Origin: a virus
Lineage: Duplodnaviria; Caudoviricetes
DNA length: 64,000 bases
Reading direction: 5' to 3' (one strand)
Virus record (IMG/VR): IMGVR_UViG_3300046167_000798
The notes beneath the pieces were generated by a model. That model was not told the DNA's origin. It worked only from the letters and a program-made list of their open reading frames with translations, and ran no database searches. Below are positions 1-64,000 of the stretch, one piece after another. The position numbers were made by a program, and so were the translations under genes. How positions within the stretch are numbered: position 1 is the first letter of the stretch; each line of letters starts with the position of its first letter.

Positions 1-1199
1 TGAATTTAAACTTCTATACGTTGAAAAAAACTTCATATACTTTTCTATCTTTCTCAAAGTATGAAATATCTAAATATCCTTTCAACAATCTAAAACTTAA
101 AAAATCAGGATATCTTAAGTAAGAAGTATCAAGTATTATTGGAGAATTCCAATATCTTTCAGTATTGAAAGTGTTTTAGTTTGTGTTGATAAATTTTTCT
201 AACTAATTTTTCATAGTTGAATGGAGAAAATATATTGAAAGTTGACATTACAACAATAGTAACCTTTGGTAACTTTTCTAGTATCTTATCTATATTATCA
301 AATAGTTGTTTAAAATCTAAACCTGTTCTGATAAACTCTGCTTGTTCTCCATATGTATCAACTGAAGTATATATAATAAATTCTTTTACTCTTTTTTCAT
401 TGATTATTACAGATGCCTTTTCAATCAATCTATCTATTAGTTTATCATCAACACAAAGATTACTATTAATAGAAAGTTTTAATTTTTTATTTGGTGTTTC
501 GGTTTCTATTATTTTATCTAACACTTTAAACGTATCTTTTGATAAAAGAGGTTCACCACCTGTAATTCTAAAAGTATCCATACTCTTATATAATTCAGGC
601 CACCATTTCCAAAATGCCTCCACATAAGGATTGTGGTCTTTTTGAAGAATCGGCACCATATCTTCTTTTTTTAGTTGTTCTAATGAATTAAATCCATCAC
701 CAGTAGAAAACTCTCCATGTTTTTTCATCTCCTCTACCCACTTAGAAGAATATGATGGGCCACAATACCCACATTTAAAATTACAAGTATTAGAAAATGA
801 TGCCTCTACATACTTAGGTAAATAATCAGCTTTCCAATCTATATTTTTAATTTCTTTAAAATACGGTTTTGACCAATCTTCCTCTGATTTAAAAACTCTA
901 TCAGAATATGAATTAGAATTATCTTCTACTTTCCAACAATAACCACATTCTTTTGGTCTTTTGTTTTCCAACATTTCTTTTCTAGCTTTTTTCTTTTGAG
1001 AACTATTATGAAGAGCTGTTGGATTTCTTTGTAATTCTCTTAATCCTATTTTATGAGGTGCAGGATGATGACAAGAATGAGTAGAACCATCATGTAAGTG
1101 CATTGTAACTTGTGTCCATTTTGCTAAACAAAATCCACAACCAACCGAATCTAAATTCTTTTTAGTTTCTTCAAAGTTATTTCCGATAACTTTACTCAT
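1..1199 (-). CDS. Radical SAM protein with N-terminal twitch/SPASM-like Cys cluster; runs off the window edge after apparent frameshifts near 165 and 55
   Basis: CNFKCGYC (CxxxCxxC), ITGGEPLL, N-terminal CLAKW..SCHH..CGYCW. The called ORF stops at 159, but removing one T gives HFNTERYWNSPIILDTSYLRYPDFL, continuing toward the edge. Confidence 0.85.
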
Positions 1200-1900
1200 T
1201 TTTTAATATTTTTTATTAACAGTTCAGACCACAATTTATGACCATCTGATAACCAATGGTTACCTTTACTTTGTGATACTTTATTTTCAAATAAATAATC
1301 AACCATATTTTCATCTATACAATTATTTGTATATTTTTTTATTGAATAACTATTATTAAATGTATCTGATATAAAATATGAAATATTTAAGTTTTCTAAA
1401 AGTAAAACTATATATTCAATTAATCTTTCATTCTTATAAACAAGTTCATAATCGTTTAAGAAAAAATCTCTACAAATTGAATGCCATTCTTTAAATTTTT
1501 CAATAGATGTACTTTTAAAATTTTTAGTAAAAAAATAATCTCCATGTGCATCATAACTTGTATAATTTATGTTGATAAGATTATCTTTAAAGGAATGTAG
1601 TTTCCTAGATTCACCAGATAAATTTATTAGTACAAATTTTGGATAATTATCAGTATTTTTTATATAATCAATGATATCATAAATAATCTTTTCATTTGAG
1701 TTTCCTTCACATCCAATATTTACATAATCTAAATTTAAATGTTTAGATATTAAATATGGAAATGTTTTATCATATCTATATTCATATATGGATTTTTCAA
1801 CTTTAGGATTATGTCCATCTTTATATAAATCTAATCCTATTTCTTCTTCAATTTCCCATCCTATTGAATGTGAACATCCTGATGATAACAAGTAACTCAT
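1196..1900 (-). CDS. SGNH-hydrolase-like protein (paralog 1)
   Basis: SGCSHS block I, IGCEGNSN block II, C-terminal GNHW..GH; similar to 48792..49769 and 56781..57542. Confidence 0.5.
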   Translation of the reverse strand: MSYLLSSGCSHSIGWEIEEEIGLDLYKDGHNPKVEKSIYEYRYDKTFPYLISKHLNLDYVNIGCEGNSNEKIIYDIIDYIKNTDNYPKFVLINLSGESRKLHSFKDNLININYTSYDAHGDYFFTKNFKSTSIEKFKEWHSICRDFFLNDYELVYKNERLIEYIVLLLENLNISYFISDTFNNSYSIKKYTNNCIDENMVDYLFENKVSQSKGNHWLSDGHKLWSELLIKNIKK

Positions 1901-3345
1901 AACTTAATATTTATGAATTTTGCCTTAGGTGTAATTTCTTCTATACTAACTAATTCATAATTAAGTGAGTTCATTCCATCAGATTTATAATCCCAAGTAC
2001 CACCTTGCATTTCCTTTACAAATCTTCTTTCATTTCTTGCAGTAGTTTCTCCTTTTGCCCAAACATCTTTACCATGTTCATTTTTTACCAATCCTTCATC
2101 TTTATGGTCTAAACAATACATTCTACCCTCTACTCTATGTGGTACAACTGTGTATGGTATTTTAATATCATCTTTATTAAATTCACAATTAAAATTTATC
2201 CCATCGTTATCATTGTCGGATTTATCCACCACTAAACCATCTTCAAAATCATAATGAAGGGATAACCCATCATCTGAATAATCTTCATGTAAAGTACTAA
2301 CCTCATCTGCAGTTAATGCTCTATTCCACATTTTTAAATCTGCAATATCTCCTTTAAACCATTTAGATGGGTCATTATCTGAAACTGATGTTGTTGTTCC
2401 TAAATAATAATCAGTATTACCATATCTTTTTAACATACCTTCAAATTCAAGAGGTGAATGTGTACCAGTTCCCCATCGTGCATCTGATTCTTTTCCATTC
2501 ATATACAAGTGAATATTATTTTCATCAACTACTAAAGTAATCCAACTCCATTGGTTTTCATATCGCTTCATCCATGAATATAAATGTTTTCGTGAATTAT
2601 TCCATAGTTGAGATGTATATGCTCTTGAATTATTATAACTCAATCCATAATCATATCCTGGTCTACGAAGTATTGGATATTCACAAAATCTCCTATCCAT
2701 ATCACCAACTAACCAAACAGGTACTTTTTCTTCTTGTTGGTGTGCTCTAACTAATACTGAAATTGTATGTGAACGAGATGTTAAATTTCTAAGTTTTCGT
2801 GTACAAGGAATTTGTACATATGAATTTTTACCATTAAATGAAATGTAGTTTTGTGTATTATTTTTAAAATCTAAATGGGTTTGATTGGCATATCCTTCCA
2901 AATTACATCTCCAAAATAAATCATCATCTTCCATACCCCAATCCCAATAATCATTACTGTATCCATTGGTTTTCTCAACTTGTTCTTTTGAAAATACAAT
3001 TGCTCCTCCAAAATATTCTTCATATTTTAGTTGGTAGTTCATTTGTGAAATATTAGTTGCAATATGTCTTGGGTTTTCTTTTGGAAAACTATAATCTGCC
3101 CCACCACCTTCTTCAGGTATCATATCGATATCATGCCAAACAACATAATCACATCCATCTTCAAATGCATACTTTGCCGCAATGTTTTTTGTTGCTCCTC
3201 TGTTAAATAGTTTATCATCAACTTGATGTCCAAAATAGATATGATAATCTATACCCTGTCCATCAAGATATTTACCAATCTTTGGTATAAACTCTTTTAA
3301 GTGAGCTTCTCTATTTCTATATGGAACACAAACTCCTAACTTCAT
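1897..3345 (-). CDS. GT7 (beta-1,4-galactosyltransferase-like) glycosyltransferase with inserted LamG domain (paralog 1)
   Basis: VPYRNRE, FNRG, WHDID (DxD), YFGG, NGYSNDYWDWGMEDDDL; then LamG motifs (FNGKNSYV, LYMNG, FKGDIADLKMWNRAL, HYDF); GT7-like C-terminus DGMNSLNY. Confidence 0.85.
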   Translation of the reverse strand: MKLGVCVPYRNREAHLKEFIPKIGKYLDGQGIDYHIYFGHQVDDKLFNRGATKNIAAKYAFEDGCDYVVWHDIDMIPEEGGGADYSFPKENPRHIATNISQMNYQLKYEEYFGGAIVFSKEQVEKTNGYSNDYWDWGMEDDDLFWRCNLEGYANQTHLDFKNNTQNYISFNGKNSYVQIPCTRKLRNLTSRSHTISVLVRAHQQEEKVPVWLVGDMDRRFCEYPILRRPGYDYGLSYNNSRAYTSQLWNNSRKHLYSWMKRYENQWSWITLVVDENNIHLYMNGKESDARWGTGTHSPLEFEGMLKRYGNTDYYLGTTTSVSDNDPSKWFKGDIADLKMWNRALTADEVSTLHEDYSDDGLSLHYDFEDGLVVDKSDNDNDGINFNCEFNKDDIKIPYTVVPHRVEGRMYCLDHKDEGLVKNEHGKDVWAKGETTARNERRFVKEMQGGTWDYKSDGMNSLNYELVSIEEITPKAKFINIKL

Positions 3346-3752
3346 AGTGTATCTGCAATTAGTTTTTTAAATTTGGTTGTACTCCAACCATGGTCTCTGT
3401 TTAAATAATGAATTGGTATATCTAATTCGAAACCTGTATATGTTTTACCTCGATAATCATCTCCTAAGAATCTGATATCTGGTGATAATCTTTTTAATAA
3501 ATCTACCAATTCTTTTTCATAAGTATAATATGCAATTCCATTTATAAATCTGATTGATGTTAGGATTTCTGTTCTTTCTTCTTTAGTAAGAATTGGTTTC
3601 AGTTTATGTGGTCTTTCTATTGATGGGTCTGTATGTAATAAAACTATAAATTGTTTACAATATGATTTACATTCTTTAAACATTTTTATATAACCTGGAT
3701 GTATTACATCAAAGTTTCCAGCAATTACTCCTACATCGTATAATGGCTTCAT
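3342..3752 (-). CDS. Cytidylyltransferase (TagD/CTP_transf_like family)
   Basis: AGNFDVIHPGY (HxGH-like, here HPGY), ER..IL, GDDY, RDHGWSTT. Confidence 0.85.
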   Translation of the reverse strand: MKPLYDVGVIAGNFDVIHPGYIKMFKECKSYCKQFIVLLHTDPSIERPHKLKPILTKEERTEILTSIRFINGIAYYTYEKELVDLLKRLSPDIRFLGDDYRGKTYTGFELDIPIHYLNRDHGWSTTKFKKLIADTL

Positions 3753-5200
3753 ATCTCTATCGATAGTTTAGTTACTAGTTCGTTTACATCTATACTAATT
3801 TCTTCATATCTTAAAGTATTTAATCCTTCTATTCTAAAATCATCTATATCATTTCTAACTTCATTATAATACTTTATTTGGTTTTTTCTAGTTTCTTTAT
3901 GTATCCATTTATTACCAGTAGAAGAGTTAGTTTTATGTTTCAATGATTTAAAACGAGAATTTCTACGATATGGCTTTGGTAGAAATGTTTTAAACGATTC
4001 ATTTGTTTTATATAAATATATATTGTTTAAATAAACATCATATTTTCCACCCAAATCAATTGAAGTAGTTGATGATGAGGTCTGTGGTAAAATCTGAGTA
4101 TATAAAAATTCACTTGATTTGAAATTACCAAAGTTTCTAAGTTTTGGTTTTGTTGGATTTTTTGATATTTCAATTATCTCATCATCAGTAAGAGCAATAT
4201 CGTATATCTCGATACCAGATATTAATCCATAAAAGAAATCTTTATTTGTTGGTTTACCATTTCCAATTCCAACATATATTTCATCAGATGATAATTGTAA
4301 TATTTCATTATTCATTTTTTCAATACCAACCAATTCACCATTCATGTAAAATTTTAATGTATCTGAGTTTTCATAAACCATTGTTAGATGTACCCATCTT
4401 TCACCAACAACTTCAGTTGCAACAGAATATGGTTTTTTATCTGAATCATAAGCCTGACAGAAGAATCTACGAAAGGAATTGTAAAATAATCCAATGTTGT
4501 ATCCTGGTATAGATACTATTGGAAATTCATCATAATCTTTATTTTCACTTAAACTTATATCACTTGGTTTTACCATTACTGATATTGTAAACTCATCTTC
4601 AAGTAAATGTAATTTTTTATTTGATGAAAATTTTATAAAAGAATCGTTTCCATCAAATTTAAAAGATTCAATTTCTCTAATATTTTCATCTCCCAATGAT
4701 TCACTATCTAATTCCAAATTAGATTCAATACATCTTATTAATAAATCATCATCTTCAAATCCCCACCCCCAATATTCATTAGAGAACCCATTGATGGTTT
4801 TAAAATCTTCTTTAGTAAACATAGTTACTCCACCAAAGTAATCAAAAAATGTTGTTTCGTAATCGTGTTCTTGTAAGTGTGTTGCTAAATGTAGAGGTTT
4901 ATCTGAATAAGAATAATCTACATCTTCAGGTAACATATCAACATCATGAAATACAAAATAATCGCACCCTTTATCTAAGGCATACTTATATCCTGCATTC
5001 AGAAGCTTACCTCTGTTAAAAGGTTTATCATCTGCCTGTTCAATGATGAAGATTTCGTAATCAATATCCTTAATATAATCTTTCATATGAGATAAGAACC
5101 TTTTCAGTTGAGTTTCTCTATCTCTATATGGAACTATTATACCAAGTTTATGATTTACTTTCTTCTCCTTGAGTTTCTGTATTCTCTTGGATTCTTTCAC
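3749..5200 (-). CDS. GT7 glycosyltransferase with inserted LamG domain (paralog 2)
   Basis: IIVPYRDRE, PFNRGKLLNAG, FHDVD, YFGGV, INGFSNEYWGWGFEDDDL; LamG (FDGNDSFI, WVHLTMV, FYMNG, FYGLISGIEIYDIAL); C-terminal EGLNTLRY. Confidence 0.87.
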   Translation of the reverse strand: MKESKRIQKLKEKKVNHKLGIIVPYRDRETQLKRFLSHMKDYIKDIDYEIFIIEQADDKPFNRGKLLNAGYKYALDKGCDYFVFHDVDMLPEDVDYSYSDKPLHLATHLQEHDYETTFFDYFGGVTMFTKEDFKTINGFSNEYWGWGFEDDDLLIRCIESNLELDSESLGDENIREIESFKFDGNDSFIKFSSNKKLHLLEDEFTISVMVKPSDISLSENKDYDEFPIVSIPGYNIGLFYNSFRRFFCQAYDSDKKPYSVATEVVGERWVHLTMVYENSDTLKFYMNGELVGIEKMNNEILQLSSDEIYVGIGNGKPTNKDFFYGLISGIEIYDIALTDDEIIEISKNPTKPKLRNFGNFKSSEFLYTQILPQTSSSTTSIDLGGKYDVYLNNIYLYKTNESFKTFLPKPYRRNSRFKSLKHKTNSSTGNKWIHKETRKNQIKYYNEVRNDIDDFRIEGLNTLRYEEISIDVNELVTKLSIEI

Positions 5201-5414
5201 TACCTCTTTCTGGTCTGTTTGTTGTTCCTACTGTTTTAGCTTTTGCAATCTGATAGAATTCGTTCAAATACCATTCCAAACGTTCCTGCCACATATCTGC
5301 ATCTAGTTCATAAACCCAATCGTTTATATCACCAATTGAACCAGCTATTGATTCAAGAGCTTTAACCCCTCTTTCTTCGAGTGATTTATTGTTCGTTGTC
5401 TCTTTCTTTGCCAT
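5148..5414 (-). CDS. Hypothetical small phage protein
   Basis: Open 88-aa ORF in the co-directional array; plausible helical protein. Confidence 0.6.
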   Translation of the reverse strand: MAKKETTNNKSLEERGVKALESIAGSIGDINDWVYELDADMWQERLEWYLNEFYQIAKAKTVGTTNRPERGSERIQENTETQGEESKS

Positions 5415-5943
5415 AATTGTAATTTAGTTTTTTGTTGTAAATTAATTCTTGTTTTAGTTTATCAAATATAAAACCTTCTAATCCTTCTTTATCAATAGGG
5501 AATGAAGTTTCTTCTATCCAATCTTTTAATCTTTCGGGTTCCCATTTTAAGTTTTCTAACTCATCATCTATTTTTTGAGGCTCCCATTGTTTAGTATCTA
5601 TTTCTGCATTTATTTCTTGTAATCTATATTCTATTTTTTCTTTTTCTACTTTTAAATCATCTAAACGAAATTTTATATCATCTCGTTTTACAGTTTTCAT
5701 TTTAATATCTTCATTGATATCATCAATAGTAGTTTGTTTATCATGCCATCTTGCAAAATATTTTCCTATATTTGCAGTTTTTGAGTTCCTATTTCTTAAG
5801 AATAGTGTTTCAACTATTAATATAATTTTTAAAAAAATTGATTTATCTTGTTGACCTGGTTCTGTTAAATCTTTTAACTGAGTATCGATATCTTCAAGAT
5901 GTCTTACAACCTTTTCGTTATGTAACAATTCTAATAAGTTCAT
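5386..5943 (-). CDS. Hypothetical coiled-coil protein
   Basis: 185-aa ORF with heptad-like charged pattern, overlapping its neighbours in operon fashion. Confidence 0.55.
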   Translation of the reverse strand: MNLLELLHNEKVVRHLEDIDTQLKDLTEPGQQDKSIFLKIILIVETLFLRNRNSKTANIGKYFARWHDKQTTIDDINEDIKMKTVKRDDIKFRLDDLKVEKEKIEYRLQEINAEIDTKQWEPQKIDDELENLKWEPERLKDWIEETSFPIDKEGLEGFIFDKLKQELIYNKKLNYNYGKERDNEQ

Positions 5944-7378
5944 AATTTTTTTTATTTTGTATATCTAATATACTGTATTTTAAAGTATTTAATCCTATTT
6001 GTTTATAATCTAAACTATTAGTAACAACATCGTGAAAAAAAATATCCGCATTTTCAGTTATATCAGGATTATAATCATAGTATTTTTTTATAATGTTACT
6101 ATCACCCTTATGTACCAATGATTTATATTCCGAATCTAATCGTATTGGTAAATATATTTCATTTGGAGTATATGTTATAGTATTATTTGATAACTTACCA
6201 TATATTTTTAAATGATTTTTAAATTTTCCAGAATCAAGTATAAGTGTATTTTTATATGTAGAATTATAATTTAAATTTATAGATGGAATAATTCCATATT
6301 TTGATTCAATATCATCTAATGATGAATTTCCTTTGTTATATAAAAGAGTAATGATATCTGAAGAAATACATAAATCAAAAGAAAGTATATTTGAAATAGA
6401 AAGAGATGTTTTATCATCTGATATTTTTATACAATGTTTTCTGTAATCATATATTTCAAAATCTTCTTTTAATTTTATTTCTTTGGTTTTGTTATTTATT
6501 GATAATCTTAAAGTTTTATCAGTAGCATCATATGAGTAAACACAATGATTCCATCTATTTCTTGAATACGATAATATAACCTCATTGTGATTATTATTAA
6601 TATCCCAAATCTGTGCAATTAGTTCGTTTCCATTACTAAGAAACAATCCACTATCACATCCTTCAAAAACAAATAAGTTCTTTTTCGGTTGTCTATTTGT
6701 ATCATCATTAAACCAAAAAGATATACTAAATGAATCTGTTAGCATTTTTTGTGATAAGCTGTTTAATGTTCCATAAATATAATCAGATTTTCCAAATTTA
6801 TTACAATGTATTTGTTGAATTCTTTTTTCTGCAGATGGAGATACTTTTTCTATCCTATATGGAAGAATATCTAATTCATCATAATTAGAGTAAACATTAT
6901 TTAAATCATAGAATTTTTCTAAATAAGCACCACTTCTTTGTAATCTATAAAGTAAATCTAAATCTTCAAAACCATAACCCCAATATTCATTTGAGTATCC
7001 ATTAGCATTTTCAAAATCTTCTCTACTGATAACGATAACTCCTCCAAAGTATTGTGGATAAGGTAATTCACCTCCATGTGCTTCTACATTACTTGCTAAA
7101 TGTGTTGGTGATTCAGGATAACCATAATCACACTCATCATTCATTGGCAACATATCTACATCATGAAAAGCAAAGTAAGTATATTCTTCTCCAACTTCTT
7201 TAGTAACTACATTACATAGTTTACCATAGTTAAAGGGTCTATTATCTGTTTGTTCTGCGATAAAAATAGTGTAATCGATTCCCTTATCTTTGAGGAATTC
7301 GTACATATGAGGAACAAATACATCTAAGTGTTCTTGTCTATCTCTATATGGAACTATTATTGCTAACTTATCTTTCAT
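5918..7378 (-). CDS. GT7 glycosyltransferase with inserted, divergent LamG domain (paralog 3)
   Basis: AIIVPYRDR, PFNYGKLCN, FHDVD, YFGGV, ANGYSNEYWGYGFEDLDL; LamG-like FSISFWF, WNHCVYSYD; C-terminal IGLNTLKY. Confidence 0.85.
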   Translation of the reverse strand: MKDKLAIIVPYRDRQEHLDVFVPHMYEFLKDKGIDYTIFIAEQTDNRPFNYGKLCNVVTKEVGEEYTYFAFHDVDMLPMNDECDYGYPESPTHLASNVEAHGGELPYPQYFGGVIVISREDFENANGYSNEYWGYGFEDLDLLYRLQRSGAYLEKFYDLNNVYSNYDELDILPYRIEKVSPSAEKRIQQIHCNKFGKSDYIYGTLNSLSQKMLTDSFSISFWFNDDTNRQPKKNLFVFEGCDSGLFLSNGNELIAQIWDINNNHNEVILSYSRNRWNHCVYSYDATDKTLRLSINNKTKEIKLKEDFEIYDYRKHCIKISDDKTSLSISNILSFDLCISSDIITLLYNKGNSSLDDIESKYGIIPSINLNYNSTYKNTLILDSGKFKNHLKIYGKLSNNTITYTPNEIYLPIRLDSEYKSLVHKGDSNIIKKYYDYNPDITENADIFFHDVVTNSLDYKQIGLNTLKYSILDIQNKKNYELIRIVT

Positions 7379-8221
7379 TTAGATTTTTACTATAACATTT
7401 GAAAGTTCATTCCACTTTGTATAATCAAAGTAAGAATTATCTTCCATTTTTTCAAACATAAATTCAGGATTATTTATATCGATTTTCCAATCGTTTACCT
7501 GAATTCCTCTGTACATTTTTTTGTATTCCTTCCAAAAGGAATAATCTTTTTTTGTTTCAGATACTTCTTTTAATCTTTCAAGAACTGTCGAATCCCACTT
7601 GAAGTGATGAACTTGGATAAATCCTTTTTCAAGTGGATATCTTTTAGGATGATTCCATCCTCGTTCTCTCCAAGTATCCGTATCACCAATCACAGCAAAG
7701 TGTTGACCAGGTGTTACATCCACAGAACCTTTCATTACACAACATTTGTTTGGCATCGCTCCACTCATAGGATATCTAAAAAATCCTGCAAGTGGAAACG
7801 ATTTCCAAATATTAGTTTCTTTTGTTACCAAAGGAAACTCTCCATCCTCTCCTATCCTATCGAGGAATCCTCCTGTGATGAACTCCCATCCATTCTTATC
7901 ACAATCTGAAATCATCTCTCTAATATCAGCTGGATAAACATGAAGTTCATCATCGTCCGAAACCACCCACCATTCATCGGGTTTAGTTTGCTTTACTTCA
8001 TTATATAATTGAGTAACTCGTTCCCAATTAAATTTTTCTTCTGTTACTATCTTGTGGGGTTTAATACCAAGATTAATTACATCTTCTAAAATACCATCTA
8101 AGGTATGTTGTCTGTAAACTACTACATAAATTTCATCTACAATATCTTTGTAGTGATTTATCATATGTGGTAGAAGTGTAGTGTTGTGTCCAACAACTGT
8201 AACCAAATTTACTTTTTGCAT
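7379..8221 (-). CDS. GT2-like (GT-A fold) glycosyltransferase
   Basis: LLPHMINHY, WWVVSDDDE (DxD), C-terminal VHHFKW; pattern of Glyco_tranf_2_4/GT92-like proteins. Confidence 0.65.
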   Translation of the reverse strand: MQKVNLVTVVGHNTTLLPHMINHYKDIVDEIYVVVYRQHTLDGILEDVINLGIKPHKIVTEEKFNWERVTQLYNEVKQTKPDEWWVVSDDDELHVYPADIREMISDCDKNGWEFITGGFLDRIGEDGEFPLVTKETNIWKSFPLAGFFRYPMSGAMPNKCCVMKGSVDVTPGQHFAVIGDTDTWRERGWNHPKRYPLEKGFIQVHHFKWDSTVLERLKEVSETKKDYSFWKEYKKMYRGIQVNDWKIDINNPEFMFEKMEDNSYFDYTKWNELSNVIVKI

Positions 8222-8988
8222 CTTTGTAGAATTGTTAGACCTGTTGATGCTGGTTTAGATTTAAATATACCATTATTAAAAAAGTTGAAAATTTCCCAAT
8301 CACTATCATCACTCAGTTCTTTTATTAATTTAGAAGGGCCGTTGGTTATTTCTTGATGGTCATCTTTTTTTATTTCATCTGTAACTATTAATTCTTTTTC
8401 AAATGATTCATCTGTATCGTGTATTGATATAATACCATTTGGTGAAAGTAGTTTAGAATATAAATCAAAATCTTGTTTTACATCTTTATAAGTATGTCCA
8501 GCATCTATATGTAAATAATCAATTTTAATATCTTCTTTAACGAAAAAGTTATAATATGCATTTTCAGTTGTTTCTAAAATTACTCTTGGAAAAAATGTTT
8601 TTCTAAAAAATGAATCCTCATTAATCCAATCAGTATTACCACCAACTCCATTAGAAGCATCTACTAAGTAAGTTGCTCCTATATCTCCCCAATTATAATC
8701 TCGGTTACCTTCAAATATTTGTGAATCATATAAATCAACTCTTGCCTGTGTCATTATTCTTGGAATAAATCCACCACCACTTCCTAAACATACACATACT
8801 TTTGCTCTCATGTAATGTATAATAGAATATATTAACAACCCATCACCCAAAGATAAATCAGTTGCACCATGTGTCCATCTATATGGAACTTTTTTTAGTT
8901 CAATATATTCCTTTTCATTAGTGTCGTATTCTTTAGATTGATTGTGTGTAAAAAAATCTTTTATAAAGTCAAGATTTAGAAGTGTCAT
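8209..8988 (-). CDS. Class I SAM-dependent methyltransferase (Methyltransf_24-like)
   Basis: VCLGSGGGF motif I, IDYLHIDAGHTY, LSPNGIISIHDT. Confidence 0.8.
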   Translation of the reverse strand: MTLLNLDFIKDFFTHNQSKEYDTNEKEYIELKKVPYRWTHGATDLSLGDGLLIYSIIHYMRAKVCVCLGSGGGFIPRIMTQARVDLYDSQIFEGNRDYNWGDIGATYLVDASNGVGGNTDWINEDSFFRKTFFPRVILETTENAYYNFFVKEDIKIDYLHIDAGHTYKDVKQDFDLYSKLLSPNGIISIHDTDESFEKELIVTDEIKKDDHQEITNGPSKLIKELSDDSDWEIFNFFNNGIFKSKPASTGLTILQRCKK

Positions 8989-9018
8989 ATCTTTAGTATA
9001 TATATAAATATATAGTTA

Positions 9019-10215
9019 TTATCTTTCCAATAATTTTTTTACAGCAGTTACCCACTTATCTTTATAATCATATCTCATCATATAGGATTTTATTTTATTA
9101 AATTCAAATAATCTTTCTTCGTGTGTATCAAATAATATTTTTTTATAAGCTTTATCAAACTCATTTTTAGTTGATGCTCTATATTTGTAATCTAATTCTT
9201 TTCCCCAATCTGTGTGTATTATTGGCAATTTACCGAAATCAACTGCCTGAAAAATAGAATATCCAAATGGTTCTTTAAAATAAGCTCCATGAAATATTCC
9301 AAAATCTTTTTTCATAAAAGTAGTATGAATACCAGGATTCCATTGAAAAAATTTTGTATTGGGGAAAGTATAAGTTGTTGAATCTTTTAAATTTTGAAAA
9401 TCATAGTAATCAGTTAATACATATCCCTCATATCCATGCATCCAATGAATACACTTTCTTGATTCACATCTTGATGCAAATCCTATCTTACCATTATCCA
9501 TATCTGTATTTAAAGAGAGGTTGTGTTTAAATTCATAATAATTTGGTACTTTGTAAGTATAATTTGGAAACCTATCTACAATCTTAGATGGATTATTTCC
9601 AATCCAAACTCTTTCTTTAAATGTTTCAAAGTAATCATCACAAAATTTCTCATCTACTTCTGTATTGAATTGTAACCTTTTTAATTCAGGATATTCATCT
9701 AATACTTCTTTCATTTCAGTTGGATATGCATGTACAAAACATAATTCAAATTTATCTTCATGTTTCCATATATGTTCTCTTTTGTGATAATGAGAGTGTA
9801 ACGAGTATATATAATCACAATCAACCAACCACTCCTCTGTTATATCTACATCATCAAAATGAAAATGATATTCTAATCCTTCAGGTAAAGAAGATGGATT
9901 AAAATTAGGTGGTCTTTTAGAATCTATTAATAGTTTCCATTTATTTCTACCTTTTAATTTAGTCCATACATTTTGTAAAAAATTATTTACCCAAATATCA
10001 GCACCACCCTTTATTGTATTTCCCGCTCCGGTACATACTAATATTTTTTTAGTAGTTTCTTTTTTATTTTTTACAGGAACAATATGTGAATTTTCTGGTA
10101 ATTCTCTATTGATTATAGAAAGTATTTCTTCTAAATTTATAATATCCCCCATATCGGTAAGATAATTAAATAACCTTTTTTTAATATTTTTTGCTGGAAC
10201 ACCTTTTATTATCAT
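9019..10215 (-). CDS. GT-B fold (GT4-like) glycosyltransferase
   Basis: GGADIW N-terminal loop, IGFASR, EPFGYSIFQAVDFGKLPI. Confidence 0.65.
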   Translation of the reverse strand: MIIKGVPAKNIKKRLFNYLTDMGDIINLEEILSIINRELPENSHIVPVKNKKETTKKILVCTGAGNTIKGGADIWVNNFLQNVWTKLKGRNKWKLLIDSKRPPNFNPSSLPEGLEYHFHFDDVDITEEWLVDCDYIYSLHSHYHKREHIWKHEDKFELCFVHAYPTEMKEVLDEYPELKRLQFNTEVDEKFCDDYFETFKERVWIGNNPSKIVDRFPNYTYKVPNYYEFKHNLSLNTDMDNGKIGFASRCESRKCIHWMHGYEGYVLTDYYDFQNLKDSTTYTFPNTKFFQWNPGIHTTFMKKDFGIFHGAYFKEPFGYSIFQAVDFGKLPIIHTDWGKELDYKYRASTKNEFDKAYKKILFDTHEERLFEFNKIKSYMMRYDYKDKWVTAVKKLLER

Positions 10216-10216
10216 A

Positions 10217-10444
10217 TCAGTCTTTATTTACATTTCGTATCTCTTGACCATCATAGTACATTTTAATTGATTTTACATATCTTTTAAGTTCACTATTATT
10301 TTTATTAAATACAACTATATACTCATGAATGTAATTATCAATATCATTTTGAATTTCAATATTATGAAAATCTTTTTCATTTGTTAAAGTTTGTTCTACT
10401 TTATGACCAAGAGAACACTCTACTATCATTTTTAGTTCTGTCAT
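10217..10444 (-). CDS. Hypothetical protein
   Basis: 75-aa ORF, tight spacing in the array. Confidence 0.55.
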   Translation of the reverse strand: MTELKMIVECSLGHKVEQTLTNEKDFHNIEIQNDIDNYIHEYIVVFNKNNSELKRYVKSIKMYYDGQEIRNVNKD

Positions 10445-10448
10445 TTTA

Positions 10449-10922
10449 TTATGGTTTAGTTGGCCAGGTTATATTAAATGGGTCTGGTTGATTTGTTATA
10501 TCTCTTAGTGATTGTCTATATGTACTCCATTCCTCACTAAGTGTTGGTGTATCCTGTAATGCCATATAATCGGTTTCTGAAAGAAGTTTATCTCTTTTTT
10601 CTCTTAAGTAATCCCACCTACTTTCATTAACCTGTGCAATTTCTTCTGCAGTAAGGTCTACAACAGAGTATGTTCTAACATATACAGAACCACTTTGTGT
10701 TGGTGTTACTTCTATAACATCTTGATATTCACTACAAGATGGATATGAATTTGAATCAACTACACAATAAATACTTGAGGATATTAAGCTTTCAGTAGTT
10801 TCATCATCAAACGAGTATAAATTATCAAATGTACTAGGATTATTCGCAATATATTCACCTATATCGTAAGGATAAATTACATCTGAGCCTGATACTTTTA
10901 AAAAAATATTATTTATTTCCAT
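10449..10922 (-). CDS. Tail fibre assembly chaperone
   Basis: C-terminal RDKLLSETDY...W.TYRQSLRDI.NQ..P..I.WP.KP; directly downstream of the tail fibre. Confidence 0.85.
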   Translation of the reverse strand: MEINNIFLKVSGSDVIYPYDIGEYIANNPSTFDNLYSFDDETTESLISSSIYCVVDSNSYPSCSEYQDVIEVTPTQSGSVYVRTYSVVDLTAEEIAQVNESRWDYLREKRDKLLSETDYMALQDTPTLSEEWSTYRQSLRDITNQPDPFNITWPTKP

Positions 10923-10944
10923 TATTACTTTTTATATTATATTA

Positions 10945-13900
10945 TTACCATGAGTTTCTACCACCATCATCATGTCCTACTATAATCCAACCACCTTCAC
11001 AATTTTTGGTAGTATTCCCATTCCTAAGAGTTTGTTTATTAAAGATAAATTGAACACAATGTCCACCACTTAAGGTGTACCATCCGTTATTATCTCCTTC
11101 TCCTGATAACCCTTCTATATATGCATTTCTACCATGGTTAGTGTTGAATATATAGACTACCGTACCATCAGCTATATCTTCAACATCATAAATATCAGTA
11201 CTGTATTGATAATTTCGTGCTGCTTTTGGAACAGAACTATCATTACTTCCGTTAGTAAATTGTCTATGTGGAAGTGCATAGTACTGACTTGAAGCTGAAG
11301 AACCAGGAGATAATGTAAAGAATGCACCTTTCATTGGATTTATATATGATGGACTAGTTGAACTCCCACCACTTGATGGAATACTATATCTCCTCATTTC
11401 AGGTCCACTGTAAAGTTGAGGTCTTGCCAGTCCATAAAATGCACTACTTCCTCCATAATCTTGGCCTAAGATAGTACGGCCATAGAAATTAGCTCTACCA
11501 GTTGATGTAATTGTTGAATCATCTTTATCATCTTGATTAAGAGAAACTGTTCCTCCCTCTACTTGTAAAAGTGTAGAGGTATAACTACCAGGTGATACTC
11601 TATTAATTTTTACATACTGGTCTGAGTTTGTTACGGCCTGGAATCCCCCACCTGATAATTCTACAAAGTTTGATGGTTGTGCAAGTGTAAATGATTCATC
11701 AAACCCACTAACTGCTTCTGCACGTTGTGTGGAATTTTGAACATATGTAGTGGTGGAGTTAGTACTAGTTCCATCTAATAAGTATTTTGTTCCTGTTCTT
11801 GCCAGAACTTTTGATTTATGTATAAATCTATAATCTCCTGTACTTGTAATATTAATAGTAGAAGTAATTGGTGTGGCAGAAGCATAATGATAACTGTTAG
11901 CAGATGTAGTATATCCTGAAACTGTTTGCCAGTCATAATTATTTGAATTTCCGGTTGCCGTATAATAAGTACCTATTGTTGTTGCACCTCGTGAGTACGC
12001 ATATCCTAATTGAATCTCAGAAACCGTATCCCATGTACCTGAATTATCTTTCTGAAGACATAAATAAACGTAATGGTAAGTATATGCCGCAGATGCATAA
12101 GATTGATAATTGTAAGTAGGATATGGTGGAACTAGGTTTCCAAATGGACTTCCTGTTGTTACTGAAACACTCGGTGGGCTGGTATTTAATGTCCAAGTTG
12201 GCATAGTTGTCCCACCACTATATAAATCAGATAATTGATACTCACCTGTTGTGGAAATTGTTATATCAGTACTATCTGGTGTACTAAAAGCTGTTGCTTC
12301 CCCTTGTGCACCTGTTCCACTATTTGAAGATACATACGATGTAGCGGGTATTGAAGAACCAGGTTGATTACTATTGTAACTAGCAATGTAAATATTTCCT
12401 GCACCAGCTGAAGTTAAAGTATCATCTGCATTAATTTGTGCTTTAAGTTCATTACTTGAATTAAATAATTGAATCTTCTTAGATGTTGGATTTAAAATAA
12501 TTCTACTATCAACATCTCGAAGTTTACCTTCATTTTCAACAGTATCAACAACCCAGCTACCAAGAATTCCACTTTGTATATTAAATGAACCTGAAATGTT
12601 TGCATCTTGTGCTGACATGTTTCCATCTGAATCTACATGGAATTTAGGATTTCCTTCTGTTGGTACACTTAATGTACCACCAATTACAGAACCACCTGAT
12701 AGAGTTCCTGTAAATGTACCACTACCATTAACAATCAATTCATCTGCAGAAGCATCCCAAGTAAGTGCACCTCCTGTTCCTCCAAGGAAAAAATCACCAT
12801 TATTGGCCATGTAGGTTGTAAAATTACTACCATCATGATATCCTACAAATTGTGAAGTTAAATTTAATCCTGCAGCGGCTGTATTTGTTGCCAAAGCAAA
12901 TGCATTTGCACCACTTCCACCAAATGCATAAGATGTTGGATTTTCCAAACCACCTGTTGTTGCATTAATTGCATTTACACCACTTTGTGCATTACTAACC
13001 GCGGTATTTAATGAACCGGTTGCAGTATTTAATGAACTTACACTACTATTTAATGAACCTGTTGCACTGTTAAGAGAATTTAATTGATTTGCAGTTTGAC
13101 CTCCTGTTATATTAATAGTACCTGTTACAGTTAATTTTGCTTCAGAAGCATCCCAAGTAAGTGCTCCAGATGTTCCACCAAGGTAAAAATCACCACCACT
13201 ATCCATGTAAGTTGTGAAATCACTACCATCATGGTATCCCATATATTGTGAAGTTAAATTTAATCCTGCGGTGGCTGTATTTGTTGCTAGTGTAAATCCA
13301 TTCCCACCAAATGCATAAGAACTTGGATTTTCTAAACCACCTGTTGTTGCATTAATTGAATCTACACCACCTTGTGCATTAGTTACGGCGGTATTTAATG
13401 AACCGGTTGCAGTATTTAGTTCTCCTAAACTAGCTTCAAGTCCTTGGCCAGAGGTTAATGTTATTGCTCCTTTTATATCTAATGTCGAACCATTCCATTT
13501 TAAATGATTTGAACCACCTTTTAAAGATAATCTGTAACTTGGAGTTCCACTATTATCATGGTTACCTATAAAAATACCATCTACATCATATCCTTGGTTT
13601 CCTGCAGTACTACTTTGTCCTATTGAAATGTATGGATTATTAGTACCACCTGCTAAAGTAATATTAGCTGCAGAAATACCTCCACTATTGTTACTACCAA
13701 CATTTAATGTATTTTGAACAAATGAATCTTCAAACAATCCTATCTTTGCTGCCACAAAGAAATCTTGTGTTCCTAAACTTTCCCATTTATTTGCACTTGA
13801 TTGATGAGGTGCACCATTAGCAACATTACCAGTAGCAGAAGTATGACTTGATTTAACTGCATAATATTCATCATATGGTGCGTTACCACTTGATGACCAA

Positions 13901-16900
13901 AGTACTACATCTCTTCTTCCACTTGCTCCAGTCGAAAACTGATATGCTCGGCTATCTTCCCAAACTCCTGTAAATACTACACCTGGTCCATTTGTTCCAA
14001 CAACGGCGGTTGTGACTGGGTGATTAAATTGTTTACTACCAGCATTACCTGAACCATCCTTATAATCAATAGTATATGTTGTTGTAAGTCCACCTGGATT
14101 ACTTGCTGAAGAAGGTTGTGATGGTGTTAAAACTCCTGCTGAAGCTTCTGAACCATTTGTTATACTTGAGTTGATTTTAAATTGTGAATTTGATAATGTT
14201 GCACTACTAAGTACCGCGGTTAATGCCGAACCAGTTTCTTGAGCAGTTATGGTAATATTAGATACACTATCAAAAGTATCTCCATTATTTACATCTCTTA
14301 TAAGATTTTGAGTAAATAAACTTGGAGTTATATCTACTGCATTTGCACCATCTTGTCCAACAGTACCATCTTCACCTTGAATTGATTTTGTTAATGTTTG
14401 AGTAGTTGTTAAACTAAAAGCCGTTCCATCTAATCTTTGACCCGATATTGTATATGTTATAGTTGCCTGATTTGCAGTGAAAGCACTATGGTTACCAATT
14501 ACACAAGTTGTTGTATCTAGTCCTTGACTTGCAGTTCCTTCAGTTAATCCACTTTCATTAGAAATAGAAACACCATATTTTCCTGCAGATACAGTACCAG
14601 TTGTAAATGTTAAAGCAGTTACTCCTTCAAACACTTTAATGTTTGTACCACTTCCTGCAAAAGAAGTTGGTGTTCCACTAGGATTACAAGTAAAAGAATG
14701 ATTTGAATTATCATTAGATACTTGAATACTATCTAAACCTTCTTTTGATTTAGTTAAAGTTTGTACACTTGTTAGTGAAATTGCATCACCATTTAATCTT
14801 TTACCAGTTATTGTATATGTTATAGCTACTGTATCTGTACCATCAACCATTGCAGAATGAACACCAACCACTGCATCATTTGTTGAATCAGTTATAGTAC
14901 CAACTGTAATTGTTGAAGTGGGTGATTGTGAAGTTGCAACTGTCCAATGACCAGCAGTTGAACCATCATTATCATAATCTAATTGAGTTGCTCCTTCAAA
15001 TAAAGAAAGTGTAGTTCCACTATTTGCATAATCTAAAACTTCTCCACTTGAAGATGCTGGTAATGTATGTGATGGATTTGAACTAATAAGTGTTAATCCA
15101 TCTGTTCCTTCTTTTACTCTTACAATTCTTACTTCATCAGTAAAATCACCATCTTCACTAGCAGTTACAGAAAGTACAACTGAGGTATTTGAACCAAAGT
15201 TTGTTGCTGATAATGCTCTTGAATCACCTGTACCAGTTAGGGTTACCGAAGGGTCTGTATTGAATGTAGAGGAACCTGATATATTTTGTCTTATTGCAGT
15301 AAATGAAATTGATGATGGGGTTACTGTTCCATCTAATGCTTCAACAAATACTTGTGCATCATTTGTTAATCTTACACTTCGTGCATTTGTTCCATCTCTA
15401 CCATCCGATACTATAAAGAATGTTTCAGATACAGATGTTGTTTTACTTGTATTTGGGTCAACGAAAGTAGCATTAACAGTTAAGTCTTTTGTAGTTGTTG
15501 CAGTTGAAGAACCTAATGTAATACTTCCACCATCCCCATCGTTTGCAGTTAAGGTTATTTCTGAATCTCCTGTTGCGGTACTAATCTTCATTTTATCAAC
15601 AGTACCATTAAAACTTGGAGTAATCAATGCACTCTTTTGATACTCAGTTCCATTTGAATCAAAGAAAGAAGCAGTTAATGGTAAAGTTGCTGGTGTAAAT
15701 GAATTAGTAAGTCCTCTATTTGTATGTAATGAATTTGCTAAGAATGTTCCTCCACCTAAACCATCAGTTACATCTAATAAAGCAATAGTATCTAATAATG
15801 TACCATCATCTTCTTTAAGTGAAATTAATTTTGAACCACTTATTGCAGTATTAGCAAATACAGGATTATAAGTTACACCATTTCCACCATCACTAATACC
15901 GGTCATACTTGTAGTTAGTAAAGTACTTCCACTATAAAGTTGTGCATCTCCTTGAGCAGAACCACTTACATCAAATGAACCTGTACCATCCAATCTTACT
16001 ACTTGTAGTTGTAACGTACCTTGGTTATTTTTTATTTGTGTTCCATTTATTGGTTTAATGATAAATCGTGGTCTTGTATCAAGGCCTGGTTTTGTAAATA
16101 TTAAACTTTCTTGGTCACTATCTAGTTCATTATTTAAATTAACATTATTATCAGATACTCCTACTCTAAAAGTAAATGGAGTACTTGGAATTGTAGTTGG
16201 TGCAGTAAATACTCTACTCGTATGTTGTGAACCAGTTGAATCGTTAAAAGTAGTATCATCGACAAAACTACTATCTCCTCCTGTAAATTTGTAGTATGGG
16301 TCATTTATAGTAGATGAACCTGAAGCAATTAATGTTACTGTTGATGGAGTTGGGTTTGTTCCATCTGCATTATATTGTATAGTATTAGGACTTATAAGTA
16401 ATGTAACACTACGAGCATTTGTTCCATCAACACCAACTTTAGATACACTTACATCAAATCTTACTAATTTATTTTGTACTAATGTTCCTTCGGAATTTAC
16501 ATAATCAATTGATGCACTACCAATTGTTCCATTATATCCATCGTGAGTACCATATGTTGGTGTAATTATTTCATTAGAATTTGAACCTGAACTTACTGAG
16601 TTGATTTCAAATTTATAAGCTTCACTCAATCCTCCACTTAAACCACTTTGATAACTATATTCAGTCCCCACCTTCTTGTACCACAACTTCTATTGTTTGT
16701 GGAACTTCATATCCACTTGAACCAGAGTTTATTGTTTGAGAAGTTGGTGATGTTTTTGTTAAAACATTTGGTACTGCCTTTTTTGATTTTGTATAAGATA
16801 CAACCTTTTCAAATGATTGTGATGTTGTATTATCACCTGCAAGATATTCAATATTTAATGTTAACGAACCACTATCTTTACTAGTTTGAAATGCAGATAT

Positions 16901-19465
16901 AGAATAGTTAGAAGTATTTGGAGATGTATCAGTTGGTGTTACATTTGTACCACTAATTGTTTTTATATCAAATGTGTTTCTATTTCGTGAATTATCTGAA
17001 TCATAATCATCATGTGTAATTTGATTAGAACCAATAAACATCTGTACCGAACCACTTGATGCTGCAAATCCTCCAAGTATTTCACCAGTCGAGTTAGCTG
17101 GGAATGAGGTTGTTTCATTTGAAAGTACAAGTGAAACTGCATCAAAATTAACTACCTTGGATAATGTAATTTCATCGGTTTGGGAATTACCAAATACATC
17201 AGAACCGGTAAATGAATAAGTTACCTCATCAAAATTATTTGATGCAAATGATTGAGAAAACTGAGTTGATGAAATTGTGTATGAATCTATACCATTTACA
17301 GTTTCTACAAAATTAAGAGGAGGTCTATTACTTCCACTATTTACTTCGATTGGTGTTATCAATGAAGCTAAGTTTTTTCTTTGTGCTCTTACAGTTATAC
17401 TCTGTCCACTTGGTTTTGGTGAAAGAGTTGTTGGTTCGTATATAAATTGATTGGCATTAGAAGTTACTATAAGTTGAGGTGCATTATCACCATCTTCTAA
17501 TCTATATACTGTTTCAAATTCTTGAAAGTTTTCCAATGATGCAGTATAAACAACAGAACCAACGAATGGAGTTTCACTATTATCAGTTCTTGAACCAGTA
17601 AAATTATTTATTGTTACTATTGCACCTGCAGGAGTTATTGTTGTTAACTTACCTGGATATTGTGTATAATCACTAGGATTTAAATAATTACCATCAACAT
17701 CAAATGCCGATGAAGCAAATGTTGTAGAACCAGTTAAATTAGAAGTACCTATTTTAAATTGTATTTGTTGTCCTTTTGGATTTTGTACCGAACCACTTGA
17801 AAATCTAAAAGCATTTCTATCTGATTCAAATGTTAAAAGTTTTGTACTTGATGGAAAATCATTTCCACCATCAAATTCTTTTGTTGCAATTACATCAACA
17901 GGTATGTAATTATTATTTACATCATAAAACTCAAATTTGAAATCAAATGTTTCACTTGCAGTTTTTCTAGGAATATCTTGTATAATAGTAAACTCATCTG
18001 GTGAAAATGATGTATCTTGTGCATTTCTTAAAGATACATTTGAAATGTACCAATCAGACCCTTGAACCTCGAATACTAATTTTGCATCTCCAGTATTTTC
18101 TGATATAATATTTTTAGTTAAAGTTTGTTGTGATTGATAAATATCAGAACCACTTATTGATAAAAAATCTTGAGTAAAGTTTGAAGAACTTAAATATGCT
18201 CTTACTTTTTTATTAGAACTATCAACTGAACCACTTACTTTTGTTTTAAAATTTAAAGTATATTCAACATCTTTTGATATTGATATTGATTGAGAAGTTA
18301 TAAGTTCTTGAACACCACTTCCTGCATAATCTATTTTTACTGCTTGTGATAAAACACTTGAGTTGATTGTAGTGGGATGTGAGTTTGATGAAGTTACCCA
18401 ATAATTAGATAAGTTATATGAATCAAATCTACCATAAGATATTTCAGTATCTCTTGTTGTAGTTATATCTCTAAGTAATTCAGTAGATTCTAGTTTAGCT
18501 TCTTGTACAAATTGGAAATCCCCAACAGCGTTTCTTGATTTTCTAAATACCTTAACTCTGGCAACATCACCAACAAATGTTTTTAATTGTGTGATATCAA
18601 TTTTACCAAACGAACCTGTAAGTGCAGATTCACCTATTGTTTGATTTTGAATATCTTGGTATGTAACACTATAAGATTGTGAACTAAAAGATTGTACTAA
18701 ATTATTTGAATCAGTAAATGGAACATCAACCAGTACTTCTCTATCGTTTAAAACTTCTATAATGTTTGGAGAATAATTTAAAGAAGATATTGTTATTGTA
18801 TTTTCATCAACATCTCTATCCCAACTACCACTCGTTCTTTGTAATAAATAAGTAGTACCCGCTCTCCAATTAGAAATATCAAATGATTGAGGAGGATTCA
18901 TTGGGAATCCACTTATTTCTCCTGTTTCAGTTACATTAGTTATACTTTTTGAAAATATTGGTTTTACTAATTCAGTTATACTAACAATAGGTCTTTTGTA
19001 AAACCTTACAATACTTTCATTGTTTAAGTTTTTATTTATATTAAATGATTTTTCCCATTTAACATTGTAAACACCCTTCCATTCATCAGGTACATCTGTA
19101 ATTGCACCATCATTACCAATATATGTTTTTAACTCACCAAGTACTGTAATCTTACCAATACCAATTGGGGTATCTTCATAAACATGAACAGATACTAATT
19201 TTGAGTTACCTTCATAATATTCAGGCACACCACCACCTGGTTCAAAATATACAGGATTTCCCTCTACATCAAGAATTTCTATTTTTATTTCTGTTGATTC
19301 TTTTAAGAATTCAGAACCCTCGATAAGAAATCCATTCTTACCACCGGTAAATGTTTCATTAAATTCTGATATTCTAAAATACTCAGAATTAGGTAAATCA
19401 TCATTTTCAAATACTTGAAAGTTTGTTAAATTTAGAAATGGTGAGAATTTTTTAATTATAGCCAT
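10945..19465 (-). CDS. Very large tail fibre/adhesin (~2,840 aa); ORFs 16661..19465 and 10945..16686 joined across a 1-nt frameshift
   Basis: Removing one G at about 16667-16670 reads VVVQEGG-TEYSYQSG. S/T/G-rich, repeated DG.NA.SV.L modules, internal duplication, chaperone gene downstream. Confidence 0.8.
12745..13420 (-). repeat. Tandem intragenic duplication (~130-aa unit) in the tail fibre
   Basis: INATTGGLENP.SYAFGG...LATNTA.AGLNLTSQ..GYHDGS.FTTYM...GDF.LGGT.GALTWDAS occurs twice, about 396 nt apart. Confidence 0.9.
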
Positions 19466-19487
19466 ATATTGTATCCAATTTACTTTA

Positions 19488-19495
19488 TATAAATA
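19488..19495 (-). promoter_or_regulatory. Putative phage late promoter (coding strand TATTTATA), representative copy
   Basis: Same motif at 9003, 25057, 26191, 28157, 33499, 40755, 43016 and 59369; in six of nine copies it lies 19-23 nt upstream of the ATG. Confidence 0.6.
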
Positions 19496-19543
19496 TATCG
19501 AATTATTTTTTGTTAATATATATTATATAGAAATCTATATATT

Positions 19544-19708
19544 ATGGGAAAATATACTACAATACAAGTTAAAAGGGAATTATATAAAGAATTACACGAT
19601 TACTGTTGTGAGAATGGTTATTCTAAAAGTGGATTGGTTGAGAGGTTAATTAAACAAAGAATTAGTAAACCTAAACCTACTAATGTACTTAGAGTTTCTA
19701 AAACTTAA
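19544..19708 (+). CDS. Ribbon-helix-helix-like DNA-binding protein (54 aa), not in the ORF track
   Basis: Translates MGKYTTIQVKRELYKELHDYCCENGYSKSGLVERLIKQRISKPKPTNVLRVSKT: alternating beta strand, helix, G-x-S turn, helix. Confidence 0.7.
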   Translation: MGKYTTIQVKRELYKELHDYCCENGYSKSGLVERLIKQRISKPKPTNVLRVSKT

Positions 19709-22700
19709 CTTGGGAAAATCCTTTTTCTTTTTTAATTTCAATAAGGCCATCTACAACATCTCTCATTGAGTCGATGTGTGAAATAATCATAACGAAATCA
19801 AACTGAGTTTTAAGGTATGTAAACAACATAAATAGGGATTGTAGGTTCTCACTATCTAATGTACCGAATCCTTCATCTATCACAAGGAAATTAGGTCTTG
19901 GTAGGTTACATACATTGATTAGAGCAACTCTAATTGCTAAACCACTAATAAACCTTTCCATTCCACTACACATTTCCAAACTCCATCTCTGGTCTCCATA
20001 CACTAAATAAGCATTAATGTTTTTACCATCAATTTCTAATTGCATTCCAAACTCTACGATTTGTGCAAGAATATTGTTTACCTCACCCTCAATCATTGGT
20101 AATGCTTTTTCAATCAATTCATAAGATACACCATCTTTGGAAAGAGCATTTAAGTAGAAATCAAATAATCTACTTTGAGATTCCATATCCTTAACCTCAT
20201 TGATTCTATCTTCAATAGTTTCTTTCTGATTCTGTAATGCTGATACTTTACCATTTAATTTAAGAACATCTGTATTTACTTTTCTTAAATCATCTTTAGT
20301 AACACTCAAGTTTTCTCTTACCGATTGTATATCAGTTCGTATCTGTTTGTTCTTTATAATTTGTTTCTCATTCTTATAATATTCCTTTATAAGTTGTTCC
20401 TGTTGAGTAATTTGTTGTTTATTTCGTAATTCCTCAGTTTCAATTGTTGATAACTTGTTGATAAGTTGTGATATCTCTCTATCAATTTTATCTTCTTTAT
20501 TCTTTGCTTCAATATAGTTATTCCATTCATCCTCATATCCTTTTAAAGAATCAATCACCAACATCAATTGTAATCTTGTCTTATCATTATCTGTAAATAA
20601 CTCTTGGTAATGAGATATATCGGCTTCTACCTTTTCTTTTTGTTGTAGAATAGTTTCAGAGTTTTCCATACAAATATCACACTCTTCATTATATTTGTGT
20701 TTATCTAAATGGTCTTTTCTTTCATATAAAGAATCTTTTTTAATATTGATTTTATCAATTGTAGATTCAATATCTCTTAGTTTATCTTTCGAATCTTTTA
20801 ATTTACCAATACCAGCTTCTAATTCTTCTTCATCAAATTTATCAACGATTTCATCTAAAGTGATTTGTAATTCTTCTCTATGGGTAATTCTATCTTGTGT
20901 AGATTTTTTATCCGATTGAATTGTATCTCGTTTGGATTCGAGTAATTTTAATCGTTTTTCAAGTTCTTCAATTGAAACTCCACTATCTGCATTTAACTTT
21001 ACGATTTTTTCATTTAGAGATATAATCTTTTTATTTAAAACTTCTTCTTCATCTTTGAGAGCCTTTTGATTCATCTCATAAAGTTTGTACTCGTTTTTGT
21101 TTGATTTTAAATCAGTGTCGATTTCCGCCAATTTTGTCGTAAAATCATCGGACTTGAATTTTCTGATAAGTGTTGCATTATCTCTATTCTCATCAGCTGC
21201 CTTCTGATATAGTTTATCAAAGATGTTTACACCTATGAATTGTGAAAGTATTTCTTTTCTTTCCGATTGTGATTTATCTATAAAGAGTGCATTGTTTCCT
21301 TGTAGGGAAAGAGCAGTTAGAACGAAATCCTCGAACTTACCTAAGTACTTTTCAATCTCTTTGTTTGTATCTTTTCGTTGTTCACCATTAAGTGATTCTA
21401 TAACTCCATTGTTATCTCTCCAAAAATCTACATCTACTTTTACTGATGTTGCTTTTCTAACATATTTGGCTCTTCTTTCAATATAGTAGTTAATACCATC
21501 TATCTCGAAGTTGAACTTACAATAGAAGTTTGTCTTACGGTTATTAATGATGTTTTTAGAGATGTTTGTACGAGAAGTCTTATCGTAGATACAAAATGAT
21601 AATGCATCGAAGAGAGAGGATTTACCTGAAGGCATTAGGAGCAAAGATACCAACGATACCTTGTGCTTTATCAAACCTTACTTTATTATCCTCACCATAC
21701 GAGAACATATTAGAAAACTGAAACTCTTTCGGTGTCCATAATATATTACCCATTTGACCAGATTCATCTATATGTGAATTCAATTCTGAGTTTATTTCTG
21801 CTATCCTATCTAATTCATCATCTTCTAAAAGATATTGTCTTTCTAAGTAATCTCTTATGAGTTGGTTTTGGAATGTTTCATTTTTAACATCACCAACTAT
21901 ATTTTTGTTTACCTTTTGATTTGTTTTTAATTGTCCGATTGTATCGGTTCTAGTTACAGTAACTTCAGCAACTTTGAATAACTTCTTTAGTTCAGTTATT
22001 CTTCTTTTCATATCAGAAGCTTCTGTCTTTGTAAATCGTAATCTTAATCTTGGATACTTTGGAAGTTTAGTACCAACTTCATCATATACCCATTGAGGTA
22101 TCTTACCATCAACTACATCTACTGTTAGAATCCATAATCATTATGTAAGTGATGTTCTGTAAAAGTTCTTGTAGGAATATCCCAAAGTAGATATCCATGA
22201 TTTTCTAGTAACTCACCATGATTCTGTTGAACCATAGAACCAGCATATGCAATATGTTCATACCCTTCACCAAAGGTTTGTCTTTTGTGAATATCACCCA
22301 ACATGGCCATATCGAATCCATCAAACATATCTACTTGAAATGAGTTTGAAGAAACGGTATAGCCGATATCTGTTTGAGCTTTGTTTACCGGTCCATGAAA
22401 AAGACAGATTGTATTTTCTCCATCAATGGTATTTCCTTTAGGCCAATTCTCCTTGTTATCCAATATAGAATAGACAACAAAAGTAAGATTGTGGATATTG
22501 TAAACACCAGTATCACGAAGATAATGAATTCTATCGTTTCCAAGATTTTGGATAATAGGTGTGAGTACATCGAGTCTGTGTGAATTATTTAAGTTACAAT
22601 CATGGTTACCTGTGATTAATACAGTTTCTCTTAACTTAGCACACTCTGTAAGAAACCAACTTATTTCGTGTACGAGTTCTGGTGACATCTCAGTTTTTGC

Positions 22701-22856
22701 GTGAGCAATATCACCGGCAATATAGATTAGAGAATCCTCTATATTGTCTTGTTTAACTTGTTTTAAGAATTTTTTGAATACTAATCTGTATTCCTTGTGC
22801 CTTTGGAGATTTCTAATATGTAAATCTGCCAAATGGTAAACCTTATTTATTATCAT
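19698..22856 (-). CDS. sbcDC: Fused Mre11-Rad50 (SbcD-SbcC / gp47-gp46) recombination nuclease-ATPase, ~1,050 aa, split by two 1-nt frameshifts
   Basis: ADLH, GD, GNHD, LFHG and GDIH phosphoesterase motifs; Walker A APNASGKSS (restored at about 21630), coiled coil, CxxC hook (CDIC), SGME signature, IDEGFG Walker B, IISH. Confidence 0.85.
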
Positions 22857-23801
22857 AAACCTTTTAACTTTTGTGATATAATATCACCGAATCCTGTTTT
22901 CTTAGATTCTTTTAATTTATTATTTACTTCTGTGAACCCCATTTCAGATGCATCTTTATCTGTGGGTTTAATATTTTTTGTAGTGATTCCTTGATTTTGG
23001 AATTGCATAGTATAACGTAACGCTTGTTCTTGAGCATCTTCATCTAATAAGATGTTTATAGAAGATACTCCATTTTTAAATATAGCATCATTTAATTTTT
23101 TAGGAACAAACTTACCCAATATAGGAATAGAATTTCTTTTAACTGCCATTGCATCAAATACACCCTCTACTAAGGTAATTGGCTCATTCCAATTTATTTG
23201 ATTTTCAAACATTATAACATTTTTAGAAACTGGTGGATTCTTTGTATTTAAACTTTTCCTCAGAGTGTACAGACCGTCGCGATGAAGTAATTGAGTCTAT
23301 TATCCAAATCATAGGAAGGAATAATAATCCTATTAGAATACATACCACCATCACAATACCCAATATTATATTTAGTAATATCTTCTTTAGTAATACCTCT
23401 ATCTTCAGCATACTTAAGAGCCTTTCTGTACACAGGATTTACTTTACCCTTTGGTACTTTTAGTAATGATTTAAATTCACTTGGTAATCGTAACTCTACC
23501 CTTTCATCAACAGTATCTTTATTATAAACTACATAATCATCACCATAGATTTCGTATAACTTTTCTTTATTTACGAGCATCTACATGAAGTCTTTTAAGT
23601 AATCTCTGTATTTTTCTTCCTTTTGCATCACAAACCCAACAATGCCAATATTGTGTTTTAATATTAACTTGTAGTTTTTTCTTATGATGATGACAAAAAG
23701 GACAATAGTGTGCCTGTTCATCATTTTTCATAGATGTACCAGGCCCCTAAAACATCATTTAATATATTAATAACTTCTTGTTTCTCGTGATGTGAGAGCA
23801 T
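22853..23801 (-). CDS. DNA primase (CHC2 zinc finger + TOPRIM), fragmented by 3-4 apparent indels
   Basis: Manual translation gives HYCPFCHH..HCWVC; RIIIP, YFIAR, KYKNP, EGVFDA and LDEDA motifs across fragments 23260..23580 and 22853..23212. Confidence 0.85.
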
Positions 23802-23820
23802 AATTACACTTTTAACAATA

Positions 23821-23852
23821 CAAATATACGAAATTATTCCGTAATTTCCAAG
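23821..23852 (-). promoter_or_regulatory. Bacteroidota-type sigma70 (early) promoter upstream of the primase
   Basis: Coding strand CTTG-N20-TATATTTG. Confidence 0.75.
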
Positions 23853-24307
23853 TCTTTTCTAAAAAACTTTCCTAATAGGTTATCATTTAGAGATAATTTA
23901 TCAGCAAGTACATTATGAGAAAACTGTTCCTGTAACTCATAATATGTTAATGCCTTCTTAGTTTTACAAAATCTAAGTATCCTTAGTTCTAATCTATCAT
24001 TTATTTCTCCTCTCGGTTCTTGTTCCATAGATAAAGTGTTCGAATGAAACCATAATTGTACTGAGGCATTTGATGAACGATAATCTTGCCACTTAGATTC
24101 TTTTATCACCTTTCTTTTTCTTTTGTAACCTTTTAATGGTGGTAAAGTTCTATGTGAATATAAGGATTTTTTTCCTATATAATATTGACCAGTTTGGCCA
24201 TTTGTAATCTTGTATATAAATCCGATAGTCCCCTCGGGCATATCTGATATTTCTGTTATTGGTCTTCCGTTAAAATTCCATCCCATAGTTAAAAATCTTG
24301 AAATCAT
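23834..24307 (-). CDS. GIY-YIG nuclease, T4 EndoII (DenA)-like; true start probably MGWNF at 24286
   Basis: GFIYKITN..TGQYYIGKK, ES.WQDY.SS, C.TKK.LTY.E. Confidence 0.7.
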   Translation of the reverse strand: MISRFLTMGWNFNGRPITEISDMPEGTIGFIYKITNGQTGQYYIGKKSLYSHRTLPPLKGYKRKRKVIKESKWQDYRSSNASVQLWFHSNTLSMEQEPRGEINDRLELRILRFCKTKKALTYYELQEQFSHNVLADKLSLNDNLLGKFFRKDLEITE

Positions 24308-24839
24308 TATAATACCTCTCTCTCACCCACTCCTTCATCCACTCTTCAGAATAATAATATTTGTAATATTTTTCCTGGTTTAAGTTTGGATGATTGTTGT
24401 GTATTGGATTATTATTTAGATGTGGTAACTTTTCTTTATAATTAAGTTTTTTAAATAACACAGCGGTATCTTCTAATAAGTTTTCATATCTTCCTATAAA
24501 AGATACTTCTTTAGTATTTGTTTTTCCTTCGTTAATATAATAACTTTGAGGTATAATCCATGTATCGTTTTGATTTATTGTTTCAGTAAACTCACGAAAA
24601 TTACTTGAATAAATACCTTTTCTAACTCCATGTTGCCATGCAGACATCAATCGTGTAAAAGGATTCCTTACTATTGTAAATATAAAATATTCATTATCTG
24701 GAACTGCACGTATAGAATCATGTGAAGTATATATTTCCACAGATTCCTTAGTTAGTAATACTTTGTTAATTGATGTTCCTCCGGTTTTAGGGACATGAAT
24801 AAATGCCCATTTTTCAGAGTGATTTAGAAGTAAACTCAA
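24270..24839 (-). CDS. Sulfotransferase (Sulfotransfer_2 family)
   Basis: FIHVPKTGGTSI (5'-PSB), FTIVRNPFTRLMSAW (3'-PB), FIGRYENL, Y.NDFKIFNY. Confidence 0.85.
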   Translation of the reverse strand: MSLLLNHSEKWAFIHVPKTGGTSINKVLLTKESVEIYTSHDSIRAVPDNEYFIFTIVRNPFTRLMSAWQHGVRKGIYSSNFREFTETINQNDTWIIPQSYYINEGKTNTKEVSFIGRYENLLEDTAVLFKKLNYKEKLPHLNNNPIHNNHPNLNQEKYYKYYYSEEWMKEWVRERYYNDFKIFNYGMEF

Positions 24840-24855
24840 AATTAATTGATTTAAG

Positions 24856-25035
24856 TTATTTTATTGTATCTGAGTACTTTTTCAGATTCAATTTACCACC
24901 TCTTGCTTGTGCAAGTGCCTTATTATCTTTGTGTAATTTGTTTTGATTATCAGCAGATATAGGTGTTTTATCTTTTCCTTTGTCCGCAAGTTTTGCGAAT
25001 TCGGACTTGTTGTATAAATCTTGTATTGATGCCAT
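24856..25035 (-). CDS. Small basic protein (59 aa), not in the ORF track
   Basis: MASIQDLYNKSEFAKLADKGKDKTPISADNQNKLHKDNKALAQARGGKLNLKKYSDTIK; AAGGAG RBS and late-promoter motif upstream. Confidence 0.7.
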   Translation of the reverse strand: MASIQDLYNKSEFAKLADKGKDKTPISADNQNKLHKDNKALAQARGGKLNLKKYSDTIK

Positions 25036-25068
25036 ATTAGTATCTCCTTGTTATTATATAAATATAGA

Positions 25069-26172
25069 TTAAGTATCGAAACGAACAATAAAGTTCATAT
25101 CATAATCTGGTAAATTCTTTATTGGTTTAGGTAATTTAGCAACCGCAATCATATTATTATCATCATCATATAAACCAATTGTTGTAATAAATGGTGCTAA
25201 ATAAGAACCAGTTGGGTCTATTGATGCAGATGTATGATAATCATCCCAACTACCACTTACTGATGGTAGATGTGAACCTGTTATTGATGATTTTAATTTT
25301 ATATCTCCTACCTCTTTAATCTTAACAGTTTCCGCTGGTTTAACATTTGGTATAGCCGTTGTTGTAAAATCATATGAGTTTGTTAATACAACATCTACAG
25401 CAGATGGACTTTGTGAAGTATTAAATTCACCAGCCTTAGAACTTACTAAAACTTCTGTTTCGTAAATTGTTTTAGTACTTCTATATTCTAATGAATAACT
25501 TGTAATCAATTCAGTTAAAACTATTAAACCATCTTCATAGAAAATATTACCAAATTGAGAAGCATCGATTGATAGTCCATCGAAATCTAATACTTCAGAT
25601 ACTTTCATCAATCCTGCTTGTAAATCAAATGAAACTATATTTACTACATCTGTATCTGTACCAAACGTTACTGTCATTTCACCTGATTCTAAATCAGTTG
25701 GAGAACTAGGATGTATTGTTCCAGTAAATACCTCACCATCGTTATCAGTTATAGTAATTTGACCTAATTCAAAATCAATACTTGTAAGAGTATATTCAGG
25801 AACACTTGAGAATATATTACCACTACCATCATCACTATAAATACTATCATTATCGTGATTTACTATTTGAACTGATTTGGATTTTATAGCTTCACCATAT
25901 AATTCTTGAGGAACTGCAATGGTATAAATAGTATTAGCTATCTTTCTTTCTGCACTAAGATTAGATAAATCAGAAACTTTACCAAATAAAGTAATGGCAG
26001 TTGCATCTGAATTATAAAACTTAGAATTTATAGAATTCCAAAGAGAATAATTATCACTTCCATAACTATTTGAAGCAGATACAACAGCATAATCAGAATT
26101 ACTTATAGACCATTCTTTATAGACCTTAAAGTTTCTTTTACTTATATTCGATTTTGGTATAGTTTTTAACAT
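25069..26172 (-). CDS. Virion structural protein (tail-collar-like C-terminus)
   Basis: C-terminal ITTIGLYDDDNNMIAVAKL shared with the next gene; structural context. Confidence 0.55.
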   Translation of the reverse strand: MLKTIPKSNISKRNFKVYKEWSISNSDYAVVSASNSYGSDNYSLWNSINSKFYNSDATAITLFGKVSDLSNLSAERKIANTIYTIAVPQELYGEAIKSKSVQIVNHDNDSIYSDDGSGNIFSSVPEYTLTSIDFELGQITITDNDGEVFTGTIHPSSPTDLESGEMTVTFGTDTDVVNIVSFDLQAGLMKVSEVLDFDGLSIDASQFGNIFYEDGLIVLTELITSYSLEYRSTKTIYETEVLVSSKAGEFNTSQSPSAVDVVLTNSYDFTTTAIPNVKPAETVKIKEVGDIKLKSSITGSHLPSVSGSWDDYHTSASIDPTGSYLAPFITTIGLYDDDNNMIAVAKLPKPIKNLPDYDMNFIVRFDT

Positions 26173-26204
26173 ACAAAGGTTTCTCCTCTATATAAATATA
26201 TTGA

Positions 26205-26236
26205 AATAAAAAACCCCACTCGTGGTGGGGTTATTT
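26205..26236 (-). terminator. Rho-independent terminator
   Basis: aaccccac-tcgtg-gtggggtt stem with a U-tract on the minus strand. Confidence 0.75.
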
Positions 26237-26255
26237 AAAATTATAAGTTTATAGA

Positions 26256-27485
26256 TTAGAAATCAAGTTTTACTTTGATTAATACTTCCTTATCAAATGA
26301 TTTTGGAACTGGTTGTGATGTTTTAGCCACCGCAATAAGTTCGTTAGCATCACTATATAATCCAACTGTTGTAATAAATGTTCTTGGGTCTTTTTCAAAA
26401 GTTGATTCTGCAAAAGAATTATCTGAACCAGTTACGAATGTTGGGTTATTAGAATAATTATATTCTCTGTTTGTTGCTCTTACGAAGTAATGTGAAGTAG
26501 AAACGTTTTCTGTTCTTCTTGCTTCAAAATCATTACCACCTTTAATTGCATTGTGTAATAAGAAATGATTTTTAGCTTCTGCATTTACTGCCAAAGAAAC
26601 TGATGCATTATCTGCATTATCTTTATCAATTGATGTTCCTATTAAACTATGAACAGCAGTTGGGTTAAGAACAACTAATCCTTGTTCTGGATAGAATAAA
26701 CCTAAACCTTGACCATTTGAAGCCGTAAGTGAGTTTACAGTTGCTGCATTTTCTGTTCCTAAATTAAGTGAACCACTACCTACATTAAATACTCTTCCTG
26801 CCTTTCCAACAGTATCATCAAATTTCTTACCACTATCATCAATTAATGTAGAGATTCCAGCAGAACCACTAAGTTTTAATGACCAGTTTCCTGCATCCAT
26901 TTTCTCTTTGTAACGGGCACGAGCTACATTGATTACATAGATACTATCGGAATCGTGTGTTCCAGCTGCAGATGAAGAAAAGAATGTAAATTTACTATCA
27001 TCTTGGTCTAAAAGAATTGATTTGTATTGAGCATAAGTTGCTTTAGATGCTAATGTAGATGAATCAGAGTTTGCTAATGATATAGAACCCTTTCCTTCTC
27101 TGTGTCCATAAGCAACTGCATATTGTATTGCTGCTGATGAATCAGATGATGGATTTTTATCATATACATTTAAGTAATAGTTTGAACTTGCTGCTGATGC
27201 CTGAGTTGATGAAGTAAAGAAAGTATTTAAACTTCCAGTATCTCCACTCCAAAGACCAGTAGTAACAACTTCTACTTTACCTGTAATTTGGTCGAATTCT
27301 CCAAATCTCTTATAGATACCATTGGTGATTTGTCCACCACTTGCACCTAATTTATCACCACCACTTAAGTATTGGTTAATGATTTCTGTTAATTGTTCAG
27401 AAGTAAGGTTACCTTGATTACCGGATAAATAATTCGATAATTCTGCTGATAAATTTACTCCTGCTTGTCCGTTTATTTGTGCCAT
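26256..27485 (-). CDS. Virion structural protein (tail-collar-like C-terminus)
   Basis: ITTVGLYSDANELIAVAKTS; S/G-rich; SD-like AAGGGG upstream. Confidence 0.6.
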   Translation of the reverse strand: MAQINGQAGVNLSAELSNYLSGNQGNLTSEQLTEIINQYLSGGDKLGASGGQITNGIYKRFGEFDQITGKVEVVTTGLWSGDTGSLNTFFTSSTQASAASSNYYLNVYDKNPSSDSSAAIQYAVAYGHREGKGSISLANSDSSTLASKATYAQYKSILLDQDDSKFTFFSSSAAGTHDSDSIYVINVARARYKEKMDAGNWSLKLSGSAGISTLIDDSGKKFDDTVGKAGRVFNVGSGSLNLGTENAATVNSLTASNGQGLGLFYPEQGLVVLNPTAVHSLIGTSIDKDNADNASVSLAVNAEAKNHFLLHNAIKGGNDFEARRTENVSTSHYFVRATNREYNYSNNPTFVTGSDNSFAESTFEKDPRTFITTVGLYSDANELIAVAKTSQPVPKSFDKEVLIKVKLDF

Positions 27486-27500
27486 TTTATTTTCCCCTTA

Positions 27501-28128
27501 TTAACTAGATACATATGTTACTGTTACAGGAATAGTTTGTGAACCACCTGTTTCGTTACCATATACTGTAATTGTTGATTTAATTGTTGCCGTTATATTA
27601 GGATTAGGAATAAACGTAAATGTTAATCCTGTTTCAATTGCAGCGGTTGTTGTAATTTCATCACCTAGGAATGAAGGTACTGTTCCTGCTGAGTTTGATA
27701 ATCCTGTACCAACGATTGAACCAGCATTCTTGTTAGAAAGAATGATAGTATATCCACTCTGAGTGTTACCACTTGGTGAAGTTGTTGGTGTAAGTGAAAC
27801 CTGTCCACTTTCTTGGTTTACTGATATTGAAGGTACACCAAATTCTACTTTTGGAATTTTAGTTGTTCCTTTTGGTAAAGTTACCAATTTATATTTTAAG
27901 ATTTGAGTTTCATCTGGTGAAGCCCTCAGTAATCGGAATCGCTTTGATTGCCGCATCATAATATGCACTTCCTTTTGGATGTGCTGGTTCGTAAAGTGTG
28001 TAATCTACCTCATCATCACCTAGTGCGAATTTTGAGATATTTAAACCTTCACCAGATGCTAATTTTTCTCTACCCTTTTTGGTAAGAATTGCATCTACTG
28101 TTATTTCTGTGTTATTTAAATAAGCCAT
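27501..28128 (-). CDS. Virion structural protein, tail-collar/baseplate-like; two ORFs joined across a frameshift near 27925
   Basis: ILTKKGREKLA..ISKFALGDDE resembles the N-terminus of tail-collar proteins; restored reading IPITEASPDETQILKYKL. Confidence 0.6.
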
Positions 28129-28206
28129 AATTAAATTTTCCTCTTGTTATTCAATATATAAATATAAGTATTTTATAAAAATATATTATTTCTAATCTTT
28201 TATTCG

Positions 28207-31200
28207 TTAATCAACTTCTAAAATTGGTTCTCCACTACCTCTTCCACTATCAGAAACTCTCAATGTATTAGGATTCGTAGTAAATGTTACAACAGGTGAA
28301 CCACCATCTAAAGTTGTTTTACTTGTTTGTGATGAACCATTAAAAAATGAATTTTCCAATCCACTTGTTAAATCACCAACGTTACTATAATGTGTTTCAA
28401 AATTACCATCTAATGGAGTAACTTGTACTATGTTTCCTGCTACGACTGGGTCAGTTGTTTCACTTCCATCTGAACCTGTGAATGGTAATATATTTACAAA
28501 TTGTTTGTATTTAGTTATAGAAACAAATTCTCTTCCCAATGATTCATCACTTGAATTTATATTCTGTGGTACATCTTCTGAATAAGATTCTTTTAATAAA
28601 AATACTTTTACTCTATCTTTTACGAAATTATTATTTTTATCTAATCGTGTTCTAATAGAATGAGAATCTTTTCCATATAATCCAAATCCTAATCTTGATA
28701 ATGATTCAGCACCCATTCCTATTTGTTGATACGCAGTTGAATCATACGCACCTTGTACTGAACCAGTAAATTGTGCATCTACACTAATACTAATACCACC
28801 CATATCAGAACCACTATTTACTGTGATAAATCCTGTCTGATTTATATCATCAGAAGCGGTTACTTCTGATTCATATACATCATATGAACTTGTAACAATT
28901 ACATCATCTGATGCAGTTACTTCTGCATTAAATGTATTTGTATTACTAACAAGAGAAACTTCTTGTGATGAAGTTATACTTGCTAATATCATATGATTAT
29001 CAGAAGTGATAGATATATCTTCTTGAGTATCTACTTCACTATTGTATTGATTATTTTGTGCAGTAGTTGGTTTTAATTCTAATTTACTTCTTTCAAGTAT
29101 ATGTGGTTCAATTAATAATCCACTTATTACTTTCGCTCTACTTGGTATAAGTGATTCTAAAGTAGTAAATAATGATTTATCAATATATCTAACTAACTGT
29201 ATGTACTCTTGGAAATTTAAATTATATCTATCAAAATAATAATTTCTAAGATTTTTTAGTTTAGTGTATGAATCTTTATAATCATCACTTGGGTCTCCAA
29301 TATAATCATCTATACTAAATGAACCAAGAGATTTCATTATATCCATATTGATTTCTTTTATAGGAGAAAAGAATAATCCTAATTTATTAGAATCAATAGG
29401 AGATTGGTCATATGATTTTTTAGTTGCTCTACTTCTATAATTTAAATTAGATTCTAATGTTTGTGTTTCAAATCTAACTTTATTTCCAAAACTAAATCCT
29501 GTTTGTGGAACTTTAGCAGTTACTGTTCTTTCGTATGGTTGATATTGATAAGGATACTCAGATACACTTAAGAAATTAGATGCGGTTGCAAACGGCTCGT
29601 AAGTGTTTATAACCGAAACATTTTTTATTTCAGTATCAGAATTTCTATCTTTTGGATATTCAAAATCCAATCTTAAAATTAAATCATCTGTTGATGAAGA
29701 AACATGGTTACCATCAATTGCATCAGGTAGTAATGTGTGATTGGTAACTACCGATTCACTCAATGGAGATGTCCATAATCTAAACTCATCTAATGAAGCA
29801 GTTAATGTGTTTCCACCAATATATAATTCACTTCCACTATCCCATGCCTTTGTAGTAGTTGTAAGTGTCGTACTTACTTCATTTCTAATTCTTCCTTGAA
29901 ATCCTTCTTTAACATATAAGTTAAAGTTATCAGATGCACTTCCACTTTCTCTTGAAACTACTATTTGAGTATATTCTTCATTAAATAATGGAGTTAGTGC
30001 TGTACTTGCAGATTCTTCACCTACTGTTAATTTTACACTTGCAAGTGAACCTGTATTTTTTATAATATCTAAAGACCAATTTGATGCACTTATTATTTGT
30101 TGGTCTTGTTTTTGATTTGTGTTTACTCTAACCTCAACTGCGTTTGGAAAAGTTGATGAGTATTCTTTCCAAGGTACTATAATAGAAGAACTACCACTAA
30201 TATTAATTGAACTAGTTCTATCTTCAAATGTAAAATCAGTTGCTGCACTTTCACTAGATACATCTTGTGGTCCACCAAATTCCATTATAGTTAATAATGA
30301 TGCAGGTACACCATAACAACTCAATGCAGCATGTACAGCTCTCTTAGTACCTTTATTTTTATATAAGTAAGGTAAGTTATTTAGTAATCTTCTCCATACT
30401 TCATTTTGTCTATCCTTACCACTCATTGATGATACTGTTGTACCATCTGAATGTTTACCAAATGCATATTCCCACAAGAATTGTGATTGTACTCCCATAT
30501 CAGCATCCCAACCAAGAGATTCTAACATATGATATACAAGTTCACTTGATACACCAATTTCTTTTTTATGTTCTGTTTTTTTAGATTGAGATACTCCTCT
30601 GATATAAGTCCATATTGTATCAAAGTGTTGTCCAATCATATCAAAGAAAAGAACATATTCACTATTTTTAAAATCATCAGTAACATGAGCGGGTAGGTTA
30701 TAACTCAATCGTGATGTATTCTGTTTATCAAATTCATGTGCACTAACAACCGCACTATCGTACCAACTTGTTACTATAGCATCACTAGATGTTATTGCAG
30801 TTCCATTTACATTAAAAGGATATGTCCATGAATTTGCATCATTTGTTGTAAACTCAGATGATGAAGTGAATAAGAATTTTTCAAATGAATCAAATCCTCT
30901 TTTTGTTTCATTTATTTTGTTTAATTGAGAATTTGCTTCATTTAATACAGATAACGAACCTGTCCATCCTGTAATACCTGAACCTGATGTTAGTTGATTA
31001 TATCTATATTCATAATTTTGAATTAATTTTACTTTATAAACAAAGTTTTCTACTCTTTCTTCAGCAGATGAGTATTTTACAAAATCTTTCCAATTATATT
31101 CTTGTATTCCTGTTTCTTTGATTATATTTCCTGAACCAGAGTATTCTTCAAAAAGGTCTGTTGAACTAGATACAAATAAAATATCAAGTTTATCTTGTGT

Positions 31201-33495
31201 AAAGTTAGAAGAAGATACAAATTGATTAACCAAATCACTAGATGTAGTTGAACCACTTGTAATTAAATCATCAAGAATTTGATATCCAATATCATCACTT
31301 ACATCTAAATCAAAATTAGGAGTAAGTGGATTACATACTTGTATAGAATTATCTACAATAGTAATCTGGTCTATAATTGGTATAGATTGTATTTTAGAAA
31401 GCCAAATAGAATCATTTACATTAACTGCTTTATCTAATGGTTCATATAATTTTAATACTACTGTTTTTTCTGTTGATACCTTAACATCTTTATTAATATC
31501 TTCCTGATATTCGTATTTAGAAAAAGTTTCTTCATCGATTCCCCAAGTTGAAACTAGTTCATTATTACCATTTCCTAAATGTAAGTAATGAGTTAAGAAT
31601 TTAGATTCATCTGATTTAAGGGAATCAACATCTACATCAGCTAAAAAGGCTTTTCTTAAATCAGCAATCAATGTACCTCTTCTAAGTTTTAAGTCTCCTT
31701 TATCAAAAGTAATATTTATTTTTTCATATTTACCTTCTGTTACTTCATTACCTTCAAGATTAGTTGGAATAAGTACTAAAGTGAATTGTACTTTATCTAT
31801 ATTCTCTTGTGGTTTATTTTTTAATTTATTTAATACATCACCTACCTTAAACTCTGCTATTCCTGATGGTTCAAATTGTCCTAATAAGTTTGAATCTTCT
31901 TTTTTATCAATATAAATCTTAACAAAGTTAGTGTTTACTGATTGCCAAGATATTTTGAAAGGAACATCATATTCTTTGAAATCAGCTCCCTTTATATTTT
32001 GTGGGTAGTTGATATTTGTAATATCTGGCCCTTCTAATATTTCTTCACTAAATACATTTATTGTAATTTTAGCATATTCACCAGTACCACCCTTTTCAGA
32101 TATAGGTTGTAGATATAGTTCATATAATCCCAATCCATTTATAAAATCTTCTTTATTTAAAACAACCGAACCTGATTTATCGATTCTTCTTTCTGTTTTT
32201 CCTAAAGTAAATCCAACATAATCAGAATATGCCGTTGAGTATGGAATTTTTAAGCTAATACCAGCCGCAATATTATATTTAAGATTAGTTAAATCAACTT
32301 TAATAAGAGGATTACCATCTTGAGGTACATCTACGATTGGTTTTGATTCTATAAATACTTTAGTTAAACCAGAAGTTAGTGGTATCTTAGTATCATATGT
32401 TGTTAAAGTTCTAGCGTCTTTTCTATCAGGATAAGTTATAGTATATGATATTCTATGTTTTGTTACATCTCCTTTATGAAATAATTCAATATAAGAAGTT
32501 GAATTTTCAAACCCATCAGTACCAGGTTGTCTTAATTTTAGTAAATCATCTTCTTCAAGAAGACCTTCAGTTCCCCAAGATGTTCTAAAACCAACAAGAC
32601 CATTGAATGCAATATCTGCTTCCATTTCTATATCAATAGGTGTTGGGTCAGGTATTACAACTACATTTTTAAATTGAAAATCTAAATTAGCAGCAAATAC
32701 TTTTTGTGAAACAACTAGATTTTCAACTGGTTTGGTTGATGGTTGTTCAACCCACCTACCATCTATTCTTTTTTCTATTAAAAATTCGTAAAAACTAAAC
32801 TTAGTACTACCAAATGAAAATCTTGGTAGTGGTTTTGGTTGTGGTTTTATAAATGGTTTTGTAAATCCAAGAAATAAATCATCTCCTCTAACTGCAAGTT
32901 CTTCACGCCCATCAAATCTAAAATTATTATTAAATTGTGGTTTTATTTGGTCAAACTTTAAATAATCTTTAGTAATAGGAACATAGTCTAGTTGAACATC
33001 TTCAGGTACTAGTGGTTTTATTTCTTTAACTATACTATTTAATTTAGAAGTAATTCTATATGAATCATCTGATATTTGTTCACCTCTTTTTACAGTAACT
33101 ATTACTGGTTTAATACATTCTTTTGCATTTAAGGATATTTTTTTAGATGAAGAATTAAATTCTGTATTTTTTGAATTAAAAAGAACATCAAATCCTTTTT
33201 TATTAGAAGATGTACTTAATAATATAGTTGCATTTTGGGTTTTTATTGGCGGTTCATATTTACATACAGAATTATTAGCAGTAGTTGCTCGTGGATTGTA
33301 GTTAATCGCAGTTCTATCCATACACCCACTAATAATAGGAATATCTTTAGTAGGAGAACCTACTCCACCACCTCCACCAGAATCTAAATTATCAGACAGA
33401 ACATCATCGACAATATCATTTTGTCCTCCAAATCCTAAATCTGAATTTGGATTATATTGTTCATCGAACTGAAATATTTTCCTTTTAATCGCCAT
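28207..33495 (-). CDS. Large baseplate wedge/tail protein (1,762 aa) with LamG-like domain
   Basis: YLYKNKGTKRAV (KGT motif of P2 gpI/T4 gp7-like wedge proteins), LDEFRLW LamG-like motif, position in the baseplate cluster. Confidence 0.6.
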   Translation of the reverse strand: MAIKRKIFQFDEQYNPNSDLGFGGQNDIVDDVLSDNLDSGGGGGVGSPTKDIPIISGCMDRTAINYNPRATTANNSVCKYEPPIKTQNATILLSTSSNKKGFDVLFNSKNTEFNSSSKKISLNAKECIKPVIVTVKRGEQISDDSYRITSKLNSIVKEIKPLVPEDVQLDYVPITKDYLKFDQIKPQFNNNFRFDGREELAVRGDDLFLGFTKPFIKPQPKPLPRFSFGSTKFSFYEFLIEKRIDGRWVEQPSTKPVENLVVSQKVFAANLDFQFKNVVVIPDPTPIDIEMEADIAFNGLVGFRTSWGTEGLLEEDDLLKLRQPGTDGFENSTSYIELFHKGDVTKHRISYTITYPDRKDARTLTTYDTKIPLTSGLTKVFIESKPIVDVPQDGNPLIKVDLTNLKYNIAAGISLKIPYSTAYSDYVGFTLGKTERRIDKSGSVVLNKEDFINGLGLYELYLQPISEKGGTGEYAKITINVFSEEILEGPDITNINYPQNIKGADFKEYDVPFKISWQSVNTNFVKIYIDKKEDSNLLGQFEPSGIAEFKVGDVLNKLKNKPQENIDKVQFTLVLIPTNLEGNEVTEGKYEKINITFDKGDLKLRRGTLIADLRKAFLADVDVDSLKSDESKFLTHYLHLGNGNNELVSTWGIDEETFSKYEYQEDINKDVKVSTEKTVVLKLYEPLDKAVNVNDSIWLSKIQSIPIIDQITIVDNSIQVCNPLTPNFDLDVSDDIGYQILDDLITSGSTTSSDLVNQFVSSSNFTQDKLDILFVSSSTDLFEEYSGSGNIIKETGIQEYNWKDFVKYSSAEERVENFVYKVKLIQNYEYRYNQLTSGSGITGWTGSLSVLNEANSQLNKINETKRGFDSFEKFLFTSSSEFTTNDANSWTYPFNVNGTAITSSDAIVTSWYDSAVVSAHEFDKQNTSRLSYNLPAHVTDDFKNSEYVLFFDMIGQHFDTIWTYIRGVSQSKKTEHKKEIGVSSELVYHMLESLGWDADMGVQSQFLWEYAFGKHSDGTTVSSMSGKDRQNEVWRRLLNNLPYLYKNKGTKRAVHAALSCYGVPASLLTIMEFGGPQDVSSESAATDFTFEDRTSSINISGSSSIIVPWKEYSSTFPNAVEVRVNTNQKQDQQIISASNWSLDIIKNTGSLASVKLTVGEESASTALTPLFNEEYTQIVVSRESGSASDNFNLYVKEGFQGRIRNEVSTTLTTTTKAWDSGSELYIGGNTLTASLDEFRLWTSPLSESVVTNHTLLPDAIDGNHVSSSTDDLILRLDFEYPKDRNSDTEIKNVSVINTYEPFATASNFLSVSEYPYQYQPYERTVTAKVPQTGFSFGNKVRFETQTLESNLNYRSRATKKSYDQSPIDSNKLGLFFSPIKEINMDIMKSLGSFSIDDYIGDPSDDYKDSYTKLKNLRNYYFDRYNLNFQEYIQLVRYIDKSLFTTLESLIPSRAKVISGLLIEPHILERSKLELKPTTAQNNQYNSEVDTQEDISITSDNHMILASITSSQEVSLVSNTNTFNAEVTASDDVIVTSSYDVYESEVTASDDINQTGFITVNSGSDMGGISISVDAQFTGSVQGAYDSTAYQQIGMGAESLSRLGFGLYGKDSHSIRTRLDKNNNFVKDRVKVFLLKESYSEDVPQNINSSDESLGREFVSITKYKQFVNILPFTGSDGSETTDPVVAGNIVQVTPLDGNFETHYSNVGDLTSGLENSFFNGSSQTSKTTLDGGSPVVTFTTNPNTLRVSDSGRGSGEPILEVD

Positions 33496-33520
33496 GTTTA
33501 TAAATATCCTACCCTACTTT

Positions 33521-35359
33521 TTATCTGTATTGTTCTATGTTTAAATTTTCTCTATCTATTACTACATCTCCTTGACCAGGAGTTGGTATATTTCTACCGC
33601 CGCCTCCACCACTACTATTACTGTTATTAGTTGATGGTCTATTAGGTGGTGTTGGTGTACTTCCACATACACCTCTTCTTGTTATTTTTAATCCTGATAC
33701 TTGTGTTACTGTTCCTTCTTGAGCACAAACTATAATACTATCGCCAGGTAAAAGTGCAGGAAACTGTACAAGTTGTCCTACTTGATTTTTATATGTTGAA
33801 GTTATTGTTTGGCCTGTTCCTCCTCGACCAGATGCTAGTTCAAAATTTGATATCAAACTAGTATATCCATATTCTGAAGAACCCTGTCCTCTAAAAGATT
33901 GATTCTCTATGAGGTTAGGTCTGATAAATGAACTTTCTCCTGAATTACTTATATTGGTTATACTATATTCTACTAAAGAAGGAGAAGTATCTATTTCTCT
34001 TATTTTTGGAACTTCTCTAACATCATCATTTAGTCCAAATTTTATTTGTCCTACATCGTGTGTAATTTCAAATGAATCAAATTCTACTCCTGATTGTGTA
34101 CCTGCACTTACTCCATTTAATTTCCACTTTATACTAGCGGTAGAAGACCAAACATAATAAGTTTTAGTTACACTCTGAATAATTTCTTCATATCTACAAC
34201 TACCATCACTTTCGGTAGCCAGACTATTATAATTTATTGCAGATGGGTCTGTACATCCTAATATAACAGGCTCTTCTTCTTTATATCTACATGAACCATC
34301 TTCTGTATTGGCAGATGGATTAAAGTTTTCTGCAGATGGGTCTGTACATCCTTTTACTTCTGCATCAATTGAATCTGGTTCTGTTGCAGAATATATAGAA
34401 TTAGATGTACTTGATTTTAATATATTTTTTAAAGCATCTATTGTTATCTGTTCTTCTTTAGAAAGAATATTATCTTTCTGTATATCTCGTTTTGGTAAAT
34501 AATATTCTAAAGAATTTATTAATGCAGTTTCTGCAATTCTTTTTATTTCATCTACTGATAATTCAACACAATCTAATTTTTCTTCAGAAGGCTTTCCATA
34601 GTTAGTTGAACTAATACTCCAATTTAATCCTTGTACAAAATACTTAAGAGATTCAATCCATTTATCTTTTACTTTTAATACAAATTCATCAAAGTTAGAT
34701 ATTTTAAATTCTTTCTTAATTAAGTTAATATATTTTGTACCATCTGTTTCTTTTCCTTTAGATAGTAAAATATATTGTTTTATTTTTTCTACACTACATG
34801 AATCAACATATTCTTGTATAGTATAAATTACATCATCTCTAAATGAAGATTCATTGGTAAAAATAGAATATCTTTTTTCTAAATCCTCATTTAATGAATC
34901 TCTTCTAATTGGTAAAATTCTAACTTCTGTTCTCGATGGTGAAATTTCATGTATCCACATTTTATTAGATTCAACTTCCTCAGTACCAACTCTTCTGTTT
35001 AATAAAGTTATTTGTGTTTTAAAACTACCATTTGAATATCCAGCATCTTTAATTAATCTTTCTAAGTCAACTACGAATTCTTGTGAATCTTTTGTATTCT
35101 TAGTAAAAGAATTAGTTGGTAAAGTTAAAAAATATTCTTTTGATTTTTCATCATCTAAATATATGTATCTTACTAACTTACCAGTATCACCTTGTGGCAA
35201 TTGATTATTGTTTATATCATATAGTATAAATTCAATTACATCAGCACACCCCAACCCAAAGTTAGATTTAGATATTTCTTTTTCAAATACCTTTCTATCT
35301 TCGGAATCAACTAAGTATCCTTTCCTATCTACAATATTTTTAAAATCTTTTATTGCCAT
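33521..35359 (-). CDS. Putative virion protein with two GCTDP..NYN.A..DGSC.Y repeats
   Basis: GCTDPSAENFNPSANTEDGSCRY and GCTDPSAINYNSLATESDGSCRY; structural context. Confidence 0.55.
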   Translation of the reverse strand: MAIKDFKNIVDRKGYLVDSEDRKVFEKEISKSNFGLGCADVIEFILYDINNNQLPQGDTGKLVRYIYLDDEKSKEYFLTLPTNSFTKNTKDSQEFVVDLERLIKDAGYSNGSFKTQITLLNRRVGTEEVESNKMWIHEISPSRTEVRILPIRRDSLNEDLEKRYSIFTNESSFRDDVIYTIQEYVDSCSVEKIKQYILLSKGKETDGTKYINLIKKEFKISNFDEFVLKVKDKWIESLKYFVQGLNWSISSTNYGKPSEEKLDCVELSVDEIKRIAETALINSLEYYLPKRDIQKDNILSKEEQITIDALKNILKSSTSNSIYSATEPDSIDAEVKGCTDPSAENFNPSANTEDGSCRYKEEEPVILGCTDPSAINYNSLATESDGSCRYEEIIQSVTKTYYVWSSTASIKWKLNGVSAGTQSGVEFDSFEITHDVGQIKFGLNDDVREVPKIREIDTSPSLVEYSITNISNSGESSFIRPNLIENQSFRGQGSSEYGYTSLISNFELASGRGGTGQTITSTYKNQVGQLVQFPALLPGDSIIVCAQEGTVTQVSGLKITRRGVCGSTPTPPNRPSTNNSNSSGGGGGRNIPTPGQGDVVIDRENLNIEQYR

Positions 35360-35365
35360 AATTTA

Positions 35366-36607
35366 TTAATTACCTTTTCCACCACTTCTTAATTTTCTAT
35401 AAAATCTTCCTAACATATCAAACGTTGTTCCATCTATCTTTAGAGTAATTTTATCATTGAATTTTTTTCTTCTTCCTTTTGGTGAAGATACCTTTCTAAC
35501 TTTAGTTGCAGTTAATGTTACTTTACCAGGAGTACTACCACTTCTTGCTGGTATTGTTCCTGACATTTTACTAAAACCAATCCATGGGTCATCATGTCCA
35601 CCGGCATCAGCTACAACAGTAAAAGAATATGATACTTCTTTTTCATCATTGAAGTTGAAAAGTTCTAAATCATTACCATTCGCCCAACCACAACTTTTTC
35701 TATTTGACCTAAAGTAGAATGTTCTTCCGTCATCAAGTTTTTCTTGGTCTCTAACATTATTTTCTGGTATCTTCCACGCATAATCACCTTCTTGTTTATA
35801 TGAATTAGGAGGTCCACTTAATGAACGTAATATAGCAGTTTCTTCTTGTTGTGCCTCTTCAGCCGCTTCTGCCGCTTGTAAACTTTCTACTATTCCTTTT
35901 TGAGCTTCAAGTAATTCCTTCAAGGTATATTTTTGAGCTTGTAAACCTCTAACTTGTGCAGCCAAAGAAACTCTTTCAATACCCTCTTTCGTACCTTTTA
36001 TAATTGCAGTTGAAAAATCTCCAAGTAAATCTGAATATCTTGCATTTGTTTGAGCTGCTTCATTTTCTGCCGCAGATTGTTGTAATTTCGCAGAATCCAA
36101 TTCTTCTAATGCCAAATCTAATTGAGATTTAAGGCTTTCTATTTCAGATTCTAATGTTGATATTTGTAAATTTAATTCTCGTATTTCATCTTGAGCTGCA
36201 TCATATTTTTCTTGTAAATTATCATATCTTGATTTTAAGATATAATCTTTTTTATTTAATTTACGTTTTTTTATTAACTCATCTACCTTTACATCAATTG
36301 CCTTTTTTAATTCCTCTTCATTATATTTAGGTTTTACTAAATCAGCTGATGTTTCTCCTCCATATGATTCTTGCTCTACTTTTATAGGAATTTGCTGTTC
36401 GTTTAATTCTTCTTTTAACTTAGGGGATATTGGTTTGGATTTTTTTATCGGCTTAGTTCCAAATGGAACTTCTTTTTTCTTTTCATCAGGTCTGATTTCT
36501 TTACCATCTATTTTATTGACAAGAATATGTCCTTTCGTATCTCTACGAACTGCCTTTGAACCCTTTTTGACAAGTTCATCAATTCTAAATTTATCCTTTA
36601 AAGCCAT
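35366..36607 (-). CDS. Hypothetical coiled-coil protein (probably structural)
   Basis: Central heptad region of about 130 aa; located in the baseplate operon. Confidence 0.55.
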   Translation of the reverse strand: MALKDKFRIDELVKKGSKAVRRDTKGHILVNKIDGKEIRPDEKKKEVPFGTKPIKKSKPISPKLKEELNEQQIPIKVEQESYGGETSADLVKPKYNEEELKKAIDVKVDELIKKRKLNKKDYILKSRYDNLQEKYDAAQDEIRELNLQISTLESEIESLKSQLDLALEELDSAKLQQSAAENEAAQTNARYSDLLGDFSTAIIKGTKEGIERVSLAAQVRGLQAQKYTLKELLEAQKGIVESLQAAEAAEEAQQEETAILRSLSGPPNSYKQEGDYAWKIPENNVRDQEKLDDGRTFYFRSNRKSCGWANGNDLELFNFNDEKEVSYSFTVVADAGGHDDPWIGFSKMSGTIPARSGSTPGKVTLTATKVRKVSSPKGRRKKFNDKITLKIDGTTFDMLGRFYRKLRSGGKGN

Positions 36608-36611
36608 CTCT

Positions 36612-37673
36612 TTACTTTTCTACTGTAAATGTTAAATCTTTATCACTAAAATATTCTACCACTCCACTTCTTACAGTTTTTATTTCAATATAGTAATCTC
36701 TATTATATTCAAAGTTATTTAAATTTAATTTAAAATAGTTACCGATTGCATCACAACTAACCTTTGTATAGTTATCGTTAAATGGTACTACTACTTCATC
36801 TGTTACTATATCTTTAATTTGATAATAAGTGGTTGATGGTAAATACTTTACATCAGTATAAGCATACTCGTTGGTGTAGGTTTTAAGAGGATATTTCTCT
36901 CTTCCAAAAACTCTAATTGTAGGTTTACTTCCTCTTTTATATACTGTTTTTAGTCTTTTAAATGTTACATGAATATCATCGGCAGTTAATGCACTAAGAG
37001 AACCAGTTATAAATGATGAATCATCCCAACCAATTCGTAACTTAGGTTGGTATATAGTATTTGTTTCTTTTGAAAAGAATTTTAATTGGCCATAATCAAC
37101 TGTATCATTTTCTTTAACCGAATCGTGTTTTAGAATCCAACCTTGATTTGGTATAGTACCAGCAATCCAAGAAGTAATCGAAGGTAATACATTCATACTA
37201 ATATCACTTGTTGAATATGAAAACTCTTGAGATGATGATGAGCCTGTGTACCAAGTTCCTCCCTTTCCATTAAACGAACCAGTCGTTCCACTTGCAAATC
37301 CATTTCCTAACCAATTAGTAGTTGTTGTTCTTTTGTTCCAACTACATCCATCAGTTGATATATCATCAAATCGTGTTCCGATTCCCACATCCCAAGATTG
37401 AGAAATAGGATATGCATAAATTGTATAATCAGTAGGAATTTCACTTCCTTCGCTTTCGTTAAGTATTAAATGAGCCGAACTCATTGTTACTTCACCACTT
37501 GCAATAGAAGCAGATAATGGAGTGGTATCTATTTTAATTAACGTATGAGCTACATCTTTTAAGTTACCATAATAAGTTTTAGATATTTCTAATATCTCAT
37601 CCCTACCTGTATTTTGAGTAGGTTGTTGTAAATAAATTGTTGAATCTTTTGATGCTGTTACGAAATAATACAT
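36612..37673 (-). CDS. Baseplate-associated protein with DNRLRE/CBM96-like domain
   Basis: ASKDSTIY..P.QNTG.DEILEI, TLIKID, FFSKET..IYQPKL. Confidence 0.5.
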   Translation of the reverse strand: MYYFVTASKDSTIYLQQPTQNTGRDEILEISKTYYGNLKDVAHTLIKIDTTPLSASIASGEVTMSSAHLILNESEGSEIPTDYTIYAYPISQSWDVGIGTRFDDISTDGCSWNKRTTTTNWLGNGFASGTTGSFNGKGGTWYTGSSSSQEFSYSTSDISMNVLPSITSWIAGTIPNQGWILKHDSVKENDTVDYGQLKFFSKETNTIYQPKLRIGWDDSSFITGSLSALTADDIHVTFKRLKTVYKRGSKPTIRVFGREKYPLKTYTNEYAYTDVKYLPSTTYYQIKDIVTDEVVVPFNDNYTKVSCDAIGNYFKLNLNNFEYNRDYYIEIKTVRSGVVEYFSDKDLTFTVEK

Positions 37674-39697
37674 TATACAACCCTCCCTTTTATATCCTTG
37701 TTTGGAAATTTAATCTCAAACACAGAAGGGTCTACTGATGGATATACCATCTTACCTTTTGTTGCTTGTGATATATTATATGAATTTGTAGAGTAACTTC
37801 CATTACATTTATTAGTAATTTCACATTTAGGTACTGATTGTACTCCCTCTACTCCTGCCAATAATAATTCTATTTCAGATATATTAATTGCCATATTGAA
37901 AGTCCAATTATCGATATTAAAATATTCTTTAAGTTCACCTATACACTTAGTAAGAACTTCTCTTTTGTTATATCCACCATAAACTCTAATTTCAAAATCA
38001 ACACCTATGTTGATTATATAACCATCTATAATATTAACACCATCGGTTAACATTCGGTATTCTCCTAGATATGTTTTTAAGTTTTGTTTGATTGCAGTAT
38101 TACTTGTTAATCTTTCCAAATTCTTATTAGAATTATATCCAAGAATATATAAGTTAATTGCAAATGGATTGTTTTTTTCAGTTTGATTATTTGTTTTACT
38201 AGATAAAAACTTTTTTACTTCATTTTTTATTTCTTGTTGAGATAACTTTCTTTCTCCAAGTCCTGTTACTAAACTTGTAAACTCTTCCAATGAATCAGGA
38301 TTAGATAATATTGATGTTGGTGAGTTATTATCAAGTTCTCCATCTGGTGCACAATATGCTTTTGCAATTCCACCAAATTTAGCTGGCATAGAAAGTGCTC
38401 TTACTTGATAATCTTTTCTTGTTACTGCTCTGTTTTGTGAACCAAAGTTTGCAAGTGAGTTTTCTCTAATTTCTTCAATCGTTTCTGCACCTCTACCACC
38501 TGTAGCAGGTACTTCGTTTTCTACAGCAACTGATTGTTTACCTTTATTATATAGTTTTAGTTCAGTTGGTGTAAACAATGTAGAATCATCATCATATTGA
38601 ATTTGTGTAATACTAGTTAAATCTCCTTTTTTTACATTCGATTCAACTCCTCCTCCAATTAAGTATCTAACTGTTAGTGTTGTATTTGAAGGTGCTTGAC
38701 CATATGATTTAGTTTTTAAGAAATTAGCTGGGTCAAATGAAGCTCCTAATTTATCTATTGATGATTGTAACCCTAACCCAACATTTTTAAAATTTGGTAT
38801 TAGTGTTTCATCGTTTGTTGCAGTACCTCCACCAAATATAATTGTAGTTGTATTATCTGCATTTACTTGTGTTGTAAACCTTCTTGAAGTTTTTAATAAT
38901 TTTAAAACACTTGGTACTGAAGCAGAATGTTGTTTTAAATCTTTATCATATTGTTCTGTATTTGGGTAATCAACATAAACCATCTCTTGTGCCAAATAAG
39001 GAACTTGATACCATTTGTTTCCATTAGAATCTCGTACATCAAATATATCTATTACATTTTTATCTGCAATTTGTATTTTTGAAAAATCTTGAGCTGAACC
39101 GAATTGTACTTCAACTTCTTTGATTCTAGCAGATATTGCATTAACTTTTTTCTTGATTAGATATTGAGCCGGCTCATTAGTACCATCAACTCTTCGATAC
39201 ACACTAACTTCTCTTTCACTATCATCATTGAAATCTATAGCTTCACTTGTTCTAAATGTTACTCCTTCTTTTGATTCGATTACCATTCCTTGTTTTATTC
39301 TTAACGCATATGAGTAATCAGGTTCAACTTTACCCTCACCAATAGATTTAGATGGTACAAGTTGATATATAGATAATTTAGTTAGTGCAGGATATGTTAC
39401 CTTTGGTTGATATCCTAGGTATTTTGCTAATGCTAATACATTTTCTTCATCTTGAGCATATAACATCATTGATTCTTTCAATGTGTCATCTGTATAGTAA
39501 GATAGAGAATCTCCAATAAAAGATGCCATTTCAATGAACATCATACCAGGTGAAGATTCGTTAAAATCAGAATAAGTTTTTGGGAAGTATGATTTAGCAT
39601 ACTCAATAATATTATTTCTGAATTGAGAAAAATCTTTATTGAGATACTTTATATCCCTACCATTATTACTTTTAAAATTTGCTGAATTTAATGCCAT
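37673..39697 (-). CDS. Baseplate wedge subunit (T4 gp6 / baseplate J-like)
   Basis: KDFSQFRNNII.YAKSYFP...DF.ESSPGMMFIE, GG..AETIEEIR, QNRAVTRKDY. Confidence 0.85.
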   Translation of the reverse strand: MALNSANFKSNNGRDIKYLNKDFSQFRNNIIEYAKSYFPKTYSDFNESSPGMMFIEMASFIGDSLSYYTDDTLKESMMLYAQDEENVLALAKYLGYQPKVTYPALTKLSIYQLVPSKSIGEGKVEPDYSYALRIKQGMVIESKEGVTFRTSEAIDFNDDSEREVSVYRRVDGTNEPAQYLIKKKVNAISARIKEVEVQFGSAQDFSKIQIADKNVIDIFDVRDSNGNKWYQVPYLAQEMVYVDYPNTEQYDKDLKQHSASVPSVLKLLKTSRRFTTQVNADNTTTIIFGGGTATNDETLIPNFKNVGLGLQSSIDKLGASFDPANFLKTKSYGQAPSNTTLTVRYLIGGGVESNVKKGDLTSITQIQYDDDSTLFTPTELKLYNKGKQSVAVENEVPATGGRGAETIEEIRENSLANFGSQNRAVTRKDYQVRALSMPAKFGGIAKAYCAPDGELDNNSPTSILSNPDSLEEFTSLVTGLGERKLSQQEIKNEVKKFLSSKTNNQTEKNNPFAINLYILGYNSNKNLERLTSNTAIKQNLKTYLGEYRMLTDGVNIIDGYIINIGVDFEIRVYGGYNKREVLTKCIGELKEYFNIDNWTFNMAINISEIELLLAGVEGVQSVPKCEITNKCNGSYSTNSYNISQATKGKMVYPSVDPSVFEIKFPNKDIKGRVV

Positions 39698-39700
39698 ACG

Positions 39701-40132
39701 TTACCCCTCTACTGTGAATGTTACTTCTTGTGTTTCTATTTGATTACCTACTGTGAATGATAATTTAAGTTCCGCTGTGTTTTTATCTTTCATCTCATCT
39801 GTCATATTTACATCAATTTCTTCAATTGATATATAAGGTAACCAAAAGTTAACACTATTAGTAATAGTTTCTTTTAACCTTTCTTCAAAACTATCATCCA
39901 TTTGTTCAAATAGTAATGATGATAATCCTGTTCCGAAGTTTGGTTGCATTACTCTTTCACCTTTTTTAGTTAATAGTAAATTTTTTAAATTAGATTTTGC
40001 TTGCTCGTATGATGAAAAAGCTGATTCAAAGAAACCAGTATTTCCATTTTTTACAGGCAAAGTAATTCCATATGCAAAATCATTAAATGATTTTGTATCC
40101 TTTACTACTTTTTTATCTAATATAAATGCCAT
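39701..40132 (-). CDS. Baseplate wedge protein gp25/GPW-like
   Basis: KSNLKNLLLTKKGERVMQPNFGTGL..LLFE. Confidence 0.9.
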   Translation of the reverse strand: MAFILDKKVVKDTKSFNDFAYGITLPVKNGNTGFFESAFSSYEQAKSNLKNLLLTKKGERVMQPNFGTGLSSLLFEQMDDSFEERLKETITNSVNFWLPYISIEEIDVNMTDEMKDKNTAELKLSFTVGNQIETQEVTFTVEG

Positions 40133-40142
40133 TTTTTACCCC

Positions 40143-40733
40143 TTACCTTGTTTTAAATTTCTTTACAAGTGTAGAATTATCTCTATTTAATATTTTATCA
40201 AGACCAGGTAATCCTGTTCGTACACCAAGTCCTGTTTTATTTGGTTTTGTTGCAACATCACCATATCCCATTTTATGAGCCATCTGAGTTCTTAATCCTC
40301 CAACTCCAGCTCCAGCTCCTTGAGAAGTAAACTGAACAGTTTTGTCCATACTCTCTTGGATTGGTTGTTGTTGTGGTAGATTATCTAATACCGATTTACC
40401 ACCACCTGGTGTTGAGCTTCTTTGTTCTTTTGAAAAAGGCTTTGTATTATTTAAAACTTCATTCAATATTGGATTGTTTGAAAGTTTTTTTGTTGGTGTT
40501 TGTCTTTGTTCCTCAAGTGCAAGTTCTGCTTGTTCAAATGGGTCTATTACATCCTCTTGAACTACCTGCGGAGAGGGAACGCTGACTACACCTCCCTTCA
40601 CCTCTGCTAATCTTTTATTTACTTCCTCTTCCAATATCTTTGGAAAAGTTTTAGATAAAAAACGTTCTTGTTGTTTGGCAGTTTCTACCTCAACAAGAGT
40701 CTTTATTACTTTTATTAATTGTTTGTTGTTCAT
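40143..40733 (-). CDS. Hypothetical protein
   Basis: 196-aa ORF with a late-promoter motif upstream. Confidence 0.6.
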   Translation of the reverse strand: MNNKQLIKVIKTLVEVETAKQQERFLSKTFPKILEEEVNKRLAEVKGGVVSVPSPQVVQEDVIDPFEQAELALEEQRQTPTKKLSNNPILNEVLNNTKPFSKEQRSSTPGGGKSVLDNLPQQQPIQESMDKTVQFTSQGAGAGVGGLRTQMAHKMGYGDVATKPNKTGLGVRTGLPGLDKILNRDNSTLVKKFKTR

Positions 40734-40776
40734 TTTAAAATCTATTGTTCTTAATATAAATATATCTTCTTTAATT

Positions 40777-41337
40777 TTATGGTATTGTCCAACCTGTCCA
40801 AAATAGTACTCCAGGTGCTGGTGGAACTAGTGGAAACCCAGGATATAGTGAAATTGTTATATACATTCCTTGTATTGTAGTAGAATGTATTTGTAAACTA
40901 GCAACTAATCTATCTAAAAAAAGATTAGTATTATCAGTTGGCATCAATGGCCCAACCGGTGCCCAAGTTCCAGGTACAGTTGTAAATCCAGTTATAGTAT
41001 AAAGATTTTGAAATGCTCCCATTGCTGGAATAATTGGTGGTGTATTTGATAATGTTGCTCCTGTCCAATATCCCAATACTCCTTTTCCTATATCATCTAT
41101 AAATGTATGTAACCCACTTTTTTTTGATAAACTAATTTTACAAGCAATTTTAACCAATGTAAGCATTAGTGGTTTATTGGGTGTCATGATTGGTACTTGA
41201 TTTGCGGTTTGAAGTCCTCTTCTAACACACATATCATATTCGTTAGTTAGTTTCTCTGCAAAATCATCTGAAGATTTTATACCTCCTTGATTCTTCATAT
41301 AAAGAGACATATTATTTTTAAATATCTTCCAAGACAT
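40777..41337 (-). CDS. Hypothetical baseplate-associated protein
   Basis: Pro/Gly-rich 186-aa ORF immediately after the spike gene. Confidence 0.55.
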   Translation of the reverse strand: MSWKIFKNNMSLYMKNQGGIKSSDDFAEKLTNEYDMCVRRGLQTANQVPIMTPNKPLMLTLVKIACKISLSKKSGLHTFIDDIGKGVLGYWTGATLSNTPPIIPAMGAFQNLYTITGFTTVPGTWAPVGPLMPTDNTNLFLDRLVASLQIHSTTIQGMYITISLYPGFPLVPPAPGVLFWTGWTIP

Positions 41338-41339
41338 AA

Positions 41340-42584
41340 CTACTCCGTATAATTAAGTGTAGAAAGTATAGTATCTAACTTAGATTTTATTTTGTTAAAA
41401 TCACCTTTGTTATTTGGCCCCACTGCAGTTGGTCCTGATGGAGTTGAGAATACTTGTTTATTTATTGCATTAATTAGTTCTTCTAATAAATCAATTAAAG
41501 TTTGTCCTCTTGCAATTGGTTCTGTTGTTTCTTCTGTATTAAGATATATTTCTCCTGCTCCTCCAAGAATAAAAGTATTATTATCATTGGTAGTAATTCT
41601 AACATCTCCATTAAAATTCATAGATGCTCCATCATTACCATTATCAATACTAAATTTACCATCAGAAACAAATCCATAATTACCTTTAGAAAAGAAAATC
41701 ATTTCAGATTCTTTGGATGATAATATAATTCTACCACTATTAATTAATATTTGGTCTCCTTTAAGTTCACTTGGATAATCATCAAATACTTCAGGAGTTG
41801 TTTCTAATGGAGTATCTGTTGTTCCAGGTGTAAAATCTGATAAGTATTCTCCACTTGTTATTGCAATTGTTGAACCATCATCTATAACATTTTCTTCTGT
41901 GATATCTCCTATCTTTAAATCATTTAAAGATTTAGAATTTTGTCTGTTTCTGATTATAATGGTTGGGGATAGAATATTATCCGAGTTATTATATCCACTA
42001 AAACGAATTGATTGTCCAAAACGAGATTGAAATAAATTATCTCCTTCGTATAGTTTTAATCTATTTACATTATTAATTTCAAAATAATCACCATACTTTG
42101 CTTCTGTTTTTGAATTAGATGTTGATTGAGTAGTACCTGTTTGTGATACACTTGAATATGAGGATGCTTTATTACCACTACTTTCATCATAACCATCAAA
42201 TTGTTTTTTTCCTGCATTTTTAGATGCACTACCTTGGTTTAAAAACTTAACAGGTATTCTTCTATAATATCTACCTACAATTTCTATTGTTTCACCAACA
42301 ATAGGTAAATCCTAAGTTGGTTGAATTTTGTGGATAGTAAATTGGTAGTTTTTCTTCAGCCGTTACTTTATCACTCAAACGCCTTGCAACAACACATCCC
42401 AACATTAAATAAATTCTTATCACCACTAAAAACTTCACTATGTCTATCTTCTACCTGTATCTCTTAGTCTTGGATGTGTTTCATCTAATATCACACCAAC
42501 TACAACAGCGGTATCTATTGAACTAACTCCCTTAGAATAGTTTGCAGAAGATGCAAGTGTTTGTTTAGATATTCTCTGGCTCAT
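41340..42584 (-). CDS. Baseplate hub/central spike (gp5/VgrG-like), ~414 aa; only the 3' part is in the ORF track because of indels near 42310 and 42450
   Basis: Manual translation: MSQRISK..VVGVILDE..LPIVGETIEIV..YEGDNLFQSRFGQSIRFSG..QILINSGRII; C-terminal TPSGPTAVGP. Confidence 0.65.
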
Positions 42585-42994
42585 TAAGTTTTACCTTTTG
42601 TTTAAGTTCTTCTACTTCATTAGTGAGTTCATCAACTTTTACATCTTGTTCATCTGCTACTTGTGAAATAGTTTCATCTAATTGTTTTAATAATTGTTCC
42701 TTTTCTTCATCGGATAAAAAGCCAGGTATCCCCTTCTGCTTTATGTTGTGCTCCAATTATTCTTTGTGCAATTGCTGCCATCTTGATTAGTGAATCATCA
42801 TTCTTAACTGATGTATCAACTAAATCTTTTATGATTGGCCCAATTACTGCCATATCCCCAGCATGTCTAATTACCTTTTTCATTTCAGCAATTAGCTCAG
42901 AGATTCTTTGTTTCTTGTTTTGTTGATTATCATAGATATCTTTAAACAATCCACTAAGGTTCTTACCAGGAAATAATTCAAAATCTGTACTCAT
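42565..42994 (-). CDS. Hypothetical helical protein; two ORFs joined across a frameshift near 42720
   Basis: Restored reading QHKAEGDTGFLSDEEKEQLL. Confidence 0.6.
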
Positions 42995-43032
42995 GATTAT
43001 ACCATATTAGTTGTATATAAATATAGTAAACG

Positions 43033-43061
43033 AAAAAACCTCACTTTTTAGGGTGAGGTTT
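43033..43061 (-). terminator. Rho-independent terminator
   Basis: aaacctcac...gtgaggttt stem with a U-tract on the minus strand. Confidence 0.7.
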
Positions 43062-43095
43062 AATCTTTTAACGCGTTGTAGAATTAATATAATTC

Positions 43096-43327
43096 TTACT
43101 TTTTAATAATGTGGTAAAGTACAAAGGCACCAACTAGTCCTAATAGACCTTCAGCACTCAAACTTCCTAAAATAGCCATAATATTATCAACTACTGATAC
43201 TTCTGGCCAGAATGGGATGTCCGCTCCTTTGAAGAGTACTTCAAATACTACTCCTAGAAGCAATGATACTAATACCGATTTTTGTTAATTCGTCAGCCCA
43301 AGAGCCTATTTTTTTCAAAAATTCCAT
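43096..43327 (-). CDS. Small two-TM membrane protein (76 aa after removing 1 nt), not in the ORF track
   Basis: MEFLKKIGSWADELTKIGISIIALGVVFEVLFKGADIPFWPEVSVVDNIMAILGSLSAEGLLGLVGAFVLYHIIKK; AAGGAG RBS. Confidence 0.65.
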
Positions 43328-43485
43328 ATGTTTCTCCTTTTGTTTTAATTAAATGTGAATAACTTTTCCATCTTGCAAAACTAGGGATATCCACAAATAA
43401 CTATGATATATACTTGGTAAAAAATTATGATATATATTGAAACATCAATTAGAGAGGTATATTGGGGGTTTATATATTTATGTAC

Positions 43486-43515
43486 AAAAAAACCCAACCG
43501 AAATTCGTTGGGTTT
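43486..43515 (-). terminator. Rho-independent terminator downstream of the carbamoyltransferase
   Basis: aaacccaac..gttgggttt stem with a U7 tract on the minus strand. Confidence 0.7.
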
Positions 43516-43575
43516 CTATTCTAGCCACTTTATTATACGACCAGAGTTCTTAGTAATAAATAGAGAGTTTTACAG

Positions 43576-45285
43576 TTAACGTATCTTTTTACGAACTACA
43601 TAAGAACCAAGTATCAACACATCCATCTCACAATTTAAAAATGTTTTAATTGCATCTTCTGGTGTGAGAACCATTGTTTGGTCTTTTAAATTAAATGAAG
43701 TATTAATAACAATTGGAAATCCAATTAGTTTTTCTAGTTCACCGAGTATTTGATAAACATATCTAGCTCTTGTATTTGTTAGAGTCTGAACTCTTGATGA
43801 TTTATCTACATGAGTTATAGATGGTAATTTATTTATAAATCTATCAACTACCTTTACTACTTGATTCATATATGGTATATCAGAATCATATTCAAAATAA
43901 GTGGTTAATGCTTCTCTTTTACATATAGGAGCAAATGGTCTGAATCCTTCTCTCTTTTTAATTACTTTATTTAATCGAGATTTCATTTGAGGGTCACATG
44001 GATTTGCGAATATACATCTACTTCCTAATGCTCGTGCACCAAACTCCATTCTTCCTTGAAACCATCCTATAATATTATTTTCAGATATTAATTCAGCAGT
44101 ATAAGGTATTAATACATCACTTGGTTTCCATTCATAGTAAACATCTAAGTGATAATCATTAAGTGCCTTTAACATATCTTGTTTACTATAATCAGGACCT
44201 AAATATGGATTAGTATTATCATGTCTATCAATATCAATACCTTTGTAAAAACTTTCAAGAGCAACTCCAATCGAAGAACCAGCATCTGATGGTGCTGGTG
44301 GTATCCAAATATTTTGAAACTTTGTTTTTTCTTTTATCTTACCATTTGCAGTTCCATTATAAGCACATCCACCACTCAAACATAAGTTCGGTGTTTCTGT
44401 TATTCTATGTAATCTGTTTAATAATTTAAAGAAATATTTTTCATATTGAAATTGTACCGATGCAGCTAAATCTTTATAATCTTGTGTTAGTTCTTCTTCT
44501 GGTAATCTATTTGATATACCTAAATGTTCTGATAGTTTTGCGTTAAACATATGGTCATCAGACCAATCATATTCAAAATATTCCATATTTAATTCATATC
44601 CACCATCTTTAGTAGAATAAATTATATCTTCAAATTTTAAATTATATTTTTCAGGATTACCATATGGAGCTAATCCCATAACTTTATACTCACCCTCGTT
44701 TGGTTTGAATCCTAAGAAAGCAGTAAATGAAGAATAAAACATTCCCAATGAATGTGGGAAATCTATACTTTGTAATTCTTTTATTTTATTCTTATCACCA
44801 TAAGATAAAGAAGTTGTTTTCCACTCACCAACACCATCTACTGATAATATAGCTGATGTTTTAAATGGAGAAGTATAGTAGGTATATGATAGGTGAGAAT
44901 CGTGATGATTACCAAAAATAACCTTAGTATTTTTACCTCTATACTTATCTATATTTTTATTTAATAAATTATAAGATTCAGTATTTCTGTTTATTATTTT
45001 TTTTCTATTGAAATATTTCCAAATACCACCTCTTTTTGTAGATTCTGTAATTCTATCTAATTTTGTTATTGGGTTTTCGTAAAAACATATCTCAGATATA
45101 TCTTCTTTGGAAATACTAAATTTATCAAAAAACCAATTTAAGGTATTATGTGGAAATGAAGAATCGTGTTTTATACCTGTGAATCTTTCTTCCTCACAAG
45201 CAGCGATAACTTTACCATCTTTAATCAAAGAGGCAGCTGAATCGTGATATCCACAACTTATTCCTATAACATATTTTACTTTCAT
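43576..45285 (-). CDS. Carbamoyltransferase (NodU/CmcH/TobZ family)
   Basis: GISCGYHDSAA, EEERF..IKH, HHDSH, DGVGE, HSLG..Y, EYKVMGLAPYG, LSGGCAYN, DAGSSIG, GARALGSR, KREGFRPFAP, NTSFN. Confidence 0.95.
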   Translation of the reverse strand: MKVKYVIGISCGYHDSAASLIKDGKVIAACEEERFTGIKHDSSFPHNTLNWFFDKFSISKEDISEICFYENPITKLDRITESTKRGGIWKYFNRKKIINRNTESYNLLNKNIDKYRGKNTKVIFGNHHDSHLSYTYYTSPFKTSAILSVDGVGEWKTTSLSYGDKNKIKELQSIDFPHSLGMFYSSFTAFLGFKPNEGEYKVMGLAPYGNPEKYNLKFEDIIYSTKDGGYELNMEYFEYDWSDDHMFNAKLSEHLGISNRLPEEELTQDYKDLAASVQFQYEKYFFKLLNRLHRITETPNLCLSGGCAYNGTANGKIKEKTKFQNIWIPPAPSDAGSSIGVALESFYKGIDIDRHDNTNPYLGPDYSKQDMLKALNDYHLDVYYEWKPSDVLIPYTAELISENNIIGWFQGRMEFGARALGSRCIFANPCDPQMKSRLNKVIKKREGFRPFAPICKREALTTYFEYDSDIPYMNQVVKVVDRFINKLPSITHVDKSSRVQTLTNTRARYVYQILGELEKLIGFPIVINTSFNLKDQTMVLTPEDAIKTFLNCEMDVLILGSYVVRKKIR

Positions 45286-45287
45286 TC

Positions 45288-46037
45288 CTATAAATAATCA
45301 GTATCTATATATCTATCATCTTCCCAAAATGTTTCTTTTTTATCAACAATCAATTCTCCATGATGTAAATAATCGTTTAACATTTTTTTCTGATGCTTTT
45401 TCATTACATTTACAACTTTAGTAATGTAGTGAGTTTTACAATCAGTCATTTCTCTGATAAGTAGATATAAATGTTTTTTGTTAAAGTTTTCTATATGTTC
45501 ACTTCTTCTAAATAATTCTAATATCGCATCTGCTATTTGTAAATCTCTTTTCTTTGTAAATACTGAATTTAAATTATTATCCCAATAAGTTAACATCATC
45601 TGCTTGAATTCCTTAAATTCATTATTTTCTTCAACTTCATTAAAATCATTTTCAGGATTCCATGTTTCTGGCATTTGTGAAAGAAGATTATTCTGTTTCC
45701 ATCTTTTGTAGTTACCATTATTCTTTAAAATCAAATGGTTCTTTGCAATAATAGTAAAGTAAGAAAACGCTCTACCCTTTCCCTCTTTGAACATATGTAT
45801 TTTTTCTACCATTGTAGAAACTACTTCTGTTTGGACATCTTTTTTTGGTACATCGAAATAAGTAAACTTGAATGTATTAAGAACATTTTCTGCAAGTTTT
45901 TCGAATGGATATTTGATTCTTTCTTCATATATTTTAGACCTTTCAATAGGGTCAGTTGAGTTATTATATTCTACTATAGCTTCTTGAGCAGGTGTTCCAA
46001 AGTATATCTTGGATTTTTTTCTTCTAGGTCTTGGCAT
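45288..46037 (-). CDS. Phage sigma factor (T4 gp55-like late sigma)
   Basis: sigma region 2-like KIHMFKEGKGRAFSYFTIIAKNHLI, resembling the gp55 NPFAYFTQI motif. Confidence 0.65.
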   Translation of the reverse strand: MPRPRRKKSKIYFGTPAQEAIVEYNNSTDPIERSKIYEERIKYPFEKLAENVLNTFKFTYFDVPKKDVQTEVVSTMVEKIHMFKEGKGRAFSYFTIIAKNHLILKNNGNYKRWKQNNLLSQMPETWNPENDFNEVEENNEFKEFKQMMLTYWDNNLNSVFTKKRDLQIADAILELFRRSEHIENFNKKHLYLLIREMTDCKTHYITKVVNVMKKHQKKMLNDYLHHGELIVDKKETFWEDDRYIDTDYL

Positions 46038-46038
46038 A

Positions 46039-46314
46039 TTATAATTCTCTATTTAAGGTTTCAACAATTTTTTTTAATTCTAAGAAGGTTACTCCTACTT
46101 CATCATCCTTTTCAAATACTTCTCTATTATCAAGTTCTCTCATTTTATCGAGAGCAGTTCCAACAGACTGTATGGTATCATTAGTAGTTTTAACTAATCT
46201 ATCTTCGAGTTGTTCGTTTTGTTTTAATAGGTTTCGAACTCCTATTAGTAGTACAATATTTATGACTACTGAAATTCCTATAATAATATTATAGGTAGTT
46301 AATAATTCTATCAT
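46039..46314 (-). CDS. Membrane-anchored coiled-coil protein
   Basis: N-terminal hydrophobic helix IIIGISVVINIVLLIGV, then heptads; follows the lysozyme. Confidence 0.55.
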   Translation of the reverse strand: MIELLTTYNIIIGISVVINIVLLIGVRNLLKQNEQLEDRLVKTTNDTIQSVGTALDKMRELDNREVFEKDDEVGVTFLELKKIVETLNREL

Positions 46315-46922
46315 GAATTTGGTTTTAATTTTATATCATAACCACTAAACTTATTCATATAAGAAGTGATTTTTGTTCCATTACCATCTCTAAAAACTTT
46401 TCCATTTTTAAAGTATCGTTTTACAGAACCCTGTCCTCCAAGATGTGCTGCTGCCAATATACCACTTTCTGTTATTAACATTCCATTAACAGTTTGTCCA
46501 TCGAATACATCAATATACTTTTGTAATTTTTCTTTGTTGTGTAGTAATAAAGCCATCATTGCTTCTTCTTGTAGTTGTGGGTTATTTAGAAATTCTTGTT
46601 TAGTTACTTTAAATCCTAATCCTTTTAAAGTACTTCTTCCAAATTGATACTTACCCATGTATCCCCATCGATTTACAACATCATATCTATTTGTTGATTC
46701 TCGATGTCCAATAGCATTTAAAAAGTTTTCTAACTCTTGTTTATGATATTGTTCTATTCTAATTCTTTCTTGTTCGATTTTTAAGAGTTCTAATTCTCTT
46801 TCTTTTTCTAAATCAACTAACATAGTTTCTATGCTGTTTGATTTATCTTTTGTTACTGCGGAATCAATCATTCCAAACGATAGTAGTGAAACTACTAACG
46901 TAAATATTATCTGTCTTTTCAT
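46311..46922 (-). CDS. Lysozyme-like peptidoglycan hydrolase/lytic transglycosylase with N-terminal signal sequence
   Basis: FLNAIGHRES..RYDVVN..GYMGKYQF, LAAAHLGG. Confidence 0.75.
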   Translation of the reverse strand: MKRQIIFTLVVSLLSFGMIDSAVTKDKSNSIETMLVDLEKERELELLKIEQERIRIEQYHKQELENFLNAIGHRESTNRYDVVNRWGYMGKYQFGRSTLKGLGFKVTKQEFLNNPQLQEEAMMALLLHNKEKLQKYIDVFDGQTVNGMLITESGILAAAHLGGQGSVKRYFKNGKVFRDGNGTKITSYMNKFSGYDIKLKPNS

Positions 46923-46956
46923 AAGGTCTCCCCTTTAATTAAACATATTATTCCAC

Positions 46957-46988
46957 TAATATACGAAAAAAATTCCATATATCCAAGC
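46957..46988 (-). promoter_or_regulatory. Bacteroidota-type promoter upstream of the lysozyme
   Basis: CTTG-N20-TATATTAG. Confidence 0.65.
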
Positions 46989-47004
46989 AAAAAGTAATAA
47001 ATTT

Positions 47005-47253
47005 TTAGGCTTCTCCTTGTGGGCCATAATACATCCCACTCATAACTTCTTCTTCAGTTGAAGAGGTTTCTTCAAAACCATCAAGAATACGTTGAGTACT
47101 TTCGATGTTTTTTTCTAACCTAGATTCTAGTTCATCTTCGGTTATTATTCCACTATCTATTATAATATCTATAAGAGTTTGCATAACAACATTTTGAGTT
47201 AACAATCTATCGTTAAGTTTTTTTATGTGTATTCTTTGTGATGTTAAGCTCAT
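47005..47253 (-). CDS. Hypothetical protein
   Basis: 82-aa ORF in the array. Confidence 0.55.
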   Translation of the reverse strand: MSLTSQRIHIKKLNDRLLTQNVVMQTLIDIIIDSGIITEDELESRLEKNIESTQRILDGFEETSSTEEEVMSGMYYGPQGEA

Positions 47254-47479
47254 TTAATAGTTCCTTTAATTCGTTTTTATTTTCACTTCCATAAACCAAA
47301 TCACCAAATGATTTTTTGATACTATTATTACCATACCCCATTGCAGAGGCCATTCTTATACAAACAACCTTGTATTCATTAATGTCCATATCATCTGGTA
47401 CATCAAGTTCTACTTTACTTGCTTCTCTATTATTCTCAATAAAGTCTTTGTCTGTATAGCTAAATATAAGTTTTCCCAT
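47213..47479 (-). CDS. Hypothetical protein
   Basis: 88-aa ORF in the array. Confidence 0.55.
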   Translation of the reverse strand: MGKLIFSYTDKDFIENNREASKVELDVPDDMDINEYKVVCIRMASAMGYGNNSIKKSFGDLVYGSENKNELKELLNELNITKNTHKKT

Positions 47480-47491
47480 GTTTTCGTTTAA

Positions 47492-48112
47492 TTATAAGAT
47501 TTCAGCACCTACTGATAACAGAGGTTCTGCTTTCTTGTATTTCATAAATTGAGTAGAACCATCCGATAATTTTACCATCACTCTTTCATTTCTACCGTAT
47601 TTTTTTTCAGATTTAATTGTAGTAGTGTATCTTCTTGATGAATCTGTTATAAGGATTCCATTAAGATGGTCTATCTCATGTTGAGCACATACACACTCTA
47701 GTAATCCTTCATCTCCAAAAAATTCCTCAGAATCTTTCCATTCTTTTCCTTCTTCAATATCAGGTGAAAATATAACTGTTCCTAAATTATCACACTCTAC
47801 TGTAAATGATTTATGTCTTAAAGTTTTAACTGGTTTTTTCATTGTCTTATCTAACGATAAACATTGTTCTACATAAACAACTGTTTCTTTAGATACTTCT
47901 ACAACTTTTGGATTAACTAATAGTAATGGTTCTTTTACGTTTATTAAACAAACTCTATCTGTTAAACCTATTTGATTTGCAGATAATCCCAACCCACCAT
48001 ATCTAGTTAATTCGGTTGTTAATTTTTTTGAAATATTATCTATTTGCTCTTGTGTCATCGGTGTATATTCTAAAACCGATTTTAATTTACTTGGGTCTTT
48101 AATTAGTTTCAT
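47492..48112 (-). CDS. def: Peptide deformylase with C-terminal SecA-tail-like extension
   Basis: GLGLSANQIG, EQCLS, QHEIDHLNG; tail KYGRNERVMV..MKYKKAEPLL. Confidence 0.9.
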   Translation of the reverse strand: MKLIKDPSKLKSVLEYTPMTQEQIDNISKKLTTELTRYGGLGLSANQIGLTDRVCLINVKEPLLLVNPKVVEVSKETVVYVEQCLSLDKTMKKPVKTLRHKSFTVECDNLGTVIFSPDIEEGKEWKDSEEFFGDEGLLECVCAQHEIDHLNGILITDSSRRYTTTIKSEKKYGRNERVMVKLSDGSTQFMKYKKAEPLLSVGAEIL

Positions 48113-48362
48113 CGAATAAATTTAATTGTTTTGTTACTAATTTTTTAGTTGTATAATCTCCACCAAAAGGTCTTTCATAAACTGTTATTCCTTTATCTGG
48201 TGATTCAAAGATTTTAATATCTTTATGTTTTTCAAAGTACTCTTGATTTTTTCTGTATATATCTCGTACTGCTTTTCCCAATTCCATATCGTTTGGATAT
48301 TGTTTTACTAATTTTTCTATATTCATTATTCTGCTATGTTTAAATATTTTTCTAATAACCAA
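48099..48362 (-). CDS. Hypothetical protein
   Basis: PNDMELGKAVR and IFESPDKG.TVYER motifs; start may be the internal Met. Confidence 0.55.
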   Translation of the reverse strand: MVIRKIFKHSRIMNIEKLVKQYPNDMELGKAVRDIYRKNQEYFEKHKDIKIFESPDKGITVYERPFGGDYTTKKLVTKQLNLFDETN

Positions 48363-48799
48363 GATGAAGATTGTACTTTATCTCCCAATCCCCATACTGA
48401 ATCTATTCCATATGAGTTACATACATCATTCTCTGGTGTAGTTGTTTCTGTTCTATCTCCACCATTACCAAAGGCCATTTTACCTTCTATATCATCACTA
48501 TATGTAGTATGCCATTTATGTTTTGCATGGTCAATAAAATCAATTGCTGTATCATCTCCATGTATAAGTGGATTCATTACATAAACATAATCTACATCTC
48601 TTAAAGATTCCATTATAAACTTTCGTTCTCCTTCTTTCATAAACGATTTGCCTTTTTTTCTCCTTAACCAACTATCGTTGTTAAGTCCTATCCAAACTTG
48701 TTCTGCTAACTTCTTAGCATTTTGGATACATTCGATATGACCTTTATGTACAGGGTCAAATCCCCCACTAATTAAAATTACTTTATATTTTTTACTCAT
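48326..48799 (-). CDS. Cytidylyl/adenylyltransferase (RfaE C-terminal / TagD-like)
   Basis: SGGFDPVHKGH, LNNDSWL.RKKG, FGNGGDR, KVQSSSWLL. Confidence 0.88.
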   Translation of the reverse strand: MSKKYKVILISGGFDPVHKGHIECIQNAKKLAEQVWIGLNNDSWLRRKKGKSFMKEGERKFIMESLRDVDYVYVMNPLIHGDDTAIDFIDHAKHKWHTTYSDDIEGKMAFGNGGDRTETTTPENDVCNSYGIDSVWGLGDKVQSSSWLLEKYLNIAE

Positions 48800-49769
48800 C
48801 TTTAAGTTTGTTAATTATATTTTCAGCTATTATCTCATGACATAGTTTTGATGGATGTTCATCTCTATGTGTTTTTCTATTAAATGGTATAACATCCTTA
48901 TCATTATCAATCATCATCTTTACACCCTTACACTCCTCACAGTATTTAGTTCCAGAACAATGTTGTTCTGTATTAGTGTAATGCATTTGCAATTCATCAA
49001 TAGAATTATAAGTAAATCCTTTATAGTTAAAAGGAATATGGATATTTTTTAAAAAAGGTCTATCTTTTATTGCCTTCCAATAATCTCCATTCCAATTTAG
49101 TAGATAAACTTTTTTACCCATCTCTGAGTATTTTTTTAAAACAGATTCAACTCTATCCATTACCTGTTCTGTATGTATCTTTTCAAAATCATCAAAGGTA
49201 TAGTTGTTATCAATTAACCAATCAATGAATATTCTTTCTCCTATTTTTTTAGAATGTTGTCTTTCTTGAACACCTTGGCCTTGAACAAATACCATTTCAG
49301 ATACTCTTTCAAAATTCTGTAAGTTTGGAGTTGACCACATTTTGTAATCTTTGTTATTATATTTAAATTCAAAATCACATCTATATGGTTGAGTTGTTTG
49401 AAAGAAAATATAATCAACATTATCTATATCATAGTTTTTCTTTACCATACTGTATTTATTTGTTGAAATATCAGTATTACCAAAAACCTCATCTATAAAA
49501 CGAATAGATTCATCATCACTTCCACCATTGTATCTTTTTACAATAGGAGTTCCATTTAAATATTCTGCAACTTTAGTTGGCCATCCTAATGTTTTATGTA
49601 GTTCATATGCTTCTTCAGGAACTCTTATAGATTTCCACTCCACATCCATATTATCCTTACCACCTGTATATTCAATTGACATTGGTATTTTGATATCTTT
49701 ATCATAATACATCCATAGCCCCTGTCCCCAGGTAAATGAACATCCACTAAATATTATTCCTTTTTGCAT
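48792..49769 (-). CDS. SGNH-hydrolase-like protein (paralog 2)
   Basis: FSGCSFTWG, GGSDD, DEHPS..CH..IA. Confidence 0.5.
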   Translation of the reverse strand: MQKGIIFSGCSFTWGQGLWMYYDKDIKIPMSIEYTGGKDNMDVEWKSIRVPEEAYELHKTLGWPTKVAEYLNGTPIVKRYNGGSDDESIRFIDEVFGNTDISTNKYSMVKKNYDIDNVDYIFFQTTQPYRCDFEFKYNNKDYKMWSTPNLQNFERVSEMVFVQGQGVQERQHSKKIGERIFIDWLIDNNYTFDDFEKIHTEQVMDRVESVLKKYSEMGKKVYLLNWNGDYWKAIKDRPFLKNIHIPFNYKGFTYNSIDELQMHYTNTEQHCSGTKYCEECKGVKMMIDNDKDVIPFNRKTHRDEHPSKLCHEIIAENIINKLKDE

Positions 49770-49780
49770 ATTATCTTATA

Positions 49781-49812
49781 CAAAGATACGAAAATTATTT
49801 AACATATCCAAA
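49781..49812 (-). promoter_or_regulatory. Bacteroidota-type promoter upstream of 48792..49769
   Basis: Perfect TTTG-N20-TATCTTTG. Confidence 0.8.
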
Positions 49813-49813
49813 T

Positions 49814-50782
49814 TTATTTCCAATTAAATCCTGCACCCATATGTCCGAACGCTGCTGAATCACCAAAGATTGGTTTTCTGAGTTCTAAGAAATCAATTAT
49901 TCCTTTAGGTGATAAATCATATCCTTTGATAAATTCATGTTCTCCATCAACGATTGCAGTTGCTTGAAGTGGTTGGTCATATCCAATCGCATAAGCAAGT
50001 TGAACCATCACTTCTTGTACCTCTGGTCTTTGTTCTAAAATATCTACAGCAATTCTTCTTCCCATATAAGCTGCACTTCTATCAACCTTAGTAGAATCTT
50101 TTCCACTAAATGCTCCTCCACCGAGTGGAACTCTTGGGCCGTAATTATCAACTGCTAACTTTCCTACCAGTTAACCCAGCATCGGCAGTGAACCCACCAA
50201 TGTTCCAATCACCTGCAGGATTACAATGTAATGCCTTCAATAAAAGTATTCAGGATAATCTTCAAAGTATTCCATTACTAATTGTTGTAACTTATCTGAT
50301 GGTGCGTTCTGAAATGAACATACAACTCTAAGTGAGTTACCATTCATAGTAACTTGAGTTTTACCATCGTAAGGATATTTACTAAATACGTGCTTATTAA
50401 GTTCTCTTGATAAGAAATATTCTTGTGGTAAAAATTCTTTATTATCTCTACAAGCATAGCCAATCATAATTCCTTGGTCTCCTGCTCCACCAGTATCAAC
50501 TCCATTTGCAATCTCTGTTGATTGTGAGTTGATATTAATGATAACATTAATTGTATCATCAGTAGTTACATCATGAACTACCTTTACAATGTTTTCTCTT
50601 GTTACTACGGCATTTGAAGTAACTTCTCCTGTGATATAAACTTCTCCCATACCACCACAAGTTTCAATTGCTACTCGTGAGTTTGGGTCTTGTTGTAAAT
50701 GTAAATCTAATAATGTGTCTGATATTCTATCGCACATTTTGTCTGGATGCATCGGTGATACACATTCTGCGGTTCTAATCAT
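49814..50782 (-). CDS. metK: S-adenosylmethionine synthetase, split by apparent indels at about 50160-50240
   Basis: ECVSPMHPDKMCDRISD, GAGDQGIMIGYA, DGKTQVT, restored DAGLTGRK, GGGAFSGKDSTKVDRSAAY, QLAYAIG, FGHMG. Confidence 0.92.
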
Positions 50783-50889
50783 TTATTTAGTTTTTGTTGT
50801 AACTTCTGAATTTGTAATTTAATTTTTTGTGTTTGTGGTTTCTGAAGTTTTAGTTCTACGATTTTTTTTACTATTTCTTGGTTTGTCAT
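50779..50889 (-). CDS. Small K/Q-rich peptide (36 aa)
   Basis: MTNQEIVKKIVELKLQKPQTQKIKLQIQKLQQKLNK; ATGA-coupled to metK. Confidence 0.45.
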   Translation of the reverse strand: MTNQEIVKKIVELKLQKPQTQKIKLQIQKLQQKLNK

Positions 50890-50890
50890 A

Positions 50891-51799
50891 TTAATTACTT
50901 AATGGTGCTTTAATTGTTGGGTGATATTTGTATCCTTCTATTTCATAATCCCATTCTCCATTTAAAATATCTACGTTAGATAATTTTATTGTTGGTAATG
51001 TAAAAGAACTTCTTAATCTTTGTTCTTCTGCTTGTTCAATATGATTTTTATATAAATGAGTATCACCTAAGTTCCCAATCAGTTCACCTGGTTCTAAATT
51101 TGTTTCTTCACATAATAAGAGTAGTAGAGTACCATAGGATGCAATATTAAATGGTAACCCTAAGAATGTATCTACTGAACGTTGATTCCACATTAGAGAT
51201 AACTTACCATCGTTTACATAACATTGAAATCCATAATGACAAGGAGGAAGAACTACTAGAGGTAGTTCACTTACGTTCCAAGCTGATACCATCAATCTTC
51301 TACTATCAGGATTGTTCTTTATATTATCAATAAGTTCTTTGATTTGGTCTTTACCACCTTTGTTTATCTCACCTGCAACTGGTGACCATTCTCTCCATTG
51401 TTTACCATAGATTGGTCCAAGTTTACCCCAACTAGATGCAAATGATTCATCTTCTTTAATATGTTGTATAAATTCTTTTTGGGTAAACATATCATCATGA
51501 TATTCTGATGGATGTGCTTTACAATATGCTTTATACGCATCTCCATCCCAAATATGACAATTGTTATCAACTAAGTATTTGATATTAGTATCTCCTTTTA
51601 AGAACCACTTCAATTCAGTCATCATAGTTTTAACTGCCATCTTCTTTGTGGTTAGTAAAGGAAACCCTTCACTCATATCATGTCTAATTTGTTTACCAAA
51701 TACAGATATAGTACCTGTACCGGTTCTATCTCCCTTTTCTTTTCCTTCTAATAAGATATCTTGTAATATCCCTTGGTATCTTAAATCTAAACTATTCAT
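50891..51799 (-). CDS. thyA: Thymidylate synthase
   Basis: DRTGTGT, FPLLTTKK, LGPIYGKQWR, SRRLMVSAWN, LPPCH, QRSVD.FLGLPFNIASY, HLYKNH. Confidence 0.97.
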   Translation of the reverse strand: MNSLDLRYQGILQDILLEGKEKGDRTGTGTISVFGKQIRHDMSEGFPLLTTKKMAVKTMMTELKWFLKGDTNIKYLVDNNCHIWDGDAYKAYCKAHPSEYHDDMFTQKEFIQHIKEDESFASSWGKLGPIYGKQWREWSPVAGEINKGGKDQIKELIDNIKNNPDSRRLMVSAWNVSELPLVVLPPCHYGFQCYVNDGKLSLMWNQRSVDTFLGLPFNIASYGTLLLLLCEETNLEPGELIGNLGDTHLYKNHIEQAEEQRLRSSFTLPTIKLSNVDILNGEWDYEIEGYKYHPTIKAPLSN

Positions 51800-51800
51800 A

Positions 51801-52103
51801 TTATGCTGTCATTCCATCATAGGATTCTTCTCCTGCCTTTATTGGTCTTATAGAGTGTAATATTCTTTCTTCTGTATTGGTACTGATATAACAATTAGGA
51901 TTTTCACTATGATTGATAAATCCACCAAGAGGAGTTCGTACCCATTCTCTTCTTGTAGTTGAAACTGAGAATACATGAGTTTCACCAAATACTTCTCCAG
52001 CTGAGAAATCTCTCTCTGCAGTTAACCCCAAACCTTCAATTGCACTTCCCATTATTGTTAACCCTTCTGGCAATGGTCTGTATGTATCTTCAAATTGTTT
52101 CAT
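51801..52103 (-). CDS. SET-domain protein (C-terminal ELxxDY motif missing or garbled)
   Basis: SAIEGLGLTA.RDF.AGE, GGFINHSENPNC, R.IKAGEE. Confidence 0.8.
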   Translation of the reverse strand: MKQFEDTYRPLPEGLTIMGSAIEGLGLTAERDFSAGEVFGETHVFSVSTTRREWVRTPLGGFINHSENPNCYISTNTEERILHSIRPIKAGEESYDGMTA

Positions 52104-52639
52104 TTTAATTTTTTTGCTTTAAAAGTATTATTATCTAAACTATCCCATTCTATTCTTTCATCGGAATTGAAATGATTGGTAGTTATAAATTCATCATCTC
52201 TAATACAAATATGTGGACTGCTGTATATATTAAAGTTACGTTTTTTTAATTCTAATAATCCAGTACACCTAGTATGTACACACATATCCCAATCCATACC
52301 TCCAACTAAAATATTATCATCTTCAGTAAATACATTAAATATATTATCTGAATCTTTCATTCCATAATATTCTTCTCCTCTTTTATTAAGAACATATGAA
52401 TTAATATTATTTTCTTTTATATAACTATCAATTAAATAATGAGGATATTCATCATAATTTTGTTCACCTGCATTTGATATAACTATATTTTTGAATTCAA
52501 ATGAATTTAAATTATTTAGTAATTTATATATTGTTTTATCAGATAATATAATATCACACAAACCATTTGTTTTATAGTTATGTCTTTTTATAACATCATC
52601 ATTCCATAAATCTATTAATACTAAGTAATCAAATATCAT
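52100..52639 (-). CDS. Cysteine hydrolase (isochorismatase-like) fold protein
   Basis: LVLIDLW and ILVGGMDWDMCVHTR match the Asp and Cys catalytic motifs. Confidence 0.45.
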   Translation of the reverse strand: MIFDYLVLIDLWNDDVIKRHNYKTNGLCDIILSDKTIYKLLNNLNSFEFKNIVISNAGEQNYDEYPHYLIDSYIKENNINSYVLNKRGEEYYGMKDSDNIFNVFTEDDNILVGGMDWDMCVHTRCTGLLELKKRNFNIYSSPHICIRDDEFITTNHFNSDERIEWDSLDNNTFKAKKLK

Positions 52640-54019
52640 TTTATATTAGCTAATCTTTCTATTTCTTGTTTTATTTTTATATTCCAAGGCCCCCATGTAA
52701 TATTATCTACCATCCACTTTCTGTAATATGGTGGAATAGATGCAACAGGTTTACCTTTATACTTTCCAAAGGTCATATAAACTTTTTCTATATCACCATC
52801 TTCGTTTTTCTTTTCTGCAAGATTGATACCACCCTCTAAGTGGATTCCTATTTCATGCATTGGAATACCTGTAATTTGTTTTTTACCTTCTCCGAACAAT
52901 TCCCATTCTTCACCACCAGTATCTTTATAATATAGTTCCTCTACTTTACCAAATCTTTCAACTGAACCTACAAAATCTACAACTAAACAATCTTCTTTAT
53001 CATCGTGAATACGAGTTCCTCTACCAACAAACTGATACCACCAAGATATAGATGCGGTTGGTCTACCTGTAATCAAACAATCCAATTCAGGATAATCAAA
53101 CCCAACTGTAAGTACGTTTACTTGTACAATAACTCGTATCTGTTGATTCCTAAATTCTTCTATGATTCTTTTTCTATCTTCTTTAGGTGTACCACCATGT
53201 ACAACTGCTGCTTGTGGAATTCTTTTTGCAAGATTAGTAGCTTGTTCTATCGTTGGTACTGCAACTAATATAGATTTTCCTATCTTGTACTTCAGCAATC
53301 TTCTTTACAATCTTATCACCAATGTTTTGATTCTCATAAGAACGAGCAATAGAATCTTGTGTATATTCAGCACCACTCGAATTATAAACTAAGGCACCTG
53401 TATCGAAATCATATGATTGATATTCTAACTTACTCCAATAGTTTAACTTAACAATATCTTGAATCTGTGAAACATGAAGTATGTACTTAAAAAATACACC
53501 ATGTTTAGAACGATTCGTTAACATTACTAATTTAGAATACGGACCAGTATCTCCCATATTCGTTTGCAATTTCAAGGGGGTTGCAGTAAGACCAAGGACA
53601 TGAGTTGCTTTCATACCATCTACAAATCTCCTTAACTGTCCTGATTTGTTTCTTGGATACCTATCACACTCATCTATGATGATTTTACTGACCCCCATTT
53701 GTTTGAACTCGTGTGCAATATTGATTATCGAACCAATCGTTGCGTATGTTACACGACCCATTTCTTTACTACCAGCTGATGCTGAATAGATTGATGCAGT
53801 TCCACCAAGTGTTACGAACTTATTATAGTTTTGTTCTAATAACTCTTTTGATGGTTGTAGAACCAAAATCTTTTCACCAAGTTCTTTGGCGATTGCAGCA
53901 ATAACAATCGATTTACCGAAAGCAGTTGGTGCTACGATAATCGATGGTTTCATTTTTGGAGTTCGTAAAAACTCAACTCCAATTGCTACTGGTTCTATTT
54001 GATTTTCTCTTAATTTCAA
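52636..54019 (-). CDS. Superfamily 2 DNA helicase (RadD/UvsW-like), split by a frameshift near 53280
   Basis: APTAFGKS, IIIDECD, LGLTATP, VLTVGFDYP, QFVGRGTR; C-terminal MTFGKYKG domain. Confidence 0.9.
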
Positions 54020-54600
54020 AGTCCTAAATCTTTTCTAATATCCTCTTTTACTACTCTTAAGTATTTTGCTCTTTTCTTTTTATCAACAAATGGTACAGAC
54101 CAGAATTGTTTTGTTTTAAACCACCTTGATGGTTTCCATCCAAATACAAATGTATATACTCCCATTACTAATCTTAACTTAACTGAATTAAGATATAAAG
54201 TAACAACAGGTAACATCGGTGCTCCATGTGTAATATATGTTCTAACTTTCTTATCACTAAGAAATGGTTTTGGATAAGCATAGTATCCAAACAAAGGAAC
54301 AAATTTATATGCAAATCCTGGAGTGAATACCTCATCGAAGAATGTTTCCATCTTTGGAGTCATTCTAAACCACCACACAGGTGATACAAAGTAAATGTGA
54401 GTTGACCATGTAACCAATCTCTTATATTCCTTAATTAACTCTGTTCTATCACGATGTAGTTTATCATCATACACATCAATAACTTCAAACACTTCTTTGT
54501 GTCTTTTCATTTGTCTTACAATAGTTTTAAATATACCATTGTAACAAAATGATTTTTGGTCAGGATGTCCGATTACTACTAAATGTTTTTTTGTGCTCAA
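54016..54600 (-). CDS. Flavodoxin-like NAD(P)H:quinone oxidoreductase (Flavodoxin_2)
   Basis: VIGHPDQKSF, SPVWWFRMTPKMETFFDEVFTPGFAY. Confidence 0.85.
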   Translation of the reverse strand: MSTKKHLVVIGHPDQKSFCYNGIFKTIVRQMKRHKEVFEVIDVYDDKLHRDRTELIKEYKRLVTWSTHIYFVSPVWWFRMTPKMETFFDEVFTPGFAYKFVPLFGYYAYPKPFLSDKKVRTYITHGAPMLPVVTLYLNSVKLRLVMGVYTFVFGWKPSRWFKTKQFWSVPFVDKKKRAKYLRVVKEDIRKDLGL

Positions 54601-54601
54601 T

Positions 54602-54820
54602 TTACTTTAATTTATATTTCTTTTTATATCGTTCTACAAAAGAAATTCCTACTCCTATATCAAGTATTTCATTTTCTTTTGGTATAAGTGGTTTTCTTTT
54701 TGTGGTAGTAATTATATCATCAACTCGTGTGTTCTCAAATACTTCCATTATAACTCTTGAGTTTTTACGAGGGCCTTTATGAACCACTACTATTTCTAAT
54801 ATTCTATTTGTATTAGCCAT
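54602..54820 (-). CDS. Hypothetical protein
   Basis: 72-aa ORF in the array. Confidence 0.55.
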   Translation of the reverse strand: MANTNRILEIVVVHKGPRKNSRVIMEVFENTRVDDIITTTKRKPLIPKENEILDIGVGISFVERYKKKYKLK

Positions 54821-54969
54821 TAGTTATTAGACCATATATAATCATACAAATTAAAATACCACCCAAACCTAAACATCCAATTGTCAATACTTTCAAATTG
54901 TCTGAATATTGTTTATCACTTCTACCCTGCCTACTTCTATACTGTCTTACTTTTTTTGATTTTTTCATG

Positions 54970-55275
54970 TTATTCATCTTTTACAAATACACCACCAACT
55001 GTTTTACCTTTTCTATCAGCAATCTCATCGTATGCTAATTGTAAACATTCTGTTGGTGAATATCCTAACTGTTGTGCAAGGATAATAAGAGTTACGAAAG
55101 AATCTCCAATTCCATCTTTAATCTCATCTTCCTTTCCTTTGAGTAATGCTCCAGCAGTTTCGCCCACTTCTTCCATTACCTTTAACATTTGTTTTGGTGC
55201 GTTTTCAGGTTTATCAATACCCTTTTCTATTGCCCAATTTCTTACTTTAATTTCTAATTCTGTAAATGTTATCAT
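54970..55275 (-). CDS. MazG-like nucleotide pyrophosphohydrolase
   Basis: KVMEEVGE, IKDGIGD, AYDEIADRKG. Confidence 0.85.
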   Translation of the reverse strand: MITFTELEIKVRNWAIEKGIDKPENAPKQMLKVMEEVGETAGALLKGKEDEIKDGIGDSFVTLIILAQQLGYSPTECLQLAYDEIADRKGKTVGGVFVKDE

Positions 55276-55284
55276 ATTATTTAA

Positions 55285-55449
55285 TTAAATTTTATTATCG
55301 TGATGTCTTTCTTTAATCTTTTTATATTTCTTTTTAAGATTTTTAGCATCAGCTTGTTTTCTTTTTTCTACTGTATCAACAACTTCTTTAACTTTTTTTC
55401 TTTTCTCTCTTGCTGATTCTGATTTTTGTAATCGTTTTGCTCTATCCAT
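55285..55449 (-). CDS. Small basic protein (54 aa), not in the ORF track
   Basis: MDRAKRLQKSESAREKRKKVKEVV..., open frame filling the gap. Confidence 0.5.
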   Translation of the reverse strand: MDRAKRLQKSESAREKRKKVKEVVDTVEKRKQADAKNLKKKYKKIKERHHDNKI

Positions 55450-55459
55450 AATTTAGTTT

Positions 55460-55774
55460 TTAACATAATTCACATTCTGGCATAAACCAAACGATTAGTA
55501 TGATTACAATAATAGCGATTATTGTTACTAATACCTGAACTGGTTTATTTTGTTTTTCTTTCCAAGCTTTCATTCTCAATCCCCACTTTGTACCAACTCT
55601 ATCTGCCCAATCAAATCCTCTACCAACCAAATCGAATGGTGGTACTTTTAAAATGGTTAAAAAGAAAATAAGGAATCCTTCGAATCCATATCCTTCTTGA
55701 AACATCATCCATATAGATGCTACTAAGAAGTACCATCCAATATATTTCTGTAAGTGTTGTTTTATTTTATTCAT
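55460..55774 (-). CDS. Small membrane protein
   Basis: Two or three hydrophobic segments; C-terminal CELC. Confidence 0.55.
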   Translation of the reverse strand: MNKIKQHLQKYIGWYFLVASIWMMFQEGYGFEGFLIFFLTILKVPPFDLVGRGFDWADRVGTKWGLRMKAWKEKQNKPVQVLVTIIAIIVIILIVWFMPECELC

Positions 55775-56714
55775 AACTTGATGTATTTAATAATCCACTA
55801 TACTCACATTTATTAGAATTAATATATGGAAGTATAGATAATTCTTTTGCCTTAGCCTCAACCATAACATCTACATTGTTACCATATAAATCAGGTAACT
55901 CATTGATGTAATCAGAATGAGCCTGTGGTTTTAGTTTATCATTACCTTCGTGTAATTGTTTTGATTCTGAATAATGAACCATTGGTGTAATACCCTTAGG
56001 CCAAGTTGATATTGCCAACTCTAATGCTTCTTGTTCGGATAAATCACCTGTACAGAATTTGTGGTGATGATAATCAAATACAATAGGAATACCAATACGT
56101 TCATGTATGTACATCAAATCTTTTACTGAGTACATAGATGCTTTATCATCGTTCTCTACTGTTAATCTTGTTTGTACTGATTCTGGTAATCTCTCAAAGT
56201 TTTTACAGAATCTATCCATAGCAGATTGTTTATCACCATACACACCATTACAATGTATATTAAGTTTGTTGTATGGAGTACGAGATAATCCCATCATATC
56301 AAATACTTTACCATGTAATGATAAATCAGTAATAGTATTTTCTACAACGTGCTCACGAGGAGATACTAGTACATTGAATGGGCCAGGATGTGATGTAATA
56401 CGAATACCATTATCGGTAGCATATTTACCACAAGCTTGTAGTATTGTTTCGATACGTTTATAGTATGGAGAATTTTCAATACCATATTCAGAAGCCCAAG
56501 GAAATATATCCGAGGATAATCTGAAACATTTTATGTTGTGTTTATTGTTCCATTCTAGTATAGTGAATAAATCTCTAGCATTTTGTAAAGATAATTCACC
56601 AGCATAATCAATACCTTTCTCTAAGAAGGTACGTTTAATCATTGAACGATTAGTAGTAACTTTTGGTTTGTTTTTACCAAGAGTCATGTTGATACAGGCA
56701 TAACCTAAATTCAT
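55767..56714 (-). CDS. uvsE: UV damage endonuclease
   Basis: LGYACIN, FRLSSD.FPW, RITSHPG.F.VL, NIHCNG, LTVENDD, PIVFDYHHH, HYSES, AHSD, MVEAKAKE. Confidence 0.95.
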   Translation of the reverse strand: MNLGYACINMTLGKNKPKVTTNRSMIKRTFLEKGIDYAGELSLQNARDLFTILEWNNKHNIKCFRLSSDIFPWASEYGIENSPYYKRIETILQACGKYATDNGIRITSHPGPFNVLVSPREHVVENTITDLSLHGKVFDMMGLSRTPYNKLNIHCNGVYGDKQSAMDRFCKNFERLPESVQTRLTVENDDKASMYSVKDLMYIHERIGIPIVFDYHHHKFCTGDLSEQEALELAISTWPKGITPMVHYSESKQLHEGNDKLKPQAHSDYINELPDLYGNNVDVMVEAKAKELSILPYINSNKCEYSGLLNTSSYE

Positions 56715-56744
56715 AATATATAGTTTTACGTTTTATTTACAAAG

Positions 56745-56776
56745 TAAATATACGAAAAATATTTGATATATCCAAA
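56745..56776 (-). promoter_or_regulatory. Bacteroidota-type promoter upstream of uvsE
   Basis: TTTG-N20-TATATTTA. Confidence 0.75.
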
Positions 56777-56780
56777 TCTT

Positions 56781-57542
56781 TTATCTATTTTTTTTAAAAA
56801 AATTTGTTAAAACTTCCGCATGAATTTGATTTCCTACTTTACCATAATGAGAATCAGGATTTTTATAATCAGTTTCCCAACAAATAGGGCCTGCTTTATA
56901 ATCTTCCCAAATCATCCATCCATAGTTACGATAGTTAGGGTGAGCGTGATAAAATATCCATCTATCATTCGGTATTCTTCCTTCACTTACATAATCTGTA
57001 AATGTTCCACTCCAATCCCAATACCACAAATCAAATCCAACTAAATCACTAAGAGCTTCTATACTTTTAAGTTTTTGAAGAAAATCATATCTAGTAAATG
57101 AATACTCATCTCTGTTTATTAAAATATCTTCAATAGTTTTTTTTCTAACAAGTTCCTCTTCATCTGCTACATGGAATGTTTTAATATAATCTTCGGATAC
57201 AGCCCAATCAAATCTTGTTACATCAGTAAATCCAAACAAAACAATATCTCCTTTTTTAAAATCAGAACAAAAGTGATTTAAAAGATTTAGAGCCGAATCA
57301 TTACTATTACCACTATTTAGATGTTCTAATGTAATTCCTGTTTGGAAACAAGCATGATTTTGATATTGTAGATTTAGATTTCGTGATAATATTTCACCCC
57401 AAGAATCAAATACTTTACCATTAAGATGTTCTTTGATATATAACCATACTTGGTCATTATTATTTTTTCTTTCTGGCTTAATTTTAAATCGTATCTTGTG
57501 GTCCCAACTAAAACTATCACCAAATACCCAAAGTGTATTCAT
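56781..57542 (-). CDS. SGNH-hydrolase-like protein (paralog 3)
   Basis: VFGDSFS, GNSND, DSHYGKVGN. Confidence 0.5.
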   Translation of the reverse strand: MNTLWVFGDSFSWDHKIRFKIKPERKNNNDQVWLYIKEHLNGKVFDSWGEILSRNLNLQYQNHACFQTGITLEHLNSGNSNDSALNLLNHFCSDFKKGDIVLFGFTDVTRFDWAVSEDYIKTFHVADEEELVRKKTIEDILINRDEYSFTRYDFLQKLKSIEALSDLVGFDLWYWDWSGTFTDYVSEGRIPNDRWIFYHAHPNYRNYGWMIWEDYKAGPICWETDYKNPDSHYGKVGNQIHAEVLTNFFKKNR

Positions 57543-57901
57543 TATAGAGAAAAACTTTCACCACATCCACAAGTTCTTTGTGCATTAGGATTAGACCATT
57601 CAAATCCCTTACCATTCAATCCACTTGAATAATCTAATTGTGAACCATAAAGATATAAAGAAGATTGTTTATCTACTACAAGTTTTATAGTATCTAAATC
57701 AAATGATGTATCTCCATCTAGTGTATCTGATTTTTCTCCAAATTCCATGAAGTATTGTAATCCACTACACCCCCCACTTAAAACACCAACTCGTAGATGA
57801 TGTGTATCGGGTGATTTATTTTCTTCTTTTAAACTTTGTACTAGTTGGTTCTTTGCTCTATCTGTGATTGTAACACTCATGTTAATAAGTTTTTGAATCA
57901 A
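57542..57901 (-). CDS. iscA: A-type Fe-S cluster carrier (IscA/ErpA/HesB); likely start MSVTIT
   Basis: LRVGV.SGGCSGLQY, LDY..GL.GKGF...NPNA..TCGCGESF. Confidence 0.92.
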   Translation of the reverse strand: MIQKLINMSVTITDRAKNQLVQSLKEENKSPDTHHLRVGVLSGGCSGLQYFMEFGEKSDTLDGDTSFDLDTIKLVVDKQSSLYLYGSQLDYSSGLNGKGFEWSNPNAQRTCGCGESFSL

Positions 57902-59160
57902 AGTTATCAGGATACTTTGATTTATTAATTTGATTTTTTATTGTATCTAATGAATTTTGAGTACCTCCTTTATGATTTAACCAATAGCTTATTGCACCTC
58001 TATCATTAATCCATCTTTCTCTTTTATTCCAATCAAACCAAGGATGATAATAATAGGGGTCTCCTTTATAAGAGTTTTTCCAACCTACTGATTCATAAAA
58101 TTCTTTTTTTTCTTTTTCAGTTACAACACCATCTTTATCTAAATCAGCTTCATCATATTCTTCATCTTCTAAACCATCGTTAATAGTATTATCCCATAAT
58201 CCCATTTCTTGGTCATTATCAATTATGGTTTGTAGATGTTCTTCTGTATCATTCAATACATTATCTAAAGTTTCTTCTAAGCTTTCTATTTTAGAATCCT
58301 TATCATCACTATCATCATCTTCACCATATAACTCTCTCTTACGAACTACTTTATCTTTTTTTACGATTCCTCTATCAACCATTACTGCGTTGTTAAATGC
58401 AATTACAAGTGCAACTGCAAGTGGGTCAAATACAAAGATAATAATTAGAATAAACCAGTTAATAATCTGGTCCATAGGTCTATCTAATAATCCACTAAGA
58501 TATTCAAGTGGTCCTAATTCGGATGATACACCTTCCATTGATTCTAAATCTAATATCTTTAACTGAATAGATTGTAATGAATCCGATGCTACTTCTCTTT
58601 TCGCTTGAACAGATTTACGATTCTCTTCTTCAACTTCGATACGTTTTTGTGCCAACCTAAGTTCGGAAGTTGATATCGTGGTTCTAACGCCTCCAACCAC
58701 CGAGGTGTCTCGTACTTGGATTTGTTGAGATTTAGCATTGGAAAGAGTACCAATGTTAGTAGAAATTCTTTTAAGTTCTTCATCATATCTTATTACATCA
58801 TCACCCCAAAACTGTTCTTTCTGTTCTAGGAATGCTAATTGTTTTTCTTTTATACTGTATTGATTAAATGTATCTTGAAATGCAGATGTTAAAAATCCAT
58901 AGATACCTAATGATGTTATAAGGATTAGGATAACTACTGCAATACTTAGATAGATTCTAAATGATTTGTTTATCCTTTTCCCAATAGTTGTAAAGGTATC
59001 CTGCAGTAATAAGTTTAGCTAGTTCTAATGAACTTGCCATTATTATTACAGAAAAAGATGCACCAGCAAATAGTTTCGATAATCCACTTACCGAAAAGAA
59101 CGCAGCATTAAACGCTACAAATAATGCGGATAACCCCAATAATATTGTTCTAAATTTCAT
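57882..59160 (-). CDS. Multi-pass membrane, coiled-coil phage protein; three ORF fragments joined across indels
   Basis: Continuous reading AAFFSVSGL..SLELAKL..ITSLGIYGFLT..ELGPL.YL..IIFVFDPLAVALV; EF-hand-like loop DLDKDGVVTEKE. Confidence 0.7.
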
Positions 59161-59166
59161 AAAGAG

Positions 59167-59346
59167 TTACCCCCTTTCAATAAATTCCTTGACTTCTTCG
59201 AGTGATTTCTCAATTTGTTGTAAATAAGTACTAGCTGTTTTAGGGTCAGCTGGTCTTTCACCTGTTACCATTTCTTTTACTACTTTAGATTTGTTTACAC
59301 ATGAATCTAGTACGTTTGAAACTTTTTGTTTGTAAATATCTTTCAT
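59167..59346 (-). CDS. Hypothetical protein (59 aa), not in the ORF track
   Basis: MKDIYKQKVSNVLDSCVNKSKVVKEMV...; late-promoter motif 23 nt upstream. Confidence 0.6.
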   Translation of the reverse strand: MKDIYKQKVSNVLDSCVNKSKVVKEMVTGERPADPKTASTYLQQIEKSLEEVKEFIERG

Positions 59347-59385
59347 TTGATATAGTTTATTGTATAAGTATAAATATTAAGATAT

Positions 59386-59412
59386 AAAAAAAGGGGAAAT
59401 TAATCCCCTTTT
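59386..59412 (-). terminator. Rho-independent terminator after Hsp20
   Basis: aaaagggga..tcccctttt stem with U-tract. Confidence 0.7.
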
Positions 59413-59434
59413 CTTATTTTTGATTAATTGAGTT

Positions 59435-59806
59435 TTAATAAGAAATCTTTAAAGACTTTGCCTTTTTGTTTACTTTCTTATCAATGAGGAGAGTGAGTAA
59501 CCCATTATCAAATTTAGCAGTTGTTTTTGTACCATCGTAATCAGTACCAACTGTTAATACTAAATCAATCTCCTTAACAAAAGAAGAAGTAGCTTCTCCT
59601 TTTTTAGATTTGATTGTAATTTCCTCTTCAGTAACATCTACTGTAATATCTTTTGGATTATGTCCAATAGTGTTAATTGTAACTTGTTGTTTACCATCTT
59701 CTAATGTTGTTGCTTCAAATTGTGAATTCAATCTATCAGTTGGTTTTGTTGTATAGATATCCTTAAAAAAGTTATCTACGAAATTTTCATTAATTGTGTA
59801 AAACAT
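59435..59806 (-). CDS. Small heat-shock protein (Hsp20/alpha-crystallin)
   Basis: ITVDV.EE.ITI, AKFDNGLLTL. Confidence 0.8.
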   Translation of the reverse strand: MFYTINENFVDNFFKDIYTTKPTDRLNSQFEATTLEDGKQQVTINTIGHNPKDITVDVTEEEITIKSKKGEATSSFVKEIDLVLTVGTDYDGTKTTAKFDNGLLTLLIDKKVNKKAKSLKISY

Positions 59807-59876
59807 AATATTCCTTTTTTTAATTATACATTTACTATATATTGTACCAAATTCATACCAATCTATTTTGTCAAGG

Positions 59877-59928
59877 TATAGTATGACATTTTGTCAGTTT
59901 TGTAAGGTTATAGTATGACAAAGTGTCA
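59877..59928. promoter_or_regulatory. Tandem palindromic operator-like sites upstream of Hsp20
   Basis: TATAGTA-TGACA-N3-TGTCA occurs twice, 32 bp apart (palindromes 59884-59896 and 59916-59928). Confidence 0.6.
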
Positions 59929-60273
59929 TTCTGTGTCAGGTTCGATTTCAAGACCGGTTAAGGCTCTGTATAATATTTCTAAAGATTCTTCGTTCATACA
60001 AAACCCCAATCCATTTGAATTTGCAAGTTCTACTATAAACTCTCCCTTCTTTATACCAAACTCTTCATATTCATCATCTGAACTAGATACTAGAGTAACA
60101 CAATCATCTTCAGGATTATCCTTTGGAATAGGTAATACATAATATGTGTGATAAAGTGGTTCGCCTGATTCTTCATCATATCCATCTTTTTCACTATACT
60201 CTTCCCACTCTTGTCTTTCAAAAGTTTCTTTGGTTATGGGTACTAATGGAAACTCTATGAAATCTTTTTTCAT
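59926..60273 (-). CDS. Hypothetical acidic protein
   Basis: 115-aa ORF in the array. Confidence 0.6.
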   Translation of the reverse strand: MKKDFIEFPLVPITKETFERQEWEEYSEKDGYDEESGEPLYHTYYVLPIPKDNPEDDCVTLVSSSDDEYEEFGIKKGEFIVELANSNGLGFCMNEESLEILYRALTGLEIEPDTE

Positions 60274-60743
60274 TCAAGAACTATCTTTATAGTATCTGTA
60301 ATAAGATATTCTCTAATAGTACCTGTTAGTATAAGAGTATCTCCTACCATTGTATTGATTGGTGCTATTACATTATGAACCTTACCATCAACCACATAAG
60401 ATGCTTGATTAGATGTACTTACATCCTCTCCTTGATAAGTCCAAGTAAGATTACTATCCCAACTTACCTTTAATGGTTCATTAGAATAATAGTTATCAAC
60501 AGTACCACTTACTGTATGTATTGTTTGATTTGTATCTTGGTTTAGTGTTAAATGATAATACCCATTACCATCCATCGGTAATCTACCATCTATATCTAAT
60601 GTAGGTTCTTCTAATACTAATATATCATCATCTGGTACTGTACAACTTACAAAAGATGCGAATACTGCTAGTACCGCTATGATAAGAATTATTAGTTTAA
60701 TTCCATCTAATGCGAATTTTTCGGTTTGTTCTTTTCTATTCAT
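60270..60743 (-). CDS. Putative lipoprotein
   Basis: Basic N-terminus, hydrophobic stretch, lipobox-like FVSC, beta-rich body. Confidence 0.55.
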   Translation of the reverse strand: MNRKEQTEKFALDGIKLIILIIAVLAVFASFVSCTVPDDDILVLEEPTLDIDGRLPMDGNGYYHLTLNQDTNQTIHTVSGTVDNYYSNEPLKVSWDSNLTWTYQGEDVSTSNQASYVVDGKVHNVIAPINTMVGDTLILTGTIREYLITDTIKIVLE

Positions 60744-61261
60744 TATAATAATTTTTCCAATATACTATCCCAAGTTGGATATTCATTTGGTTTGTTATCG
60801 TTTTCCCAATCAAATCCAAATCTTAATAGTTTACCACTAAACTCACCAGCTCCATTTTTCAATCTATCATCGATAAGGTAATCACCCATCAACAAATCTT
60901 TTCTGTGAGTAGTAAACATTCTCTTGTGAAAGATATCACCAAAGTAATCTTCTAACCAAAATCTTTTATCAGTAAGAGATTGTGGGTTACCCCATGGAGC
61001 GGAAGTAGCTATGAATAATTCATACTTACCACTATCGTGTAATTTTTTTACTGCCTCAATTGCTCCTTTCATTGGTGGAGCTATTCTGAATAATCCTTGG
61101 ATGTGGTCAGGAAAAGTTTCATACCTCCCCTTTAAATGTGGATGATTAGTAAACCAATCTTCGATTGCTTTACCGAAATCAACTAATACTCCATCCATAT
61201 CGATGTAAACTATTTTTTTCTTCAATACTTTTTGTTTTTTATGGTTATTATTATCACTCAT
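60743..61261 (-). CDS. 5'(3')-deoxyribonucleotidase (NT5C, HAD family)
   Basis: YIDMDGVLVDF, ATSAPW, K..WL, GDYLIDDR. Confidence 0.9.
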   Translation of the reverse strand: MSDNNNHKKQKVLKKKIVYIDMDGVLVDFGKAIEDWFTNHPHLKGRYETFPDHIQGLFRIAPPMKGAIEAVKKLHDSGKYELFIATSAPWGNPQSLTDKRFWLEDYFGDIFHKRMFTTHRKDLLMGDYLIDDRLKNGAGEFSGKLLRFGFDWENDNKPNEYPTWDSILEKLL

Positions 61262-61269
61262 TTACTATG

Positions 61270-61301
61270 TAAATATACGAAAAATATTTGGATTTACCAA
61301 A
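61270..61301 (-). promoter_or_regulatory. Bacteroidota-type promoter overlapping an inverted repeat, upstream of the nucleotidase
   Basis: TTTG-N20-TATATTTA; inverted repeat at 61276-61311. Confidence 0.7.
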
Positions 61302-61329
61302 TATTTTCGTAGTTATTTTACTTTATTTA

Positions 61330-61497
61330 TTATTTTATGTGAGACCTAAATCCCATTACTGGTACATGGCCTGTGATTTCTATTTCTCTTTTCTTGATAA
61401 ATTGTTTAGATACTTTAAGGGTTTCTAAATCAGTTTCATTCATTACCCAATCTTTGAAAAGGTAAGTTAGTAATTTACTTTTAATTGTTTTTATCAT
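61330..61497 (-). CDS. Hypothetical protein (55 aa), not in the ORF track
   Basis: MIKTIKSKLLTYLFKDWVMNETDLETL..., open frame in the array. Confidence 0.5.
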   Translation of the reverse strand: MIKTIKSKLLTYLFKDWVMNETDLETLKVSKQFIKKREIEITGHVPVMGFRSHIK

Positions 61498-61508
61498 AAT
61501 TTTAAGAT

Positions 61509-61700
61509 TTATATTATTTGTGATTTATCTATTAGTGTGTTTACAGTTCCTATTATACTACTACCATAATCTACTGATACTCTAATACAACCATTAAGGT
61601 CTGCATCAAATTCACATTGGTAGTTATTATCGGTAACAATTCCTTCTTGGATTTGTCCATACTTGTTTTCAAATTTTATTTTATCGTTTACTTTTATCAT
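61509..61700 (-). CDS. Hypothetical small beta (SH3-like) protein
   Basis: KVNDKIKFE..G.IQEGIV. Confidence 0.5.
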   Translation of the reverse strand: MIKVNDKIKFENKYGQIQEGIVTDNNYQCEFDADLNGCIRVSVDYGSSIIGTVNTLIDKSQII

Positions 61701-61701
61701 A

Positions 61702-61857
61702 TTAAAATTGTATTAAATCAATGGCCATTTCACCAGTTGGGTTTCCATTTTTGGTTATTTCGTAGTTGGGGTCTGAACCATTTATTATTACATAATTTAC
61801 TAACTCGCCAATCGAGTCAAAAGTTTCAGAAAAATAAGAACAATCTAAAGAATACAT
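61702..61857 (-). CDS. Hypothetical protein (51 aa), not in the ORF track
   Basis: MYSLDCSYFSETFDSIGELVNYVIINGSDPNYEI..., directly behind an early promoter. Confidence 0.6.
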   Translation of the reverse strand: MYSLDCSYFSETFDSIGELVNYVIINGSDPNYEITKNGNPTGEMAIDLIQF

Positions 61858-61863
61858 AGTTTA

Positions 61864-61944
61864 AGTTTTAAGTGTTATTAATTATTTACATAGTAAATAT
61901 ACGAAAAATAAATGATATATCCAAGCAAAAAGTGAATTATTTTT
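61864..61944 (-). repeat. Promoter-cassette direct repeat, copy 1
   Basis: ~75 bp near-identical to 62380-62456; contains CTTG-N20-TATATTTA. Confidence 0.85.
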
Positions 61945-61956
61945 GATTTTTTTTTT

Positions 61957-62033
61957 TGGTGAACCAGACAGGATTCGAACCTGTGACCGTCTGCTTAGAA
62001 GGCAGATGCTCTATCCAACTGAGCTACTGGTCC
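61957..62033 (-). tRNA. trnR: tRNA-Arg (anticodon TCT) with encoded CCA
   Basis: GGACCAG/CTGGTTC acceptor stem, TAGCTCAGTTGGATAGAGCA D-arm, TCTGC-CTTCTAA-GCAGA anticodon arm, GGTTCGAATCC T-arm. Confidence 0.97.
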
Positions 62034-62060
62034 ATACTGTTACGATATAGGTTGTGATTT

Positions 62061-62369
62061 TTATTTTAGGTATTCTGGTCCGAAGTAACTCCACTTATCA
62101 GTTCCATCAAAGATGTTTCCTCGTGAATGTTTGGCCGGTTGGCTCCAAGTAGCGGGTTTAAGTAAATCTCCTTTACAAACAAGAGTACCTTTGAAAACAC
62201 CCTCCCACATAGAAACAAAAGCCCATACTGAACCTTCATCTATTAGTTTCATATACTTCTGTCCTTTTTTTACAGTTAAGGGAGTATATGGTTTATAGGA
62301 ATAGTTTTTGTCCCAATGTTCTTTTCTCTTTTGATTAACTTCATCAAGCCACAATTCAAATTTACTCAT
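62061..62369 (-). CDS. Hypothetical early phage protein
   Basis: KGQKYMKL, SVWAFV, GDLLKPATW..PAKH.RGNIF; lies behind an early promoter. Confidence 0.7.
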   Translation of the reverse strand: MSKFELWLDEVNQKRKEHWDKNYSYKPYTPLTVKKGQKYMKLIDEGSVWAFVSMWEGVFKGTLVCKGDLLKPATWSQPAKHSRGNIFDGTDKWSYFGPEYLK

Positions 62370-62379
62370 AGGTTTTATC

Positions 62380-62456
62380 TTTAGTGTTATTAATTATTTA
62401 CATAGTAAATATACGAAAAATAAATGAGAAATCCAAGCCGAAAGTGAATTATTTTA
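62380..62456 (-). repeat. Promoter-cassette direct repeat, copy 2
   Basis: tagtgttattaattatttacatagtaaatatacgaaaaataaatga..atccaagc..aaagtgaattatttt. Confidence 0.85.
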
Positions 62457-63107
62457 AAATAATTTTGTTGGGTCACCAAACTGTCTATATCTAAATTGTG
62501 GGTCTAATCGTTCATTGAGTAGATTAGAATCTATATTAGGTATCGCCCATTCTTGTATTATCTCTAAAGATTTGATTCTATCTTCTCCATATAAATCCTC
62601 ATACCAAGTTATCGGTATATTAAGAATAGTAGATAGTTCTTTAAGTAATTGTTTTGATTCAATCAAATCTACTTGCTTCTTCTTTTGTAAAAAATTATTA
62701 ATATATTCAGATGGTATCTCTTCATACTTGTATTTTAAATGTACCGATTTTTTATCATAATCCATTTTGTAATGTAAGTTTATATAACTTTCCAAGTGGA
62801 TTTTATAATCTCTCCTATCTAATAAAATAATTTTATCAAATTCTTTTGCAAACAAGGTAATAGAAAATTCTTTATCTTTTGTGTATTTTGGTAAAGGTAA
62901 TTGTTGAATATTAGAATTATCAGAAAATAGAAGGTGCTTAACAGCAATATCTGTTTTATATGAATCCCATCTTAGAGGCCATGGATATTTATTTTTATGC
63001 AGGGGTCTATTATATGGTTCAGATATTTTTTCAAAACCTTGGTCAGCTATTCTATAAAGTAGAGTAGATGTTCCTGTTCTAGGTAGAGCAAGTATTAATA
63101 CTTTCAT
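62454..63107 (-). CDS. Sulfotransferase-like P-loop protein (Stf0/Sulfotransfer_3-like)
   Basis: ILALPRTGTSTL (5'-PSB-like), SEPYN, ILLDRRD..HLES, WYEDL. Confidence 0.55.
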   Translation of the reverse strand: MKVLILALPRTGTSTLLYRIADQGFEKISEPYNRPLHKNKYPWPLRWDSYKTDIAVKHLLFSDNSNIQQLPLPKYTKDKEFSITLFAKEFDKIILLDRRDYKIHLESYINLHYKMDYDKKSVHLKYKYEEIPSEYINNFLQKKKQVDLIESKQLLKELSTILNIPITWYEDLYGEDRIKSLEIIQEWAIPNIDSNLLNERLDPQFRYRQFGDPTKLF

Positions 63108-63772
63108 TACGCATAATTTTGTAATAACCTTAGTATCTCATCTAAAGATTCATGTCTGTGGTTATCTAATAGATTAACTGAGTAAACATATTTAGATTCT
63201 TTAACCTTTGGTACTTCATGTATAGCGGAATCATTAGCAAACTTTAAATCAATTTGTTGAGGGTCTCCACAAAGAATCATAGTAGAACCTTTACCTAATC
63301 TACCCAATACCATACTAAGTTGTTGTTTAGTTAAGTTTTGAAACTCATCTACAATGACACAAGCATTATCAAATGTTCTACCTCTAAAGTGAGATAAAGA
63401 TACCAACTCAATCTTTTCATCTGCTTCCATCTTTTGTAAAATGGCAGGTTTGTTATAAACCTTTCTCATATTAGAACGAATTGGAACTAACCAAGGCTCC
63501 ATCTTCTCATCAAGTGAACCAGGTAGGTATCCATTATCCTCGTTTGATACGGTTGGTCTTGTTATAATGATTTGGTTTATCTTTCGTTGAAAGTACATAT
63601 CTAATCCAATTTGTACTGCAAGTAATGTTTTTCCACTTCCTGCTTTTCCAAGAACAAAGTTATAAGGATGATATAAGATATTTGTCTTAGCCATCTTTTG
63701 TTCTTCTGATAATGATATTGAAAATCTAACCTTTCCCTTTGGTGGGTTTTTGCTAATGTTTTCTGTTGCCAT
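63107..63772 (-). CDS. phoH: PhoH-family ATPase
   Basis: GKAGSGKT, ITRP, GYLPGSLDEKM.PW, RGRTF, DEFQN, GDPQQID. Confidence 0.95.
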   Translation of the reverse strand: MATENISKNPPKGKVRFSISLSEEQKMAKTNILYHPYNFVLGKAGSGKTLLAVQIGLDMYFQRKINQIIITRPTVSNEDNGYLPGSLDEKMEPWLVPIRSNMRKVYNKPAILQKMEADEKIELVSLSHFRGRTFDNACVIVDEFQNLTKQQLSMVLGRLGKGSTMILCGDPQQIDLKFANDSAIHEVPKVKESKYVYSVNLLDNHRHESLDEILRLLQNYA

Positions 63773-63793
63773 TTTTTTCTCTTTCTTTTTATT

Positions 63794-64000
63794 TTAAATT
63801 AACTGTTGTTTTCTAAAACTAGAATATACATTAACTATTGGTATATTATATTTTAATAATACTGCAGTTAGTGCACTTCCTTCACCATAACCAATTCCAT
63901 GTCTACTGTACCTATTTAGTTTTTCGTTCTTCCATGTTCGGTTACCAAAATTACGTTCTACAATAGATTGTAATTCTATTATATCTTTTTTTATATTTTC
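63794..64000 (-). CDS. 3' end of a hypothetical protein (truncated by the window edge)
   Basis: Open frame ending ...YNIPIVNVYSSFRKQQLI-stop. Confidence 0.5.
   Translation of the reverse strand, partial: ENIKKDIIELQSIVERNFGNRTWKNEKLNRYSRHGIGYGEGSALTAVLLKYNIPIVNVYSSFRKQQLI

Follow-up and report, generated by a model that had tools for sequence, protein, structure and literature searches.

The window analyzed here, a stretch of 64,000 nucleotides from a widespread uncultured marine phage, carries at positions 1 to 10215 a block of glycan synthesis genes directly 3' of its fiber and chaperone genes, which raises the question of which molecule the phage would decorate. A preliminary description had named nine gene types in this block and had proposed that they glycosylate the virion or else remodel the host surface.

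Gene content of the block

All nine gene types were present on the minus strand, co-directional and abutting or overlapping one another. Five genes encode glycosyltransferases (one GT-B/GT4-like, one GT-A/GT2-like, and three GT7), and the others encode one methyltransferase, one cytidylyltransferase resembling TagD, one protein with a weak likeness to SGNH enzymes, and one radical SAM enzyme of the N-terminal-twitch type. Two extra genes, for a coiled-coil protein and a conserved 88-aa protein, were also assigned to the block, which extends past the start of the window, so that the locus is incomplete there. No membrane proteins were predicted in the window block, all of whose enzymes are soluble, and no terminator-like sites were found between the fiber and the glycan genes. 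The features, from the fiber onward, are as follows; Pfam families 7N, 7C, and Laminin_G_3 denote Glyco_transf_7N, Glyco_transf_7C, and Laminin_G_3.

10945..19465, minus strand: putative tail fiber, here in two ORFs, 16661-19465 (934 aa) and 10945-16686 (1913 aa)
10449..10922, minus strand: tail-fiber assembly chaperone (PHROG 4912, E = 1.6e-20; Pfam Phage_tail_APC, E = 4.9e-14)
10217..10444, minus strand: 75-aa ORF, function not assigned; no family match and no tblastn match in relatives
9019..10215, minus strand: GT-B fold glycosyltransferase, GT4-like, 398 aa (AF2 model and Foldseek)
9003..9011, minus strand: promoter-like motif ATATTTATA, part of ATATATTTATATA, some 14 nt ahead of the start of the methyltransferase gene
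8209..8988, minus strand: class I SAM-dependent methyltransferase, 259 aa (Pfam Methyltransf_24, E = 5.7e-11); member of the conserved core
7379..8221, minus strand: GT-A fold glycosyltransferase, GT2-like, 280 aa (AF2/Foldseek and motif)
5918..7378, minus strand: GT7 glycosyltransferase a with inserted LamG-like domain, 486 aa (7N, E = 1.1e-22; 7C, E = 5.1e-18; Laminin_G_3, E = 7.7e-7)
5386..5943, minus strand: coiled-coil protein, 185 aa (weak SMC/Rad50 coiled-coil matches); present in some relatives and missing from others
5148..5414, minus strand: small conserved helical protein of 88 aa, located without exception between the genes for the GT2-like enzyme and GT7b
4011..4019, minus strand: second ATATTTATA copy, inside GT7b, about 260 nt before the cytidylyltransferase; position conserved in relatives
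3749..5200, minus strand: GT7 glycosyltransferase b with inserted LamG, 483 aa, GTG start (7N, E = 1.4e-23; 7C, E = 5.3e-21; Laminin_G_3, E = 1.3e-18)
3342..3752, minus strand: TagD-like cytidylyltransferase, 136 aa, variant HPGY motif (Pfam CTP_transf_like, E = 3.9e-10; PHROG 7878, E = 3.7e-33)
1897..3345, minus strand: GT7 glycosyltransferase c with inserted LamG, 482 aa (7C, E = 1.9e-19; 7N, E = 5.5e-16; Laminin_G_3, E = 8.7e-15)
1196..1900, minus strand: possible SGNH/GDSL-like hydrolase, 234 aa (similar in block I, at E = 2e-5, to a GDSL-like protein that relatives carry)
1..1199, minus strand: N-terminal-twitch radical SAM enzyme (NF033640, N_Twi_rSAM, 284.8 bits against a cut-off of 170), running off the window start

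Glycosyltransferases with inserted lectin-like domains

The labels GT4 and GT2 given in the preliminary description held for the fold but not for the Pfam family. The 398-aa protein had no match in Pfam; its AlphaFold (AF2) model (pLDDT 77.5) has a GT-B fold, for which Foldseek returned PimA (2gej, E = 1.9e-8), HepE, BshA, WaaG, and MshA as nearest structures, and its EPFGYSIFQA motif is conserved. The GT2-like protein scored 22.4 bits (E = 1.7e-4) against Pfam Glyco_tranf_2_4, under the cut-off of 27.5 bits. Only the N-terminal half of its AF2 model is confident, and this half has a GT-A fold (Foldseek: SunS, E = 8.5e-7, TarP, and SpsA; SunS, the nearest, at a low TM-score of 0.41), while the sequence WWVVSDDDEFH, which includes the DDDEF motif, is invariant.

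Three GT7 enzymes with LamG domains were likewise found as described, except that the arrangement had to be corrected: alignment to solved relatives places LamG as an insertion inside the catalytic domain in each of the three genes, not as a fusion at one end. In GT7b, residues 16-163 align to residues 64-216 of beta4GalT1 (chain 2ae7_A), and residues 436-483 are collinear with 234-283 of the same chain in a weak match of 0.5 bits that is not significant alone. The best solved relatives of all three enzymes are animal beta-1,4-galactosyltransferases (CAZy GT7; beta4GalT1, 2ae7, and beta4GalT7, 4irp; E = 4e-34 to 2e-26), and the motifs held in common comprise DxD, YFGG, the WGxEDDD type, the His, and the GLNSL tail; every one of the phage enzymes retains DxD, the WGxEDDD type, and the His/GLNSL tail. 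Where the phage proteins have a LamG-like insert of about 200 to 270 aa, beta4GalT1 has a short stretch before the metal-binding flexible loop, and unlike the animal enzymes the phage proteins lack a signal anchor and are cytoplasmic. A GT-A catalytic domain joined to a ricin-type lectin domain is known from the polypeptide GalNAc-transferases (GT27), in which the lectin guides the enzyme to an already glycosylated acceptor. The logic of a GT-A enzyme with its own lectin domain is the same, as an analogy and not as homology of the lectins, since the GT27 lectin is a terminally fused ricin B domain, the phage lectin is an inserted LamG, and the cell compartments differ.

GT7b has 2443 metagenomic relatives, and GT7c is the best conserved of the three in distant contigs. 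The full GT7-plus-LamG form was found on contigs with the same module, two of which (L026 and L029) are confirmed phage contigs; the remaining, bacterial hits consist of the GT7 catalytic part without LamG.

Activating and tailoring enzymes and the small helical protein

The best solved relative of the cytidylyltransferase is TagD (1coz, E = 3e-10, full length). Its HPGY and RDHGWSTT motifs are kept in orthologues, and the gene is confined to the clade of the window. The SGNH-like label found weak support: the protein matched nothing in Pfam or the PDB, and its Atlas neighbors have DUF6071 or Lipase_GDSL in 10 to 20% of their members. This gene is strain specific, being missing from the IMG/VR relatives and found in contigs of runs X1 and X3. 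Two 1-nt insertions, one near position 167 and one near 49, shorten the radical SAM ORF to 346 aa, against 472 aa in relatives; neither insertion is present in DNA contigs of two other studies (X1 and X3). A partner protein of the radical SAM enzyme, fused to it in some lineages, shares homology with the LamG domains inserted in the GT7 enzymes (hhalign probability 97.9%, E = 6e-13), so that the same recognition module appears on enzymes of two chemistries.

Twitch/SPASM radical SAM enzymes mostly mature peptides, as in RiPP pathways, and the block might act on neither virion protein nor envelope glycan but on a cytoplasmic host or phage protein, the small helical protein, or a soluble small-molecule glycoconjugate, with a peptide as the radical SAM substrate. 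In one Bacteroidota genome, an N-twitch pair lies amid five PhyH dioxygenases, a WelO5-like halogenase, and a methyltransferase, resembling a natural-product cluster; SunS, the nearest fold of the GT2-like enzyme, is a peptide S-glycosyltransferase; and the 88-aa protein is strongly conserved and always within the core. Its homologues occupy the same position in contigs of 27 to 48% GC, with some 45 aa as their common core. However, this protein, which matched no family, has in its conserved part a likeness to a helical hairpin, with neither a Cys- or Ser/Thr-rich core nor a leader-like layout. At least five glycosyltransferases plus sugar-nucleotide enzymes indicate a sizeable glycan, and a target of this kind would leave the constant fiber/tail gene neighborhood unexplained. 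We consider it improbable.

The putative fiber as a candidate acceptor

The two fiber ORFs are probably one gene of about 2839 aa. A CCCC run at 16664-16667 is one base shorter in contigs of four runs, and deletion of one base fuses both ORFs. The product is rich in Ser, Thr, Gly, and Asn (S+T, 23 to 26%) and matched no family in Pfam, PHROG, or the PDB; proteins of 1250 to 2410 aa occupy the same place in relatives. We call it a putative fiber from its size, composition, and position. The adjacent chaperone gene named in the preliminary description was borne out by its PHROG and Pfam matches. The fiber reaches 26% S+T, but other structural proteins are S/T rich as well, and no S/T-rich acceptor tail was seen at a C terminus, unlike in mycobacteriophages.

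Promoter-like motifs and an improbable DNA substrate

The late-promoter motif proposed at position 9003 is common to structural genes, strand specific, and conserved, but is to be read on the coding strand: TATAAATA is the plus-strand reading, and the coding strand reads TATTTATA within ATATATTTATATA. The window has 10 matches to ATATTTATA, every one of them on the coding strand and most of them shortly before a structural gene (fiber, baseplate, and others), and the copy upstream of the methyltransferase is kept in all close relatives although the spacers differ. The conserved position of the copy at 4011 may reflect a conserved peptide instead of a promoter. Another motif class, CGTATNTTTRY, resembling the Bacteroidota -7 box, had 6 matches against 0.5 expected and none in the glycan block; motifs of this host type (TAnnTTTG-like) precede nonstructural genes. 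The sharing of its motif with structural genes suggests late expression of the block.

The timing bears on whether the glycans could be built on hydroxymethylated phage bases to evade restriction. Glucosylation of hmC in T4-type phages is a precedent, and T4 alpha- and beta-glucosyltransferases are among the GT-B fold matches of the 398-aa protein, at ranks 17 to 27, although they match no better than dozens of other GT-B enzymes. To our knowledge, a GT7 fold with a lectin insert, a TagD-like enzyme, and a methyltransferase are foreign to DNA glycosylation systems. Virus transferases that place diverse glycans on DNA are on record (Pyle et al. 2024, as cited in PMC12619734). DNA modification must work during replication, whereas the promoter type here is that of structural genes. 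No hydroxymethylase is evident, because the one thymidylate-synthase homologue that a 76%-complete relative yielded has its best matches among ordinary ThyA enzymes (E about 1e-75). With a late-type promoter, many glycosyltransferases, and an ordinary-looking ThyA homologue in that relative, we regard a DNA substrate as very improbable, in agreement with the earlier view that the gene set exceeds what DNA glucosylation needs.

Conservation of the block and a possible host-surface remodeling

Synteny across related phage contigs, proposed as a check in the preliminary description, was strong. The gene order after a large fiber-like gene is conserved in 14 IMG/VR contigs and in ENA/JGI contigs, with a recurring core of methyltransferase, GT2-like enzyme, small helical protein, two or three GT7-LamG enzymes, and radical SAM enzyme. 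This core, with two GT7-LamG enzymes, also adjoins fiber or tail genes in distant phage contigs of 27 to 48% GC. Its neighbors there are a Peptidase_S74 fiber in one phage contig of 248 kb, Gly_rich_2 and LamG proteins in two further contigs, and a BNR protein and tail sheath in a 93-kb contig. Among isolates, Microcystis phage Mel-JY01 and Flavobacterium phage immuto come nearest (38 to 41% identity on a baseplate protein). A tblastn search of these cultured relatives with GT7b and the methyltransferase gave no match, so that those genes are dispensable for this virion type, a point against the virion as acceptor.

Surface-polysaccharide loci typically hold GT4, GT2, and TagD-type enzymes, as this block does, and soluble GT4/GT2 enzymes normally work on lipid-linked intermediates at the inner membrane. 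The soluble transferases might thus act at the cytoplasmic face on undecaprenyl-linked intermediates of O-antigen, capsule, or protein glycosylation; a host flippase, polymerase, or transporter would export the altered glycan, and the changed surface would block superinfection or the sticking of progeny to debris. Published work interprets the glycosyltransferase-rich host-recognition clusters of pelagimyophages and cyanomyophages in this way (PMC7029224; PMC12801897). In a Bacteroidota chromosome, moreover, tandem N-twitch radical SAM genes lie by a GDSL-like protein, a methyltransferase-GT2 fusion, and a membrane GT-C-like protein. In contrast, no initiating phosphoglycosyl transferase, flippase, polymerase, ligase, or ABC transporter was seen in the block or in about 20 kb of each of the 14 relatives, a span without any multipass membrane protein; the same script detects an 8-helix protein in a bacterial locus used as a control. 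The lack of phage membrane proteins is not decisive, because host export machinery could carry the altered glycan outward. The promoter is of the structural-gene type and not the host-type early motif, whereas early expression would be the expectation for superinfection exclusion. A sheath-bearing contig that also carries the core was binned, with uncertainty, with a Bacillota MAG, and Bacillota lack an LPS O-antigen. Finally, LamG on cytoplasmic enzymes would suit a soluble macromolecule as acceptor more than a lipid of the membrane. We judge remodeling of the host envelope unlikely, though far from negligible.

Among published descriptions, that of the host-recognition cluster of marine myophages comes closest (Zaragoza-Solas et al. 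2020, PMC7029224). It too is a large variable region by the tail-fiber genes of large marine myophages, with an abundance of glycosyltransferases, of LPS-type sugar genes, and of radical SAM cassettes whose gain and loss distinguish relatives. Those clusters were read as changing the host O-chain, with GT8 as the commonest family; the present phage is not a pelagimyophage, and that paper contains no description of the conserved core or of the LamG-bearing GT7 and radical SAM enzymes found here. Tail-fiber-adjacent regions are hypervariable hot spots in marine myophages (PMC7029224), so that adjacency to the fiber may mark accumulation of accessory genes and not shared function.

A proposed model for glycosylation of the virion

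Soluble phage glycosyltransferases encoded by structural genes have a counterpart in mycobacteriophages, whose capsid and tail-tube proteins are glycosylated (Freeman et al. 2023, Cell Host Microbe, as cited in PMC12619734 and PMC12801897). As represented in those citations, one to a few transferases of phages with Gram-positive-type hosts put glycans on virion proteins in the cytoplasm, experimentally shown on C-terminal tails of capsid and tail-tube proteins; the same route is proposed here from the genes. Unlike in mycobacteriophages, five transferases of different families lie within 10 kb, with more downstream, plus radical SAM editing.

In chloroviruses and mimiviruses, virus-encoded soluble enzymes build capsid or fibril glycans in the cytoplasm, independently of membrane carriers, and A064R of PBCV-1 joins two transferase domains to a methyltransferase domain. 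Their clusters likewise combine several transferase families with sugar-nucleotide enzymes and yield complex methylated glycans on structural proteins, as proposed here. These are giant viruses of eukaryotes, compared here by function, and we know of no GT7-LamG or twitch radical SAM components in them.

Gene content, folds and motifs, gene order, the promoter-like motif, the lack of membrane proteins, and the LamG kinship are directly established. Building on them, we infer the donors, order of steps, late timing, and above all the acceptor of a module that would work entirely in the cytoplasm, as follows. Transcription would enter from the fiber and chaperone genes and from the phage-specific promoter-like site at 9003, of the same type as at structural genes. 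Nucleotide-activated donors would come from the host and from sugar-nucleotide enzymes encoded downstream, outside the window, and the TagD-like enzyme may supply a CDP-activated polyol phosphate, e.g., CDP-glycerol. The GT-B (GT4-like) and GT-A (GT2-like) transferases would start or extend the chain and the three GT7 enzymes would add further residues, while the LamG lectin-like domain, inserted beside the acceptor loop, would grip the macromolecular acceptor. The methyltransferase and the SGNH-like protein would tailor the sugars, and the twitch radical SAM enzyme, with its LamG-like partner, may edit the bound glycan or its carrier.

The evidence supports a conserved, co-transcribed-looking unit for glycan synthesis and tailoring placed after the fiber genes. 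A conserved block in that place, a structural-type motif, and synteny partly support the interpretation of the preliminary description, with the host surface as a less likely target. We tentatively favor the view that this block assembles and edits a decorated complex glycan whose most likely acceptor would be the phage's own fiber or other virion proteins during their synthesis.

A glycan-synthesis block lies behind the putative tail-fiber gene

All ORFs of note between positions 1 and 19465 of the window are on the minus strand, where the genes of the block adjoin one another or overlap by a few bases.

Genes of the fiber and glycan-synthesis region, in order of transcription
10945-19465, minus strand: S/T/G/N-rich very large protein, the putative tail fiber, read as 934 aa + 1913 aa
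10449-10922, minus strand: tail-fiber assembly chaperone (PHROG, E 1.6e-20; Pfam Phage_tail_APC, E 4.9e-14)
after the chaperone, minus strand: 75-aa ORF
9019-10215, minus strand: 398-aa protein (GT-B), followed by a 30-nt gap
8209-8988, minus strand: methyltransferase (Methyltransf_24, E 5.7e-11)
7379-8221, minus strand: 280-aa GT2-like protein
5918-7378, minus strand: GT7a
after GT7a, minus strand: coiled-coil protein
after the coiled-coil protein, minus strand: 88-aa protein
3749-5200, minus strand: GT7b
3342-3752, minus strand: 136-aa cytidylyltransferase
1897-3345, minus strand: GT7c
1196-1900, minus strand: 234-aa protein
1-1199, minus strand: radical SAM enzyme, reaching the window edge

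A baseplate-wedge protein of this phage shares 38-41% identity with its counterparts in Microcystis phage Mel-JY01, an uncultured 484-kb phage and Flavobacterium phage immuto; on this kinship the window phage is therefore not a T4-type pelagimyophage. Two neighbors in the structural region, of 367 aa (25069-26172) and 409 aa (26256-27485), have alike C-terminal sequences and look like paralogues. Neither matched a Pfam or PHROG family, and the 367-aa protein has distant relatives only, in immuto and Mel-JY01. Within the tail/baseplate region, positions 43576-45285 encode a Nol/NodU-like carbamoyltransferase (PHROG 1601, E 2e-114), another sugar-tailoring type of enzyme among structural genes, which may be functionally tied to the glycan block.

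The two fiber ORFs overlap at 16661-16686, and a one-base deletion joins them into a 2839-aa frame, close in size to the 2410-aa fiber of close relatives. DNA contigs from sequencing runs X1 and X3, together with two RNA-library contigs, have one base fewer in the CCCC run at 16664-16667. The fiber is probably one gene, split in the window by a homopolymer error or variant. Tandem Repeats Finder detected no repeats in its DNA. The radical SAM frame of the window is shifted twice, by single extra bases near 167 and 49; both are missing from the X1 and X3 DNA contigs, which come from two independent studies, and the relatives' copy is intact at 472 aa, suggesting that the gene is probably intact in nature. 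Because contigs of other samples lack the extra bases, single-base indel errors or strain variants are probably present at several places in the window. Two further differences from near-identical contigs are one base at 1199, where the radical SAM start meets the stop of the 234-aa gene, and three inserted bases at 579-591.

Three GT7 enzymes carry a LamG-like domain within the catalytic domain

GT7a, GT7b and GT7c each scored above the gathering threshold for Glyco_transf_7N and Glyco_transf_7C (58.8-83.4 bits and 64.9-74.5 bits, with Pfam cut-offs of 27 and 23 bits) and for Laminin_G_3, and their closest solved relatives were animal beta-1,4-galactosyltransferases 1 and 7 (E 4e-34 to 2e-26). 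The N-terminal 150 residues of GT7b aligned to residues 64-216 of 2ae7_A (beta4GalT1), and its last 48 residues aligned to residues 234-283. The second alignment is collinear with the first and weak (0.5 bits, not significant alone); it is backed by the conservation of a His and of the GLNSL-type tail in an alignment of the GT7 paralogues and orthologues. Two collinear beta4GalT1 stretches flank the LamG-like domain, which is therefore inserted inside the catalytic domain, immediately ahead of the metal-binding loop. Both domains named in the preliminary description were recovered in all three genes, with LamG as an insertion and not as a terminal fusion. The insertion sets the three proteins apart from the CAZy GT7 norm, in which a single compact catalytic domain spans about 250-290 aa.

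The DxD, YFGG and WGxEDDD-type motifs, the His and the GLNSL-type tail were retained across the ten paralogues and orthologues aligned. At the DxD metal site the sequence is HD(V/I)D, and that of the tail is G(L/M)N(S/T)L; residues E149, D150 and D152 do not vary, and H422 comes close to invariance (at least 90%). GT7a has EDLD in place of EDDD, and one GT7 paralogue in the relative's locus L013 is without DxD.

Assignment of the remaining enzymes

PDB sequence or profile searches were uninformative for the 398- and 234-aa proteins, the radical SAM enzyme at full length, the methyltransferase, the GT2-like profile and the fiber. The 398-aa protein, previously called a GT4, had no match in Pfam, NCBIfam or PDB profiles, including no Glycos_transf_1-type sequence match, and reads E-x7-Q (EPFGYSIFQ) where the E-x7-E of GT4 is expected. 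An AF2 model built from ten relatives (pLDDT 77.5) has the two-Rossmann GT-B fold, and its nearest Foldseek neighbors were the GT4 enzymes PimA, HepE, BshA, WaaG and MshA (E 2e-8 to 1e-5, TM 0.5-0.6). For the 280-aa protein, previously called a GT2, the Glyco_tranf_2_4 score of 22.4 bits is below the cut-off of 27.5 (a distant orthologue scored 20.2 bits). The protein has an acidic DxD-type motif and a GT-A fold: WWVVSDDDEFH is invariant, as are D89, D91 and E92, and Foldseek returned the GT-A enzymes SunS, TarP and SpsA (E about 1e-6), matches that rest on the confident half of the model (residues 1-118 and 160-200).

The 136-aa protein scored 40.5 against a cut-off of 21 for the Pfam family of cytidylyltransferase-like fold and aligned end to end with TagD, the 1coz alignment spanning residues 10-133. 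RDHGWSTT, the counterpart of the RTxGISTT motif, is conserved. The HxGH signature is HPGY in the window and in all seven orthologues printed, with the second His replaced by Tyr. The TIGR01518 score is 50.9 bits, below the equivalog cut-off of 165.4, and the rfaE domain II model scored slightly better (58.9 bits). The fold family and the RTxGISTT-type motif bear out the description as TagD-like, the HxGH signature and the equivalog score do not, and glycerol 3-phosphate, on which TagD-type cytidylyltransferases act, would be a candidate substrate.

The radical SAM assignment was confirmed, since the window protein belongs to NCBIfam N_Twi_rSAM (NF033640; 284.8 bits against a curated cut-off of 170). 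The CNFKCGYC (CX3CX2C) cluster and the N-terminal cysteines of the twitch region are readable in its translation. The 234-aa protein had no match in Pfam, NCBIfam or the PDB and is absent from the IMG/VR relatives. The lead to SGNH enzymes came from its protein atlas neighbors, and of the four conserved SGNH blocks it showed only a block-I-like GCSHS, aligned to GDSWT of a GDSL-like phage protein. These two observations agree with the earlier SGNH-like label, which family-model searches did not reproduce, and we apply it loosely.

The module is conserved and widespread in marine phages

A comparison of gene order across related phage contigs, proposed in the preliminary description, gave a positive result. 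A DNA-level search with GT7b recovered 15 IMG/VR loci, 14 of which share the order GT-B, methyltransferase, GT2-like, GT7a, (coiled coil), 88-aa protein, GT7b, cytidylyltransferase, GT7c, radical SAM; in the same 14 loci the block lies behind a large fiber-like gene of variable sequence. The coiled-coil gene is present in some relatives and absent from others. Past the window edge, downstream of the radical SAM gene, relatives encode a 248-aa protein, a second radical SAM enzyme, 432- and 453-aa proteins, GDSL-like and DUF5672 proteins, and NDP-sugar epimerase/dehydratases. Radical SAM copies number from one or two up to six (five in tandem and one further on). Tandem arrays of five full-length paralogues, whose identity to the window copy is 25-57%, are found in four loci (L007, 1578-8262; L009, 1603-8291; L008, 11425-18114; L010, 11446-18141). 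The array is inserted at differing sites of the operon among relatives, and the cassette is therefore mobile.

Distant contigs of 27-48% GC retain a core of methyltransferase, GT2-like protein, small helical protein, two GT7-LamG proteins and radical SAM. After this core there often come the 248-aa protein, another radical SAM enzyme and the 432-aa protein. Fiber- or tail-type genes lie upstream of the core in every distant contig listed, extending the synteny result. On a 248-kb contig the upstream gene encodes a 1288-aa protein with an endosialidase chaperone domain, and a baseplate-wedge homologue is on the same contig. Another has a BNR protein upstream and a tail sheath within the locus range; on others Gly_rich_2 and LamG proteins are encoded upstream.

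When prokaryotes were scanned at one genome per species, GT7 in its full form with LamG occurred on contigs bearing the same module, two of which were confirmed as phage by a baseplate-wedge or tail-sheath homologue and several of which were binned with Flavobacteriales MAGs. The other bacterial GT7 matches consisted of the catalytic part alone. Relatives of GT7b formed 2443 clusters (90% clustering), and relatives of the radical SAM enzyme at least 6874 scored clusters, nearly all from marine metagenomes. Near-identical DNA was present in at least 14 seawater/virome runs from 12 studies. Megablast of the 10.3 kb against GenBank phages returned no match, tblastn with GT7b and the methyltransferase found none among 50,697 GenBank phage records, and no cultured phage with the block was found among those records. 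The nearest record in the virus collection searched shares other parts of the window but not the block.

Among cultured phages, the N-twitch radical SAM family was present only in two Vibrio phages and in the Ralstonia jumbo phage RsoM2USA. The RsoM2USA enzyme (205711-230694) is 45% identical and lies a few genes from a tail sheath and a GDP-mannose-dehydratase-like (NDP-sugar dehydratase) gene, so that this phage is a possible experimental handle on the family; all three of these genes are annotated as hypothetical. Among 401 Bacteroidota genomes the family occurred in 4-5, usually in tandem. One such bacterial locus (G162:C6:33000-52999) places it beside a GDSL-like protein, a methyltransferase-GT2 fusion and a membrane GT-C-like protein. 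Another (G090:C2:1208000-1227999) holds five PhyH dioxygenases, a WelO5-like halogenase and a methyltransferase, beside a T9SS-secreted fiber-like protein with an endosialidase chaperone domain. Both contexts fit modification of a glycan or of a secreted fibrous protein, and neither settles the acceptor. A peptide, protein or small-molecule target is a reading that we consider quite improbable.

A promoter-like motif is shared with structural genes

The preliminary description reported a putative late-promoter motif at 9003. As written there, TATAAATA is the plus strand; the coding strand reads TATTTATA within ATATATTTATATA, and it is this coding-strand form that is shared with structural genes. 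ATATTTATA occurs in 10 copies in the window, all on the coding strand, most of them in short gaps before fiber, baseplate-region and other structural genes and one before the methyltransferase. The copy before the methyltransferase is retained in all close relatives, with a spacer that varies in length and sequence. Some relatives' loci, L001 (about 6100-6210), L008, L010, L011 and L017, and not the window, have GGGGGT(T/A)(T/A)GGGGG between this motif and the methyltransferase start; a structured leader and a small inserted element are both possible explanations of it.

A second class, CGTATNTTTRY, had 6 matches, of the form CGTAT(A/C)TTT(A/G)(C/T), against 0.5 expected, all on the coding (minus) strand, at 23820, 49780, 56744, 61269, 61893 and 62405, before non-structural genes (23-24 kb, 49-62 kb); none lies within the block. 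It resembles the Bacteroidota -7 promoter element (TAnnTTTG), of which it includes exact boxes. The ATATTTATA class would be phage specific and structural (late), and the CGTATNTTTRY class host type (early). The latter would support both an early gene class and a Bacteroidota host, to which the TAnnTTTG-like motifs and the MAG binning point.

No terminator-like site was found between the fiber and the block and no convincing terminator inside the block, and a sigma-70 consensus scan returned fewer sites than in shuffles. Upstream of the structural genes at 25069-40733 there are Shine-Dalgarno-like stretches of GGAG or GGGG type, which do not occur before the glycan genes at 159-10215, where the upstream sequence is A/T-only. 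RNA-library contigs X15 and X16 span parts of the block and fiber; as contigs they carry no information on timing, strand or level, and they may stem from DNA carry-over.

Candidate acceptors of the glycan

We rank a virion (fiber) protein first as acceptor, with slightly less than an even chance of being correct. Five points lead us to this: the promoter type is shared with structural genes, unrelated lineages repeat the fiber/tail neighborhood, all of the enzymes are soluble, some of them bear lectin-like domains, and mycobacteriophages and giant viruses offer precedents. Of these precedents, the mycobacteriophages are an established case of phage enzymes that glycosylate the virion. S/T-rich C-terminal tails were not seen on the structural proteins.

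The same promoter type, together with the enzyme families, the number of transferases and the thymidylate synthase, bears on DNA hypermodification. T4-type DNA glycosylation would need a hydroxymethyl-pyrimidine synthase in the genome; the single PF00303 match in a 76%-complete relative was closest to ordinary ThyA. Since all four point away from DNA, which the preliminary description had also disfavored on the number and families of transferases, we regard this target as most improbable.

Remodeling of host-envelope glycans is the published reading for comparable clusters, glycosyltransferase- and radical SAM-rich variable regions beside the fiber genes of big marine myophages (PMC7029224), and the block resembles such host-recognition clusters in that a variable region of this composition adjoins tail-fiber genes. 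Soluble GT4 and GT2 enzymes commonly use lipid-linked intermediates, and fiber-adjacent regions are known hot spots for accessory genes. The block does not have the make-up of a Wzx/Wzy- or ABC-type locus (an initiating phosphoglycosyl transferase with flippase and polymerase, or a transporter). By a crude hydropathy method, no block protein had a stretch of membrane-helix strength (no segment at hydropathy 1.6), and in 14 phage contigs, over about 20 kb around the core, the script found no multi-pass membrane protein on the coding strand; it did pick up an 8-helix protein in a bacterial control locus. So the phage would bring no flippase, polymerase, transporter or GT-C enzyme of its own. We consider envelope remodeling somewhat unlikely.

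The LamG-like domain also appears beside the radical SAM enzyme. The 248-aa neighbor of this enzyme is LamG-like in the protein atlas and matched the GT7 LamG inserts in a profile-profile comparison (probability 97.9%, E 6e-13, 184 columns). In some lineages, 699-aa radical SAM forms have a domain of the 248-aa family fused at the N terminus; a C-terminal extension was rejected because tblastn places the extra domain N-terminally. This homology and fusion indicate that two unrelated core chemistries carry the same lectin-like module, as would be expected if both must find one large cytoplasmic acceptor. We tentatively propose, as a somewhat unlikely extension of the fiber reading, a LamG-addressed toolkit in which the GT7 enzymes (built-in LamG) and the twitch radical SAM enzyme (LamG partner or fusion) would dock on the nascent tail fiber, build a glycan and then radically edit it on the spot.

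Implications

As far as our literature and database searches reach, the conserved core, a GT7 with an internal LamG domain and a LamG-partnered twitch radical SAM enzyme are undescribed; literature searches found no description of the GT7/LamG combination in phages. The module is abundant, unstudied, widespread and testable, and the acceptor, its key claim, is one that we infer. On either the virion or the host-surface reading it holds new enzyme architectures to characterize: in one, a lectin domain lies within a GT7 enzyme, and in the other, a lectin-like domain is the partner of a radical SAM enzyme. If the host surface is rewritten, the block would be a large serotype-conversion system of lytic phages. 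If virions are glycosylated, phage sugar coats would be common in the ocean and not peculiar to mycobacteriophages and giant viruses, with consequences for host range, for the adsorption of viruses to particles and gels, for their grazing and decay, and for the reading of viral proteomes. Should the proposed toolkit prove true, it would be the first tail-fiber glycosylation pathway in phages of Gram-negative marine bacteria and would provide the first demonstration of radical SAM enzymes acting on a glycan bound to protein. Host range or particle stickiness would then be tuned by turnover of the radical SAM cassette, which ranges between one or two and six paralogues.

Follow-up and report, generated by a model that had tools for sequence, protein, structure and literature searches.

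Three predicted GT7 glycosyltransferases split by an internal LamG domain are old paralogues in a fibre-linked phage cassette with a possible role in stepwise glycan building

The 64-kb stretch of phage DNA analysed here (the window) encodes three GT7 proteins, each interrupted by a LamG domain, and we lean towards a reading in which these are soluble enzymes, kept as old paralogues in a fibre-linked cassette, that would build a glycan stepwise with LamG holding the acceptor and a protein as the favoured target. All three genes lie on the minus strand, paralogue A (P0001, 482 aa) at 1897..3345, paralogue B (P0002, 483 aa, GTG start) at 3749..5200 and paralogue C (P0003, 486 aa) at 5918..7378. 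The GT7 motif series described in the sequence-only reading is present throughout, with VPYRxR, FNxG, HD(V/I)D, YFGG and NG(F/Y)SNxYWxxGxEDxD found in each protein. The N-terminal GT7 part, the LamG insert and the C-terminal GT7 part span ~2875-3345, ~2143-2874 and ~1900-2142 in P0001, ~4697-5200, ~3968-4696 and ~3752-3967 in P0002, and ~6902-7378, ~6146-6901 and ~5921-6145 in P0003.

The domain assignment could be obtained from Pfam, where Glyco_transf_7N matched all three ORFs with 59-83 bits (cut-off 27) and Laminin_G_3 with 55.6, 68.0 and 29.8 bits (cut-off 27.6), while Glyco_transf_7C (65-75 bits, cut-off 23) was matched only from position 1 to position 61..65 of its 78, as the profile is split by the insert. 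Matches in PHROGs were weak and of unknown function only, and in NCBIfam P0001 had no match and P0002 a weak TafC match, located in the LamG part. Aligned with insert-less GT7s of ~220 aa, P0002 carries an extra block of ~240 aa at residues ~168 to ~411, and separate HMMs for the two GT7 parts and for the insert matched all three ORFs in the order N-insert-C. Alignment and ordered matches thus agree with the earlier proposal that LamG is internal and not a terminal fusion, and the C-terminal segment, as had also been proposed, completes the GT7 fold according to both alignment and fold comparison. The limits given before must be adjusted in part: the length of ~230-250 aa stood, but the insert does not start directly at EDxD, its real start being located ~15-20 residues later, after one helix and one short strand. 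Division of this block into a LamG domain of 160 aa and a linker was considered and rejected, since the whole ~230-250 aa constitute a single large jelly-roll. The predicted structures (pTM 0.89 and 0.79) show a complete beta4GalT-type GT-A fold including the C-terminal strands, and a LamG/pentraxin-like beta-sandwich that stands where bovine beta4GalT1 has the tip of a hairpin (residues ~333-341), placing the insertion point ~10 residues ahead of Met344/His347, which bind Mn, and of the flexible loop, which folds over the donor and shapes the acceptor site. The folds nearest to the insert are those of LamG or pentraxin domains that bind ligands, together with the putative carbohydrate-binding protein 4dqa.

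GT7 is the textbook glycosyltransferase family of the animal Golgi, with lactosamine, lactose and the proteoglycan linker as products, and the three proteins had been described as metazoan-like members of a mainly animal family. This description could not be upheld, since GT7s that lack the insert occur widely among bacteria and giant viruses and are equally close to P0001-P0003. Representatives from Parachlamydiaceae, Steroidobacter and Mimiviridae, all uncharacterised, show 41-46% identity to P0002 and the same minimal core, motifs and C-terminal segment, with a short 'DRRDG'-type turn linking the two strands between which the phage proteins carry LamG, compared to 39% for animal beta4GalT1/7 (CAZy GT7; PDB 1TVY, 1NF5, 4IRQ, 3LW6) over the N-terminal ~150 residues by Foldseek (phmmer E 4e-34). 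With the animal enzymes the phage proteins have in common the DxD motif, WGxEDD with the catalytic Asp, and the equivalents of Tyr289 and His347. They differ from them in lacking the membrane anchor, the stem and the first ~45 residues of the catalytic domain, in carrying the ~240-aa LamG domain in place of the hairpin tip before the flexible loop, and in being predicted cytoplasmic proteins encoded by tandem genes.

Conservation of the catalytic residues is high among 71 LamG-bearing sequences (P0002 numbering): D86 and D150 are invariant (71/71 each), followed by D88 (69/71), E149 (68/71), W146 (66/71) and H422 (65/71), and D86/D88, E149-D150 and H422 are kept in all three window proteins. 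It is therefore likely, judged from these residues, that P0001-P0003 are real transferases. At the position equivalent to Tyr289, 60/71 of these sequences, including P0001, P0002 and P0003, carry Tyr, which in view of beta4GalT1 mutants is a hint of a Gal-type donor. P0003 deviates from the family in that the equivalents of R228 and W314 are both Tyr and the motif reads EDLD. A and B retain the residues of a Gal-type donor site, and C probably differs. Paralogue C being a pseudo-enzyme is unlikely, since DxD, Glu-Asp and His are intact and its substitutions are common to its whole clade. Metal site I of bovine beta4GalT1 consists of Asp254, His347 and Met344 (PMC7565966).

In a tree of the GT7 core, calculated without the columns of the insert, a single branch splits the LamG-bearing from the insert-less proteins (SH-aLRT 96), the latter lying together on its opposite side. 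This is consistent with a single origin of the LamG-bearing lineage, a reading for which, as for the root, 15 insert-less sequences and a quick search were used. The three window proteins belong to three different clades that separate deeply, and each of them has orthologues elsewhere that are closer to it than the other two, so that the earlier notion of a triplicated set does not hold as a recent local event; A, B and C are old, non-redundant paralogues. Among the three, identity amounts to 16-21% in LamG compared to 41-51% in the core, and the family means are 21.6% and 47.9%, respectively. Gene order was compared over 80 IMG/VR phage loci, which were picked by likeness to paralogue B, so that the presence of B is built in: B-A occurs in 51/80 and C-B-A, the order of the window, in 25/80. 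Having such genes does not make the phage unusual, since relatives are encoded in at least 593 IMG/VR stretches, and tens of ESM Atlas clusters (at least 50 members each) are labelled entirely viral. The genes are carried by aquatic myophages that are uncultured and in many cases of jumbo size, and the LamG-bearing branch appears to be phage-specific. A single GT7-LamG gene was additionally found on a Spirochaetaceae MAG contig, where its neighbours include an FkbM methyltransferase as well as genes of GT4 and GT2 type, in surroundings resembling a polysaccharide locus.

The genes are part of a conserved cassette with the order giant tail fibre, Methyltransf_24, ~280-aa protein, GT7-LamG (C)-B-A, twitch radical SAM enzyme and free LamG. 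In the window, all members are encoded on the minus strand. With respect to transcription, the cassette is immediately preceded by the gene of a 1913-aa fibre protein (10945-16686), with a Ser+Thr content of 26.5%, and that of a tail-fibre assembly chaperone (10449-10922). The Methyltransf_24 class I methyltransferase (8209..8988) is a conserved member, and the 280-aa protein (7379..8221), with a weak GT2-like match under the Pfam threshold, has a counterpart of ~280 aa in the equivalent slot in distant phages. The interval between C and B (5148..5943) holds two small genes without assigned function, one for a coiled-coil-like protein of 185 aa and one for a protein of 88 aa, and close relatives have small genes of equal size at this interval too. 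Between B and A lies the gene of a small nucleotidyltransferase (RfaE domain II / glycerol-3-phosphate cytidylyltransferase type; 3342..3752), conserved in position in the relatives L001-L004. The phosphate that this enzyme activates is probably that of a sugar or a polyol. The conserved member that comes next after paralogue A is an N-terminal-twitch radical SAM enzyme (159..1199), which has 346 aa compared to 472 aa in a relative (84% identical). A free insert-like LamG ORF of ~240 aa is found downstream in 55/80 loci, with a counterpart present in L001-L004, and in two loci LamG is fused to the radical SAM enzyme of the cassette (L125, 722 aa; L148, 940 aa with two LamG domains). The 234-aa ORF at 1196-1900 of the window, a gene inserted relative to L001, was considered as a free LamG and rejected (BLASTP E 0.7-1.8, no HMM match).

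Position and composition of this cassette bear on what the enzymes would act upon. A hydrophobic 19-residue segment was absent from the coding-strand cassette ORFs of the window and of three relatives (L001, L084 and L087, ~16 kb around the cassette), so the cassette is without an initiating phosphoglycosyltransferase, flippase or polymerase, and by prediction it consists of soluble proteins only. The lack of any such membrane protein speaks against a rival reading in which the same enzymes would remodel the O-chain of lipopolysaccharide or the capsule in the host envelope, for instance to prevent superinfection or the re-adsorption of new virions, with LamG gripping the lipid-linked or nascent polysaccharide, although the membrane steps absent from the cassette could come from host enzymes. 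Pelagimyophage glycosyltransferase clusters in the tail-fibre region have been interpreted as modifiers of the host O-antigen (PMC7029224), and both the polysaccharide-like surroundings of the Spirochaetaceae gene and the frequency of insert-less GT7s in bacterial genomes would fit this explanation as well. However, the location of the cassette immediately behind the genes for fibre and chaperone is conserved, and the phages concerned are large myoviruses, and we therefore regard envelope remodelling as unlikely, though worth weighing. In distant phages, too, the cassette adjoins the fibre, with a giant ORF at its side. It should be noted that this adjacency might be no more than the mark of a variable 'host-recognition' region; the 1913-aa fibre protein is a candidate acceptor by inference.

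Phage glycosyltransferases often modify DNA (general knowledge; cited in PMC12619734), and the enzymes might accordingly be thought to glycosylate modified bases for restriction evasion. This we consider very improbable, since the cassette is located in the structural region past the fibre genes and not amid genes of nucleotide metabolism, and the methyltransferase, nucleotidyltransferase and radical SAM enzymes suit glycan building. Within the 64 kb of the genome covered here, the sole gene of the thymidylate-synthase family furthermore scores above the cut-off of the ThyA equivalog (354 bits, cut-off 325) and is thus not a hydroxymethylase.

We propose a model in which each gene encodes what would be a soluble, metal-dependent (DxD), inverting beta4GalT-type GT7 enzyme moving one beta-linked hexose from a UDP-sugar, while the fast-evolving LamG would grip the growing acceptor, so that the enzymes could work in succession, and the same LamG module, free or fused, would serve the radical SAM step. 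As acceptor, a cytoplasmic protein, i.e. the adjacent fibre or another virion protein, would rank first and a host envelope glycan second. The suggestion that LamG recognises the acceptor within a set building a glycan stepwise had been made from the sequence-only reading and is strengthened by the fixed C-B-A order, the faster evolution of LamG and its free and radical SAM-fused copies, although the role itself is one that we infer. The free LamG in 55 of the 80 loci and the radical SAM fusions in particular support a substrate-recognition module. Lectin domains steering glycosyltransferases are known from the GalNAc-Ts (PMC4432651) and MGAT4A (PMC9296478), and in the GT7 enzyme B4GALNT3 a PA14 domain steers acceptor choice (PMC13018970). 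Similar to what we propose for the phage enzymes, a GT-A domain and a carbohydrate-binding beta-domain are combined in one chain in B4GALNT3/4 (PA14), the polypeptide GalNAc-transferases (GT27, ricin-type lectin) and MGAT4A. However, the lectin domains of these enzymes are fused to an end and have other folds (PA14, ricin B), while the phage LamG is internal and, unlike them, occurs also free and fused to radical SAM enzymes. By analogy, the phage enzymes most likely work like lectin-assisted glycosyltransferases of the GalNAc-T / B4GALNT3 type. Going beyond this, the portable LamG may constitute a shared handle that brings each enzyme to one growing glycoprotein (fibre or virion) in a cytoplasmic glycosylation line of a widespread group of large aquatic phages, which we put forward as a tentative possibility.

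The location of the insert also allows for a structural or regulatory LamG, acting as a built-in specifier similar to alpha-lactalbumin, as an oligomeriser or as a dock gathering the enzymes of the pathway. In beta4GalT1, alpha-lactalbumin is bound by the closed form of the flexible loop (PMC7565966), and the insertion lies just before this loop. The high pTM values of the models would suggest a fixed inter-domain interface, and the LamG copies that are free or fused to radical SAM enzymes might just as well serve for docking. Nevertheless, LamG is the fastest-evolving part of the proteins, which is more typical of a ligand-recognition surface than of a conserved interface, and its nearest folds, including 4dqa, are ligand-binding or putatively carbohydrate-binding ones, and we give a structural role little credence compared to acceptor recognition.

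If LamG steers the acceptor, the enzymes would be a compact natural case of lectin-guided sequential glycosylation, an entry to the glycans of marine phages and hence to host recognition, particle stability and escape from defence, and a possible source of engineerable beta4-transferases with built-in targeting. The shared LamG handle, if true, would represent a way of targeting substrates that has not been described in any glycosylation pathway. If only host polysaccharide is decorated, the cassette would still be a useful marker of a large group of uncultured phages. Either way, a large and apparently phage-specific branch of GT7 has a lectin-like domain located internally, just before the loop that builds the acceptor site, and this branch is abundant, strictly ordered C-B-A and tied to a cassette whose radical SAM enzymes use the same LamG module.

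A literature search combining GT7/galactosyltransferase, LamG and phage returned no relevant paper, and nothing specific was found in the literature on glycosylation of virions or tail fibres. In tblastn, P0002 had no match at 1e-5 in 50,697 GenBank phage records, among which close relatives may be missing, nor did the nearest record (G001, 27.7 kb) give a match. In line with the earlier reading, which knew of no characterised phage enzyme of this kind, neither a paper nor a characterised enzyme nor a cultured phage with the architecture was found. Among the best 50 matches to the viral structures of BFVD, none was full-length, and only separate LamG proteins and insert-less GT7s of giant viruses were obtained. 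The same full-length architecture is, however, displayed by A0A2E0BNI5 (UniProt/AlphaFold DB, 474 aa), an uncharacterised prediction to which the name 'Galactosyltransferase C-terminal domain-containing protein' was given automatically, with only 23% identity and a TM score of 0.68-0.69 over residues 18-483, so that the design is already present in public databases.

In the first 10 kb of the window, a single minus-strand gene string with a G+C content of 26-30%, we located the three GT7-LamG genes P0001 (paralogue A, 1897-3345, minus strand, 482 aa), P0002 (paralogue B, 3749-5200, minus strand, 483 aa, GTG start) and P0003 (paralogue C, 5918-7378, minus strand, 486 aa). The GT7 motif series listed in the sequence-only reading was found in all three, and Pfam placed Glyco_transf_7N, Glyco_transf_7C and Laminin_G_3 above the gathering scores in each, with Laminin_G_3 of P0003 barely over threshold (29.8 vs 27.6 bits) and the Glyco_transf_7C match ending at profile position 61-65 of 78 in all three proteins. 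In a search of solved structures, residues 16-163 of P0002 aligned to beta4GalT1 (E 4e-34), and the last 48 residues gave a second, weak alignment to its C-terminus. The GTG at window position 5200 is the sole start codon ahead of the PYRDR strand of P0002 and leads to a 53-nt overlap with an upstream 88-aa ORF. The counterpart in the close relatives L001-L004 (10001-11338) is called from an internal Met at 445 aa; since this would delete the first beta-strand and the frame is open upstream, the start is probably miscalled.

The LamG domain is inserted inside the GT7 domain of these phage proteins, as had been claimed from the sequence. An exhaustive representative search returned many GT7 proteins of ~220 aa which lack the middle block, and alignment to them shows ~240 additional residues in the phage proteins, which in P0002 fall between '...LELDS' and 'PYRRNSRFKSLKH', while in the short proteins 'ISIDRRDGKFLSLNH' directly links the two corresponding strands. 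In P0001, the HMMs for the N-terminal part, the insert and the C-terminal part gave matches in this order (E 2e-64, 1e-65 and 1e-21). From an 86-sequence alignment, AF2 returned a confident model of P0002 (pLDDT 94.4, pTM 0.89); the values for P0003 were 89.9 and 0.79. By alignment, the insert takes the place of a hairpin tip at approximately residues 333-341 of bovine beta4GalT1, directly ahead of the flexible loop of that enzyme (345-365). It sits ~10 residues ahead of Met344 and His347, which belong to metal site I (PMC7565966).

Pairwise identity among the three paralogues amounts to 41-51% in the N core and to only 16-21% in LamG. In a tree of the GT7 core, calculated with the insert columns removed, one branch (SH-aLRT 96) splits all LamG-bearing forms from the insert-less ones, consistent with a single LamG insertion event. 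P0001, P0002 and P0003 fall in three separate deep clades of this tree, and their nearest representatives, which lie outside the window, are 65%, 94% and 76% identical. They are therefore ancient paralogues and not the products of a local triplication.

Equivalents of the DxD aspartates and of Trp314, Glu317, Asp318 and His347 are nearly invariant among 71 LamG-bearing sequences, and the DxD aspartates, Glu317, Asp318 and His347 are retained in all three window proteins. The Tyr289 position is Tyr throughout the three; in animal enzymes a Tyr here is associated with Gal and not GalNAc donors, which is no more than a hint. P0003 shares three substitutions with its clade: Arg228 and Trp314 are each replaced by Tyr, and Asp319 by Leu. 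Mutation of Arg228 to Lys alters donor choice. PDB entry 1YRO is, by its title, this mutant. From these substitutions, a different donor or acceptor is probable for paralogue C.

The same gene string recurs in close (L001-L004) and distant phages (L084/85, L087, L012): a giant fibre or tail-spike gene, Methyltransf_24, a ~280-aa protein, a small ORF, two or three GT7-LamG genes, a twitch radical SAM enzyme and a ~245-aa protein. The window adds an RfaE-II/TagD-like nucleotidyltransferase, a methyltransferase and a weak GT2-like protein. Tandems of two GT7-LamG genes occur in 52 and of three in 26 of 80 IMG/VR loci, with clade order B-A in 51 and C-B-A, the order of the window, in 25; these loci were picked by likeness to B, so that information comes only from A and C being constantly present at the same place. 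No hydrophobic 19-residue segment was found in coding-strand cassette ORFs of the window and three relatives. Between paralogue A and the radical SAM gene lies a 234-aa ORF (1196-1900, minus strand) with no family match; it fills ~685 nt which L001, otherwise collinear and 82-83% identical, lacks, and is thus a strain-specific inserted gene. The N-terminal-twitch radical SAM gene itself (159-1199, minus strand; NF033640, 285 bits) stops at 346 aa, compared to 472 aa in its 84%-identical L001 orthologue, although the DNA alignment continues past the stop to window position 1, which points to a premature stop, a frameshift or an error in sequencing.

Relatives are numerous: a 90%-cluster search gave 2443 matches, the best 120 of which, from marine and other metagenomes, all show the three-domain architecture, at the 50%-representative level there were 403 clusters with E values of 1e-30 or better, and IMG/VR holds at least 593 stretches with relatives on contigs of up to 335 kb. 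ESM Atlas labels its clusters with this architecture as 100% viral (Uroviricota), and AlphaFold DB contains one cluster representative that shows it; the architecture was absent among the top 50 BFVD matches and from all GenBank phage records searched. The window phage is a myovirus whose baseplate wedge protein is only ~40% identical to those of Microcystis phage Mel-JY01 and Flavobacterium phage immuto. Insert-less GT7s are common in prokaryote genomes (Steroidobacter, Parachlamydiaceae, betaproteobacteria and others). MAG contigs also carry LamG-bearing GT7s, mostly along with the phage cassette. On a 195-kb Spirochaetaceae MAG contig (L020), the phage cassette is absent and a lone GT7-LamG gene has GT4, GT2 and FkbM-methyltransferase genes around it, possibly as part of a cellular polysaccharide locus which employs this architecture.

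We propose that P0001-P0003 would act in sequence as beta-hexosyltransferases, with the LamG insert recognising the growing acceptor, in a manner which could resemble the lectin domains of B4GALNT3, GalNAc-Ts and MGAT4A. The insert is the fastest-evolving part of the proteins, and the module is also common to the radical SAM step. In 55 of the 80 loci the ~245-aa cassette protein is a free-standing insert copy (full-length matches to the insert HMM). Single ORFs join a radical SAM domain to one insert-like LamG in L125 (6554-8719, 722 aa) and to two in L148 (12815-15634, 940 aa), where most of the remaining loci have LamG as a ~245-aa gene of its own adjoining the radical SAM gene. The component parts are already known, but a literature search found no paper on internal LamG in GT7, ordered tandem phage arrays or radical SAM sharing. 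Since the cassette proteins are all soluble and keep a fixed place behind fibre and chaperone genes, we favour a cytoplasmic protein as acceptor, perhaps the fibre with its 26.5% Ser+Thr. A serious rival to this protein acceptor is that the cassette modifies a glycan of the host envelope, a reading put forward for pelagimyophage clusters (PMC7029224). Glycosylation of DNA is unlikely, since the thymidylate-synthase-family gene of the window (50891-51799, minus strand) is a true ThyA. A Sulfotransfer_2 gene lies distant from the cassette (24270-24839, minus strand) and a Sulfotransfer_4 gene within that of a distant relative (L084, 7674-8270); in some phages the glycan may carry sulfate.

Besides ThyA, the auxiliary genes listed within 43576-63772 on the minus strand comprise a NodU/CmcH-like carbamoyltransferase (43576-45285), peptide deformylase (47492-48112), the UV endonuclease UvdE (55767-56714), one tRNA-Arg(TCT) (61957-62033) and PhoH (63107-63772). 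A helicase is present as two overlapping minus-strand ORFs (52636-54019; ResIII/DEAD, 261 aa, and Helicase_C, 220 aa), for which either a frameshift or a genuinely split gene may account.

What the first reader, a model, noticed from the sequence alone, without database searches (positions are those of the whole stretch)
47492..48112. Peptide deformylase fused to a Flavobacteriia-type SecA C-terminal tail
Seen: after the PDF core the protein ends TTIKSEKKYGRNERVMVKLSDGSTQFMKYKKAEPLLSVGAEIL, a GRN...KYKK frame like the SEC-C motif but with the Cys ligands replaced by a hairpin. From recall (unverified), flavobacterial SecA ends in a similar Cys-less GRN(D/E).V.I...G.....KYK.A.PL. Established: the E. 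coli SecA C-tail contacts SecB and ribosomes, and bacterial PDF docks at the ribosome exit via its own C-terminal helix. Inference: the phage PDF borrows a SecA docking module to capture nascent chains or compete with host SecA.
Basis: partly seen in the sequence, partly recalled or inferred. Interest (0 to 1): 0.6.

Follow-up and report, generated by a model that had tools for sequence, protein, structure and literature searches.

The report
Phage deformylase with SecA-type docking tail
A marine phage's peptide deformylase really does end in the same small cysteine-free module that ends the SecA protein-export motor of Flavobacteria-type bacteria. The module most likely tethers the enzyme to the ribosome, which would explain how some "tail-less" phage deformylases reach their substrate.

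Summary
The ORF (minus strand, 47492-48112) is an intact 206-aa peptide deformylase (PDF). It has a roughly 10-residue linker and a 37-residue C-terminal module.

- **Match to SecA.** A profile built only from PDF tails retrieves SecA C-termini from 1.84 billion proteins (E down to 5e-6). Profile-profile comparison gives 99.3% probability.
- **Distribution in cells.** In cellular genomes the module sits at the extreme C-terminus of SecA. That holds for 77 of the 80 best loci (Flavobacteriales, Cytophagales, Ignavibacteria, Marinimicrobia, Patescibacteria). It occurs once per genome in 60 of 201 Bacteroidota sampled, in place of the canonical zinc-binding SEC-C motif.
- **Tail swap in phages.** Other phage PDFs end in the canonical SEC-C motif. 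Four of them form one 100%-supported clade with a Cys-less-tailed PDF, on contigs that share flanking genes. The two tails are therefore interchangeable cassettes.
- **Pseudo-PDFs.** Eighteen of 39 tailed PDF-like clusters have lost the catalytic motifs but keep the tail.
- **Fold.** AlphaFold2 predicts a confident beta-hairpin/helix mini-domain.

Best reading: a metal-free equivalent of SecA's ribosome-binding domain, used as the PDF's ribosome anchor. This is inferred, not shown. "Borrowed from host SecA" and "competes with SecA" remain untested.

First readers of this scan flagged the same Cys-free tail on PDFs in at least four other genomes, and canonical SEC-C PDFs in three.

The parts
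47492..48112 (-). Peptide deformylase gene with SecA-type tail (206 codons plus stop at 47492-47494)
   Evidence: ORF list and translation. Pfam PF01327 at E 2e-21. PHROG 2890. More than 2000 homologues.
47633..48112 (-). Catalytic PDF core, residues 1-160, with motif 1 (G40-Q47), motif 2 (E82-S86) and motif 3 (H145-H149)
   Evidence: Pfam match 10-160. AF2 model with pLDDT above 90. Foldseek hits to solved PDFs at E 1e-9. No type-1B C-terminal helix is predicted after residue 150.
47606..47632 (-). Variable linker, residues 161-169
   Evidence: Lowest pLDDT of the model, about 69. It is the least conserved stretch among close homologues.
47495..47605 (-). SecA-type Cys-less C-terminal module, residues 170-206. 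It has the K-x-GRN(E) motif (K171-E176), a beta-hairpin at 177-181/187-191, the KYK motif with a helix at 191-199, and a short C-terminal strand.
   Evidence: Profile search. hhalign 99.3% against SecA tails. AF2 pLDDT 85-90. The ESM Atlas shape search returns viral PDF and SecA clusters.
49786..49811 (-). Phage promoter-like motif heading the transcription unit that holds the PDF gene (genes 49769 down to 47005)
   Evidence: The motif TTGGATAT-N10-TTTCGTAT occurs 4 times, all on the minus strand, with 0 expected. This copy also fits TTTG-N(18-21)-TAnnTTTG. Genes in the unit overlap or abut.
46961..46986 (-). Next copy of the same promoter-like motif, marking the end of the PDF unit

Best explanation
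The gene encodes an active-type phage peptide deformylase. Its usual ribosome-binding C-terminal helix is replaced by a short flexible linker and an autonomous 37-residue beta-hairpin/helix module.

This module is the same domain that ends SecA in Flavobacteriales and several other phyla. There it stands exactly where other bacteria have the zinc/iron-binding SEC-C domain (MBD). It is most likely a metal-free derivative of the MBD, or at least its functional replacement: valines and an alanine (V178, V180, A195) fall on the Cys ligand positions.

In E. coli the isolated MBD is a portable ribosome-binding module that lands near uL23 at the tunnel exit. I therefore infer that the phage module tethers the deformylase to host ribosomes beside the emerging chain. 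Early in infection, phage proteins, and any host proteins still being made, would then be deformylated co-translationally.

What is shown:
- Homology of the tail to SecA tails.
- The positional equivalence with SEC-C in both SecA and phage PDFs.
- The confident predicted fold.
- Strong purifying selection on the module.

What is inferred:
- Descent from SEC-C.
- Ribosome binding.
- The benefit to the phage.
For: **Homology to SecA tails.** (99.3%, E 1.8e-20). Structure-based support comes from the ESM Atlas: TM by query 0.73-0.80 to viral PDF and to Bacteroidota/Minisyncoccota SecA clusters.

**Position in cellular genomes.** The module is at the extreme C-terminus of SecA in 77 of the 80 best loci. 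It occurs exactly once per genome, in a SecA-sized frame, in 60 of 201 Bacteroidota.

**Replaces canonical SEC-C in SecA.** Canonical SEC-C is found in SecA-sized frames in most of the other genomes. In five Cys-less genomes checked, SEC-C hits lie only in small non-SecA ORFs. Both tails follow the same linker and K-x-GRND. hhalign of Cys-less against canonical tails gives 84% probability, P 7e-6.

**Same alternation on phage PDFs.**
- Six IMG/VR PDFs end in canonical SEC-C.
- Five of them are 61-66% identical to the Cys-less-tailed P0206.
- The four of these placed in the tree join P0206 in a 100/100 clade.
- The contigs share flanking genes, and PDF similarity stops just before the tail.

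**Autonomous fold.** AF2 pLDDT is 85-90 for the module, both inside the whole protein and alone. The linker is at about 69.

**Selection.** The module is more conserved than the catalytic core. Eighteen of 39 tailed PDF-like clusters lost their catalytic motifs but kept the tail.

**Literature.**
- SUMO-MBD alone co-sediments with ribosomes and cross-links near uL23, and the MBD is conserved in species without SecB (PMC6620043).
- Viral PDFs are described as lacking the ribosome-interacting C-terminal region (PMC5591237).

**SecB rarity.** SecB was found in 5 of 201 Bacteroidota sampled.
Against: - No experiment or computation here shows that the Cys-less module binds ribosomes.
- In E. coli, ribosome binding of the MBD was lost when the metal-binding cysteines were modified (PMC6620043). 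A fold built without metal may therefore present a different surface.
- Sequence support for descent from SEC-C is solid only over K-x-GRND. The rest rests on position and on the order of motifs.
- Pfam SEC-C does not hit the tail.
- No solved structure resembles the model above noise.
- Canonical PDF docks at uL22/uL32, not at uL23. A tether at the SecA site would place the enzyme differently.
- The MBD is also reported to bind membranes and SecB, so the partner could be something else.
- The phage's host is not identified directly.
Confidence: 0.55

Rival explanations
1. Decoy or competitor. The module's main job is to occupy the docking site that host SecA uses through its own tail, on the ribosome or on another partner. 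This would divert or shut down host co-translational export, and catalysis would be secondary.
For: - A large, monophyletic group of tailed PDF-like proteins has lost all three catalytic motifs but keeps the tail.
- The tail is the most conserved part of the protein.
- In the five genomes checked and the 60 matching genomes of the 201-genome sample, the module occurs only in SecA. A phage copy would therefore have a single host competitor.
Against: - The window's protein keeps every catalytic residue, so catalysis is under selection here.
- Nothing shows that the SecA tail is needed for export in these hosts.
- In E. coli, loss of the tail gives only modest translocation defects (PMC6620043).
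- This reading is not exclusive of the anchoring model.
Confidence: 0.15
2. Membrane or translocon targeting. The module takes the deformylase to the membrane or to the Sec machinery rather than to the ribosome, favouring the processing of membrane or exported proteins.
For: - The E. coli MBD is linked to membrane binding: disrupting its metal site disturbs SecA-membrane binding (bioRxiv 10.1101/613315).
- The module is basic, with 9 K/R against 5 D/E in the last 43 residues.
Against: - No amphipathic or hydrophobic surface is evident. The hydrophobic residues of the module are those predicted to form its small core.
- PDF substrates are nascent chains on ribosomes.
- No Sec-related gene neighbours the PDF gene.
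Confidence: 0.15
3. Purely structural C-terminal cap. The tail stabilises the active conformation of the PDF core, as the last residue does in Vibrio phage Vp16 PDF, and has no external partner.
For: The C-terminus matters for the activity of short viral PDFs (PMC5591237). The AF2 model of the whole protein is compact enough to give pTM 0.77.
Against: - The same module ends SecA after a long disordered linker, and also ends an AAA/TPR protein.
- It folds confidently on its own.
- It can be exchanged for the unrelated-looking zinc SEC-C tail on the same PDF clade.
- The linker is variable and has low confidence.
Confidence: 0.07

Closest known systems
SecA C-terminal metal-binding domain (MBD, SEC-C motif, Pfam PF02810; E. 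coli SecA residues ~878-899; PDB 1SX1, 1TM6, 1OZB)
   Same: - Sits at the extreme C-terminus after a flexible linker.
- Has an N-terminal K-x-GRN(D/E) motif and a basic K(Y/F)K motif with a conserved aromatic residue.
- Occupies the identical position in orthologous SecA proteins of one phylum, and on one clade of phage PDFs.
- Is a small, basic, portable domain.
   Different: - It has no Cys or His ligands. V, V/I and A stand on ligand positions 1-3.
- The hairpin is longer by about 7 residues, and about 12 extra C-terminal residues add a helix end and a strand.
- It is predicted to fold without metal.
- It is not recognised by the Pfam model.
- Ribosome binding has not been tested.
Cys-less C-terminal tail of SecA in Flavobacteriales, Cytophagales, Ignavibacteria, Marinimicrobia and Patescibacteria (no description found in the papers searched)
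   Same: It is the same domain: 99.3% hhalign probability, 47-64% identity, the same predicted fold and the same terminal position. The best-scoring cellular tails are from marine Flavobacteriales (Parvicella, Cryomorphaceae, Schleiferiaceae, Croceimicrobium) and two Patescibacteria-like MAGs.
   Different: It is attached to a 160-residue deformylase through a roughly 10-residue linker, instead of to an 1100-residue ATPase through a linker of about 60 residues. The PDF copies have a conserved V-M-V first strand and end in G-A-E-I-L rather than G-x-W-x-(I/V)-(I/V).
Short viral peptide deformylases (Vibrio phage Vp16 PDF, PDB 5MTC; cyanophage S-SSM7 PDF, PDB 3UWA)
   Same: A phage-encoded PDF core with all catalytic motifs that lacks the type-1B C-terminal helix which docks E. 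coli PDF on uL22/uL32.
   Different: Those enzymes end right after the core and are described as devoid of a ribosome-interacting region. This family carries an added docking-type domain.
Phage and bacterial PDFs ending in a canonical SEC-C motif (IMG/VR loci L175, L189, L190, L210, L231, L194; earlier scan notes e1-3287979, e1-4840571, e1-1015365)
   Same: The architecture is the same: PDF core, short linker, SecA-type tail. Four of them share a 100%-supported clade with a Cys-less-tailed PDF, and the contigs share flanking genes.
   Different: Their tail is the metal-binding form, CxCx8C(C/H). I found no paper describing either fusion in the library searched.

Membership tests
Peptide deformylase (Pfam PF01327) | Profile match over the whole catalytic domain above the curated cut-off | tested here: met
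   76.7 bits against a cut-off of 22.8, residues 10-160. Foldseek matches solved PDFs at E 1e-9.
Peptide deformylase (Pfam PF01327) | Three catalytic motifs: G-x-G-x-A-A-x-Q, E-G-C-L-S and H-E-x-x-H (metal ligands Cys, His, His; catalytic Glu, Gln) | tested here: met
   G40..Q47, E82-Q-C84-L-S and H145-E-I-D-H149 are read directly from the translation and are conserved in close homologues.
Type 1B PDF (E. coli type) | C-terminal alpha-3 helix that docks on uL22/uL32 | tested here: not met
   AF2 predicts no helix between residue 150 and the tail module.
Cys-less SecA C-terminal module (defined here) | Significant profile-profile match to the tails of proteins with a confirmed SecA core | tested here: met
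   hhalign 99.3%, E 1.8e-20 over 45 columns. The PDF-only profile retrieves SecA tails at library-wide E of 5e-6 or above.
Cys-less SecA C-terminal module (defined here) | Invariant R-N of GRN(D/E) and the two lysines of K-(Y/F/W)-K, with the domain ending within about 9 residues of the protein's C-terminus | tested here: met
   R174, N175, K191 and K193 are invariant in 141 sequences. The module ends 0-9 residues from the end in 139 of 143 hits.
Cys-less SecA C-terminal module (defined here) | Shared beta-hairpin/helix/strand fold | tested here: met
   AF2 gives the same fold for the tail in the whole protein and alone. The Atlas shape search gives TM 0.73-0.80 and rmsd 0.6-2.6 A to SecA and viral PDF clusters. 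Both sides are predictions.
SEC-C motif / SecA metal-binding domain (Pfam PF02810) | Metal ligands CxCx8C(H/C) | tested here: not met
   There is no Cys or His in residues 158-206. V178, V180, A195 and E196 align with the ligand positions.
SEC-C motif / SecA metal-binding domain (Pfam PF02810) | Match to the Pfam profile | tested here: not met
   No hit at E up to 10. In Cys-less-SecA genomes the SEC-C model hits only other, small ORFs.
SEC-C motif / SecA metal-binding domain (Pfam PF02810) | Common descent: same position in orthologues, shared flanking motifs | tested here: inconclusive
   The position is the same in SecA and on phage PDFs. hhalign gives 84% for SecA Cys-less against canonical tails, but only 11% for PDF tails against canonical, and it is solid only over K-x-GRND.
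SEC-C motif / SecA metal-binding domain (Pfam PF02810) | Binds 70S ribosomes near uL23, and SecB where present | not testable with these tools
   This is known for the E. coli MBD only (PMC6620043).

The most novel reading that the evidence does not exclude
SecA-type tails, whether zinc-binding or Cys-less, are exchangeable ribosome-address cassettes that phages attach to deformylases and match to the tail type of their host's SecA. In one large phage lineage the deformylase has become a catalytically dead exit-site binder. That binder uses the SecA address to block or reprogramme co-translational targeting on host ribosomes. This would be a new class of phage translation/secretion take-over factor. 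It would also be the first functional handle on the undescribed metal-free SecA tail of Flavobacteria and Patescibacteria.
Probability: 0.2. Interest if true: 0.8.

Novelty: new variant of a known kind. Interest (0 to 1): 0.62.

Why it matters
Phage deformylases are among the most abundant auxiliary genes in ocean viromes. The literature describes them as lacking the C-terminal region that brings bacterial PDF to the ribosome. How they find nascent chains is therefore an open point.

This family offers a concrete, testable answer: a portable SecA-type address domain. The work also brings out three things I did not find described in the papers searched:

- A metal-free replacement of the SecA metal-binding domain. 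It is present in about 30% of sampled Bacteroidota and in many Patescibacteria.
- Natural swaps between the zinc form and the metal-free form on one clade of phage PDFs. This is a ready-made experiment on whether the two forms are equivalent.
- A clade of tailed pseudo-deformylases.

Ribosome co-sedimentation with Flavobacterium ribosomes would settle the core claim quickly.

Tried and rejected
- **Pfam and PHROGs on the tail alone.** No family was found, apart from one meaningless PHROG hit at E 0.047.
- **HMMER of SecA-tail profile A2 against PDB sequences.** Only chance KYK-A-E matches in kinesin light chain TPRs.
- **Structure searches with the 44-residue model.** Foldseek against PDB, VIA-align wide and VIA-align second look gave nothing above noise. 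The best Z was 3.9, to GINS domains. There were low-Z, low-rmsd matches to small ribosomal proteins that I do not trust. Solved MBD peptides are under 30 residues and are not aligned by that tool.
- **ESM Atlas feature search on the tail.** No usable hit.
- **Complex prediction.** The module alignment was run against uL23 of a Flavobacteriales genome. It returned no verdict (score 0.00, controls not run), after five failed submissions. This is not evidence either way.
- **Strict Bacteroidota promoter consensus TTTG-N18-21-TAnnTTTG.** There were 7 hits against 3.2 expected, and only two on the coding strand. This is too weak to name the host. The phage-specific motif is significant.
- **'Stand-alone' 50-residue modules.** The one checked inside a contig lies just after a truncated secA ORF, so it is a split gene and not a free module. 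Another sits on a 638-bp contig and cannot be judged.
- **Proteins with other N-terminal parts joined to a SecA linker plus tail** (MFS, DEAD-box Helicase_C, unknown). I could not tell real fusions from assembly chimeras and set them aside.
- **Three repeat proteins among the profile hits** (ankyrin, TPR, HTH). These are false positives made of many weak stretches.
- **Microcystis phage Mel-JY01 PDF.** Its C-extension is different and unrelated.

Full report
**1. The observation**

The window is 30% G+C and all its long ORFs are on the minus strand. The ORF at 47492..48112 (minus) encodes 206 residues.

- Pfam Pep_deformylase matches residues 10-160 (E 2e-21, 76.7 bits).
- PHROG 2890, peptide deformylase, matches residues 6-159.
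- The three catalytic motifs are intact: G40-Q47, E82-Q-C-L-S86 and H145-E-I-D-H149.
- After the core come about 46 residues with no Pfam match, even at E 10.

The gene overlaps the upstream ORF by 14 nt and is followed 12 nt later by the next ORF. A phage-specific promoter-like motif (TTGGATAT-N10-TTTCGTAT) occurs four times with none expected, always on the minus strand. Two copies bracket the unit 49786 to 47005 that contains the gene.

**2. The tail is real, conserved and SecA-like**

Conservation:
- More than 2000 homologues exist. The 120 closest, 77-98% identical and mostly marine metagenomes including Tara, all carry the tail.
- In 66 distinct tails, 25 of 49 columns are invariant.
- Across 121 close homologues, mean pairwise identity is 87% for the module, 80% for the core and 67% for the linker.

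Link to SecA:
- Searching longer proteins with the tail alone returned one protein, a 1081-aa SecA. The match is at its extreme C-terminus (residues 1040-1072), with 64% identity.
- A profile built from PDF tails only was searched against 1.84 billion representative proteins. It gave 160 hits at E<=1e-3.
- By local phmmer, 39 of these have a PDF-like core and 18 have a SecA core upstream. Most of the rest are short C-terminal fragments.
- The module ends within 9 residues of the C-terminus in 139 of 143 hits.
- hhalign of the PDF tails against the tails of SecA-confirmed proteins gives 99.3% probability, E 1.8e-20.

**3. Where the module lives in cells**

A scan of 185,579 species genomes for K-K-Y-G-R-N-(D/E)-x-V gave 80 best loci. 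Seventy-seven are the last ~40 residues of a SecA. The other three are contig-edge fragments. None is a PDF.

The organisms are mostly Flavobacteriales: Owenweeksia, Schleiferiaceae, Cryomorphaceae, Croceimicrobium, Thermaurantimonas, Crocinitomicaceae, Parvicella and Chryseobacterium. There are also Cytophagales, Ignavibacteria, Marinimicrobia and many Patescibacteria. "Flavobacteriia-type" is therefore correct but too narrow.

In an even sample of 201 Bacteroidota genomes:
- 60 have exactly one copy, always in a frame of 876-1195 codons (59 of the 60 over 1000 codons, i.e. SecA-sized).
- 154 have the canonical SEC-C motif, mostly in SecA-sized frames.
- In five Cys-less genomes that I checked, the SEC-C hits lie in small unrelated ORFs.

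The two tails follow the same kind of linker and the same K-x-GRND. They then diverge into P-C-P-C-G-S-G-K-K-Y-K-x-C-H or into a longer strand-turn-strand followed by K-(Y/F/W)-K-x-A.

hhalign of Cys-less against canonical SecA tails gives 84% probability (P 7e-6). It is solid only over K-x-GRND. The extended alignment puts V/I on Cys1 and Cys2 and A on Cys3. For the PDF tail alone against canonical SEC-C the probability is 11%.

I therefore treat descent from SEC-C as likely (about 0.8) but not proven. It rests mainly on positional equivalence.

SecB, the E. coli partner of the MBD, was found in only 5 of the 201 genomes.

**4. The same alternation on phage deformylases**

Earlier notes of this scan suggested that PDFs with a canonical SEC-C tail exist. 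To test this I scanned IMG/VR with canonical tails.
- Six viral PDFs end in CxCx8C(C/H).
- Five of them are 61-66% identical over 152-198 residues to P0206, a PDF with the Cys-less tail.
- The fragment P0155 shares the end of the core and the linker with L210 almost letter for letter. It switches tail type at K-x-GRNE.
- In a maximum-likelihood tree of the cores, four SEC-C-tailed PDFs and P0206 form a clade with 100/100 support.
- The contig of P0206 shares flanking genes with those of the SEC-C forms. PDF similarity stops just before the tail, and similarity to L210 and L231 picks up again a few hundred bases further on.

So the two tail types are interchangeable cassettes on one enzyme lineage. 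This is the strongest argument here that they do the same job.

**5. Fold**

AlphaFold2 on a 52-sequence alignment gives mean pLDDT 92.7.
- The core is a PDF fold (Foldseek E 1e-9 to solved PDFs, including the phage enzymes 3UWA and 5MTC).
- The linker 161-170 drops to pLDDT ~69.
- The module is confident (85-90): strands 177-181 and 187-191, helix 192-199 and a short final strand.
- The module alone, with 141 sequences, gives the same fold at pLDDT 83.5.

A shape search of the ESM Atlas returns a viral PDF cluster and SecA clusters of Bacteroidota and Minisyncoccota (TM by query 0.73-0.80). PDB searches give nothing above noise.

**6. Who carries it**

- The PDF-plus-tail clusters that carry labels are viral.
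- The contexts I looked at are phage-like.
- The 484-kb uncultured phage LR756508 has a 222-aa PDF with the same module.
- By baseplate wedge, the window's nearest relatives are Mel-JY01, LR756508 and the Flavobacterium phages vB_FspM_immuto (38-41% identity). This agrees with earlier notes proposing a Flavobacteria-type host.
- The strict Bacteroidota promoter consensus is not clearly enriched in this window.
- The cellular tails that score best against the PDF-tail profile are from marine Flavobacteriales and two Patescibacteria-like MAGs. A 40-residue domain cannot name a donor.

**7. Mechanism**

Established knowledge:
- E. coli PDF needs its C-terminal helix to dock on the ribosome.
- Viral PDFs are described as lacking such a region (PMC5591237).
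- The E. coli SecA MBD alone co-sediments with ribosomes and cross-links near uL23. It is conserved in species without SecB (PMC6620043).

Inference: the module is the PDF's ribosome address.

The pseudo-deformylases fit a docking function that does not depend on catalysis. Eighteen of 39 tailed clusters lack H-E-x-x-H and mostly the other motifs as well, and one clade of ten has 100/99 support. They also keep the competitor reading alive. Membrane targeting and a purely structural role are less likely, for the reasons given under rivals.

**8. Novelty**

I found no paper describing a Cys-less SecA tail in Flavobacteria or a PDF-SEC-C fusion. [quoted passage not shown]

First readers of this scan flagged the same Cys-free tail on PDFs in four other genomes without follow-up. 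They flagged canonical SEC-C PDFs in three genomes.

My verdict is a new variant of known kinds (phage PDF; SecA tail domain). It is a clear and cheap experimental target.

Noticed in passing
P0135, P0140, P0141, P0149, P0150, P0152, P0153, P0177, P0193, P0229 and others; locus L152:2522-3100: There is a clade of phage PDF-like proteins that keep the SecA-type tail but have lost all three catalytic motifs (Q-R-(L/A)-I-D in place of H-E-x-x-H). These are probable pseudo-deformylases. At least two further independent losses are seen elsewhere in the tree.
   Followed up: partly
window 49814-50065 and 50237-50782 (minus strand): S-adenosylmethionine synthetase is read as two ORFs, N-terminal plus part of the central domain, and the C-terminal domain. 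An unassigned stretch of about 170 nt lies between them. This could be a split gene, an intron or a frameshift.
   Followed up: no
L159:1471-2139 (LR756508.1, 484-kb uncultured phage): A huge phage encodes a 222-aa PDF with the same Cys-less module. It also shares a 39%-identical baseplate wedge protein with the window's phage.
   Followed up: partly
L157:4001-6619 (NCBI assembly GCA_000286915.2): An 872-aa AAA_35 plus TPR protein in a cellular genome ends in the same module. This is a third protein context besides SecA and PDF.
   Followed up: partly
P0188, P0202, P0216 (metagenome proteins): Three unrelated N-terminal parts (unknown, MFS transporter, DEAD-box Helicase_C) are each joined at about the same point to a flavobacterial SecA linker plus tail. 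Whether these are real fusions or assembly chimeras is unresolved.
   Followed up: no
window 46961-46986, 49786-49811, 56750-56775, 61899-61924 (minus strand): There are four exact copies of TTGGATAT-N10-TTTCGTAT, with none expected by chance, each just upstream of a gene run. This is a phage-specific promoter-like element.
   Followed up: partly
window 47213-47479 (minus strand) and fragments P0124, P0139, P0143: The 88-aa ORF right after the PDF gene is conserved next to it in related contigs. Some metagenome gene calls run from the PDF tail into it.
   Followed up: no
L156:1-999: In one Patescibacteria-type MAG the SecA tail module is called as a separate 50-aa gene 37 nt after a truncated secA ORF. 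This is a split or frameshifted secA, and it shows how 'stand-alone' modules arise in databases.
   Followed up: yes
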